Shown here: piece after piece, positions 1 to 64,000 of the stretch
Numbering within the stretch: the stretch's first letter is position 1
Layout: every line of letters starts with the position of its first letter
Source of the DNA: Carcharhinus amblyrhynchos
Lineage: Eukaryota
Assembly (NCBI GenBank): GCA_965287045.1
Contig: OZ336889.1
Location: forward strand, 44,082,001-44,146,000
Direction: 5' to 3'
Length of the DNA stretch: 64,000 nt
The notes under the pieces: generated by a model
Told to the model about the DNA's origin: nothing
Databases searched by the model: none
The model's input: the letters and a program-made list of their open reading frames with translations, nothing else
Translations under genes and position numbers: made by a program

Positions 1-311
1 AGAACGAGGACATTTGGCTGCAAAATATGGGGAGAAAATTGCGGACTGAGTTGAGAACGAACTTCTTCACCCACAAGGGTGTGAATCTGTGAAATTCTTT
101 CCCCACGGCAGCAGTTGAGACTACCTCGTTGAATGTTTTTAAGGCAAGGATAGATAAATTTTGAACAGCAAAGGGAATTATGGTTTATGGTGAGTGAGCA
201 GATAAGGGGAGCGGAGTCCATGAGAAGATCAGCCTTGATCTAATTGAATGGCGGAGCAGGCTTGAGGAGCCAAATGGCTTACTCCTGCCCCCAGTTCTTA
301 TTTTCTAATGC
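1..311 (+). mobile_element. CR1-clade LINE 3' end (truncated by window edge)
   Basis: Typical CR1 ORF2 C-terminal/3' UTR sequence ending in a ttctta-type tail; paralogous to 21281-21590. Confidence 0.75.
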
Positions 312-1497
312 ATTTATGACAACAAATGCTGGCGTTGACATCCATGTCCACACTCCATGAAGGAAAGAAAAGCAACCAATCTCTGAATATGCTCAGAACC
401 CCTTAGCCCTGCACAACATTTAGACCTGTGGAATTCAAGTATATCGTAAATCATCTCTAAATAAAGACCCTTCTCAGGGTTAATTAGGGTTGAGCAATAA
501 ATACTGACCGAGGCCACGATGTCTACACCCCGCTACTGAAATTAAAGTAAAAATGTATTGACTCTCTCTACCTCTTCTGGCAAAATTCACCAGCACATAT
601 ACCTGCATTAAATTTCATCTGTCTCTTGTCTGTGGATTCCTGTCGCTATCTATGCGTTGTTGCAGTGAATAGTGATCATCCTCACTGTTTGCCATACCTT
701 GACGTTTTATATCGTGGCCAACTTTCTCGGCACTGACAGCGAGGAAACACCAATATTTATCATACCCCATTCTTAAAAAAAGGTGCAATTTATTCTTTTC
801 TGTCCTCCAGACATTTTTTACAAGTCCAACGTGAAACTAACCCTCCTATTCCATGATCCTCAATTTTGTTAAACAACCTTTTATGGGGGACTTTGCCAAA
901 GGATTTCATAAAATCTATATAAATAGCATGCGCTGCATTCACTTCATCAAACATTTTGCTGCTTACTGAGAAAATGCAATTTTGTTAGTCAAAAACAACT
1001 CGTTTTTCACAAACCCGTGCTGGCTCACTTCAAATAAACTGAATTATTTTAGATTATCTGCTTTTCTGAAACCTTATATACCAACTGTCCGGTCCATATA
1101 GATTGGAAATTCCCTCACCCTATTCCTGAACAGGGCTGACACATTCGCTATTTTCTACTGCTCCGGCACCTCCCCTGTTCAGTTGTCCATCTGTCGTCCG
1201 TAGAAAGCAGAACCTTGGCCCATTGTCTGCTGATGCTTTGGTCTGAGCCGTTTCCATGGCAGGTTTTGTCAGTGGTGGTTTGCCATTGTCTTCACTCTCG
1301 GGTGCAGGGGCAGACGGCAGGTCAGCAGTCCACCGGAGTCAGAAGAGAACTTGAACCGGTACCGTTGGCATTGTTCTGATACGTGTGCGAGGTATCCCGG
1401 CTACCTAAATCCATCAGCCCCCAACCAGGTGTTCATCTGGAGAAAAACAGAAGGTTATGGCATCATTAACTATTATTAGCTTATTGTTAGTTTTTAA

Positions 1498-1800
1498 GGG
1501 TGACACGGTGGCACAGGTTTTAGCGCTGCCGCCTCACAGCTCCAGCGACCCGGATTCAAATCCACCCTTGGGTGACTGTGTGGAGATCTCCCGTGTCTGC
1601 GTGGGATTCCTCCTGATGCTCCAGTTTCCTCCCACAATCCAAAGATGTGCAGGTTAAGTGGATTGGCCACGCTGAATTGTCCTATCCTGTCAAGGACTTG
1701 GTGGTGTAAATGGGTGAGGTTACGGACTTGGGGGATTGCTGTCGATGCAGTCTTGACAGGACGAACGGCCTGCTTCTGCAGGGATTTTATGATCCTATGA
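1498..1800 (+). mobile_element. tRNA-derived V-SINE (HE1-like)
   Basis: tRNA-like head (ggtggcacagg...ggattcaaatcc), V-domain core (tttcctcccacaatccaaagatgtgcagg), tail tatgatcctatga. Confidence 0.8.
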
Positions 1801-2169
1801 ATATTTATGTATTTGTTGTGAATGTTAGGCGCTATTTTCAAACTGGGTACGAACGGAATTTAGTATAATATTTTCTACGATAAGGGTAGCAATCCGTGCT
1901 TGATCTTGAAACTTCCATAGCTATCACAATTTTAATGAACAACTGCTTTATTTGAATTTTCACAATTCATTCTTCAAAGTGTTGACATAATAAACTCGCA
2001 GTCTCATGTGGCAAAAAGTATCCCTCCCAGGCCGGTTAATAAAACTTCATCTCATCGTCCATGTTTTTCTTAGAAGACTTAATTCACCAAGGCTCTCCAT
2101 TCCCGGCAGTTCGCGAACAACACAAGGTACAATCAACATCAAACATTCCTGTGCATTTTCCATCCTTCA

Positions 2170-2372
2170 CTTTCTGCCTGTCTGTCTCCTCTCTCTCCCT
2201 GTCTTGCTCTATCTATCTGCTTGTCTGTCTGTCTATCTCTCTCTATCCAGCTATCTGTGTGTCTTTCACCTACCTACTTACATATCTGTTCTTTCTTTCT
2301 TTCTATCCGTTCTGTCCTTCCGACCTTCTACCTATCGCCCTGTCTCCCTGTCCATCCGCTCATCTATCTATT
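2170..2372 (+). repeat. Degenerate (TCTA/TCTG/TC)n microsatellite
   Basis: Visible low-complexity tract; longer paralogue at ~23450-23675. Confidence 0.8.
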
Positions 2373-2650
2373 GTGTGTTGTCAATAAGGACACTGCTCAA
2401 CCTCTTTAATTTCTCGCTATGCTCAAACTCAATTCGCACTGTGCTTTTCCAACTCGAGTTTGGGCGGAATCATATAGTCACAAAACAGTTTACTGCCTCC
2501 AGTTTTTCCGCTTTATTGTCCCGCTCAGACTTCTAAAACTCAAATACGCTGGTCACCCAGTCACCCATGTTTTACCCGCCATTTCATTTTTTTGGTACAC
2601 ATTTATTCACGTGTTGAAACCTATTTTTTGACATTTGTTTCGAAAATAGC

Positions 2651-2788
2651 TGACGTACGCCTATGCAAATCGCAGTCAACTCAGGACACGAAATCCTATT
2701 GCCCGCTTTAGATGATGGGGTTTCGCATGCATACTTAATATTCAATGACGTTGTCAAGGTTGCAGCCTCTTAAGGAGAGCTTTATAAA
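2651..2788 (+). promoter_or_regulatory. IgL cluster 1 promoter: octamer, CRE-like sites, TATA
   Basis: ATGCAAAT at 2663-2670, TGACGT at 2651-2656 and 2746-2751, TATAAA at 2783-2788, about 60 nt before the leader ATG (2850). Confidence 0.75.
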
Positions 2789-2849
2789 GAGCCCAGGAAC
2801 GCACTGTGTCAAGAAGTATTTCAGTCTGACCCTCACTAGGACCTTCACC

Positions 2850-2892
2850 ATGACTGTTCGAGTCCTTGCCGCACTAATGCTCTGTTTTCACA
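2850..2892 (+). CDS. IGL: Ig light chain cluster 1, leader exon (MTVRVLAALMLCFH)
   Basis: ATG, hydrophobic signal peptide, phase-1 donor A|gtaggt at 2893; splices in frame to 3028. Confidence 0.9.
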
Positions 2893-3027
2893 GTAGGTGT
2901 TGCGTTAACTTTCACTCTTGTTGCTATTTTTACTGCACTTATTGTCTATGCTTGACTTTAACGGAGCTGAATTGCAAACAATATACACAATTGTAGAGCC
3001 TGACAGGTCAATAACTTATTTCACCAG

Positions 3028-3369
3028 GTGCCATCGGAGATATTGTCCTGACCCAGCCAGGATCCATTTCAACGTCCCCGGGAAAGACTGTCAAGATCAC
3101 CTGTACCATGTCCGGAGGCAGCATTGGCAGCTACTACACGAGCTGGTACTGGCAGAAACCCGACAGCGCCCCTGTGTTTGTTTGGTACGGGAGCTCCACC
3201 AGAGGTCCAGGAATTCCAGATCGATTCACCGGATCTGTGGACTCATCGAGTAACAAGATGCATTTAACCATCACCAACGTTCAATCGGAGGACGCCGCCG
3301 ATTATTACTGTGCTGTAGCTAGAAGCGGAATATCCACCTTCGGGAGAGGAACCAAGCTGAACCTGGGCA
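3028..3369 (+). CDS. IGL: Ig lambda-like (type II) germline-joined V-J exon, cluster 1 (CDR3 AVARSGIST)
   Basis: Acceptor tttcaccag|; open frame DIVLTQPGS...ITC...WYWQKP...[23 protein letters not shown]; donor A|gtaagt at 3370; no RSS between V and J. Confidence 0.97.
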
Positions 3370-3692
3370 GTAAGTAAATTGTTTACCGCATCACTGCGGA
3401 CACTGAAAAAAACACTTTAAACATATTGGCTTGACTGATTGAATTATAGCAAATCACGGCTACTGTCATTTAAATACGTTTCGACAGAGCTGGTGATCCA
3501 GTGTCATGTGCCGTGCAAAAGTTCGTCAGTGCGACCAGTTTTATAGGCAATATCTAGGCTTTTAAACGTGTCCTGGAGAAACTTTTCTCAGATGAAACCA
3601 TACCACCCGGTTTTAACCAGGGCAGTGGGACTTTAAAACAAGGTTCACTGGGATCTTCCTGAATGCTCTGGCGGAAATTTGCCCCTTATTCT

Positions 3693-4727
3693 TCTAGCAA
3701 GGTGGAAGCTGAAATTTCCACCTTGCGGCCAGTGGATAGTCGGAGAACATCAATTGAATCTGATTGGAAGAGTGCGGAAGGGACGGGATAGGATAGATTG
3801 TTTGGCCAAGGGGCTGTTCGCACTGCTGCATCTTACCTGTATTAATAAGGCGATCAGAGCCATGGTAAAACGGAGAAATATTCTAAGAATGAAACTCAAG
3901 GAAATTGACTCAGGACGCGCTCTTTTCAAAGAAGGCGTTTGGCCTCATTCTGTGTTCCAGAATTCCAGGGTTTTAAGAATCCCAGAGTTTTGGAGCTGGA
4001 TAGCGCCGGCTAAAAGGCTAAATTACAAAATCAAAAATTCACTCCACTTAGAGCAATATTGCACATTAATCCCCGTTCTCGGAATGGGAGCGTTAATGTG
4101 ATAATTTGCTGCAACTCAATCTCGTCTCCAAACTGAGTGAAACCGTCCAGAAAATAAAATTCTCAATATTCCCTACCCCCAGAATGCAATGAAAGCATTT
4201 TTCCAGCGAGATGGAGTTTAAATTTCCACCTTCCGGTCAGCTGATAACTTGCGAATTGAATTTCATTGCGAGACAGCAAAAGTGGCACGATTGGTTATAT
4301 TGTTTAGCCAAGGGGCTGTTCGCACTGCTGCATCTTGCCTGTATTAATGGGGCGAGCAGAACGATGGCGAAATGGAGAAATATTCTAAGAAGTAAACACA
4401 ACTACGTAGGAAATTGAGTCTGCGCGCTCTTTTCAAAGAATGCGTTGGCCTCATTCTGTGTCCCAGAATTCCAAGATTCTAAGAACCCCACGAATTTTTT
4501 TTAGATGGATAACGCCGGTAAAAAGGCTAAGTTGCAAAATCATTCCACTTTGAGAGCAATACTGCACATTAATCCCCATTCTCGCATTGGTAACGTTAAT
4601 GAGATAACTTGCTGCAACTCAATATGGTCTCCAAACTCAGTGAAAACGTTCGGAGGATAAAAAAGATTTTCAATAATCCATACCACCTCCCTCCCCCGCC
4701 CGAAAAATGCAACAAAAATACCAGCGA
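3693..4727 (+). repeat. Two-unit ~510-bp tandem duplication in the J-C intron of cluster 1
   Basis: Units ~3693-4201 and ~4202-4727 share long blocks (gccaaggggctgttcgcactgctgcatctt; gcgctcttttcaaagaa; tgctgcaactcaat). Confidence 0.85.
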
Positions 4728-6497
4728 TCAGCTAGTGATAATAGTCAGCGCTCTACTATTTTCGGCATAACCGAATAACAAACATCTGTAACTGACATTA
4801 CATCTACTTCCTTAACATGTGACTGGCTCATTAACTTCCGTCTTGATGAATTGCATGCGCACATCTCGCATCAGGCGTTCAGATTGCTGCACCTGCTTTT
4901 TTATTTACTCAGTTGAACCTGACTCCTGGTTCTGTGATCAGCCTGAGAGGATTTGTATTACTGAAAATTCGCGTACTCCATCGCATTGTGAATTGTTTTT
5001 TTTTGCTCGGCGGTATCACGGAGATAAGAACAAGATAAAAAAGGGAAAATGGTCTGTAATTCCGCCGATAATACAGACCTTGGTGTCGACGCATTTTTGC
5101 GCAGATTTATACGGATGGCAATGATTGCTCAATAATCCCATGGGATTTCAGATATTTCTGTATTATGATGCTCAGTTCAATTCCGGAGTATGATAAATCT
5201 CCGATAAGCGGGGTTAAATGCACTTCTCAAATTGCACGGTTCCGTCTCCCAATTCTTGTGTCAACAACCTTATATGTCCCAAGGCGAAATTCTCCGGACT
5301 GCAATAGATTGTATAGCATTGGTGAAAATGCAGTAACGTTTCAACATTTTCTTCTTACTAAATAAAAAAAACCGAGAGTCGGGCATTTTAGCTCGTTCTT
5401 GTACTGCCTGGTGTGAATGGTTAGCCGAACAGGCAGCAGATTGTGACCTTCTGTCTTCAACCATATTACCCGCGGTAAACATTCATTGTTACTCTCATGG
5501 GATTATTTCTTTTTAAGAATAAAAGCAAAGAACTTGCATTAGCATAGCGCCCATCACGACCTCAGGATATCCGAGCCTGTTTTAGTCAATTGTGTGTCGT
5601 TAGTTTTCATGTCAGCCATGCTTGTAAGAAATGGGGTAGCTTATTTCCGCAGAACAAAGACCCACAACCTTCAATCAGCAGTTAATGGAATGAAGCCATA
5701 TTGGTTGTGAAGTAAATTATTGGCCAAGTCACATTGGTTGCATTGTTTGAGCACTGAGACTGTTTTTCGATTATTATATTATATAACGTGGATATACCTG
5801 TTTACATAGCAGCGTTATTTGTAGGAAACTGTTTGTTGAAAAGATTCCACTTGTGACGCTGTAGACCAGTGATGTTCCAGATAGATTATTCGGAATGTAA
5901 TGGAACAGTCTCCTGCAGGATTACACATTATAGTCGGACCAGGATTGGGGCTGTGGGGAAATGACTGTGAGAAGTGGGGAGAAACCTGGTGCAAGCTGAG
6001 AAGGTGCAAAGCGGCCATGACAGTGAATGTGGAGACTCCAGATATTAGCCCAATGTTACATTTCTGTAAAAAGAAGTTCAAACTGGAAAGTTCTAAATAG
6101 TTTGTTGAGCAGTACACTGTTTAGAATCAAATGTTATGTGTTTAATTATCTTTACTCCCAACTTTGTTCCAAGATTTACTCCTAATGCCGATCATTTGCT
6201 TTGAACACATCAGTGCTATGTTCTGCATTCATTTTCGCTAAGATTCAATTTCTACTTAAGATATTGCATGTGTTTCTAGTCAGGCAGAAAAATTAGGGAT
6301 ATCTTAACAGACTATATATCGTTGAAAACTATTCGGGGCAGCGGCTGTGCAGTTACATTAATGAAGATACCTTGTATTAATTTCCCCGCAGCTTTGTACA
6401 GTGACGTGCAATCTTCAAAGATTTCAACAATGCAAAACATTGATTCTGACTCTTTTTGTCATTTAAGAATGAATCTTTTGTTTTATCCACTTTTCAG

Positions 6498-6820
6498 ATC
6501 CACGGAGCCCCACCATGTCTCTGCTTCCGCCTTCATCGGATCAAATCACAGCGAAGAACATGGCGACCCTGGTGTGTTTGGTGAGCGGTTTTAACCCGGG
6601 AGCTGCGGAGATTGAATGGACTGTAGATGGCAGCGTCAGAGGGAATGGGGTTGAGACCAGTCGGATACAGCAGGAGGCGGACAACACGTTCAGTGTGAGC
6701 AGTTATCTGACTCTGTCAGCCTCAGAGTGGAAGTCACACGAGCTTTACTCCTGTGTGGTCAAACACGAGGCTCTAGCAAACCCGCTTCGAACAAGCATCT
6801 CCAGATCCAGCTGTATGTGA
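6498..6820 (+). CDS. IGL: Ig light chain constant exon, cluster 1
   Basis: Acceptor ttttcag|; C1-set domain PRSPTMSLLPPSSDQ...ATLVCLVSGFNPG...W...YSCVVKHEAL...SSCM*; phase matches the V-J exon. Confidence 0.97.
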
Positions 6821-6905
6821 TTGCAAGATCTTGTGCGCTGATTCCTTATTTTAGTAGCAATGTCTGTTTAACAAAATATCAACTGCAGTAAAGAGGCACA
6901 TTTTA

Positions 6906-7015
6906 AATAAATCATCACAATCGGCAGTTTGCTGTCTCGGTCTCGCTGCCTGTATTTAATGTGTTCACCCCGAACTGTTAAAGTGCAATGTTGCAAATAC
7001 TCGCAATGCAATAAA
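6906..7015 (+). terminator. Candidate polyadenylation signals, cluster 1
   Basis: AATAAA at 6906-6911 and 7010-7015, both retained in cluster 2. Confidence 0.6.
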
Positions 7016-7439
7016 ATTACTGCCATTAACTCAGACGTTGTGATTATGATCAATCTGCTTCCATGGACAAAATTCCTAAGCAAATTTTTAATTGTGAGGA
7101 ATCGTGAAGTTTGTTTTTGCTGCGTTCTGCATTTATGTAAAGTCAATGACACCAATCGTATGCGCACATGTGGAAGTAATCTTGCAACATAATTTTCAAG
7201 GTAGATCTGACTGAATGTTGTAGTGTGTGGATAGCGGTGATCATGATGTGGATGTTTCTGACAATAATTCACAGCGCTTAATGTGAGAGTTTCTAAATTA
7301 CCTGGTTCCACAATTTTAGGTAACATCTAGCATCCTCTTTCGGATACCGGCACCATTTTGTTCTTAAAAATATACAATCATTTGAATTGATTGCTGAGAT
7401 ATATTATGAAGCATTTTCTGCTTCCATCAGACTTTTGAA

Positions 7440-7622
7440 CCTTGCATTAAGTTGATCTTTCGCTGCACCCTAGCTACAACTGTAACACTACATTCTGCAC
7501 CCTCTCGTTTCCTTCTTTGTGAACGGTATGCTTTGTCTGTACAGCGGGCAAGAAACAATACTTTTCCTCGTATACCAATGCATGTGACAATAATAAATCA
7601 AATGAAATCAAAAAATCAAATC
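7440..7622 (+). mobile_element. Non-LTR retroelement 3' end with (aaatc)n-like tail
   Basis: Same family seen at ~18985-19145 and ~28745-28935. Confidence 0.55.
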
Positions 7623-7677
7623 ATATCTTCAGGTTCTGTGAGGCCTTTGACCGAAAGCAGCTCAGTTAAGTTGAAGT

Positions 7678-7908
7678 CAAAATACTGCGGATGCTGGAAA
7701 TCTCCAATAAAAGCAGAGTGTGCTTGAAAAACTTAGCTGGTCTGCCAACTTTCCTGGAGAGAGAAATATTTAACGTTTCGAGTCCAGTATGACTCTTATT
7801 CCAAAGTGATTTTGGGAAGAAGAGTCATATGGAGTTGTACCGTGAACTTTGTTTCTCTCTCATAGATGCTGACAGACCTGCTGAATTGTTCGAGCCCTTT
7901 CAGTTTTT
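7678..7908. mobile_element. Palindromic element resembling two head-to-head Penelope-like termini
   Basis: Imperfect inverted arms centred near 7805 (tatgactcttattcc / ggaagaagagtcata); arm resembles the terminus at ~51240-51375. Confidence 0.5.
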
Positions 7909-9389
7909 ACTTGAACTCAGAGAAGAATCGTCCTTTTTAAAATTCACACAAATCGCAAATCAATATTTCCCTTCAGTACATAGTTTTTCTGTGTAGATTT
8001 ACTTGAGACTGCCATAAATATATTGGTGCAAGTAAAATTGCAAGCTGCAAAGACCAGCAAAAACACAAACTATAAACAATGTAGGTGATGGTTTTCAATT
8101 ATGAAACGCAATCATTCTCTGCCCAAAGTTAATGAAGGAACCGGCAGTACCAAAGGAAACGAGCTTAGAAGTGACGTGCAGTTTCCTGAAGGCAACTATT
8201 TCAAGTATGTTGCACCGACAATAAATAAGGCACGCCAAAAAGATAGTGTTTTGATATATTGAACCTACATTATTTCTAAGTGAAGATATTATGCCGATCA
8301 ATATTAATTTTAAAATACACAAGTAAATTAAACTTCTTATAATTCTTATTAAACACATGGCATTGAAATTTGGAAGAAGAGCAAACTTCCGTTGCGTAAT
8401 AGAATTACTGCATGTACTTTGCAGCAGTAGAATATGAAACAATAGATTGAAAGGTGTGCCTTCAATAACAAGCAAGCAGGGTGCTGGTGAAGATAGCAAG
8501 AGATCTAACCCATGATAATTAAAATATATTGCATTTTTAGTTTACCTTTTATAAGTATTTAACCTTAGCCGTATTATATTACTTTTTAGTATTTACATTT
8601 AGAAACAAACAAGAAAAGGCTGAACCATTCTTATGTTCGTGCCTATGGTAAGAGGAGGTACAGACATACATGAATATTTGGAGTAAAAGACATTTAAGTA
8701 AGATTATCCTGTATTATAATTAAGAAGCTATGAATTAATTGGCAGAATTGGCTTCGCAACTTAAACAATTTAATAATAGTTATTTTCATAAAGAAAATTT
8801 GCGTTTGATCTGAAATGACGGAATGGAACTGGAGATGTCCACTTGATGCATTAATTAATGGACTGGGCGAACAGAATAGCTCAGAAATATCAATGCTGCG
8901 GTGCCGACTGTTCCAGAGTTGTGGAGACATCCAATTGCTATACCTCAAGCACACCACGCCCTCCACCAACCTCCCCCCACTCCCCCGTCACACTCCGGCC
9001 ATCTCCCGGCGCCGCTCAGCATCCACTATCCTCCGCTATTGTTCAGAGATCTGTCAGTAAAACGCCTTGTTGCCTGATTTTAAATAGGTTATTGCGTTTA
9101 AAGTTAACGACCTTTCTCTTAAATTGGTTTAAGTGAGGAAAAATACTTTGCGAGATAGAAAGCGACCCGCATCACTGACAGACACTGCGTTAGAACAGCT
9201 CCGCCTAGGACAACAGCGCCACGCTACGTTGCCGTTTACATGTTGTGGTAGAATAAGTAGAAACCACCGGGACGCTTAAGTATCACGATCAGAAAAACAT
9301 GAATTTGTTTAAATGAAATTCATTTGAACCGAAAGACAATTTGGACCATATGTTCAAAAGAGGTGGCTGTCGGGATAGCGAGTTCATTG

Positions 9390-9722
9390 AATCATAGAAT
9401 AAAATCATAACTTCATAGAATCATTACAGTGCTCAAACAGGTCGTTCGGCCCATCGCGTCTGCACCGACTCTCTGACAGAGCATCTCACCCAGGCTCAAA
9501 GCCCACTTACCCCACTAATCCCCCTAACCTACACATCTTGGGACATTAAAAGGCAATGTTAGCATGGCCGATCCACCTAACTGCACATCTTTGGACTGTG
9601 GGATGAACCCCACATAGACAAGGGGAAAACGTGCACATTCCACCCAGCCAGTCACCCAAGGCTGGAATCAAATCCTGGTCCTGGGCAGCCTGAGGCTGCA
9701 ATGCCAGCTACCACACCGCCCT
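9390..9722 (-). mobile_element. V-SINE (HE1-like)
   Basis: Reverse complement of head, core and tail (catagaa tail; cacatctttggactgtggga core). Confidence 0.75.
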
Positions 9723-9789
9723 TGATTGCGGTTACAAAATTGTATAAATTCTCGAGTAGTTCCTGCAGATTTTAAGTTATTAAATATAA

Positions 9790-10860
9790 CCTCACTATTT
9801 AAGAAAGGAGAGAGAAAAAAAGTGTAACTACAGACCTATTATCCTGACCTCAGTAGTAGAGGTATAATTTGATGACGTGCATTTCGTAAAGAATGATCGA
9901 ATTGTGGAGAGCCAACATGGATTTAGAAATAGAAGAACATTTGAAAAACCGAGTCGTTTTTTTTGAAGTTATAACTTGCAGAATAGGTAACGGGAAGTTG
10001 TTGGATGTGGTGTATTTGGATTTTGAACGTCTTTTTGTATGAGGTCCCACTCAGAAGGTTAGTAAACACAAAAAGGCAGACTGCATTTGGCTGTAATATT
10101 CTGGCATGGATTGGGAAGTGGTTATCAGACTCCAAAAAAACTATAGGAAGAGATGGCTCACCTTCAGGTTGACATATTGTGATTAGTGGGTTGCCGGAAG
10201 GAGCAGTGTTTGTGTCCCAGATTTTTACAATCAGTATCCACGGCTTGGATTCGGGAACAAAATGTAATATTTCCATGTTTGTTTGAGATGAGAATGTGAG
10301 TTGTGAGGAGGATGCAAAGAGACTCAAAAACCAGCCAAGTGACTGAGCAAGAATATGGTAGATGAAATATAATGTGGAAATACTGATGTTGTTCACTTTG
10401 GTAGCAAAACCAGATTGAGTGTATTTCTGAAATAGTGAGAGATTGGGAAGAATTGATGTCCAAAGGGACCTGGATGTCCTTGGTCATAAATCAGTGAAAG
10501 CTAACATTCAGTTGAAACATGCAATTCGGAAGACAAATGGCATGTTCGCCATAGCTGCAAGAGGATTTGAGTGTTGGTTAAAAAAATCTTGTCCAATTGT
10601 ATGGAGGCTTGGTGAGACCACACTAATGTACACAGTTTTGGTCTCCTTTGACAAGGCAGGATAGATTTGCCAGAGACAGTGTGCAACAATGCTTCATTAT
10701 ACTGATTCCTGAGATGGCAGCATTGTCCTAAGTGATGTAATTGAGGAATCTGGATCTGCATTTTTTCGAATTTAGGAGAATGAGAGGTGATGTCATGGGA
10801 GTACACCAAATTCATACGGTGATTGACAGGATAGATGAAGGGAGAATGCTGGCGGTGGCT
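9790..10860 (+). mobile_element. Decayed CR1 LINE RT region
   Basis: Recognisable RT fragments (DVVYLDF..., RDLDVL...) with stops and frameshifts. Confidence 0.7.
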
Positions 10861-10959
10861 GAGGGAAGGGCGGAGGCACTTTTGTAAACTGGAGACAGTT
10901 TCAGAATTTTCTTATTTTTTGGTGATCACTCGCTAATAAGTATGATTTTCCACCTAAGG

Positions 10960-12150
10960 AACACCATGTCAGTGGTCATGAGTACTGTGGGTCCTTGCAT
11001 GTTTAGCGAAAACAATCCTAGAATCACATCTCCGACCCCACATCTGGCAGGTATTTCTGGGAGGTGGCATTGCTCCTTGGACTCGAAATGACTGGCATTC
11101 CTTTCTCAGGTTCTTTTTCTGGATCTTTTCTTGCTGTCGAGTGTTCTCGAGGCTCCTTCACGTTGGTCTCTTTTGAACAAGGGTCGTGCGGGCATTTACA
11201 TCTGTGCTCCATTTCCATCCCTGTTACATTTCTTGAGGTAAAATTTAGAGTGCTTTTGAAACACTTCCTTTGTCTTTGTCTTGTTCAAGTCCCTTCCTTG
11301 GGCTCAGTGGAATAAATTTGCTCTGGCCATCAGGACTCTGGCATGCTAAGCACATGGCCATCTGAGTGGAGTTGGGTTCAGATGATCATGGCCTTGATGC
11401 TGGTGGTCTTAACTCCTTCAAGGACGCTGATGTTCGTATGCCTGTCTTTCCAGTTGATTTAGAGCATTCATCTCAAACAGCATTGGTGGTACCACTCCAG
11501 GGTCCTGAGGTGTCACCTTTATGTAGTCCAGGTATCTGAGCCACTGGAGGCTGACTGCCTTGTATATGAGGATCATAGTATCAGTACAGATGTCCCGGTC
11601 GCCAATCCCTCTTATCATTAAGTGTCTGAAGGTGGCGCTCACAGATGGAATGACATGTTGGGTTTCTATGTTAATGGCAGCCTTAGATAAGAGGTCTTTC
11701 CCCACATAGGGGAAATGTTTCATATTTGGGAGAGTTTCTCCTTGATCTTGGTAGAGGGAAAGATTACATTTTGCTTTGGAGTGGGTCGGTAAAGAACTTA
11801 TGTCTTCTTGAGGTTGAAGCTGAGATGAATTCTTCGATACACTTCCACAAAGCTATCAAGCATGGCTTTGGTATTCTCTTCTGAGAGCAGATATGGTGAT
11901 GACATCCACACACTGAAGTTCCACAAACAATGTCAGCATCATTCTCTTCTTCAATTTCAACCTGTTGTGGTCGCAAAATTTCCACCCATCTTGGATATTA
12001 CGTGAATTTCAGTGGAAAGCTTGTTTTTGACAAGGTGACCGATGGTGGTGATGAAGATGGAGAAAAGGATGGGCTGATGATACATCTCTGCTTGACTCCA
12101 GTTTTGAAATCTAAGGTTTATGTCATATTTCCATTGCTGACGGCTGTCAC
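10960..12150 (-). mobile_element. Decayed RTE-clade LINE fragment
   Basis: Minus-strand peptides KHFPYVG...SATFRHL...DTMILIYKAV resemble the RTE RT C-terminal region. Confidence 0.55.
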
Positions 12151-12747
12151 AAAGATGTTGCTGTGGGAGCTGATTCCCTTCCCGAAAGGATATTAGTGAA
12201 CCAGATGGAGTTTTATGACAGTCGACAATGTTTTCATGGCCATCAGTCAGGATTGTGACAGCATACCCTCTACTTGCCTGGTTTAATGCAACTCCAGAAA
12301 CAATCAAGAACCTCGACGTTATTCAGGATAAAGCAGCTTGGCTCGCGATCAATGCCCTTGAATATTTACATTCTCCACTGCCAGCACGAAGTGACAAAAG
12401 TATGTAAGTGCTCCAAAATGTATAGCAACAAGTGGCGTCGTTTCTTTCGACTGCAGCTTCCAAACGTGCAAAAGGGAAACAGGTCTTTCGGAACATTACC
12501 ATAATGCAAGTAACGCACCTTAATTATAATCACTGTTTATTTTTTCTTGTTGGTTAAGTCCAGAAAACCCTTCCCGACAGCACTGTGGTGCACCTAAAAT
12601 GCATGGAGTTAAGAGGGTCAACTAGAAACCGCTCATTATTGTGTTCTCAAAAGATTATTCATTAAATGTAGTATTGCCCGGGACGCTGCCATGTCAAGAA
12701 CGAACACAAAAATGCCTTTGCTCGAACACAATCCCTAGCTCTTACTT

Positions 12748-12838
12748 AGGGCAGCACGGTGGCACAGTGGTTCGCGCAGCTGCCTCACGGCACCAGGGCC
12801 TGGAGTTCGATTCCCAGCTTGGGTTACTATCTGCGTGG
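12748..12838 (+). mobile_element. SINE tRNA-like head (truncated)
   Basis: gggcagcacggtggcacagtggtt...gttcgattccc with A- and B-box-like motifs. Confidence 0.7.
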
Positions 12839-13519
12839 GTGCCAGTCAACCTGACGTTCCCTCCTCGCTTCGGTCTACTGAGGCCCTTAACAGGACATTC
12901 ACTAGCAACGTAAAAGCCTTATTCCCTTTCCACCACTATTTCAACTGCACTGCAGGAAGGCGAGTGCGAGGAGGTTAATCTTCACTGCGCTGGGGTGTCC
13001 CAGCTAGACTGTCCCAAATATAGAGCTGAATTCTTAGTTCACATGACTGTTGTTCTTGGGGAAATAGCTGAAAGCAGTGTTCGTTTTTGGTACTTCCGAG
13101 CTGATGGAGATGTCAGCTCGTCAGATTAGGCAGCACTGCCTCCGAGGGAGGGCGGAGGACTCACTCTGAAACAATGGAGGCTACCGCCAGCAATGTCACT
13201 GCAGGGTAGCCGACTTAATAAGCCTGGGAACCAATAATCGGAGTTTTCTTCCCAGTACAATGGGGAGGGGTGAGGAGGGTGTTTGTATGTGTGTGTTTGG
13301 GGGTGTGGGGGGTGGGAGGTGGGGAGCGGTGATGGTGGAGAAACAGCGCCTTTGCCTAAAATCGAACCCTGGGTTTTTTCATCCTGACACTGGACTGAGA
13401 AAGGTTGATCTGGATTTTGATACTATGATAATATTCTTATTTTATTTTCCACATTCGCTCTCCTCCCCCGCGCCATCATAGCAAAAGTCTGGTTAGATTT
13501 TGAGTGATTTTAGATTTTG

Positions 13520-14170
13520 ACCTTTTGAGTGAAAGGCATATTCCGCATGTCCCCTGTCATCTTTCTCCCAATCAACGTAAATCTATGCCTCTGGGATTTG
13601 ATCTGCTAAGGGAATCAAATATTTCCTGTTTAACCGGTAAAGGCCCCTCATAATTTTGTATGCCTCGGTTAGTTCACCCTTTATCCTCCTCTGTTCTAAT
13701 GAAAACAAGTCTCGCCTGTGCAATTTCTCCTCATATCTGCAATTTTCACAACCTGGCAACATTATATTTTCTCTGCAGTCTCTTCAGGACAATTGCTCTT
13801 CCAGTAACGTCGTGGCCAGAACAGTGCAAAATGATTCAAACTGGGGCCAAACCAGCATTTTAGGCAGTTCCATTATTTCATCCTTAGTTTTGTAATCAAT
13901 ACCGCCGCCAATAATGGGAAACATTCCACACGCTTTCTTGATCGGCATGTCCTCTTGTCCTGGCACGTTTAAGAACCTATGGACATGTGCCCCAAGATCT
14001 CTCATTCCTCAACTCCTCTTAATATATTTCCACCATTTGATATTCCCTTGCTTTGTTTGACCTCCACAAATGCATTCACTCACATTCTTTGCAGATTGAT
14101 TCCCATTTAGCATTTCTATGCCCATTCAACCGAGCCATTAAAATACTTCTGACGTTGGCAGCTGTCCAAA
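13520..14170 (-). mobile_element. Decayed CR1 fragment
   Basis: Minus ORF 13784-14005 (RDLGAHVHRFL...KKACGM) is CR1 RT-like. Confidence 0.7.
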
Positions 14171-14249
14171 AAGCATTTCCACACACAGTACCAGGAACCT
14201 CCTTGAGCTCCTCCCACTCCACAGCAGGAACTTATTCGTCCATCGGGTG

Positions 14250-14555
14250 GAAGCGTCGCTGGCTGGTCCAGCATTTATTAATCGCCCCTAATTGCCCTTG
14301 AACTGAGTAGCTTGCTCATTTTCAGAAGGCATGTAAGAATCGAACACATTGTTGTGTATCTGGAGTCGCTTGTAAGACAGACCAGGTAAGGACGGCGGAT
14401 TTCCTTCCCTAAAGGGCATTAGTGAATCAAATTGACTTTTACGACAATCAGCATAAAGGTTCCAGGTGTTTATTGAATTCAAACTTCACCACCCGCCATG
14501 GCAGTATTGTGATTATCTTGGGTTGCTGGATTACTAGTCCAGTGAGAATACCACG
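14250..14555 (-). mobile_element. Second tRNA-derived SINE family
   Basis: Reverse complement of the family at 32530-32806 (gggaaggaaatccgccgtccttacctggtctg). Confidence 0.65.
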
Positions 14556-14859
14556 AGCCAACTTCCCGAAACTCCGCTGGAGTTTGGGAAGAAACTCCAT
14601 ATCTAAACAGCAAGGTGAAATTGGTTCTGCACCTTGGCATTAAATAGACACCATCTTTACAAATTGCTATGTATTGGGAAACTCCCAGACAATATCCCCA
14701 TTTCACATATCTGGTGACCGTGGCATTATGTCAAGACAGCTATTTTATCTTATGTGTCCGATATTTTCTATAGTGAAACAGATCCAAGAAATCTATTAGA
14801 TTTGTGTGATATATATTTATGAATTCATCACAACACCCCGAATAATAGATGAAAGACTT

Positions 14860-15910
14860 TTATGAACATACAAAATAGGAGCAGAAGTAGGCCATTCAGC
14901 CCCTCTAATCTGTTTCACTATTTGATAAGATCATGGCTGATCGCTTTGTTTCAACTTCTAAAGTTCCACCTACACCTGATCACCTCCGAATTTCTTACGC
15001 AACAACAGCTTATCTACTTCCGGCTTTTAAATTTTTCGATGACCCCGCCTCTACCGCCGTCTGATGCAAAGCGTTCCAAAGTTGCACAGCAGTCTCAGAG
15101 GGGAAAAAATACATTCTCCTCACCGTTGTCCTGAAGAGGCGATATCTAGTTTGAAAGCAGCGTCCCTTCTCCTGGACTCAACCGCAAGAGGAAACATCCT
15201 TTCCAAGTCCACTCTGTCAAGATAAATCCGGATCTTATATCCTTCAATCAAGTCAACCCTCACTCTCCTAAATCCCAGTGGAAACAAGCCAGTATGGTTA
15301 GCCTTTCTTTATAAGACCTCCCGTTCTATCTAGATATCTAATAAAACTCGTCTCAACTTTCTCCAATACATTTACATCCTTTCTAAATAAGGAGACCAAC
15401 ACTACGCACAATATTCGAGATTGGCTCTCACTGTTGCCCTGTATAACTGAAGCATAACATCCTCACTTTTATGTTCAATTCATCTCATCTTAAAGGATCT
15501 AATTCCATTAACCTACTTAGTTACTTTCTGTGTCTACAGATTGATTTTTGTCACTCATGCACCAAAAAACCTATATCCCACTAAACCTCTGAATGATGCA
15601 GATGTTTTTGTTCATGCAATAATCATTAAATATGCATATATATTCCCGACTAATTGGGCATATTCGCACTTTCAACACATTATACTCCAGGTGCTAGATT
15701 TTTGTGGACTTGCGTAATCCATCCATGCCGTCTGCAACCTGCTGAAGTCCTCTTCAGAATCTACTTTCTACATTTCTACCTGCAAATTTAGCTACTATGT
15801 CTTCACTTCCCCATCTAAGTCATTGATATAAATTGCATCATATTGAAGCCCCAGCACAGGCACATGCGAGACGCCATCCCTGCCAATCAGAAAATGACCC
15901 ATTTATGCTT
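14860..15910 (-). mobile_element. Decayed CR1 LINE 3' region
   Basis: Reverse CR1 tail (ataggagcagaagtaggccattcagcccc) followed by RT-like debris. Confidence 0.65.
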
Positions 15911-17637
15911 GCCAGTTGATTACATTCGGGCAGATTGTTCGTTTGTCAGGTATGACTTTAGGCCTAGCAGACAGATCTCAATCTTGAAGTCATATATTCA
16001 AAAAAAAAATAAGATTTGATTTACTGAGAACCAGTTGGTTCCAAGGGGGCCATATCCCCTATGTCTCATACGATATTGCACCAATAGGCGGTTATATAAC
16101 CTCTGCATCGTATGTTATTGCACCAGTAGGTGGCAGTGTTGCTTCACATATTCTTGGTGAGCAGCCATGTGATAGGAATCTCTTATTTGACATCTCAGCA
16201 GTAAAAGGAACATCTGCCTTTAATTATATCTCATTTAATCAAAATGTTAACTTCATGACATTGGTCCTCATATGCGCCACAATTATTCACATAAACCATT
16301 TGATATTTCTTATAGTGTCCTCAGCTATCAATTCTTGTTGCTTAGGTTTGGCCAAGCGTCAAGAACATAATGCGCGAGGGCCCGCAGAGAGCTTCCACCC
16401 GGTGTGCAACGCTGGCCCAGTTTTCCAGATGGGCAACGGCCCAGGGCACGCCTTTCAGGAGTAAGCAGGTCAGAGAAGATCGCAGAGTTGCTCTGGGGCA
16501 TCGTGCAACTTCTCTCTCGGTTCGTCTCTCGTTTCCGCTGTTTTCTCCTTCCCTTGTGATCGGGATCTGCTCGGGTTCACTCACCAATCTCATTCTATCT
16601 CCGTGGTCCTGTGTTTGCTCACTCCACGCGGGCCTCTCTCCGTGCTTTACTCTCCCCATCCTCCTGTTGTCTGCGGTTTCCAGGGACAGGCATTGAAAAG
16701 CAGATACTGCCATCTCGCTGATATTTGTAGCTGAATACCCGACTCTTTCAAAGCATTATTAAAATAATGTGAATGCAGTATCGTCATGTTGTGAGCACTA
16801 GATATTAATTTAATTTAGACGGGGGCCCATGACGACTAATTCATTTGAAAGGAATGAAAAACAAAGTGATTAGGTAAAATTGGGATGTTCTGTTCGGAGC
16901 AGATCTGGTTAAGGAGAGATTTGATTGAGACCTTTTTGACTGAGCTTGACGGAGAAAATGGAAATAAACTGTTTCCAGAGGCAGAAAGCCCGAATCCAAA
17001 AAATTAAAGTAATTTGTGATAGAAACTGAAATGCGGGGAGGGGGCGGGTGTGGGAATCCAAGGCGAAGTTTTAAGATCTACTTTGCCATGGCAGACTGAG
17101 TGATGAAATACGATTCTATAATAACTGAGACAGGATATTATCAAAATAGATTAAGATGGAAAATATGTAGGGCTATGGTCAGTGAGCGTAATTCTGCAGG
17201 TACTTCTTAGGATCGGTATCTGAAGGGTAATCAGATTGGCTCCCCCTTTACTATAGTGTAGCACGATTGCTGTATTAATGAAATGTTATCCGCGACCAGA
17301 ACAGTCAGGCCTCGAAATGCAATTATTTCTGGTTCTTTTCTGTGCCGATCGACCCGACAATGAAAATGTTACTGCTCCCAATTCTTCATAACGCAAATAG
17401 TTGTGTGATAAACTATTATAATATCATAGTTATGTAAGCATTACAGCAGGTTTGGCGATTCGGTTCATCGAGTCTATCCCGATTCCGAATGAGCAAAACA
17501 GCCAGTCGCATTCTCTCGCTCTATTCCGTAACCATGCAAGTGTGTTTCCATGAGGTGCATATCTTATTTTCTTTTGAAATCAATGATAGCCTCTGTTCCT
17601 AGCACTCTCGTACTCATATCACAAAAAGTCTTCCTCA

Positions 17638-18093
17638 GGTTTTAAGCCGGTCCGCCTTCTTGTCCAACAAGGGGGATACACGCGATGGGTCGTAGAAGGA
17701 CTGCTCTTGTATGTTCGAGAATCGCCTAGTACTTCATGTCGTTAGTGTACGCTTAAACTGGACCAGATGCTGGGCAACACGACAGCTCAGTGACCATCAC
17801 TGTTTGCTGTGCAGACACATGGATTTGGGTCAGTGTCCGTGGGAGTTTGCGCATTCTCCCCGTGCTTGCGTGGGTTTTCTCCGGGTGCTCCGGTTTCCTC
17901 CCACACCCCAAAGATGTGCTATTAGGCTGATTGGAGGTAATAAATGTCCCTAAATTAGTTTTCCCTCAGTGTGGAATGCCACAAGGATAGATTAGGCTCA
18001 TGGGTGGAGGGGGTATTGGGAATGTTAAAATGGCAGCGCGGGCTGGTTGGGCCGAAGGGCCTGTTTCCCGGGCTGTTTTTTTGTTCTTTGTTC
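17638..18093 (+). mobile_element. V-domain-containing retroposon lacking a tRNA head, inserted in a minus-strand CR1 fragment
   Basis: 5' ~190 nt and V core align to the reverse complement of ~34140-34450; ends in ttgttctttgttct. Confidence 0.7.
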
Positions 18094-18484
18094 TCTGACA
18101 TTCCCTGTACTTTTTGCCCAAATCTTTAAATCTGTGTCTTCTGCTCATTGTACCACAGAAAATTGGAACTGCTTTTCTGTCCCCACCTCATGAAAACTGC
18201 ACTTCCGTCAAGTTCCCCTTTTTTCCATCTGAACTGCCCCAGGTCTCCCACTTAACCTTCTTCCTAAATTTCCTAGAATCGTCCTGGCAAACCTCCTCTG
18301 CACTCTCTTAAGGATCTTCATATCTTCCCGAAAGAGTGGTGACCAGAACTGGACGCAATATGTTAGTTTTGGCCTAACCAGGACTATATAAAGCTTCAGC
18401 ACACTTGTCTGGTTTTGTACTCAATGCATCTGTTTGTGAACTAAAAGGTTCCACACGTTTTTCCAGGCACTGATGAATAACATG

Positions 18485-21400
18485 CTAAAAATGAATGACA
18501 AGAATGCTATGGCGTGTGAGGACTTAGAAGCTATCATTACCACTAAAGAAATAGTGTTGAGCTAATGAGGCTAAAGGTAGAAGAATCTCCTGGAGCTGAT
18601 GGAACTCATCCCAGGGTACTAAAAGAGATGGCGGGGGAATTAGCAAATGCACTAGTGGTAATTATTCAAATCTGGAGAGGTTGCTGCAGATTGGAAAACA
18701 GCAAATGCGACGCCACTGTTTAAAGAAGGAGATAGACAAAAGGCGGGTAACTACAGGCCAGTTAGCTTAACATCCATTGGGAAGACACAGCATGGGTTCA
18801 TGAAGGGCAGGTCACGTTTGACTCATGTGTTAAAATTCTTTGAGAAGATTTCAATGAGGGACCTGTGGATGTGGTGTATCTGTATTTCCAGAAAGATACA
18901 AAAATCTGAGGTCATGTACCAAATGACTCAGGAATAGCTTTTTCTTCTCTGCTGGCGTTTGACATTTGAATGGACCTACCTTTCATTAAGTTAATCTTTA
19001 TCTACATTATCTATGACTAACATTACATTCTGCACTCTCTCCTTTCATTCTCTATGAACGTTTTGTTATGTCTGCATAGCGCACATAAACAATACTTTTC
19101 ACTGTATGTTAATACATGTGATTATAATAAATCAAATAAAAATAATCCAGAAGACCTTTGGTGAGGCCCCTCATGGAAGGTTGGTTAGGAATATTGAGTC
19201 CCTCGGTGTACATGGGGAGTTTGTAAATTGGATTAGAGACTGGCTCAATGGAAGAAGCCACACAGTGGTTGTGGAGGATTGCTTCTCTGAGTGGAGGCGT
19301 GTGATGAGTGGTGTGCTGCAGGGACCGGTGTTGGGTCCATTGTTGTTTGTCATCTATATCAATGATCTGGATCATAATGTGGTAAATTGGATCAGCAAAT
19401 TTGCTGATGATACAAAGATTGTAGGTGTAGTGGACAGTTTTCAAAGCTTGCAGAGGGGTTTGGACCAACTAGAAAAATGTGCTGAAAAATGGCAAATGGA
19501 AGTTAACGCAGACAAGTGTGAGGTATTGCATTTTGAAAGGACAAACCAAAGTAGAACATACAGGGTTAATGGTTGGACTCTGAAGAGTGCAGTTGAACAG
19601 AGGGATCTGGGAATACAGGTATCGAACTCCCTAAAAGTGGCGTCACAGGTGGATTGGGTCGTAACGTGTGCTTTTGGTACATTGACCTTTATCAATCGGA
19701 GTATCGAGTATAAAAGGTTGAGTGTTATAGTAAGGTTGTATAAGGCATTGGTGAGGTCGAACTTCGAGTATTGTATACAGTTTTGGTCGCCTAGTTACAG
19801 GAAGGATGTAAATAAGGTTGAAAGAGTGCAGGAAAGGTTCACAAGGATGTTGCCGGGACTTGAGAAGCTGAGTTACAGAGATTGAATAGGTGAGGTCATT
19901 ATTCCCTGGAGAGTAGAAGAATGAGGGGAGATTTGATAGAGGTGTATGAGATTTTGATGTGTACGGATAGAGTGAATGCAAGCAGGCTTTTTCCACTGAG
20001 ACTGGAGGAGAAAAAAGTTTTCGTCAGACATTCCGTACTTTTTGCCCAGATGGCTAAATCTGTGCCTGCTGCTCATTGTAGCATCAGAAAATTGGAATTC
20101 CTTTTCTGTCTCCACCTTATGGGTTATGGGTGAAAGGAGAAAAGTTTAAAGGGAATATAAGGGGAATGGGGTATTATTCATGCAGAGAGGTGTGGGAATG
20201 TGGAATGAGCTGCCGGATAAAGTGGTAAATGCGGGGTCACTTTTAACATTGAAGAAAAACTTGGACGGGTTCATGGATGAGAGGGGCTGGAGAAATATGG
20301 TCCAAATGCAGGTCAGTGGGACTAGGCAAAAACAAATGACCCGGCACAGAAACGAAGGACCAAAAGGCCTGTTTCTGAGCTGTAATTATCTATGGTTCTA
20401 TGATTCTATTAGATTAGGTGCTGCACCAAAGGATGCTGCATAGCATGAAGGTGAATGGTGTTACAGGTATTAAATTAGCATTGATAAAGGATTGGTTAAC
20501 TAACGGCAAGCAAAGCGGGGTGCGGGGGGGGAGGGGGGGCGTTAAATGGGTGTTTTTCTGGTTCTCAATCAATGACTACTAGGTTGCCTCATGAATCAGT
20601 GTTGGGACCGCAATTGTTTACAATTTACATTGATGAGGACCAAGTGCAGTGCGTCAGAATTCACATATGACACTAAAATGAGTTTTAGGGCAAAGTGTGT
20701 AGAGAACATTGAAAGTCTGCAAAGCGATATAGGTAGTCTAAGTGAGTGGGCAAGGTTCTGGCAGATGGAGTAGAATGTTGGTAAATATGAGGTCATCCAT
20801 TTTGATAGGAAAACATCAAAATGGAGTATTATTTAAATGGCAACAAATTATAGCATGCTGCTGTGCAGTGGGACCAGGTGTCCTTGTGTATGAATCCCAA
20901 AAATTTGGTTTGCGGATGCAGCAGGTATTAAGAAGGCAAATGAAATTTTGTCCTTCATTGCTAGAGGGATGGAATTTAAAAACATTGATGTTATGCTGCA
21001 GCTGTATGAGGTGCTGGTGAGGCCACACCTGGAGGACTGTGTACAGTTTTGTTCTGCTTACTCGAGAAAGGATATAATGGCACTGGAGGAAGGTGCAGAA
21101 GAGATTCAAGAGTTTCAATCCGGAGTTGAGAAGTTTGGCTTCTGAGGACAGACTGAGTAGACTGGGACTCTGCTTATTGGAATTCAGAAGAACGAGGGGA
21201 GATCTTATAGAAACATGTAAGACTATTAAGGAATTGATAAGATAGAAGTAAGGAAGTTGTTTCCACTGGCATATGAAACTAGAACGAGGGAACACGGCCG
21301 CAAAATACGGGGAGAAAATTTAGGACCGAGTTGAGGAGGAACTTCTTCACCCAAAGTGGTGTGAATCTGTGAAATTCTCTCCCCACGGCAGCAGTTGAGG

Positions 21401-21590
21401 CTACCTCGCTGAATGTTTTTAAGGCAAGGATAGATAAATTTTGAACAGCAAAAGGAATTATGGTTTATGGTGAGTGAGCAGATAAGGGGAGCGGAGTCCA
21501 TGAAAAGATTAGCCATGATCTAATTGAATGGCGGAGCAGGCTTGAGGAGCCAGATGGCTTACTCCTGCCCCCAGTTCTTATTTTCTTATG
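18485..21590 (+). mobile_element. Older CR1 LINE (18485-18900 plus 20412-21590) interrupted by nested insertions
   Basis: RT-like sequence stops near VYLYFQK (~18895) and resumes at ~20425, running to a CR1 tail at ~21590. Confidence 0.65.
19145..20410 (+). mobile_element. Nested 5'-truncated CR1 LINE, RT ORF remnant (ORF 19106-19885)
   Basis: GVLQGPVLGPLLFVIYINDL, SKFADDTK and YCIQFWSP motifs; tail ttctatgattcta. Confidence 0.9.
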
Positions 21591-22774
21591 TATTTATGAC
21601 AACAAATGCTGGCGTTGACATCCATGTCCACCCTCCATGAAGGAAAGAAAAGCAACCTATCTCTGAATATGCTCAGAACCCCTCAGCCCTGCACAACATT
21701 TAGACCTGTGGAATTCAAGTATATAGTAAATCATGTCTAAATAAAGACCCTTCTCAGGGTTAATTAGGGTTGAGCAATAAATACAGACCGAGGCCACGAT
21801 GTCTACACCCCGCTACTGAAATTAAAGTAAAAATGTATTGACTCGCTCTATCTCTTCTGGCAAAATTCACCAGCACATATACCTGCATTAAATTTCATCT
21901 GTCTCTTGTCTGTGAATTCCTGTCGCTATCTGTGCGTTGTTGCAGTGAATTGTGATCATCCTCACTGTTTGCCATACCTTGACGTTTTATATCGTGGCCA
22001 ACTTTCTCAGCACTGACAGCGAGGAAACACCAATATTTATCACCCCCCATTCTTAAAAAAAGGTGCAAGTTACTCTTCTCTGTCCTCAAGACATTTTTTA
22101 CAAGTCCAACGTGAAACTAACCCTCCTATGCCATGATCCTCAATTTTATTAAACAATCTTTTATGTGGGACTTTGCCAAAGGATTTCTTAAAATCTATAT
22201 AAATAGCATGCACTGCATTCACTTCATCAAACATTTTGCTGTTTACTGAGAAATGCCATTTTGTTAGTCAAAAACAACTTGTTTTTCACAAACCCGTGCT
22301 GGCTCACTTCAAATAAATTGAATTATTTTCCATTGTCTGCTTTTCTGAAGCCTTATTTACCAACTGTCCGGTCCATATATGTTAGAAATTTCTTTACACC
22401 TACTCCTGAACAGGGCTGGCATTCACTATTTCCGAATGCTCCGGCACCTTTCCTGTTCAGTTGTCCATCTGTTCTCTGCAGAAGGCAGAACCTTGGCCCA
22501 TTGTCTGCTGATACTTTGGCCTGAGCCGTTTTCACGGCAGGTTTTGTCAGTGGTGGTTTGCCATTGTCCTCACTCTCGGGTGCAGGGGCAGACGGCAGGT
22601 CCCCAGTCCACCGGAGTCAGAACAGAAATTGAACCGGCACCGTTGGCATTGTTCTGATACATGTGCGAGGTATCCCGGCTAACTAAATCCATCAGCCCCC
22701 AACTAGGTGTTCATCTGGAGAAAAACAGAAGGTTATGGCATCATTAACTATTATTCGTCTATTGTTAGTTTTTA

Positions 22775-23082
22775 AGGGCGACACGGTGGCACAGGTTTTA
22801 TCGCTGCCGCCTCACAGCTCCAGCGACCCGGATTCAAATCCACCCTTGGGTGACTGTCTGTGTGGAGATCTCCCGTGTCTGCGTGGGATTCCTCCTGATG
22901 CTCCAGTTTCTTCCCACAATCCAAAGATGTGCAAGATAAGTGGATTGGCCACGCTGAATTGTCCTATCCTGTCCAGGACTTGGTGGTGCAAATGGGTGAG
23001 GTTACGGACTTGGGGGATTGCTGTCGATGCAGGCTTGATAGGCCGAACGGCCTGCTTCTGCAGGGATTTTATGATTCTATGA
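22775..23082 (+). mobile_element. V-SINE (HE1-like), paralogue of 1498-1800
   Basis: Same position and sequence within the duplication. Confidence 0.8.
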
Positions 23083-23964
23083 ATATTTATGAATTTGTTG
23101 TGAATGTTAGGCGCTATTTTCAAATTAGGTACGAACGGAATTTAGTATAATATTTTCTACAATAAGGGTGCAATCCGTGCTTGATCTTGAAGCTTCCATA
23201 ACTATCACAAATTTAATGAACAACTGCTTTATTTGACTTTTCACAATTCATTCTTCAAAGTGTTGACATAATAAACTCGCAGTCTCATGTGGCAAAAAGT
23301 ATCCCTCCCAGGCCGGTTAATAAAACTTCATCTCATCGTCCATGTTTTTCTCAGAATACTTAATTCACCAAGGCTCTCCATTCCCGGCAGTTCGCGAAGA
23401 ACACAAGGTGCAATCAACATCAAATATTCCTGTGCATTTTCCATCCTTCATTGTCTGCTTGTCTGTCTCCTCTCTCTCTCTGTCTTGCTCTATCTATCTA
23501 TCTGCCTGACTGTCTGTCTATCCCTCTCTATCTATCTATCTGTGTGTCTTTCCACCTACCTACCTACATATCTGTTCTTTCTTTCTATCCGTCCTAACCG
23601 TCCGACCCTCTATCCATCTATCTTTCTATCTATCTATCGCTCTGTCTCTCTGTCCATCCACTCATCTATCTGTTGTGTGTTGTCAATAAGGACACTGCTC
23701 AACCTCTTTAATTTCTCGCTCTGCTCAAACTCAATTCGCACTCTGCTTTCCCAACTCGAGTTTGGGCGGAATCATACAGTCACAAACCAGTTTACTGCCC
23801 CCAGCTTTTCCGCTTTATTGTCCTGCTCAGGCTTCTAAAACTCAAATACGCTGGTCACGCAGTCACCCATGTTTTACCCGCCATTTCATTTTTCTGGTAT
23901 TCATTTATTCACGGGTTGACATCTATTTTTTGACATTTGTTTCTAAAATAGCTGACAGGCGCCT

Positions 23965-24090
23965 ATGCAAATAGCAGTCAACTCAGGACGCGAAATCCTA
24001 TTGCCCGCTTTAGATGACGGGGTTTCGCATGCATACTTAATATTCAATGACGTTGTCAAGTTTGCAGCCTCTTAAGGAGAGCTTTATAAA
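23965..24090 (+). promoter_or_regulatory. IgL cluster 2 promoter
   Basis: ATGCAAAT at 23965-23972, TGACGT at 24048-24053, TATAAA at 24085-24090. Confidence 0.75.
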
Positions 24091-24151
24091 GAGCCCAGGA
24101 ACGCACTGTGTCAAGAAGTATTTCAGTCTGACCCTCACTCGGACCTTCATC

Positions 24152-24194
24152 ATGACTGTTCGAGTTCTTGCCGCACTAATGCTCTGTTTTCACA
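24152..24194 (+). CDS. IGL: Ig light chain cluster 2, leader exon
   Basis: MTVRVLAALMLCFH followed by donor A|gtaggt at 24195. Confidence 0.9.
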
Positions 24195-24329
24195 GTAGGT
24201 GTTGCGTTAACTTTCACTCTTGTTGCTATTTTTACTGCATTTATTGTCTATGTTTGACTTTAACGGAGCTGAATTGCAAACAATATAAACAATTGTCGAG
24301 CCTGACAGGTCAATAACTTATTTCACCAG

Positions 24330-24659
24330 GTACCATCGGAGATATTGTCCTGACCCAGCCAGGATCCATTTCAACATCCCCGGGAAAGACTGTCAAGATC
24401 ACCTGTACCGCGTCCGGAGGCAGCATTGACGACTACTACACGAGCTGGTACTGGCAGAAACCCGGCAGAGCCCCTGTGCTTGTTTGGGACGAGAGCTCTG
24501 ATACGGCTTCGGGTATTCCAGATCGATTCGCCGGGTCTGTGGACTCATCGAGTAACAAGATGCATTTAACCATCACCAACGTTCAATCGGAGGACGCCGC
24601 CGATTATTACTGTTATGCAGCTCGTACCTTCGGGAAAGGAACCAAGCTGAACCTGGGCA
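24330..24659 (+). CDS. IGL: Ig lambda-like germline-joined V-J exon, cluster 2 (CDR3 YAART)
   Basis: Acceptor tttcaccag|; DIVLTQPGS...[38 protein letters not shown]...DYYC-YAART-FGKGTKLNLG; donor gtaagt at 24660. Confidence 0.97.
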
Positions 24660-24984
24660 GTAAGTAAATTATTTACCGCGTTATTGCGGACACTGAAGAA
24701 AAAACACTTTAAACATATTGGCTTTACAGTATGAATTATAGAAAATCACGGCTACTGTCATTTAAATGCACTTAGACAGACCTGGTGAATCAGTGTCATG
24801 TGCCTTGCAAAAGTTAGTCAGTGCGACCAATTTTGCAGGCAATATCTAGGCTTTTAAACGTGTCCGGGACAATTTTTTCTCAGATGAAACCATATCATCC
24901 GGTTTTAAATAGGGCAGAGGGAAAGTGAAACGAGGTTCACTGGGATCTTCCTGAATGTTCTGGCGGAAATTTGCTCCATATTCT

Positions 24985-26026
24985 TCCAGCGAGATGGAAG
25001 CTGAAATTTCCACCTTCCGGCTAGTCCATAGTCGGAGAACATCAATTGAATCTCATTGGAAGAGGGCGGAAGGGGTGGGATAGGATAGATTGTTTGGCAA
25101 AGGGGGCTGTTAGCACTGTTGCATCTTACCTGTATTAATAAGGCGGTCAGAACCATGGTAAAATGGAGAAATATTCTAAGAATGAAACTCGATTATGTAG
25201 GAAATTGACTCAGGACGCGCTCTTTTCAAAGAAAAGCCTTTGGCGTCATTCTGTGTTCCAGAATTCCAAGGTTATTAAAGTCCCACAGAGTTTTGGAGTT
25301 TGATTGCGCCTGGTAAAAAGCTAAATTACAAAATCAAAAGTTCATTCCACTTCGAGCACATTAATTCCCGTCCTCGGATTGGTAGCGTTAATGTGATAAT
25401 TGGCTGCAACTCAATCTCGTCTCCAAACTGAGTGAAACCGTTCAGACAAAAAAAATTCTCAATTTTCCATACCCCCCCTACATCCAGAATGCAATGAAAG
25501 TATTTTACCAGCGAGATGGAAGTTGAAATTTCCACGTTCCCGTCAGCTGATAACTTGCGAATTGAATTTCATTGCGAGAGAGCAAAAGGGCGCGATAGGA
25601 TATATTGTTTGGCCAAGGGGCTGTTCGCACTGCTGCATCTTATCTGTATTAATAGGGCGAGCAGAATCATGGTGAAATGGAGAAATATTCTAAGAAATAA
25701 ACACAAATATGTCGGAAATTGACTCAGTGCGCGCTCTTTTCAAAGAATGCGTTTCGCCTCTCAGTTTTCCAAGATTCTAAGAACCCCACCCCCATTGTTT
25801 TTTAGACGGATAGCGCCGGTGAAAAGGCTAAATTGCAAAATCATTCCACTTAGAGCAATAATGCACATTTATCCCCATTCTCGGATTGGTAACATTAATG
25901 TGACAACTTGCTGCAACTCAATCTCGTCTCCAAGCTCAGTGAAGACGTTCGGAGGATAAAAAAGATTTTCAATAATCCATACCACCTCCCTCCCCCGCCC
26001 GCATAATACAATAAAAATACCAGCGA
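24985..26026 (+). repeat. Two-unit tandem duplication in the J-C intron of cluster 2
   Basis: Paralogue of 3693-4727; unit junction near 25509. Confidence 0.8.
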
Positions 26027-27809
26027 TCAGCTAACGATAATAGTCAGCGCTCTTCTATTTTCGGCATAACCGAATAACAAACATCTGTAACTGACATTAC
26101 ATCTACTTCCTTAACATGTGACTGGCTCATTAACTTCCGTCTTGATGAATTGCATCCGCATATCTCGCATCAGGCGTTCAGATTGCTGCGCCTTTTTTTT
26201 GTTCACTCGTTGAACCTTCCTCCTGGTTCTATGATCAGCCTGAGAGGATTTGTATTACTGAAAATTCGCGTACTCCATTGCATTGTGACTTTTTTTCCCC
26301 CGGCGGTATCACGGAGATAAGGATAAGATAGAAAAGGGAAAATGCTCTGTAATTCCGCGAATAATACAGACCTTGGTGTCGACGCATTTTTGCGCAGATT
26401 TATACGAATGGCAATGATTGCTCAATAATCCCATGGGATTTCAGATATTTCTGTATTATGATGCTCAGTTCAATTCTGGAGTATTATAAAACTCCGATAA
26501 GCGGGGTTAAATGCACTTGTCAAATTGCACGATTCAGTCTCCCAGTTATTGTGCCAACAACCTTATATGTCCCAAGGCGAAATTCTCCGGACTGCAATGG
26601 ATTGTATAGAATTGGGGAAAATGCAGTAACGTGTCAACATTTACTTCTTTGCTTTACATTCAATAAAAAAACACCGAGAGTCGGGCATTTGAGCTCGTTC
26701 TTGTACCGCGTGGTGTGAATGGTTAGCCAAACAGGCACCAGGTTGTGACATCCTGTCTTCAACCATATTACCCGGGGTAAAAATTCATTGTTACTATCAT
26801 GGGAATATTTCTTTTTAAGTATAAAAGCAAAGAACTTGCATTAGCATAGCGCCCATCACGACCTCAGGGTATCCGAGCCTGTTTTAGTCAATTGTGTGTC
26901 GTTTGTTTTAATGTCAGCCATGCTTGTAAGAAATGGGGTAGCTTATTTCCGCAGAATAAAGACCCACAAACCTCAATCAGCAGTTAAGCGATTGAAGCCG
27001 TATTTGTTGAGAGGTAAATTATTGGCCAAGTCACATTGGTTGCATTGTTTGTACACTGAGACTGTTGTTCGATTATTATTATATAACGTGGATATACCTG
27101 TTTACATAAGCAGCGTTATTTGTAGGAAACTGTTTTTTAGTTTGTTGAAAAGTTTCCACTTGTGACGCTGTAGCCCAATGATGTCCCAGATAGATTATTC
27201 GGAATGTAATGGAACAGTCTCCTGCAGGATTACACATTATAGTCGGACCAGGATTGGGGCTGTGGGGAAATGACTGTGAGAACTGGGGAGAAACCTGGTG
27301 CAAGCTACGAAGGTGCAAAGCGGCCAAGACAGTGAAGGTAGAGATTCCAGATATTAGCCCAATGTTACATTTCTGTGAAAAGAAGTGCAAACTGGAAAGT
27401 TCTTAATAGTTTGTTGAGCAGTACACTTCTTAGAATCAAATGTTATGTGTTTAATTATCTTTACTCCCAACTTTGTTCCAAGATTTACCCCTAATGCCGA
27501 TCATTAGCTTTGAACACATCAGTGCTATGTTCTGCATTCATTTTCGCGAAGTTTCAATTTCTACTTAAGATATTGCATGTGTTTCTAGTCATGCAGAAAA
27601 ATTAGGGATATCTTAACAGAATATATATTGTTCAAAACTATTCGGGGCGGCGGCTGTGCAGTTAACATTAATGAAGATTCCTTGTGTTAATTTCCCCGCA
27701 GCTTTGTACAGTGACGTGCAATCTTCAAAGATTTCAACAATGCAAAACATTGATTCTGACTCTTTTTGTCATTTAAGAATGGATCTTAATTGTTTTATCC
27801 ACTTTTCAG

Positions 27810-28132
27810 GTCCACGGAGCCCCACTATGTCTCTGCTTCCGCCTTCATCGGATCAAATCACAGCGAAGAACATGGCGACCCTGGTGTGTTTGGTGAGCGG
27901 TTTTAACCCGGGAGCTGCGGAGATTGAATGGACTGTCGATGGCAGCATCAGAGGGAATGGGGTTGAGACCAGTCGGATCCAGCAGGAGGCGGACAACACG
28001 TTCAGTGTGAGCAGTTATCTGACTCTGTCAGCCTCAGAGTGGAACTCACACGAGCTTTACTCCTGTGTGGTCAAACACGAGGCTCTAGCAAACCCACTTC
28101 GAACAAGCATCTCCAGATCCAGCTGTATGTGA
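27810..28132 (+). CDS. IGL: Ig light chain constant exon, cluster 2
   Basis: Acceptor ttttcag|; intact C1-set domain ending SSCM*; differs from C1 protein at only a few residues. Confidence 0.97.
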
Positions 28133-28217
28133 TTCCAAGATCTTGTGCGTCGATTCCTTATTTTAGTAGCAATGTCTGTTTAACAAAATATCAACTGCAG
28201 TAAAGAGGAACATTTTA

Positions 28218-28327
28218 AATAAATCATCACAATCGGCAGTTTATTGACTCGGTCTCGCTGCCTGTATTTAATGCGTTCACCCTGAACTGTTAAAGTGCAA
28301 TGTTGCAAATACTCGCAATGCAATAAA
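28218..28327 (+). terminator. Candidate polyadenylation signals, cluster 2
   Basis: AATAAA at 28218-28223 and 28322-28327. Confidence 0.6.
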
Positions 28328-30702
28328 ATTACTGCCATTAACTCAAACGTTATGATTATTATCAATCTGCTTCCATGGACAAAATTCCTAGCAAATTTCT
28401 AATTGTGAGGAATCGTGAAGTTTGCTTTTGTTGCGTTCTGCATTTATGTAAAGCCAATGGCACCAATCGTATGCGCACATGTGGAAGAACCCTTGCAACA
28501 TAATTTTCAAGGTAGATCTGACTGAATGTTGTAGTGTGTGGATAGCGGTGATCATGATGTGGATGTTTCTGACAATAATTCACAGCGCTTAATGTGAGAG
28601 TTTCTAAATTACCTGGTTACACAATTTTAGGCCACATCGAGTATCCTCTTTCGGATACCGGCACCATGGTGTTATTAAAAATATACAATCATTTGAATTG
28701 ATTGGTAAGATATATTATGAAGCATTTTCTGCTTCCATCAGACTTTTGAACCTTGCATTAAGTTGATCTTTCGCTCCCCCCCAGCTACAACTGTAACACT
28801 ACATTCTGCACTCTCTCGTTTCCTTCTCTGTGAACGATATGCTTTGTCTGTACAGCGCGCCAAGAAACAATACTTTTCCCGGTATACCAATGCATGTGAC
28901 AATAATAAATCAAATGAAATCAAAAAATCAAATCATATCTTCAGGTTCTGTGAGGCCTTTGACCGAAAGCAGCTGAGTTAAGTTGAAGTCAAAATACTGC
29001 GGATGCTGGAAATCTCCAATAAAAGCAGAGTGTGCTTGAAAAACTTAGCTGGTCTGCCAACTTACCTGGAGAGAGAAATATTTAACGTTTCGAGTCCAAT
29101 ATGATTCTTGTTCCAAAGTGATTTTGGGAAGAAGAGTCATATGGAGTTGTACCGTGAACTTTGTTTCTCTCTCATAGATGCTGACAGACCTGCTGAATTG
29201 TTCGAGCCCTTTCAGTTTTTACTTGAACTCAGAGAAGAATCGTCCTTTTTAAAATTCACACAAATCGCAAATCAATATTTCCCTTCAGTGCATAGTTTTT
29301 TTTGTGTAGATTGACTTCAGACTGCCATAAATATATTGGTGCAAGTAAAATTGCAAGCTGCAAAGACCAGCAAAAACACAAACTATAAACAATGTCGGTG
29401 ATGGTTTTCAATTATGAAACGCAATCATTCTCTGCCCAAAGTTAATGAAGGAACCGGCAGTACCAAAGGAAACGTGCTTAAAAGTGACTTGCAGTTTCCT
29501 GAAGGCAACTATTTCAAGTTTGTTGCACCGACAATAAATAAGGCACGCCAAAAAGATAGTGTTTTGATATATTGAACCTACATTATTTCAAACTGAAGAT
29601 ATTAGGCCAATCAATATTAATTTTAGAATACACAAGTAAATTAAACTTCTTATAATTCTTTTTAAACACATGGCATTGAAATTTGGAAGAAGAGCAAACT
29701 TCCGTTGCGTAATAGAATTACTGCATGTACTTTGCAGCAGTAGAATATGAAACAATAGATTGAAAGGTGTGCCTTCAATAACAGGCAAGCAGGGTGCTGG
29801 TAAAGATAGCAAGAGATCTAACTCATGATAATTAAAATACATTGCATTTTTAGTTTACCTTTTATAAGTATATAACCTTAGCCGTATTATATTACTTTTT
29901 AGTATTTACATTTAGAAACAAACAAGATAAGGCTGAACCATTCTTATGTTCGTGCCTATGGTAAGAACAGTTACAGACATACATGAATATTTGGAGTGAA
30001 AGACACTTAAGTAAGATTATCCTGTATTATAATTAAGAAGCTATGAATTAATTGGCAGAATTGCCTTCGAAACTTAAACAATTTAATAATAGTTATTTTG
30101 ATGAAGAAAATTTGCGTTTGATCTGAAATGACGGAATGGAACTGGAGATGTCCACTTGATGCATTAATTAATGGACTGGGCGAACAGAATAGCTCAGAAA
30201 TATCAATGCTGCGGGGCCGACTGTTCCAGAGTTGTGGAGACATCCAATTGCTGTACCTCAAGCACCCCACGCCCTCCACCAACCTCCCCCCACTCCCCCG
30301 TCACACCCCGGCCATCTCCCGGCGCCGCTCAGCATCCACTCTCCTCCGCTATTCTTCAGAGATCTGTCAGTAAAACGCCTTGTTGCCTGATTTTAAGTAG
30401 GTTATTGCGTTTAAAGTTAACGACCTTTGTCTTAAATTGGTTTAAGTGAGGAAAAATACTTTGCGAGATAGAAAGCGACCCGCATCACTGACAGACACTG
30501 CGTTAGAACAGCTCCGCCTAGGACAACAGCGCCACGCTACATTGCCGTTTACATGTTGTGGTAGAATAAGCAGAAACCACCGGACAACTTAAGTATCACG
30601 ATCAGAAAAACATGAATTTGTTTAAATGAAATTCATTTGATCGGAAAGACAGTTTGGGCCATATGTTCAAAAGAGGTGATTGTGGGGATAGCAGTTTCAT
30701 TG

Positions 30703-31025
30703 AATCATAGAATAAAATCATAACTTCATAGAATCCTTACAGTGCTCAAACAGGTCGTTCGGCCCATCTCGTCTGCACCGACTCTCTGACAGAGCATCTC
30801 ACCCAGGCTCAAAGCCCCTAATACCCCTAACCTACACATCTTGGGGCATTAAAAGGCAATGTTAGCATGGCCGATCCAGCTAACTGCACATCTTTGGACT
30901 GTGGGATGAACCCCACATAGACACGGGGAGAACGTGCACATTCCACCCAGCCAGTCACGCAAGGCTGGAATCGAATCCCGGTCCTGGGCAACGTGAGGCT
31001 GCAATGCTAGGCACCACATCGCCCT
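30703..31025 (-). mobile_element. V-SINE (HE1-like), paralogue of 9390-9722
   Basis: Same position within the duplication. Confidence 0.75.
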
Positions 31026-32519
31026 GATTGGGATTACAAAATTCGATAAATTCCGGAGCAGTACATGCAGATTTTAAGTTATCAAATATAACCTCACTAT
31101 TTAAGAAAGGAGAGAGAAGAAAAAGTGTAACCACAGACTTATTAGCCTGACCCCAGTAGTAGAGGTATAATTTGATGACGTGCATTTCGTAAAGAATGGT
31201 CGAATTGTGCAGCGCCAACATGGATTTAGAAAGGGAAGAATGTTTGAAAAACCTTTTTTTTTGACGTTATAAATTGCAGAATAGGTAACGGGAAGTTGTT
31301 GGTTGTGGTGTATTTGGATTTTGAAAGACTTTTTGTATGAGGTCCCACTCAGAAGTTTAGTAAATACAAAAAGGCATACTGGATTTGTCTGTAATATTAT
31401 GGCATGGATTGGGAAGTGGTTATCAGACTCCAAAAAACTATAGGAATAGATGGCTCACCTTCAGGTTGACATATTGTGATTAGTGGGTTGCCAGAAGGAG
31501 CAGTAGTTGTGTCCCAGGTTTTTACAATCAATATCCATGGCTTGGATTTGGGAACAAAATGTAATATTTCCATGTTTGCTTTAGTTGAGAATGTGAGTTG
31601 TGAGGAGGATGCAAAGAGACTCAAAAACCAGCCAAGAATATGGTAGATGAAATATATTGTGGAAATACTGAAGTTATTCACTTTGGTAGCAAAACCAGAT
31701 TGAGTGTATTTCTTAAATAGTGAGAGATTGGGAAGAATTGATGTCCAAAGGGACCTGGATGTCCTTGGTCATAAGTCAGTGGAAGCTAACATTCAGTTGA
31801 AACATGCAATTCGGAAGGCAAATGGCATGTTGGCCATAGCTGCAAGGGGATTTGAGAGTTCGTTTAAAATGTCTTGTACGATTGTATGGAGGCTTGGCGA
31901 GACTGCTCGTGACTAATGTATACAGTTTTGGTCTCCTTCGAGAAGGGAGGGTAGATTTGCCGTAGACAGTGTGCAACAATGTTTCATCATACTGATTCCT
32001 GAGATGGCAGCATTGTCCTAGGGGAACCAAATGAGGAACCTCGATCTGCATCTTTTAGAATTTAGAGAATGAGAGGTGATCTCATAGGAGTCCGCCAAAT
32101 TCATACAGTACTTGACAGGATAGATGAAGGAAGGATGCTGGCCCTGGCTGAAGGAAAGGCGGAGGACACTTTTGTAGACGGGAGACAGTTTCAGAATTTT
32201 CCTTTATTTTTGATGATCACTCGCTAGCAAGTATGATCGTCCACTGAAGAAACACCACGTCAATGGTCATGAGTACTGTGGCTCCTTGCATGTTTAACGA
32301 ACACAATCCTAGAGTTACTTCTCCGACCCCACATCTGCAGGTACCTCTGGGAGGTGGCATTGCTCCTTGGGCTCGAAATGACTGGCATTCCCTTCTCAGG
32401 TTCCTTTTCTGGATCTCCTCTTGCTGTCGAGTGTTCTCAAGACTCCTTCAGGTTGGTCTCTTTTGAACAAGGGTCTCGCGGGCATTTACATCTGCGCTCT
32501 ATTTCCATCCCTGTTACAT

Positions 32520-33105
32520 ACGGGATGTTACGTGCGAGGAGGCGATAGCCTAGCAGTATTATCGCTAGACTATTAATCCAGAAACTCAGTTAATGTTCTG
32601 GGGACTTGGGTTCAAATCCCACCACAGCAGATGGTGGAGTTTGAATTCAATAAAAAATATCTGGAATTAAGAATCTACTGATGACTATGAAATGATTGTC
32701 GATTGTCGGAAAAACCCATCTGGTTCACTAACGTCCTTTAGGGAAGGAAAACCGTCGTCCTTACCCGGTCTGGCCTACGTGTGACTCAAGAGCCACAGCA
32801 ATGTGGGGTGGCACGGTAGCACAGTGGTTAGCACTGCTGCTTCACAGCTCCAGCGACCTGGGTTCGACTCCCGGCTTGGGTCACTGTCTGTTTGGAGTTT
32901 TCACATTCTTCTCATGTCTGTGTGGGTTTCATCTGGATACTCCGGTTTCCTCCCACAGTCCGAAGATGTGGGGGTTAGTTGATTGGCCATGGTATAATTG
33001 CCCTTAGTGTCCTGAGATGTGGGATTAGTGGGTGGATATGGGGGTAGGACCCGGGTGGGATTGTGGTCGGCCTCTTCCTGTGCTGTCAGGTTTCTATGTT
33101 TCTAT
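32520..33105 (+). mobile_element. Composite of two SINEs (second family 32530-32806, then HE1-like V-SINE 32805-33105), present only in unit B
   Basis: Two tRNA-like heads with B-box motifs (ggttcaaatccc; ggttcgactccc); absent at the matching site (~11228-11270) of unit A. Confidence 0.8.
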
Positions 33106-33992
33106 TTTGTCTTCGTTTTGTTCAAGTGCCTTCCTTGGGCTCGGTGGAGTAAGTTTACTTTGGCTGTCAGGACTCTGGCCTGTTAAACACATGCTCTCTG
33201 AGTGGAGTTGGCTTCAGATGATCATGGCCTCGATGCTGCTGCTCTTGACTCTTCCAAGGACGCTGATGTTAGCATGCCTGCCCTCCTGGTTGATATGGAG
33301 CATTCATCTCAGACAGCATTGATGGCACCATTCCAGGGTCCTGCGGCGGCATCTTTACGTAGTCCAGAGTTGGGAGGATGACTGCCTTGTACATGAGGAT
33401 CATAGTATCAGCATCGATGTCACGGACATCAATCTCTGTCATCATTAAGTGTCTGAAGGCGGTGCTCACAGATGGAATACCATGTTGGGCTTCTATGTTA
33501 ATGGCAACCTTAGGTGAGAGGTTTGTCCCCACATAGGGGGAAATGTTTCACATTTGGGAGAGTGTCTCCATTGATCCTGATGGAGGGTAAGATTACATTT
33601 TATTTTGGAGTGGGTCGGTAAAGAACTTAAGTCTTCCTGAGGTTGAAACTGAGATTAGTTCTTCGATACACTTCCAGGAAGGTATCAAACATGGCTTGGA
33701 GATTCTCCTTCAAACACAAAGACGCATGCACACTTGCAAAAATGAGTTCTAACAATAACGCTTGTATTTGCATTATGAATAGAATAATAAAGAAACAAAT
33801 TACGCCGTTATTAATCCTTGAGAAAAAAAATGCAGGCCTGAATGTTTCATCTCCTGCTTCTTTATAGATGATTGGAGGTTGGTCATTTCTTGGTTTCAAT
33901 CCAGATTGTGGCCGGGCTTCTGTAGAAACAAAGCAAATCAACCCCTCTGCTCACTGTTTAAACTAATGGCCTGTTTTGTCAGGGTCGCCTTC

Positions 33993-35366
33993 AAAGAACA
34001 AAGAACAAAGAACAACACAGCACGGGAAACAGGCCCTTCGGCCCAACGAGCCCGCGCCGCCGTCCCACTGTCTCAGTGACCTATTCATGATTTTAGTCTA
34101 CGCCTAATGTGCGAGGATCAGGGAGGTCCAATATAGGGACAATTTGTTACCCAATCAATCAGCCTAAAAGCACATCTTTGGGATGTGGGAGGAAACCGGA
34201 GCACCCGGAGGAAACCCACGCAGCCACGGGGAGAACGTGCAAACTCCCACAGACACAGGCCCAAATCCATGTGTCCGCACAGCAACAGAGATAGTCTCAG
34301 AGCTGTCATGTTGCCCTCGAGATGGTCCAGTTTAAGCACACTAACGACATGAAGCAATAGGCAACTCCCGAAGCAACGTCCAAGAGCAGCCCACTACAAC
34401 CTGCCGCATGCATGCCCCTTGCTGGTCAACAAGGTGGACTTAAATGCCTGTGGAGACAAAAAATTCATTATTAAACAGGCAAAGACTGTAACATCCCTAA
34501 GGCAAAAACGTAATCCCAAGCCTACAATGTTTAGTAAGGCCTGCTATATCCCCCTATATGTAGCCCGCTCATGTGGCTGTCCAAGTGACTCTTAAACAAC
34601 CCTAGCGTGCCTGCTTCCACCACCTTACTCGGCAGTGCATTCCACACCCCCACTACCCTTTGCGTGAAAAACTGCCCTCTAATATTTGTCTTATACCTAG
34701 CCCCCCTCACCCTAAGCCCGTGACCCCTCGTTCTATCCATTTCTAATAGCGGAAAAAGCTTACCACCATTTACTCTATCTATCCCCTTCATAATCTTATA
34801 AACCTCTATTAGATCCCCCCTCAGCCGACGTCTCTCAAGGGAAAACAGCCCAAGTTCGTTCAATCTTTCCTCGTAAGACAGCCCTTCCATACCAGGCAGC
34901 ATCCTGGTAAATCTCCTCTGCACTCTCTCCAGGATCTCTACATCCTTCCGGTAGTACGGCGACCAGAACTGGACGCAGTACTCCAAGTGAGGCCTAACCA
35001 ATGTTCTATACAACTGCAACATCAGACTCCTACTCTTATATTCTATACCCCTTCCTATGAAGGCTAACATACCATACGCTTTCCTCATCACATTCTGCAC
35101 CTGCACCGACACCTTCAGGGACTTGTGCACTTGCACCCCCAGGTCTCTCTGCGTATCTATACTCCGGATAGTTCTACCTTTTATCGTATAACTCCCCTCC
35201 ACATTATTCCGGCCAAAGTGCATCACCTCGCATTTCTCCGGATTAAATTCCATTTGCCATCTATCTGCCCAATCTACCAGTCTGTCTATGTCCTGTTGCA
35301 TTGCCAGGCACTGCTCCTCAGTACCCGCCAATCCAACCATCTTAGTGTCATCAGCAAATTTGCTGA
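33993..35366 (-). mobile_element. Young 5'-truncated CR1 LINE: uninterrupted RT C-terminal ORF (to stop at 34531) plus ~540-nt 3' UTR containing a V-SINE core
   Basis: 279-aa open frame (SKFADDTK...LVRPHLEYCVQFWSP...RRLRGDLIEVYK); (ttctttg)n tail; flanking tcgccttc and tcaccttc as candidate TSD. Confidence 0.9.
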
Positions 35367-35899
35367 TCACCTTCCTCTTGCTTGGGCTTGTGAGGCTCCC
35401 ACTGTCCTGAGTTCTTTTGGGCTGAGTTGCTTAGGCCTCGACTTTGAACAATAATATTTGTTATCGCAAACCAGTTTGGAACGTACAACAATAGAATCAA
35501 AATTGATATTATCATTATTATATTGTTCACACAAATTAACCGATGACATGAGGAATGATTCGTTTTATTCACATCAGCTTGCGCTCAAAACGCTTTCTCT
35601 ACATCTGTCCTTATTAGTTTTTAAATTTGCAGGCATCGAGCCTAGGGTGGCCATTGTATTCCAGTTTCTGTAAACCTCCAGGTAACAGGAGCAGTAAATT
35701 CCACCAGAGACCTTTTTCCATCCGAATGTCTTTCAATGGACTGTCCTCCATATGTACATTTAAACTTTATTTTTCCTCCCAGAGACATGACTGACCTTTT
35801 AAAATCATAAGAACATAAGAACTACGAGCAGGAGTAGGCCATCTGATCCCTTGAGCCTGCTCCACCATTCAGTAACATCATGAGATTTATTCAGACCAA

Positions 35900-36420
35900 T
35901 GCTCAAATTTAAATCCACGCTATTCCAGCAATTCATGGGTAACTTGGACGTGACCCAGTTGAAATTTTCGGCATATCACCCACAATGTCAGCCGGCATTA
36001 GGCCGGTACTACCAGGTCGCAAAAACAAACTTCAGGGCATATTGCTACGGATGCCATCATGCTTGGGATAAAGGATTATGATTTCTTCAGTTCGCCATTA
36101 GCGATAATCCCAATGGCTCCACTTGATGTAGTTTACGGTAACCAAGTGTGAGGGTCTCTGAAACTAATCAAGAAAAGGTGGTTAGAACATATGATGGAAG
36201 TCACCACATGAGGTAGATAGCCATGCTGCAGGAGCGAACCAAGAGATCCTGCGATTTGGCCCGTGAACACTCGAAAATCCCCCAGATAGCTTTGATAAAA
36301 CAAGCAGACATACACAGCAGGGCCTGAAACTTTCAGTCAGGTTAACCCTTAAAAGCCCAGTTCGATGGCCCGTCCATGTTCGGAAAATAGATTATGTAAC
36401 CGAGATGCAAGATCAGTTGA
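35900..36420 (+). mobile_element. Gypsy-type LTR retrotransposon integrase remnant
   Basis: Peptide FQQFMGNLDVTQLKFSAYHPQCQPALGRYYQVAKT...RAYC...WDKG matches the integrase S/T-AYHPQ-x-x-G-x-x-ER motif region. Confidence 0.7.
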
Positions 36421-37034
36421 GAAAGCAAACGCTGTGATAAAACAATATGACATCTGAGAAGGCAATCAGCAGGCAATGGTCTGTCCCAATGCTACCGAAC
36501 GCGAGGATAAGGAGCAATGAGGATGAATTGGAGCGTGACGTGAGGGGCAGTTGAATCCTATAATACACTGTCAACCAATAGTTATATACTGGCGAAGTTA
36601 GACTCCTCTTTCACCCGTCCACTTGCAGAGCAGGGAATAGATTTGACAAATACGTTCACTGTGTTTAATGACTTATGTAGAGAAAAGTCATGTTGCACCA
36701 CCCTACCAGCAAGGTGACCAACTGTTAAAAATTATAAGCTTTAAACCACGACTGGTTAGGACGAATCGGAGGATGACGTCGGTGAGGCCCACATTGAATC
36801 CCCTCCTATGATGCCAACCAATAGAGAGATACTGGCGAAGTTAGGCTCCTCATCTACGTACGGAGCAGGGAGCAGACATGACAAGGCCGTTCATTGTATT
36901 TAAAGACACATGGAGAGGAAAGTCATGTGGTACCACCCTACTCTATGAGTGTGAGAGAGACCCCTCCCAAAAGTGAAGCAAGATCTCTATGATCTGGGCC
37001 CAGAAGGGCTGGCCCAGCTTCGGGACGAGATTAA

Positions 37035-39010
37035 ATCAGTTAACCGATTCTCATCTCTTTCGAGAGTCGAGAGAATCGCTACAGTGCAGAAGAAGGCCAT
37101 TCGACCCGTCGAGTCAGTACCAACCACAATCCCAGCAAGGCCCCATATCCGTAATCCCTATTATTTACCCTGCTAATCCCCCAGACCCTAGGGTCAATTT
37201 AGCATTGCAATCAATCTATGCTACACATCTTTGGGCAGTGGGAGGGAAATGGAGAACCTGGAGGAAATCCACTTAGACACGGAGAGAATATGCAAACTCC
37301 ACATAGTAACCCGAAGCCGGTGTTGAACCCGGCTCCCTGGCACTGTGAGACAGCAGTTCTAACCACTGTGTCACCTTTAAAATTTGGAAATGTTTCTGCC
37401 CGGTTTCTAGGCTCTGGCTCAAACAAACAAGATCCGTGCGGGCGGGGGCTGGGGTGAGGAATTTTCGGACAAGTCACTGCCCCCAGAAACGAAATGTTGG
37501 CGTGAAGCCAAGCTACGTTTAGCAGCGCTTATTTCCGAGGGTCAACTTTATCTTCAGTCCTCCATTCGGGCGGAAGTCTCACCCTCTGGACCTGCCGCTC
37601 AGTGCGACTGGCTGGCAGCGCCATTAGTTCAGTGGACGTGAGTGGCAGCTGGCGGCACTGTGGCCAAATAGTGAAGCTGAAGACCTCGTTCCAGGAGCAG
37701 CTGTGTCGGAGGTCTTGGGTCGGGGGGCAACGGCCTGTGTAAGAGGGGAGGAAATGTGGAGGTAGTATAAGGTAAGAGGTGGGGCTACCCTGTAAGTGAC
37801 GAAGGGCAGCCCCCGAAGAGCGACCCGTTCCCTTCCTATCGGCTTTAACCATTACAAACAGGGCTTCCCTCTTTCGCCCAGCTACCCATGACAAGCGTAT
37901 GACGGCGTGGACAATTTATTATTATCGTCAAGGGGCCTGATAACAAGCCGAATTGAACCTTAGATTGTCATTGTAAAATGGCCAGTGGTCTGCCGATTCT
38001 GGCACCCGCCCGCTCCTCCCCTTATGGCGGCGAGATCGGAGTGGGCGGAAAACTGGTGGGATGGGCGTTGCCGCCACTGGATATACTCCCCGCACCCCCT
38101 CACCCCCGCTCCGCGGTCCATCAATGACTATTTCGGTGTTACTTAATGACCTTGTCTGGACTCGGAAAATAAGTCAACATCTCTTCCAAGTTCACCTCCG
38201 CTATCACTTATACGTGGTCCATCTCTGACACTTCGCCTTACTTCCTTGACCTCCTTGTCTCTGAATTTGGAGATAGACTCTCCATCAATATCCATTAAAA
38301 GCCCAGCCACCAAAGACTACCTTGACTACAGCTCTTCACACCCCACATCCTGTAAAGACTCCATTCCATTCCTTCCACCATGTCTGTTCTGATGATGTCA
38401 CTCTCCAAAAAGGTGCTGTTGATATGTCTTCCGACTTTTCAAATCGTGGTTTTTCTCCCACGGTGGTTGACGGGGCATTCAACTGTGTCTGACCCATCTG
38501 TGGACCACTGCTCTCCCCTCCAGGCTCCCCATTGCCCTCACTTTCACTCCACCAGCCTCTAAATTGGAAGAATAATCCTCCGTCATTTCAGCTAACTCCA
38601 ACATAATGCCACCAGTCAACATCCTCTCACTACTCCTGACAACATTTCGCAGGTGCCATTCCTTCCGGGACACCCTGGTGCACTCCTCCATCACAACCAA
38701 TACTCGTGCACCATCAATGACTTCTCCCTGTGCAATCGTAGAAGGTGCAACACCTGCATCTTTACTTCCTTCCTGGTCACTATCCCAGGGCCCAAGCACT
38801 CTTTTCTGATGAAGAAGCGCTTCACATGCACCTCCTTTGATCTGGTCTATTGCATGCACTGCTCCCAATGCGATCTATTCTACATCGTAGAGACCAAACA
38901 CAGATACTTTGCTCTGCATCTATCAACTCGAAAACGATGATTTTATCACCGTCATCTAATACTACACTAGTAGATGCACCTCATGTACCTGGTGCATCAT
39001 GGAACGTGTT
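37035..39010 (+). repeat. Older direct duplication, copy A (SINE + GC-rich unknown repeat + Penelope-like fragment)
   Basis: Colinear with 48685-50552, then with 53983-54088. Confidence 0.85.
38150..38900 (+). mobile_element. Penelope-like element fragment (RT C-terminus + GIY-YIG endonuclease)
   Basis: DYLDYSSSHPTSCKDSIP and FTCTSFDLVYCMHCSQCDLFYIVETK motifs. Confidence 0.8.
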
Positions 39011-39481
39011 CATTTACTTTGCTGAACTGAAGGCCATTAGTAAGTTGTATACTGTGATAATCACTGGCTAGATTTGAATAGTAGTTCATGGTTGTTTGGG
39101 TATTGAGTGTCTCAGCGGTGTATCGGATTATGGGAGAAAGAGATACATTTCCTTTTTCAGTCTTTGAGCGTCTGTGTGCCCGATGTTATTTTGCCGAGCT
39201 ATGCCATTGTTTTTGTAGTGTTTTATTATCTTTCTTCTACTTTAAATAAACACTGCTGTTTGTTGTTTAACTCTATTTTTGACCCCTCTCTCTATCTTGC
39301 ATTAAAACTGCAAATCCAGGGATGTTGAACTTCCATTATTGCCCGTTTATAAGCCAAGTTTCCGTTATAGCTACGATACCACGTTTCCATGTGTCCATCT
39401 GTGCCATCAGCTCTTTGACTTTATTTGATGTTTTCCTTGTATTTACAGAAATGCCTTATAACAGCGACAGGTTCTTATTTG

Positions 39482-40044
39482 ATAGTTCTTTCAACGACCC
39501 AACAAGTAAAACGAACTCAAATTAACTTAGGGACAAATTAAGAGGGGCAGCCCCCCAAAAAGGAAGGACGGGGGGAGGGGGGGGGGGGAATGGCCCAAAC
39601 AAAAATGAAAGTCGAATGGAAACTTAAAACATTAAATCAAAAGGTGATTGTCGGGGTCTATAATACACCCCAGCCCCTGCAGTGCCCAGCGGGCATGGAA
39701 GGGGATCCATCAAATAGTTCTTTAAACGGCCCAACAAGTAAAACGAACTCAAATTAACTTAGGGACAAATTAAGAGGGGCAGCCACCCCCCCCCCCCCCC
39801 CAAAAGGAAAGGGGCCGGCCCAAACAGAAACCAAAGTTCAAAGGAAACTGAAAACATTAAATCAAAATGTGATTGTAAGGGTCAATAACACGCACCAACC
39901 CCTGCGGTGCCCAGCGGGCGCAGAAGGCGTCAACTGCGCCCTTGGACACCGCATGCCCCCTCTCCAGGGACACCTGGCCGCGAACGTAGCCGCGGTAGAG
40001 GGGCAGGCAGTCGGGATGGACGGTCCCGTCGATCGCCCGCTGCC
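39482..40044 (-). mobile_element. Two tandem 3' ends of a probable Tx1/L1-clade LINE flanked by one TSD
   Basis: Minus-strand peptide ...DCLPLYRGYVRGQVSLERGHAVS...RWAPQG; 39482-39700 repeats 39713-39927; caggttcttatttg at 39468-39481 and 40045-40058. Confidence 0.7.
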
Positions 40045-40089
40045 CAGGTTCTTATTTGGTACACTTTTTAACCTGCGTTTCTTCCACTT

Positions 40090-40495
40090 TCAGAGCCACA
40101 GATTACGGGGTGACTTAATTGAGATGTAAAAGAGTGTGAGGTCTATTAGGAGACAAGCTAGACATGAAAGACTTGTTTCCCCAGCTGAGGCAATCGATTT
40201 AAGGTAATTGATAGAAGGATTAAATGGCACACGTGCAAAGCTTTTGCCTCACAGGTGATAGGGATCTAAATTCGCTGCCTAAGTTAATCGTTGAGGCTGA
40301 AACGCTCAACGTATTTATAAGGTATTTCGATCTGCATCTGAGATGCGGCAACCTGCAAGGCTTCGGACCAGGTCCTGTGAATGGAATTGAAATTAGCGGT
40401 GAGTTTATTTTCTCTCTTTCTTGTCTGGTGCAGACACAGTGGGCAGAATCATCTCTTTCTGCAATTTTACATTTCCATGTTACTATGTTTCTAAC
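40090..40495 (+). mobile_element. CR1 3' fragment
   Basis: RLRGDLIE motif and CR1-type 3' UTR. Confidence 0.6.
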
Positions 40496-41611
40496 CTTAT
40501 GTCTTAGAAATCTCATGTGCTCCTTCTGAAACTAACTGCTGAACTCCACATTTATGGGCTCAATTCTCCTGTTCATTTTGGAATGGGGGGGGGGGGGGAG
40601 CAATTCAGATTTACTGCTTTAGAAATCCTGATTTCAATCTCCTTCCCAAGTCTCTTAAAGTTGCTTTCAGGAACTCATTCCCTTTGTTAATTACGTCACT
40701 GGTATCAATGTGGACGACGACACCTGGCTGAAAATTTCCCCTTGTTCGAAGCTTTTGGTTCAAGATCTAAAAATTCTACTTCTAATAACTCAATTTCAAT
40801 AGAACAATTCAAGTCCCTTGCACTCTCGCAAACTATTTTATCTCGCAGTAATATTAACGTTCGCAATAATGAGGTTGCAATTTCAGTGTATTCCGCTCAC
40901 GTTGAAGGTTAGCTGTTATCGATGTGAATCGAACGCTGCAGATGTTTATCTTTGGTTCATTCAATTTTGTGCACAATATAAGTATACTTCTAAGTTAATT
41001 TTGTACGCCCCTTCTCAATGCAATGCTAGTGACTTTAAACACATTGCAACATCCATCTAAATAGGAATTCGGAAGTTGAACTAAGAATATGATTTCTGGG
41101 ACGATTGTTCAACACGTAAATTGGAATTGCAGAGCTACTGCACATTGCAGGAGATAGTTAATCTCAAAAGCTCTCAATCTCAATGTCAAAATCACCAAAC
41201 CGGATGGCGATAATGGGCTTCATTCTGCGGGCCAACCCAGGAGCTTTTCGTGTTTTTCATACCTAGTAGCAATTTCATTCTATTGGTTGAAAGCCTGATT
41301 AAAATTTAAAATTTCCAGCGAGCATGTCACGATATTTGGCACGAAGATAGATTCTCACCGAGATCACACAGAATAAGAGCAAATTATCAATGCAATTATC
41401 GGCACACTGTATTTCAATCAATATACAAACCTGATTTAGGCAATTTAGCAGTTTGATCGGTTTTATTATAGCCAATTGATTACTAAGTGTTCTTGCGAAT
41501 TCGTTACTTAGATCAAGCGTTTGGTGATTCTATCTAAATGAGCATAATTTTATTAAGAATAACATCTCGCGATTCAGATTTTAACTTAAATTGGAATGGG
41601 TTCACTTTCTG

Positions 41612-41860
41612 GCTTGGGTCAGTTTGCATATCCTCCATGGGGTTTCTTCTGGGTGCTCCGTTTTCTACCCACAGTCCAAAGATGCGCGGGTCAGGTTGAT
41701 TGGCCATGCGAAATTGGCACTTAATGTCAGTTGGACTATCAGGGTAATTACTTGGGACTAAAGGGATGGGAGCTGGGTGGGATTGTCGTCGGTGCAGACT
41801 CGATGGGGCGAATGGCTTCCATCTGCACTGTAGGGATTCTACGATTCTATGATTCTATGA
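41612..41860 (+). mobile_element. 5'-truncated V-SINE
   Basis: V core plus (attctatg)n tail. Confidence 0.75.
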
Positions 41861-41910
41861 ATATAATAAAAACAAGAGAATATTATCAACTGAGACATTG
41901 AAAGAATAAT

Positions 41911-41916
41911 TTTATT
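41911..41916 (-). terminator. Candidate polyadenylation signal, cluster 3
   Basis: tttatt on + (AATAAA on -), about 205 nt after the C3 stop. Confidence 0.55.
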
Positions 41917-42121
41917 AAACTGCAATGGCGCGAGAAGTGGGCGAATGCAAGATTTCCATGCCCTTGCCTTACACCCAATGGAATCAAAGACAAACTAGCT
42001 GGATAGTTTTGTTACAATTTCAAATACAACAATTATAACTGAAATCCAACTTTTAACTTCGAATCTTTCACGGTTGGAATTTTACTGTTGTCATTACTGA
42101 CGAAAACCAGAGATTATTGCA

Positions 42122-42444
42122 TCAGATACAATTTGACCTCTCTATAGTTGTTTTATGCGGGTTTGTTAAAGCCTCGTGTTTAACTACACAGGAGTAAAGT
42201 TCGTGAGATTTCCACTCTGATGCTGACAGAGTCAGATAACTGCTCACACTGAACGTGTTGTCCGCCTCCTGCTGGATCCGACTGGTCTCAACCCCATTCC
42301 CTCTGATGCTGCCATCCACAGTCCATTCAGCTTCCACAACTCCCTGTTTGAAGCCTTTCAGAAAACACACCAGGGTGGCCTTGTCCTTTTCTTTGATTTG
42401 ATCGGATGAAGGCGGAAGGAGTGAGACCGAGGGAGCCCGCGGTT
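42122..42444 (-). CDS. IGL: Ig light chain constant exon, cluster 3
   Basis: Acceptor tttctttctag|; EPRAPSVSLLPPSSDQIKEKDKATLVCFLKGFKQG...W...YSCVVKHEAL...SNCI*. Confidence 0.96.
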
Positions 42445-43149
42445 CTAGAAAGAAACATGAAAACAATGTGTGACGATCTACTGGGAATTAGATGCAAATA
42501 ATCGAAATGAAACAATTTACGTATCAGTATTTTTTCTATCTAACTGTGCGATTTCTATGTTGTAGAATGTAGGTTTCATAATGTACCTTAACTAATCACA
42601 GAGTCAGTAACTCTAGAAAACTAAGTAGCGTCACAAATGAGAATCCGAGGGCACCATGAATTTCGAAAATTGAAACGGACAGACTATTCGTCCTTATTTA
42701 AACGACATCTTGACCATCACTTCATGTAGTGTTAATGCAAGCCTACTCGTGACCAAAAAAAAGCAAACTTTCACTATTTGTCTTCCTTACATATTCAGTG
42801 CTAACCTGTCGGGATGGAAATTTAATACCGCTCAGCCTTTAATGGGCTATTTTGTACAAACAGCAGAGAAACTGGCCTTTCGCTTTAATCGATGGTGATA
42901 TTTTTGTGCCACGAAATTATCCTCTTCATCTAATATTATCTACAAATGCTTTGCTCGACTTGTCCCTCGTTCATCTGTCCAATTCCCCTAAAGATACTCG
43001 CGATGTTCCCCTTAACCCTTCCATGCTATGGCAAATTACACATCGTAAACATTCTCTGTGTTACTCTCGGATTCTTTACTGTGTCTCTTTCTGACTAACA
43101 TTTATGATTTCTATATGCTAGCAGCATAAAATTGCAAACACACTTGACT

Positions 43150-43500
43150 TCGGAATTGGGAGCAGAAACAGACAAATTCTGCCCTTCGAGCCGTTTTGGC
43201 CATTCAATCAGATCATGGTTTATTTTTCCCTTCTCTCTATCTCCCTATCTATTCTCTGTACCCCTTTATCTCTTTTCTTATCAAAAACAAATTTACCACT
43301 CTGCGAGTATTTCCTACACATCTCAGTTATAAATCAATTGCCTTCGAACCTACACCTATGACCTTTTTTTCAGGTTGCCCCAAAAGAAGAAACATTTAGT
43401 CTACGTTTAGTCTATCAAGCCCTTTTAGGTTTTGTACACTTCGAACGGATTTCCTCTCATCCTTCTAAACTCCAGCGGGTTAAACAATTTAATCTCTCCT
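43150..43500 (-). mobile_element. Decayed CR1 3' fragment in the cluster 3 J-C intron
   Basis: Reverse CR1 tail motif (ggagcagaa...cccttcgagcc...cattcaatcagatcatgg). Confidence 0.55.
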
Positions 43501-44026
43501 CCTACAATCTGTCTTCCAACAATTATTTGTGGTTTCTCCAAAAACATTGAACCTCAGGAAAAAAGGACCACTGTCTCGATCCATAAACCTTTCGGAAGAC
43601 AACACAATACTTTTTGCATTTTAACTCTAATTTCCTCAGTATCCGCTCTCCAAAATAGCACGCCAACAGCAGAAATTGTGCAATTTATATTACAATTACC
43701 AAACTAAACGCGGTGTATTATTATTTCTGATTAATTATAAGTGAAGTCGTGAATATATGACTGAGATGAAACACCTTGTTGAAAATGTTGCAGTAACTGA
43801 TCCGTATCCACGGACATTCAAGATCAGCGAATCGTCTCAGACAGTGTGCATGCTCCGCGGATTATTTAATGCCACCGCGTGGAGAAATTATAACATAATT
43901 GGGATTAAATCCTTCTTTATTATGTGTGAAAGCCGACACGAAGTGCTAACCACAGCAGGATTGTCTGAACGAAAGAGCATCGATATGATTCTTAGTCGCG
44001 TCCCAAGCAGATCAACATTATTATCA

Positions 44027-44064
44027 AATCATAGAACGAATCATAGAACGAATCATAGAACGAA
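44027..44064 (+). repeat. 12-bp tandem repeat (aatcatagaacg) x3
   Basis: Directly visible. Confidence 0.85.
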
Positions 44065-44353
44065 TGATCTATGATTTGAACATTATTATGAACCTATTCT
44101 GCTAAAACTGGACAAACACGATTGGACCCCATCTTCCTTTTTAAAAAAAATTCGTTGATTTTAGAACACCTATATTTGTGTGACATTTTCAGAGTTTTTG
44201 GCAAACAAAGCAGAAACACACTTCAGTCGAAAGGCCAAGAGATAATGAATGAATTAGCACTGTTTGTTCCAAAGCTCTGTGACTGGATCAATGCAGAACT
44301 CCAAAATAGGAAATTCAAGAATCTGAGATATAGATAGAGAAAATCGTACTTAC

Positions 44354-44704
44354 CTCCCACATACAGTTCAGTTCCTTTTCCGAAAATGTATGCAGCAGGG
44401 CTGCCACCCCAGGAGCCACAATAATAATCAGCGACATCCGAGGCCTGTACGTTGGTGATGGTTAAACGCATAACGTTCCTCGATGTGTCCCTGGATCCAG
44501 TGAATCGATCAGGAATCCCCGGACCTCTTTCAGAATTATTGTCGTACCAAATGAAGACAGGGGCACTGGCGGGTTTCTGCCAGTACCAGCTGGTGTAGTA
44601 GCTGCCCAAGCTGCCTCCGGACATGGTGCAAGTTATTGTGGCAGTTTTCCCCAGTGAAATTGAGATGGACGCTGGCTGAGTTAGCACAGGAGCAACGTTG
44701 GTGC
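44354..44704 (-). CDS. IGL: Ig lambda-like germline-joined V-J exon, cluster 3 (CDR3 GSWGGSPAAYI)
   Basis: Acceptor tttctctag|; APVLTQPASIS...ITC...WYWQKP...DYYC-GSWGGSPAAYI-FGKGTELYVG; donor G|gtaagt at 44353. Confidence 0.97.
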
Positions 44705-44854
44705 CTAGAGAAATAAAAGGAAATTAATGCTGAGCGACCCATCTGTAAATGGTGGGGAAATATTTCTAATTCAGATCCAACCAGTTCTAACACTGCCCCG
44801 GATCAACGGAATACAAAGATCCATTTTTAAATGTTTAACGAGCACCGGACTTAC

Positions 44855-44903
44855 ATTGCAAACAGCGCACCAAGGCGGCGAGAACACGAAGCCAGTCACT
44901 CAT
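44855..44903 (-). CDS. IGL: Ig light chain cluster 3, leader exon (MSDWLRVLAALVRCLQ)
   Basis: ATG at 44903, RVLAAL shared with leaders 1 and 2, phase-1 donor T|gtaagt, in frame with 44704. Confidence 0.88.
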
Positions 44904-44987
44904 TTTGTAGATTATTATCAATCTCAGAACAAAATGTTTCCCGACTCGAAACTAATTGTTCAACCGCTTCTGAACCTCTCTTTAAGG

Positions 44988-44995
44988 TTTATTTA
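44988..44995 (-). promoter_or_regulatory. TATA-like element of cluster 3
   Basis: TAAATAAA on the minus strand about 85 nt upstream of the ATG. Confidence 0.4.
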
Positions 44996-45327
44996 CGCCA
45001 CCGGATATGAAAGGCATCTGCCCCTTCGGCAAATTTCTAACACAACGCGACTGTTCATTGGACGTTTGGAAATATTCGGTTGATGTTCGTAAAAGCGAAT
45101 ATTAGGCATTTTTAATGTCTTGAATGGAGCATTCAAGACATTAACCCGTTGTCGTCCGATTTACTGAATTCATATGAAATCCCATCGGTTGATTTTAAGA
45201 AAAGAAATATGAAAGTGCATAAAATTTGTGACATGCACGACCAATTGAAAACCGTGCAAACCTGACAGGGAAAACTGAACAGTGCAATTTAATCGATTAC
45301 CCTTTGAAGCATTAAACTTTTTAATTT

Positions 45328-45632
45328 AGGCGGCACGGTGACGCGTGGTTAGCTGCCTCAGAACGCCAGGAACCCGAATTCAATTCCGGATTCGGGTAAT
45401 TGTCTGCGTGGAGTTTGCACGTTTTGCCCGTGTCTGAGTGGGTTTCATCCACGTGCTCCGCTTTCCTCCCATAGTTCAAAGATGTGCGGGTTATTGGCCA
45501 TGCTCAATTGTCCCTTAATGTCAGGGAGATTAGCAGGGTACATATGCAGGGTAACTGTGATTGCTGTGGATGCAGGCTCTGTAGGCCAAATGGCCTCCTT
45601 TTGAACTGTAGGGATTCTATGACTTTATGATT
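45328..45632 (+). mobile_element. V-SINE (HE1-like)
   Basis: tRNA-like head, V core, attctatga tail. Confidence 0.8.
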
Positions 45633-46339
45633 TGAAAGAACGATCAAGTTATAGCGTGGTGTCGCCTACAAGCATACCGTTGAATATCGCCTTTCTCCAT
45701 ATTCAATCCTCTGTGATTTCCATTTCCTTCAATTTAAGTCCTGCCGCAAACCGACGACCTGACTCATTTTAAAAACTCAACTACGTAAAGCACACACCTT
45801 TTGGTAACATTCCGTAAAGCAGTTCTTACAATTTGCGTTTAATTCTAGATTGGAATGTGGAGTGCATTTGAGAGAATAAATACCATCAATTTCGGTGCAG
45901 GGGGTTCCATATTGAACATCATAGAAAATTTGGAATTAGCAGACTGCTCTACCCGCTCTTGTGACAGACTGTCGCCTCGCACCCAGAGGTGATGCAAACT
46001 GTGCTTGCGCATTGAGGATTGACCTTTGTCATTGAAGTAAGTGCAAACGTTGTGAACTGCCAGCCTTTACTTCAGACGCAAAGAGGGATATTGAGAGGGG
46101 GCGTTGATATTAAGGGCAGATAATATTATAATTCATTCTGCTCTTTGCTGGCCTAGGAATGAGGACAAGAAAACCTGGGCAACTCTTTATTTCGTGTAAC
46201 ATTAAGTAATAGCATCAGTGAATTCCACCAATAGGTAAATGCTATATTTCAACGCTTTCTCGCTTTGGAGCGGAGCTTCCGAATTTGTGATGCTCGGGAA
46301 GGCTGAGTCATTCAAATTGCAGCATTCTCTCACTGACTT

Positions 46340-47230
46340 AATCCATCCAAACACACAGACCCCTACCACACCTGCATCACGGTATTCCACGACCACCATC
46401 ACCTCCACGCAGCATACAGCGCAGCGCACTAACAGGCGCCAGAGATGCACAAACAAATCGTATCAACTGATCCACACATTTCCCTCGACAAACACACTGT
46501 GCCACACAAGCATACTCGCACACTATCAAGATTGCTTCGCACACAGCCCTCCGTCTCCTGATGCATTCTCCCTTACCTTAGCCCCATGCAAATTCACCCC
46601 TCAAGAACTATCACTCTCATGCGCCCTTGGCCCACAGTAACAATACTTTACATAGGCATGCCTGACTCGTGCACAAACAAGCACACTTCATACTCCATCC
46701 TCCCCCATCTCAAGGACACACATGCACGGTCACACACAAAGAGTATCCTCCAGGCATAATCACTAAACCTGCCCCCACCTCTATACACGCAGACATCAGC
46801 ATTCACATAGGCTACTGCGCACCCCCCCGCAACCGCTCCCTTAACCACCCATCCCACAACGTCACATACACTCTGTCGCCTAGCCCGGTGTCTCCCGCCC
46901 CCCCCCCCCCCCCCCGACTTCCCCCTGTTCCCAGGAACTCTTCCCACCTGACACAACCGAGACACGTCCACCGCCTAACAGGAATACGTACCTTCCCTTC
47001 TCAAAGGTCCACTTCTGCCCACCACCAGCTCTGGCCCTCACCCCCGCCACCACCCCCCCCCCCCCACCCACACACACATGCACACATATTGACGTTATCT
47101 ATCTTCATTCACATTCCAACACCATGCAGCGCACATAATACCAGACGCAAACAGGAACACAGGCCATTCACACATATACAATTTTAACACGGACACGATC
47201 CTAAACTGCCAACACAGGCCTGCAAACACA
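46340..47230. repeat. C/A-rich low-complexity tract with poly-C runs
   Basis: Strong C/A strand skew; C runs at ~46898-46915 and ~47040-47070. Confidence 0.7.
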
Positions 47231-47989
47231 ATCAGTGCCTTGGTCTATTATCTTTCACCGTATATAACTGATTAAAGTATTTAGTTAAGGAGCAACCTTT
47301 AAGTAACAGAACGTGCAAATGATCTGTCATGCTGTTGGGGACATTTGCTCCATTTCCGAAGCATAATTAATTTGTTTCAGTTCTCTTGAGAAGCATGAAA
47401 GTTTCCTGAGGTCACGATAATCATTGCTGTGTTGCAATAAAAATTTAATGAAGTGCGTTATTCGCTCACCGATCTATAGGATCGATGTACAATTATCAAT
47501 GTAGAAAAGGATTCAGGATAATAAAGGGCACAGCTATAGTATCCTCTAGTAACTAGGCTCTACTTCGAAGTAACAAATAACAGCAAAAGGGTATGGGAGC
47601 AATACATTTGTTTGAAGTTTATAACGGCAACATGATGTTACAAATTATTTGCTGGTGTAATCGAATTAATGATCAATGGAAATGAAGGATTTTGATGAAA
47701 ACTTTTCCGAACTCTGTGGATTCTACAATATTCAGCGTATTTTGATCTCAGGCACATGGTCATATAGGTCTCTAATCTCAGCATCAGCACTTCCAGAAAT
47801 AGAAATGGCGACGACAACACGAGGCTTCCATAATTTAGTACGGCCTTACATGTACATCCAGGAATAGCAGGAAAGTGAGGTGAGCAAATGAAGGAGCAGG
47901 GAACACAGGGATATAGATGTAAGTGTTGACAACGTAGGGGAGGGATGTTGATGTGCAGCATAAATTCCACTTGTCCGCCTTCTCCCAGA

Positions 47990-48690
47990 GGCATTTACTC
48001 CCTTGTTGATCACCAAACTATCCTTTGAATGTACTCAATGATCCAGCCTCCACCTTTACCCGATATCCAGATTGCCAAAACGAGCGATCCTCAGAGAAAG
48101 CAAGTTTATCTCCATTACTATATTAAGTGGGAGACCTCTTAGTTTACATTAGGCCTCCCAGTTCTGAACTCCAAACAAAAGGGTAAACCTAGTGAGTGGA
48201 TCTGTCAGGTCCCCCTAAATCTTATATGATTCAATGTAGCCATCTCTCATTCCTTACATGTCCACAGTATACAAACTCAACCTGCCTAAACTTTCCTCAA
48301 AAGGCCACACATTCATTCCAGAGACCAATATATGGAACGGTCTCTGAACTGTCTCTAGTGAAAACATAGGGCTTCTTAAGTAGATCAAAACTGTACAATA
48401 CTCAGAGTGTGGTTTCAGCAATGTTTGGAACAGTTGTAGCAAGACAACCCTATATTCACAGTCCAACAACTTGCAGTTAAAGCTAACGTTCTATTTGATT
48501 TCCTAATTATTTGCTCGATCTGGACGCTAACGTTGCGCGATTCATGTATAAGGACAAACAGATTCCTATGTTTACTAACATTTCGCAGCATCTCTTCATT
48601 GCCATGATATTCTACGGTTTTATTTTCCCCGCTAGAGTGAGCGATCGCACATTTCACCACATTACTCATCTGGCATTTTGTCCAATCACT
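47990..48690 (-). mobile_element. Decayed CR1 fragment
   Basis: Minus peptides LLKPHSEYC..., QIEQIIRKSN... are CR1 RT-like. Confidence 0.6.
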
Positions 48691-50552
48691 TAATCGATTC
48701 TCATCTCTTTCTAGGATCCATAGAATCGCTACGGTACAAAAGGAGGCCATTCGGCCCATCGAGTCTGCATCAACCACAATCCCAGCAAGGCCACATATCC
48801 GTAATCCCAATTATTTACCCTGCTAATCCCCCTGACCCGAGGGTCAAATTAGCATGGCAATCAACATATGCCACACATCTTTGGACTGTGGGAGGGAAAC
48901 GGAGACCCCGGAGGAAACCCACCCAGATATGGGGAAAATGTGCAAATTCCACACAGTGGCCGATGTTGAACCCGACTTCCTGGCGCTGTGAGACAGCAGG
49001 TCTAACCACTACGCCAACCTTAAAATTTGGAAATATTTCTACCGGTATCTAGGCTCTGGCTCAAATAGACGAGATCCGTGGCGGGCGGGGTTTGGGGAGT
49101 AGAGTGCTCGGATAAATCTCCGCCCCCAGAAACAAAATGTCGGCGTGAAGCCAAGCTACATTTAGCAGCGCTTATTTCCGAAGGTCAACATGATGTTCCG
49201 TCGTTCATTCGGGCGGAAGTCGTGCTGTCTGGAGTCACCCATCAGTGTGAGTGGTTGGCAGCTCTATTTGTTCAGATAAGGCCAAACGGACGTGAGTGGC
49301 AGCTGGCGGCACCGTGGCCAAATAGTGAAGCCGAAGGCCTCGTTCCCGGAGCAGCTCTGTTGGAGGTCTTGGATCTGGTGGGTTTGGGACCGTTACGGAG
49401 GGGGGCAAACGGCTTGTGTAAGTGGGGAGCAAAAGTGAAGTAGTATAAGATAAGAGATGGGGCTACCCTGTAACTGACGAAGGGCAGCCTCAAAAGAGCG
49501 AACCGTTCCGTTCTTACCGCATTTAACCATTACAAATCGGGCTTCCTTCTTTCGACCTGCTATCCATGACAAGCGTATGACAGTTTATTATTATCATCAA
49601 GGGGCCTGATAACAAGCCGAATTGAACCTTAAATTGTCATTGTAAAATGGCGGGCGGTCTGCTGATTCTGGCACCCGGCCGCTCTCCACCGTATGGCGGC
49701 GAGAGCGGGGTGGGCGGAAAGATGGTGGGATGGGCGTAGTCGCCTCTGGATATACTTCCCCCACCCATCCCCCTCACCCCGCCCCGCGGTACATCAATGA
49801 CTATTTCGGCACTGCTTAATGATCTTGTCGGGGCCTGGAAAAAAATCAACATCGCTTCCAATTTCATCCCCTCTATCACCTATACATGGTTCATCTCTGG
49901 AACTTCCTTGACTTCCCTGTCTCCAATTTTGGAGATAGATTCTCCATCAATATCCATTAAAAGCCCAGCCACCAAAGACTACCTTGACTACAGCTCTTCA
50001 CACCCCACATCCTGTCAAGACTCCATTCCATTCTCGGAGTTCCTTTGCTTCCACCATATCTGTTCTGATGATGCCACTTTCCAAACTGGCGCTGTTGATA
50101 TGCCTTCCTGCTTTTCAAATCGTAGTTTTTCACCCACAGTGGTTGACAGGGCATTCAACTGTGTCTGACCCAACTGCTGGGCCACTGCTCTTCCCTCCGG
50201 GCTCCCCATTGTACTCACTTTAATTCCACCAGCTTCTAAATTGAAAGGGTAATCCTCTGTCATTTCAGCTAATTCCAACATGATGCCACCAATCACAGAA
50301 CTTCCCCTCACTACCCCTGACAGCATTTCGCAGGTGCCATTCCTTCTGGGTCACCCTGGTGCACTCCTCCATCACAACTAACACTCGCGCACCATCAACG
50401 ATTCCTGTGCAATCGTAGAAGGTGCAACACCTGCATCTCCATCTCCTCTCTGGTCACCATCCCAGGGCCCAAACATTCTTTTCTGGTAAAGCAGCGCTTC
50501 ACATGCACCTTCTTTAATCTGGTCTATTGCATGTCCTGCTTCTAAACACAGA
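48685..50552 (+). repeat. Older direct duplication, copy B
   Basis: Matches 37035-38900 block by block, including a minus-strand V-SINE at ~48717-49020. Confidence 0.85.
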
Positions 50553-51380
50553 CCGAGTTTGCAGAACACCCTCCGTCCATCCAGGAGCAGGCCCCTGACG
50601 TTCCCTCGCTTGCTTTTTCAATCCCCGGCAGATGGATTGCAGCTATTCAAGAAGGCGGCTCATCGCCATTTTCTCAAGGGAAACCAGAGCTGGGCAATAG
50701 CTGTTAGCCAGCTAGAGCCACCCATATTACACAAATGAATAAAAACGCACATGGCCCTGCTCTCTTTTCCACATGGCTGTCCTTGGCCTTTTGCGATACT
50801 CCGTAAACTGGAGGACCAGCACCTCCCTTTCAGATTAGGCTGTTTACAGTCTCCTGGACTGAACATTGAGTTCAGCAACTTCAGAGCATGAACTCTCCCC
50901 TCCACTTTAATTTCATCTACATTTATTGCATTTCTTCTTTTCGTTATATTCGTCTTCTTTATTATTTTATATTCTTTATTTTCTTACACTTCTAAAACCA
51001 CAGTTTCCATTTTGTTCCCCGTCCACCGCTCCAGCCCACGAGGATCATCTGCCCTTTTCCTATACACTGCACCTTTGTTCTGCCATTTGCAGATTCCGAT
51101 CTCTTATTGGATACTTATCAATATTCATACCTGCATCATCATTCACATTCGCTTTGCATTTTTGTTCATGCCATTATTCCTATCAATTACAGCATTCTTG
51201 CACCCCCCAACAGCATAAATCATGTCAGATTTTCCTTGTCTTCTGATGTGTCCAAGTGTCGTCCTGATTATACACGTCGTCTCTATTCTCTCTCCACAAG
51301 TGTTGCAAGACCTGTTGAGATTTCCCAGAATTTCCTGTTTTAGTTTCAGCTTCCAGCATGCGCAATGTTTCGCATTTATC
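49820..51380 (+). mobile_element. Penelope-like element (RT C-terminus, GIY-YIG remnant, 3' terminus)
   Basis: DYLDYSSSHPTSCQDSIPFSEFL...ICSDD motif; terminal sequence at ~51240-51375. Confidence 0.75.
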
Positions 51381-52013
51381 TTATTTTTCCAGGCTGGTTT
51401 GAGGGACACATCTTGCAATCCACAGACTTCCCCTAAATTTCGCCCATACAACCAGAGAAAAAGGCTACACTGCAGAAAGAGGCCATTCAGCTCATTGCGC
51501 CTGCAGCAGCTAAAAAAGAAACTTGCCGCTCGTTTATATTTTCCAGCACCTGATCTGTGGCCCTGCAAGTTCCAACACTTCAGATCCAGGCACCTTTAAA
51601 ATGAGTTGAGTATTTCAGTCTCAAACACCAAAATAGGCAGTGAATTCTAGTTACCCGTGACCTTTTATTTGAAAAGCATTTTTCTCATGTCCCCTCTAAG
51701 CTTTCTACTAACCAAAGTAAATCTATGCTTCTGGCAATTGATTGGGGAATGAAATCTTTCCTGTTTATCTGTAAAGGTCCCACATAATTTCGTCCATCTC
51801 AGTTCGACCCCATTATCCTCCTCTGTTCTATTGAAAACAACACACCGATCCAATCCTTCCTCATAGCTGCAATTTTCGTTGCCTGGCAGCATTATTTTAA
51901 ACTTTCTCTGCATTCTCTCCGGAGCAATTGTGCTCTTCCTGTAATGTGGTGGCCAGAACGTTGCAAACAGCGTCAGCTGGACTGAATCAGCATTTTATAC
52001 AGATCCATCATTT

Positions 52014-52554
52014 CATCCCTGCTTTTGATTTCAATGCCTTTCAAATGAAGGGAAGCTTTCCATATGCTTTCTTCATCACCTTGTCCACCTCTGCTGCCAC
52101 GTTTAAGAACCTATGGACATGTGCTCCAAGATCTCATTCCTCAAGCCCTCTTAATATCGTCCCGCTATCTGAACATTCCCTTGCTTTGTTTGCCCTCTCC
52201 AAACGCATTAACTCACAATTTTCCGGATTGAATTCCATTTGGCATTTCTCTGCCCATTCAACCGAATCATTAATATACTTCTGGAGTCAGCAGCTGTCCT
52301 CTTCACTAACAATTGGAGATAAAAATCAAATGGAATTCAATCCGGAAAAGTGTGAGTTAATGCGTTTGGAGAGGGCAAACAAAGCAAGGGAATATTCAGA
52401 TAGCGGGACTATATTAAGAGGGGTTGAGGAATGAGATCTTGGAGCACATGTCCATAGGTTCTTAAACGTGGCAGCAGAGGTGGACAAGGTGATCAAGAAA
52501 ACACGTGGAGTGCTTCCCTTCATTTGCAAGGCATTGAAATCAAAAGCAGGGATG
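52014..52554. repeat. Inverted repeat of CR1-derived sequence, 228-bp arms and 85-bp spacer
   Basis: 52014-52241 is the near-perfect reverse complement of 52327-52554. Confidence 0.92.
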
Positions 52555-54308
52555 TAATTATAAAAGGTAAAACATTAACGACAGGTTATATTATAATCCC
52601 GTCAACACGTCTACTGATTAATTACACATTCTTCAACTGACTCAGAATGAGGCCTACTATTCGTCCTTGATAGTTTCCAATAACGGTTCCGTTGCTAAAT
52701 GAATTCTAGATTAGGACAACATGGCTTCTGACCATGTTGGTTTACTATGCTAAATAACAAATGGAGTCAAACTACAAAATAGTCTCGCTATGCTTCAATT
52801 CTTGATGTTAAAACAACCAACATACAGGCATGGTACTCACACTGGTGGCAGGAACTATGCAGATATTCGCCACTCACAGTTGCTGTATCATAGGATATTT
52901 CTAAGCCCTCACGAGGAATTCCTGCAATAACAGGGGATGTCAATCTGCCAAGCAGAAGTAAGTTAGGGACAGTTCGGCCTTCTCGATTAGCGATTAAAAC
53001 ATATCCTGGCCCTGCAGCATCCTGTGAATGAACAAATCAAAAGCGGGGATTATTTACCAGGGTGCAAGTCTAAATCAGGTTGGCATACGATATCAGCAGA
53101 TTTAATTGTTTCCTCTTCAGCCTTCCTAAAGTAACGCCAATTGCTTCAATCCACTGCTGTTACTACACACCGACAACACATCGGCGTTTTTGCACCTGTA
53201 TCAAGGTTTCCCTTATCATACCTCGGTGTATACTTCAGCACCAAGTATCTACATCGGTAGCAATTGCAATTCTTTGTAATTTTGCTGGCGGGCGTACTCA
53301 CACTTCGTTGCCACGGTAATTCAGTTTTCCTGGGGTGACATTTGGGTTGTAGTGGGGGCTGGGGGCAGGGTGTGGTGCGGGGCAATGGTGGATGGGTTCA
53401 ATGTGAAATTATGTTCTTTCCCTGTTTCTACGTGTTCTATCCTGATCTGTCTGCAAAATCTACAACACTTGTCATAATTCTTATATGTATGGTAAGAAAA
53501 ACAGTGATGAGACACCCACTGATACTATTGGAAAATCATTTGACTTGAGTCCGGCGCTGCTTTTTCCTTCTGGGCCTGTCCTTCAGTTTGAGTTGACATA
53601 CGTAATTTTAACAGCCTGCAGTATTTTCCGTATACTTCTACACGATGCACTATTTGTACTGGTTTCAAGCTAATGCTTTCTCCAAATCTTCTGCAGTTCG
53701 GCGCAGTCGTCAAATTCAGAAAATAAAACTCGCAATATACTTCTTTAATGATCTTGGTATCACGTAAGTTACTCTAATTCATGTGCCCTGTTTTATTTCA
53801 TAAATAGTTCCGAGGAATAGCGATATTATAGCAAATATTCATTGATCAGTGTTAACCCTCCGATTAGTGCATTGAGATAGTATATTATGCATTCTTAAGT
53901 GTTATATCAATTGAGCAATTATCACTTAATTAACCCCTCATCAGATGGATCGTTGTCTTGAATGTACTTTCAAAGCGGCAGCAAATACTTTGTTCCGCAT
54001 CTATCAGCTCTTATCACCGTCACCTAATACTACACCAGTAGATGGCAACATTGCAGCTCATGTAGCTGGTACGTCATGGAACGTGGTATACATTTTTAGA
54101 AGTAAAGTATGGGAAATACCATGGTTAAATATAACATTGATTATAAAGAAATTAGAGCAACTCAAACAATTTGTATCAATATTGGATATAGTTCTTCACA
54201 TAACCGTTTGATACATCAATAATTGTTTTTAATTGACATTCTCTATGACTTACTTTTGGTCTCTATCCTAAATATACATTCTTCGAAAGTGATTGGAGGC
54301 TGCAGTTA

Positions 54309-54483
54309 CAAAGAACAAAGAACAACACAGCACGGGAAACAGGCCCTTTGGCCCAACGAGCCCGCGCCGCCGTCCCATTGTCTCAGTGACCTATTCATGA
54401 TTTTAGTCTACGCCTAATGTGCGAGGATCAGGGAGGTCCAATATAGGGACAATTTGTTACCCAATCAATCAGCCTAAAAGCAC
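54309..54483 (-). mobile_element. Short 3' copy of the 33993-35366 element
   Basis: Only about 2 mismatches to ~33999-34173. Confidence 0.85.
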
Positions 54484-55002
54484 CTTTTGAATTATTTCAT
54501 TCAGCATTTTATTGTTGAAACATCTAATATTGAACAAACTGCAAACATTTCGGCAGGGGAGGTATGTTAATTTATTTGTTGCATTAACATGGAAGGAAGT
54601 TCTGGGGCAGATATACCTTCAGTTAGCTGTTGTAGGAGATTGCTCGATTCTGGGAATAGTACCGAATCCACCCGCGCTCTCAGTTTGTAATGCTAAATAG
54701 TTAATGAATGTGAGCATAATGGTGCATTTGGATGTACAATTTGCTCTAGACCAATCAATTCTTCTTGTTGGGCGATCTTTAAATGTCATAAACTATTTCA
54801 CCAGCGCGTTTCATATCGTAAACTCAGTTTTCAGTGAAATGTAGTTTTCTCATGGAAAAATAAATACGATTTCTTGATTATTAATTCGCAGCATTATTCG
54901 GAGATATATGGGTTCCAGACAACCTATGATGATTACGCAATCAATTGATATTTCTGAAAGAGCTTTTGACTGACATCTCCTGCCTATTTCATATCTTCCT
55001 GA

Positions 55003-55337
55003 CAGAAACATAGAATGCGTAGAGTACAGAAGGGCCACTCCGTCCATCGAGTCCGCACTGACTCTCTGACAAAATGTCTTAACAAGTCCTTTCCCCGTAA
55101 ATCCACGCATTTACCATGGCCAATCGAACTAAATCCCACTTTTTGGACACTAGGGAGCAATTTTGCACGGCCAGTTCAGCTGACCTGCACATCTTTGGAC
55201 TGTGGGAGGAAACTGGAGCACGGGGCGGAAATCCACACACGGACGATGAGAACGTGCAAACTCCACACACGCCGGAATTGAACCCAGGTTGCTGGAGCTG
55301 TGAGGCAACGGTACCTACGACTGTGCAACGTGCACCG
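55003..55337 (-). mobile_element. V-SINE (HE1-like)
   Basis: Reverse head, core and tail. Confidence 0.78.
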
Positions 55338-58300
55338 GGAGAACTAATCTAACCCATGGTCTACCACGCTGAATATAATCCCAGAATGCATAGATACTTA
55401 TAGTGACATCAATTGTAAAATGAATTTCGTGTTATTTTGAACACTATCCTACTTTGGGACTTGAAACGAACTTACGGCAAATGCGCATTTTCAACGTTTT
55501 CACCAGGAAATATATTGTATTTAGCGGACCGTTTTTATGAACGCGATTCCTCTGAAGACTGTTTCCAGTGCAGGTACTGCAGGATTAGGTTGTTCGACCT
55601 GCTGGCTCTGATGACTCATTAAATTGAACAAATTGGATGGTTGATTATAATAACAAAGCCGGGCGGAATTTGGAAATTATGAATAAAATTCAGTAAATTT
55701 TTGAAATATTCAGCTGATGGGGCAGAGCCTGCGATGAGAGGAAGAGAATTAACGTTTCAGATGAATGACCTTCGCTCTGATCTGCAGTTTGGTCTCCATT
55801 TAATAGAAGTTGCATCATGTAAGACACTACCGAGCATCAAATTTTGGATTAGCAAATCCAAAATCTGGCAGCAATTTTATGAGAAGGTTTGAACTGGGCC
55901 CTGAGAGTTATGTTGGAATTACATTTCATTCAATTGTCGGTAAAATTCAGAAAGGCAATGTTGTGAATGCAGTGTACGGTCACTTAAAGAAAATGATAAC
56001 AGTTGGAGAAGAGCCAGCGTGACTTAAAAGCAATGTTTGTCTTAGTAACCCAACGAAAGCAGGCTTGTGGTATATTATTATATTCATTTCCAAAAAAACA
56101 GCCGCCAGTAATCAAATATACAGAAGGTTCATGAGTAAGGTCGCGGGCTTTGTGATAAATAGGCAGTTTTAAATGTGAACACCACGTTGCTTGCATTCTG
56201 CTAGGAACAGAATAACGTTTCAAGGTAGTAACCTTTCATGTCACATATTCGTCAATGATTTGAGCTCATGCATTAAAGACGCAAACCTTGAGAAATGTGA
56301 TGGCATAAATACACTTAAAGTTGTTAGGAAAGTAAATGAAACATATCAACTGATTTAAATCGTTTGGTAGGTTAGCTTGCGATGTCGCCGATTTTCTTTA
56401 AGTGCATTTATGTAGTGTCAGACAATCGGGTCTAGTTAGAACCAACCGTATCGTGTAGCAGTATTAACTAAATGTGGTGGAAGAAGAGAGAAACTAGGGG
56501 TACCCCTAGTGAATAAAATAGTGACCTTTTAGAACCACTGCCCTGACAGCATATTAACGTCCATTGCCAAGAGAGTGCATCATGAAGCTAAAGGCACAAT
56601 ACTTAGCTTGTATCCCTGGTATCACAGTATTTAGGGTGATATGTTCGACCTCTTGGACTGACAGGAGAACTAGTCTCTATGGGTTCCGCGTTCTCATGCA
56701 GACGTGGGCTGAAAAGATTCCCAGTGATTAAAGCAGAATGCTGCGCCTGCTGCAAATTTGAGATGAAGTAATAAAAGGCTGGAAAGACAAAGCAACTCAC
56801 ACATTATCCGGGGAGGCAGAACCATAGAAACCCTTTCCCATTGCTGAACTGGGAAAAACAATAAAGGCAGACAACGAAATAATAAGGCATTAGCTGCCTT
56901 CAGAGTAAGGGGGTGCAGTAAAGTCTAAATTATACACCGCTTGGATGTGAGCTCACGGGTTGTGAGTAATGAGATTGGCTAACTGCAGGTACAGGCATAC
57001 ACCAGAGAATATGATGTTTTGACGAGAACGAGAATCTGCTACAAAAAATGTCAGGACTGGCAGCTAAATATTCCGGTCATTCAGGCATTCAAAGGAGCTA
57101 GGGAAGAAAAGAAAGGATGAGCTGTAGAAATATTGGTTAAGGAAAATCTTACAGCGCTGGCAATAGGAGATATCTCAACCCGGCGAAGGCCATAATCTAT
57201 TTTCTAACTGCCATTATTTCCCAGAATGAGATTGTGGCATAAAGATATTGATCCAGAAATGTCTCCTGATACAATTTACAAAATGCTTCCCCATGCCAAT
57301 TACTTATGACGACCTGAGCCCAAAGTGGAACTATAAAACAACCATTCTATGATCTATTTGCAATTTTGTCTCCCCAATATTTCCTGGCAGTTAGAAAATC
57401 GAGTGCCGGGTTCAGTCACAGAATGCTGTAGCAGAGGGGCTCCAGAGCATGGCCTAATCGCAGACTGCCAGGGCTGAGGGATCATACATCAAAGCGCAGG
57501 CACATCTAGGCCTCCGGGACTGGCAGAGCCAGGTGATGCCGGAGCTTCTGGAGCTCAGTGCAGCTACCCTGGTGTCCCATGGAGTGTCCCCAGGCCTCTC
57601 TCGGCACTCCAAGGGAGGAGGAAGGGCTTGAGAGCCCATGTCAGGGCCTTCCACCCTGGAGATCTCGGGTGTCCCAAGACCTTCCAACTCCCCCTTCCTC
57701 ACATCGGGGCATCTCAGGGTCAGCAAGATGAACAGGGTGCAGTGCAGCAGTGCCATCCACAAGGCAGTTGGGGCCCTCCAGGCCCCAGCCACCCAGGGAA
57801 CATCCGCCAAAGGCATTACAGGCATCACGTGGCCACCTCCAACTCTGGTGTATGCCCTGGGGTAGCACTGAGAAGAAGCAGTAGACAGCACAAAGTTAGA
57901 AAGTTGTAGTTCATTAGAGGGCACAGGGGAAGGCAGAACAAAGAACAACCCAGCACGGGAAACAGGCCCTTCGGCCCAACGAGCCCGCGCCGCCGCATCC
58001 TCCTACACCTCCCCTGCCCTGAGTGTATGACCCTGCCCTGCATTGGTCAGGGTTTGGTAATCACGTTTGTTAAGAGCACAATAAACTGTTAATTGCACAT
58101 CACTCAGTGACTAATGTGTTTCTGATTCTCTGCACCCCGCCCCCCGCCATCCACCTCCCCGCCCACCCTCTCGCACTCCCACAGCTCAGTGTTTCAGACT
58201 CCCAACCACAGAGGCGCTACCTGTTGAGCCTTGCAGACTCAGCCACATGTTTCAGAGTGCCTGCCCTACCTTCTCCAACATCCACCGGACCCTCGGTGTA

Positions 58301-58689
58301 AGTGTTCTTTCCCCTCTTGGCCAAAAGACATATGTCCCCAACCTTTACAGCTACATGGGCCAGGGTGGCAGCATGCATTAGCGGTATGGTAGGAGTCAGA
58401 CTTGAGTTGCAGGGGCCCAATGTGCACAACAGCGAGTCATCATTATCCTCCAGCCTTCAACCAAGACTCGCAACCATTGCAAGTCCAGGCACATTAATAG
58501 GGGCATATGTTTCTGGGGAACATGGTGGTGGGATGATAGAAACAGGGGAAGGGTGATATGGTGGTTTGAGGGCCAAGGTCGGTTTGGAGGGGGAATATTG
58601 GCTGCACTTCTCCTGGAGTGTGACGGATGTGTGTTGGTTGCACCCCTCTCACTACACAGCACCAGCTAGGTGAAGCGGGCTGCAACTAA

Positions 58690-59640
58690 AGCATCTCTCG
58701 CTGCCCTTCCCTAACAGACACATGCCATCGCTGCCTTCCCTCCTTCCTCCTGCTCTTCATATGGCAGAATATCCACTTCACCCCCTCACTGCTGCTCCCC
58801 TCCTCCTCCTCTGCCTGCTCCAGCTGGTTCCCCCCCCGCTGGGTGATGTTGTGAAGAACACAGCAAATGATAATGATGAGTGAAGCATCCACAGGCTCAT
58901 ACTGGAGACCCCCCCCCCCCACCTCCTCCAAAGAGCAGTCGAAGCAGCGCAACCGTATCTTCAGCAGACCAAAGCACCACTCAGTGATGGATTCGGTGGC
59001 TGCATGGACCTCATTGTAGTGGGTCTCCACCTTGGCCTTGCGCTTCTGCAGAGGCGACAACAGCCAAGGCCTTAGGGGTAACCCTTGTCATCCAGTAGCC
59101 ATCCCGGGAGCCTGAGATAGTCTTCAAAGAGTCCAGGGATGTCCGACTGCCCGATCACATAACTGTCATGGACACTCCCTGGGTAGCATGCATCGACCTG
59201 CATGATCTTCATTTGATGGTCGCAGACAACTTGGGCTTTCGGGGAATGGAACCCCATCTTGTTCAAAAAATTGCTGTGACCCTGCATGGGGGGACGACAA
59301 GGCGATATGCCTACCAACCATTGCACCATGCGGATTTGGAATCCCAGCGATGGATGCAAAGCCGCGAGCCCAGGCTCATATTGAAATTAATGAACTGCCC
59401 TGTCCGGGCATACAGGGCTTTTGTGACCTGCCACTCACATCTGTGCATGGAGACCTCGGAGATCACAGCTAGGTCACCACTAGGAGCCTGGAATGATTTG
59501 GAGGCATAGAAATTGATGGCAGCCTTAATCTTCACGTTCACGGGGAGCGGGTGGCCGCCCCTGCCCTCAGGTGCGAGAGCATCTGACAAGTGTATCAGAC
59601 CGTGGTCTTGGACAGGCACAGCCGGTGACAGCACATCTGC
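58690..59640 (-). pseudogene. Decayed PIF/Harbinger transposase (HARBI1-like DDE nuclease)
   Basis: Frameshifted motifs NFYASKSFQ...GDL; GFHS...QVVCDH...YPGSVHDS...GWLLDDKGYP; YNEVH...EWCFGLLKIRLRC...CCVLHNI. Confidence 0.88.
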
Positions 59641-61819
59641 TCAGAGTGTGCCTCGAAGGAACTGCGGCTCCGTACATCCTTTCCCTCGGCACCCCAGTCT
59701 TCTGTGCACCGTTTTGGGGACCCAGGTTCCCAAAGCATTCCTCTGGGCTTATCAGCTTGTTAGATCGGCAATAACAGTATGCCGTCGCCTCCCAAGAGCC
59801 AGATCGGACCGGTGATCATCCTTACCTGGTCTGGCCTACACGTGACTGCATATGGTGCGAACTGCAAACAGGAAGCAGCGTATCGGATTGGGAGGGCAGT
59901 TCTCTGGAATACCAAGCCTATTAGGTTGCCAAGTGGCTGAATTTAATAATGGGAAGAAAAGTAGAATTTCAGGTTATAAATATATGCACCAATCTTTCTG
60001 GAATTAAAATAAGTTCTACAAAGGGGTTACGCTTTTAAGAGTGGCTACGTAAAGAGGTGAAGCCACCCCTGACAAAGAACTACAGACTACAGTATCATGG
60101 AGAAATTTAAAATAAAACACGACAGTCAACAAGAAAAGTTACTGGCATAGGCTATCTCAACCTTCGAACTCTGAGGGTAACTACTTAATCAAGTTTCCTA
60201 AAAGTTTGAATATTTACTTAAATGTAAGAAATGTTCGTTCTGCGTTTGTCCACCGGTCATACCAGCTTATTTGCCAGCTCAGGAAATCTTCACTCAAGTC
60301 TGGCACAGTGGAGTCCAGGTTAATAAGTGAGGGTTTAAGTTAGCTCTCATCTGCCAATATTGGGTCATATTCGTTGCTAAGGGCCGAGATTATTTACTCA
60401 GCTGCATCACAGTCTTTGTCTACTGTTTAACGACTCACGTTGCCCCCTATTTGACCATAAGGCCACAATGCCTTCCCGCGCACTCCGGACCAGACACCTA
60501 CATTATACTGAACAAGGAGTGTGTCAGGCAGCCCGCCCCATCTTCGGCCGTTTAAAGCCTTTTAAGATGTTAATTGATGGCCACGGAAGAAACTCATTCC
60601 GCCTTCTGTATTTCACGTGCCTCAGAGGAAAGCGAAGTTAAGGTGGGTAGCCCGATGGCTTTCACTGCGAAGGCTACTGTGAGGTCCCTTCTTCAGGGGA
60701 TGCATCTTGATGTTGGGACTTCTAACCTATTTACTTGTGTGTCAGGCAACCCTGTTATCCAAAAAAACCTGCATCATACCCTCACTTTGTAATTCTAATG
60801 CGTCTGTGGTAGAGTGCGACCTTCTGTTCGACTTTTCCTTTTCAACTATTCCATCATTTTGAGTGGCTTTTGCATGCAGCCACCTAAATCCCTTTGTTCA
60901 TCCATCGATTCTAGAATGAAGTAAATATCTGAGTTGTCATCCTCAAGACTAAAATGGACGGTTTGATACTTGCCCATATAAACCTCCATCTTTCCATATC
61001 AGATGGACCTTGAGTCTCATTCAGGAGAGACTACTCCTCCCTAATCCTGCCCGCGCAGCGAAATCTATCAGGCTGGCGTTCTGGAAATGGCCTCTTCCGC
61101 CGCAAGTTAAATCCAGGAAACAAAACGGGTAAAAAAAAAGGCCTTTATCTCAAAACGACTGTGATGTACATGGATAGTTGTCGCATTCTTTGCCCAAAAT
61201 CATTGTTTCCTGATGCGTCATCCTCGGTTGTGCGGCCATTGCCTTCCACTCTCAATGATGGGGTGGAAGGGCAGGCATCCAGTCAAAGCTGAAATGAAGC
61301 TCACAGTACTGACCATTTAGCCAACTGTTTTGACTGTCCCCTGGTAGCCATTATGAAGTTATATTGATATCTGGTTTGACCACATGTAGAATCACCTGTT
61401 CTTTTCTGGGCAGCGCATCTTAGGAAATACATGTCCAAATTAGGCGGGACAGAGAAACTTATCCATAATGATACCATGTCTAAAATGTTACAAGAACTGG
61501 CTGCATAGACGTGTATTCCGTGAGCATAGAATCTAATGAATGTGGTTTCTATGACTGAATTAGTTCAGGAGAAGTGGGCTTTTACGTTACAATTACATAT
61601 TTGCCACCCAGGGGTTCTCAGTACACTTCGTGGTACAAAGCGAAATGAGGATCCAGAATAGACTTCACCCAAAACTTGATTAAAATAGGTCGGTTTATTT
61701 ATCTTTTAAGGAGGTTAGTGAATTTTTCTGAGGCAGGATTAGTAAAGTTAAGGGAACAAGGCCATTAACATTCAGAGCAGCCAATGAGCTAATTGACGAG
61801 GAACAAAACCTTCTACTAT

Positions 61820-63085
61820 CACAAGAACGTGCGAAAAGGGCAGCAAAGTAGGCAATCTGGCTCTCGAGCCTGCTCCATCATTCAACAAGATCATGGCTGA
61901 TTTGATTGTTGCCTAAAATTTACTTTCCTCCCTGCCTCCCTTAACTATTGACACCCTTGTCGTTCAAAAACCCTTCTATCTCTGCCTTGACTGCATTCAG
62001 TGATCCAGACTCCTATTTCCCATGGAATCCTAAAGGATGACCATGACCTAAGACAATAAATTCTCCCTCATCCGTACCTTAAATGGGAGACACCTGAATT
62101 TGAGTTAATGCCAATAGTTCTAAGCTCTCCAACTACGAGAAACATGCTCCCAGTATTTAACCTATTAACGTTCATCAGAAACCTAGATTTTTTAAAATAA
62201 GATCACCTTTCACTCTTCTAAAGAACATTGATGACAGGCCTAATTTGCTTAACCTTCCGTCCTGAGGCAATGACATCATCCCCAAGATCAACTGCTGGCC
62301 GTCCCTGAACTTTCACTAATGCACCACTATAACTCCTCAAGCAAAGAGACCAAACGGCGAAATAGTCTAATTACGGTCTCATCAATATCATCAGCAATAC
62401 CAAATCTTTCTTATTTTTACAGTTCACCATTCCATTAAATTCTAATACTTTATTTTCCTTCCTAATTACTTGCTGTACCTGCACGCTAACCTTTTGTGTT
62501 TCATGAAGGAGGACACCCAAATCTCTGTTCTGTAGAGTTCGGCAGTCTCTCTCCATCTAAATAATGCCCAGTTTTTCTATTGCTTCCACCAAATTGGGAA
62601 ACACACATTTCCACACATTATACTCCATTGGTAAATTTTACCCACCCGCTTATCTCATCTATACCCCCTTTCAGACACGTTTTTAACCTGCTCGAAAGTT
62701 GCTTTCTTGATTACCTTTATGCGATCAGCAAATTTGTTATATACACATGGACTTTTCATCCGCGCTTGATATAGATTGTAAAAAGTTGACACTCCATAAC
62801 GTACGGCCCTCCACTAATTAGTTTGTTAATTGAGGAATGGCTCGTTTGCCAGACTCTATATTAGATGTTAGTTGGCATATCGTCTATCTCTGTTCATTTA
62901 GTGCACCCAGCGCTAACATGTTCAGCAATAAATTTGTACATGGCACCTTATTGAATGCTTTTGGAAATCAAAATAGTCTACATCTACTGGGTTTCCTTTT
63001 TGCCTGTAAAGCCTTCAAAGAACTGTAATGAATTTGTCAGCCACGATCTACTACTTATGAAACTACGTTGACTCTTTTTGATTAT
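61820..63085 (-). mobile_element. Decayed CR1 LINE
   Basis: Reverse tail at ~61820 and RT-like peptides (RDLGVLLHETQKVSVQVQQVIRK). Confidence 0.7.
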
Positions 63086-64000
63086 ATGTTGCTTTCAAAG
63101 CCTCTTCCCAGTATTCACTAAAAGAAATGTTAGCATTATCCTAGAGGCATATGGTAGGCTTGCTGGCCTACATTTTCCCAGCTCCTCCTGCCCTATGTTC
63201 CTCTGACGGGTGTGCTGCAAGTGCTGCAAACGGGGAATCGGCAGAGTTTTGAATGTGCTCAAGAAAACGAGGCTGCATGAATGGGAGAAGAGGGAAAGAC
63301 TCTGAGAAGAGCACTGGACTTTGTTTCCCTGCCTCTCCGTTAAGTTTATCAATTGAGGAAACTTTATGTATTCAACGATAACATTTATGTTCCGTTCTTA
63401 ACGTTAATTGACATACGGTTAACAAAGGTTTTACGCTTTCAACAGTGACATTCTGAAGAGGTGGAGCCAGACTCTGCAAGATTTTGCAGACTGCAGTTTA
63501 GCCGACAAATTCACAATAAAACAGCGCAGAGAAACATATTTGCCTCAACCCTCAGTCTCTGCGATTGTTTACTTAACCCATTTTCTTTTAACTGGCGTGA
63601 ATCCGCTTTTAGATGTGACGCATGCTCTTTCTGCGTTTGCCCTGTCCTGCTACACTGTTTGCAAGCTCACGGGTCCTGGCTCATGTATCCCAGAATGTAA
63701 TCAGTGTTCGTATGCATGAGCGACAGTCTTTACCGAAGTCTATAGCAGAGGACGTCTGACTGCGTATCAGCCCCGTGAGATTTGCTTCGTCTGCCAATAT
63801 TTTGTCACAATCGATATGACCAGTTGATTCAGCTATGTCACAGCCTCTGGCCAATAGCTAATGCCTCACGTTGGCTCCTGGTAATCAGCTTCCCCTGCCT
63901 GCTCAACGCATTTAAAGTTACTAGCATTCTTCGGCACTGTCTCAGTTGTGGTATTGCTCCCTACCCTGTAACACTTAGACTTTGCCGCCCCTCTCTCCTT

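What the first reader, a model, noticed from the sequence alone, without database searches (positions are those of the whole stretch)
42222..42316. 95-nt perfect identity tract between C3 and C2 inside otherwise divergent C exons
Seen: the reverse complement of 42222-42316 equals 27938-28032 exactly, including every synonymous site. C1, the tandem twin of C2, has two differences in the same tract (6635 and 6667). Both ends of C3 are clearly divergent from C1/C2 (IKEKDKA/ITAKNMA, FLKGFKQGVVEA/LVSGFNPGAAEI, HKTTIERSNCI/LRTSISRSSCM), and I see no intron homology. Inference: recent gene conversion between inverted clusters 14 kb apart or from another family member, homogenising the central strands of the C domain.
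Basis: partly seen in the sequence, partly recalled or inferred. Interest (0 to 1): 0.7.

Follow-up and report, generated by a model that had tools for sequence, protein, structure and literature searches.

The report
Shark antibody genes swap constant cores
Two oppositely oriented shark antibody light-chain genes with very different ends share an identical 95-base core, most likely because gene conversion keeps copying this core among the 40 copies of the family, a process already known from other immune-receptor genes.

Summary
The 95-nt identity is real and exact. It lies in the C exons of a shark Ig lambda (type II, germline-joined VJ) array of at least 40 clusters. Outside the tract C3 and C2 differ at 13 of 29 four-fold sites, inside at 0 of 13; synonymous-run P=0.0012; top pair of 741, global P=0.005. 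The tract is not C2-specific: 17 of 38 other copies match it at 94/95. One base, a Val-to-Ile CpG change found only in C2 and C3 genome-wide and not seen in four other organisms, links the pair. The next inverted cluster has its own 98-nt tract with C2. Across sharks, V domains sort by ancient lineage but C domains by host order (24 versus 10 label changes; AU p 0.006 and 0.001). Verdict: likely recurrent, exon-limited non-allelic gene conversion, with a probable late C2-C3 exchange of unknown direction, helped by protein constraint on the core. A known process (TCR C-beta, shark UrIg2), here in a new locus. Distant-species DNA was not obtained.

The parts
42222..42316 (-). 95-nt tract in C3 (c06) C exon, encodes DGSIRG...YLTLS
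27938..28032 (+). identical 95-nt tract in C2 (c05) C exon
42307..42307 (-). Val-to-Ile base (CpG transition) shared only by C3 and C2 among 40 copies
27947..27947 (+). same Ile base in C2
27986..28083 (+). 98-nt stretch of C2 identical to c07, the next inverted cluster just beyond the window (G000:C20:44146875-44147184, minus)
42122..42444 (-). C3 (c06) lambda C exon, open frame, Pfam C1-set
44354..44704 (-). C3 cluster germline-joined VJ exon, open frame, Pfam V-set; ancient V lineage
44855..44903 (-). C3 cluster leader exon; Arg in the hydrophobic core where orthologues have Leu
45027..45034 (-). degenerate octamer (2 changes) at the place where c07 has a perfect one; coordinates counted by hand from the printed sequence
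27810..28132 (+). C2 (c05) lambda C exon, open frame
24330..24659 (+). C2 cluster germline-joined VJ exon
24152..24194 (+). C2 cluster leader exon
6498..6820 (+). C1 (c04) lambda C exon, tandem twin of C2, Val at the marker site
3028..3369 (+). C1 cluster germline-joined VJ exon (acceptor at 3028 or 3040)

Best explanation
The identical 95-nt stretch is the core of a lambda light-chain C exon that is near-identical across a 40-copy array, likely kept so by recurrent non-allelic gene conversion limited to the exon, with the latest exchange probably between the adjacent inverted clusters C2 and C3. Shown: C3 and c07 are sister clusters of an old V lineage, with their own C-exon ends and no intron homology to the main array, yet each carries a 95-98 nt block identical to C2. 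Inferred mechanism: purifying selection keeps the core strands similar enough for ectopic pairing during germline break repair; repair copies about 100 nt and stops at the diverged ends; this feedback holds the core uniform while ends and introns drift. The inverted orientation would keep C3/c07 out of the unequal crossovers that turn over the tandem copies. Direction of the last exchange is not determined.
For: Four-fold sites C3/C2: 13 of 29 differ outside, 0 of 13 inside; two-fold 5 of 24 versus 0 of 18. Site patterns switch: C3 sides with c07 at 19 (5') and 11 (3') sites but 0 in the tract, where it sides with C2 at 8. C2-C3 and C2-c07 are the two top pairs of 741 (global P 0.005, 0.0075). 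The Ile 23-mer occurs exactly twice in the genome, in C2 and C3; the site is all Val in the contigs laid from 4 of 4 other-organism runs and in sandbar shark P0015, the likely C2 orthologue. Family-wide: c22/c40 VJ four-fold sites differ at 20 of 28, C at 7 of 49; 69-protein trees need 24 host-order changes for V and 10 for C; C data reject both V-defined clades (AU p 0.0058 and 0.00098). A residue inside the tract follows host, not V lineage: Ala in 25 of 26 carcharhiniform C domains, Thr in the lamniform, horn shark and squalomorph members of C3's own V clade. The tract's silent sites can vary: intact c07 differs at 3 of 13 four-fold sites; no unusual RNA fold (z -0.49). Both tract borders are bridged by short-read contigs with 0 differences.
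Against: Only one base ties C3 to C2 rather than to 17 other copies; it is a CpG transition, and Ile recurs there in catshark P0005 and Mustelus P0033. None of the 7 contigs laid from run X1 shows the Ile base on a C2-type background, so C2's base rests on the assembly. The family-wide silent-site run test was not significant (P=0.25). The tract is the least variable third of the domain across species (0.096 versus 0.145 and 0.164), and the family consensus of organisms A-D is unchanged in it apart from the Ile site and minor variants, which fits constraint as well as close kinship. Tract borders were chosen after seeing the data. The C tree is a quick tree on 106 columns with few strong branches; the AU test used the simpler model, which the tool says rejected 5 of 71 true clades.
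Confidence: 0.7

Rival explanations
1. Conversion keeps C3's core family-like, but the donor was any array member and is older; the Ile base shared with C2 is a parallel CpG mutation or a consensus error in C2.
For: 17 of 38 other copies match 94/95; Ile recurs in two other species; organism A's contigs fit a family-type core in its C3 orthologue; no read-level support for C2's Ile.
Against: 0 of the other 38 copies carry the change and the two carriers are direct neighbours; C2 is also the best partner of c07.
Confidence: 0.18
2. No conversion: strong purifying selection, including on synonymous sites, has frozen the core since the clusters split.
For: Core is the most conserved third of the protein; family consensus unchanged in organisms A-D; silent-only family test not significant.
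Against: Intact c07 has 3 of 13 four-fold changes there; host-specific residues inside the tract are shared across old V lineages; C trees follow host order; VJ four-fold divergence of C3/C2 is 18 of 36; no RNA structure signal; C3 shows signs of decay.
Confidence: 0.07
3. Assembly or polishing artefact: multi-copy reads overwrote C3's centre.
For: The core is shared by dozens of copies; Logan contigs drop rare variants; X1-X3 may be the source sample.
Against: X1 contigs 42000-42306 and 42277-42600 match with 0 differences and bridge both borders; C3 holds a base absent from the majority, which majority overwriting would erase; other organisms' orthologous pieces also run into the family core.
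Confidence: 0.03
4. Reciprocal exchange: two crossovers inside the inverted C exons (the 14-kb segment inverting and flipping back) swapped the core.
For: Inverted, tail-to-tail geometry allows it.
Against: A swap moves differences but does not make both copies identical; both carry Ile.
Confidence: 0.02

Closest known systems
Cartilaginous-fish Ig lambda (type II, NS3) light-chain clusters (PMC5192425, PMC4279169; passages read)
   Same: One germline-joined VJ exon plus one C exon per cluster; C2 nearly matches sandbar shark lambda P0015 in CDR3 and C.
   Different: The passages read describe organisation and copy number, not conversion between C exons.
Mouse TCR C-beta1/C-beta2 exon 1 gene correction (PMC2188480, abstract read; PMC2685407, passages read)
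   Same: Within-species homogenisation of a C1-set constant exon between paralogues, repeated independently in different lineages.
   Different: Two direct-orientation genes there; here at least 40 clusters, tracts of about 100 nt inside the exon, inverted partners, and one lineage that keeps distinct ends.
Shark UrIg2 C2-C9 domain homogenisation (PMC12227049; passages read)
   Same: Within-species gene conversion of Ig C1 domains in sharks, seen as host-wise clustering in trees.
   Different: Between tandem exons of one gene and over whole domains, not between separate clusters and not sub-exon tracts.
Human C-lambda complex (PMC2188323; abstract passage read)
   Same: Unequal crossing over or conversion between conserved C-lambda regions was proposed.
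   Different: Young J-C duplications in a translocon; here the partners' V lineages predate the split of shark superorders.

Membership tests
Cartilaginous-fish Ig lambda (type II) cluster | Leader, V-set exon and single C1-set exon in one cluster | tested here: met
Cartilaginous-fish Ig lambda (type II) cluster | V and J joined in the germline, in frame | tested here: met
   open VJ frames through FGxG for C1-C3; full V-to-J matches in 33 further or overlapping clusters printed
Cartilaginous-fish Ig lambda (type II) cluster | Nearest named relatives are shark lambda chains | tested here: met
   sandbar shark lambda chains at 75% to C3 and near-identical to C2
Cartilaginous-fish Ig lambda (type II) cluster | C3 cluster is expressed | tested here: inconclusive
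   no run on record as RNA; a guessed-RNA run of organism B has a C3-type 5' piece; octamer degenerate here
Non-allelic gene conversion | Local tract of identity exceeding flanking synonymous divergence | tested here: met
   one low-power variant not significant
Non-allelic gene conversion | Phylogenetic switch at tract borders | tested here: met
   site patterns; for V versus C
Non-allelic gene conversion | Shared derived variants between donor and acceptor | tested here: inconclusive
   one private shared base, at a CpG, C2 copy unconfirmed by reads
Non-allelic gene conversion | Tract sites free to vary between distant species at DNA level | not testable with these tools
   no distant shark DNA obtained; shown only for amino acids and for paralogue c07
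Non-allelic gene conversion | Non-reciprocal transfer with known direction | tested here: inconclusive
   both copies carry the derived base, which implies copying, but the donor is unknown

The most novel reading that the evidence does not exclude
C3 and c07 represent an old lambda subclass whose N- and C-terminal C-domain residues (KEKDK, FLxG, IE[RK]S, also seen in white shark, catshark and Mustelus members of the clade) are held apart by selection against a steady flow of conversion that erases differences only in the core, for example to keep a distinct heavy-chain pairing or effector surface; and the conversion events are mutagenic, since C3's lineage-specific substitutions pile up at both tract borders (7 in 70 nt versus 8 in 436 nt against organism A).
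Probability: 0.2. Interest if true: 0.6.

Novelty: new member of a known kind. Interest (0 to 1): 0.35.

Why it matters
It shows that in shark lambda arrays the V and C halves of one cluster have different histories: germline-joined V lineages persist across shark orders while C exons are homogenised within each host. Trees of shark light chains built on C or on whole chains would therefore misdate clusters and hide orthology. It also means C-region probes or reads cannot tell clusters apart in the core. The parts of C3/c07 that escape homogenisation are testable candidates for subclass function. The process itself is textbook.

Tried and rejected
Silent-only family-wide run test: not significant, low power. 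RNA structure as a source of synonymous constraint: none in 5 segments folded. DNA from distant sharks: viral contigs gave 1 weak 31-aa match, not examined; metagenome contigs gave 0 of 160 stretches. Expression: no RNA holder listed, no evidence either way. Contigs of organisms C and D had gaps over the C3-specific 5' part and could not place their orthologues' cores firmly. A J-motif search found 1 of 40 J segments and was replaced by tblastn; 6 of 40 clusters gave no VJ hit and 1 a partial hit, likely because the fetched stretch ended too early. Searches were translated out of frame and are not used. The careful C tree did not finish; the quick one is reported. Frameshifted c13 and c15 were dropped from the tests and c15. 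Trees used 60 of 120 listed proteins plus 9 of 40 own clusters; the alignment used 70 plus 7. Papers not held: PMC2590587 (nurse shark IgM evolution) and PMC47676 (sandbar lambda clone); they may already mention conversion. Searches finding no paper on conversion among shark lambda C exons: (open-access library only; no supplements read). Earlier scan notes: none.

Full report
Observation. The reverse complement of 42222-42316 equals 27938-28032 exactly. C1 differs at 6635 and 6667, and C3 and C2 share only their VJ and C exons.

Setting. The window is G000:C20:44082001-44146000. A search with the C3 exon scored 40 of 41 candidates, all matches on C20; I fetched them and numbered them c01-c40 (C1=c04, C2=c05, C3=c06). 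Each window cluster has a leader, an in-frame joined VJ exon and one C1-set exon. The nearest named proteins are shark lambda chains. Reviews state that all type II/lambda genes are germline-joined clusters (PMC5192425, PMC4279169; passages). c01-c05 and c08-c33 lie on plus; c06, c07 and c34-c40 on minus. Representatives of these groups share no intron homology, except c06 with c07.

The tract is the family core. Of the 38 other copies, 17 differ from C3 at 1 of 95 sites, and only c07 at more than 5. The one base that separates C2 and C3 from the rest is a Val-to-Ile change at a CpG. The 23-mer holding it occurs twice in the genome; a control 26-mer from the tract occurs 37 times.

Statistics. 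C3/C2 four-fold sites differ at 13 of 29 outside and 0 of 13 inside (Fisher p=0.003, borders post hoc). A shuffle of synonymous sites gives P=0.0012. In a GENECONV-like scan of 741 pairs, C2-C3 ranks first (global P=0.005) and C2-c07 second (98 nt, P=0.0075); C3 with many array members also passes. A test on the 31 family-wide silent sites was not significant (P=0.25). Site patterns flip at the borders: C3 goes with c07 at 19 and 11 sites in the two ends, at 0 in the tract, and with C2 at 8 in the tract.

Deep pattern. C3's V domain falls in a clade (99/99) with catshark, Mustelus, white shark, horn shark and two squalomorph proteins, so the lineage is older than the split of shark superorders (roughly 200 million years or more; recalled). 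V trees need 24 changes of host order, C trees 10. C data reject monophyly of both V-defined clades tested. In 10 of 12 members of C3's clade the tract peptide is on average closer to own-species paralogues than to other-species clade members; the two Mustelus members are the exceptions. Within this genome c22 and c40 differ at 20 of 28 VJ four-fold sites but 7 of 49 in C. Constraint alone does not produce host-specific residues shared across old lineages; this is my main argument for conversion (inference).

Reads. All runs were contigs, which drop rare variants. Run X1, possibly the source sample, has pieces 42000-42306 and 42277-42600 with no differences, bridging both borders and holding the Ile base 31 letters from an end. 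It shows no C2-type Ile piece among 7 laid. In 4 of 4 runs of organisms A-D all depth at 42307 is the Val base, and organism B's C3-type pieces stop fitting exactly there. So Ile likely arose in this lineage. In organism A the C3-type 5' and 3' pieces flank a family-type contig and nothing else covers 42267-42308 at 80% likeness, consistent with a family-type core that predates the Ile base. How distant A-D are is not known.

Mechanism. Shown: mosaic exon, non-homologous introns, inverted adjacency, host-wise C clustering. Inferred: ectopic repair between C exons copies about 100 nt in the most conserved part; diverged ends stop it; inverted copies escape tandem unequal crossover. By alignment with a human lambda C domain the tract covers the VETT-like and SSYL-like strands, which face CH1 in mammals (recalled), so constraint there is expected and would feed conversion. 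Direction is open: C3 has several lineage-specific changes just upstream of the Ile base, so C3 to C2 is as plausible as C2 to C3.

Comparison. The same process is described for mouse TCR C-beta exon 1 (PMC2188480, abstract), TRBC genes generally (PMC2685407, passages), shark UrIg2 domains (PMC12227049, passages) and proposed for human C-lambda (PMC2188323, abstract passage). PMC2193156 (passages) reads the species-wise clustering of kappa genes as independent expansion, an alternative that the old V lineages exclude for lambda here. PMC2192082 held abstract and references only; PMC3308330 passages did not address it; PMC5413550 was seen as a listing only. My searches found no paper on this for shark lambda C exons, but two key papers were not held.

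Verdict. Real feature; conversion about 0.9 likely in some form, a specific late C2-C3 exchange about 0.7. New instance of a known process; interest 0.35.

Noticed in passing
window 44855-45034 (minus): C3's cluster has a degenerate promoter octamer where c07 and c01-c05 have a perfect one, and Arg in the signal-peptide core; it may be decaying although its frames are open (octamer role recalled).
   Followed up: partly
window 42185-42221 and 42317-42345: Differences between C3 and organism A's orthologous contigs cluster at both tract borders: 7 in 70 nt versus 8 in 436 nt, Fisher p=0.002 (p=0.02 without the two border bases); counted by hand, tested. Could be repair-associated mutation, an unseen donor, or a longer conversion tract in A.
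   Followed up: partly
G000:C20:44146875-44147184 (c07, L031): Second inverted cluster with its own 98-nt tract identical to C2, shifted 48 nt 3'; C1, C2 and c03 share the EAL motif with c06, c07 and the distal group, while most of the array has ETQ.
   Followed up: yes
L042 (c13), L041 (c15), L036 (c25), L034 (c28): Four of 40 C exons are broken: a 1-nt deletion, a 17-nt deletion, and in-frame stops.
   Followed up: no
window 44354-44704, 24330-24659 and L031: Germline-joined CDR3s are conserved between species: C3 with catshark P0002, c07 with Mustelus P0003, C2 with sandbar shark P0015.
   Followed up: partly
window 1-11229 and 21281-32519: 11.2-kb tandem duplication at 92.6% identity; identity peaks near 97% at the C exon and its 3' flank and is about 90% around the VJ exon's 3' side.
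   Followed up: partly
window 52007-52561: A 555-nt stretch matches its own reverse complement at 87%, like a foldback or MITE-type element.
   Followed up: no
window 33998-34173 and 54308-54483: A 176-nt pair at 98.9% identity, with a 61-nt part also at 57935-57995; a young repeat.
   Followed up: no
C exon position 229 (Glu/Asp), all 40 copies: The minority base is scattered over 17 of 40 copies across groups with unrelated introns, a patchwork that fits continuing exchange.
   Followed up: no
L069:501-599: A viral-collection contig has a 31-residue, 55% match to the C-domain start (E 4e-6 among 5 candidates); probably chance.
   Followed up: no
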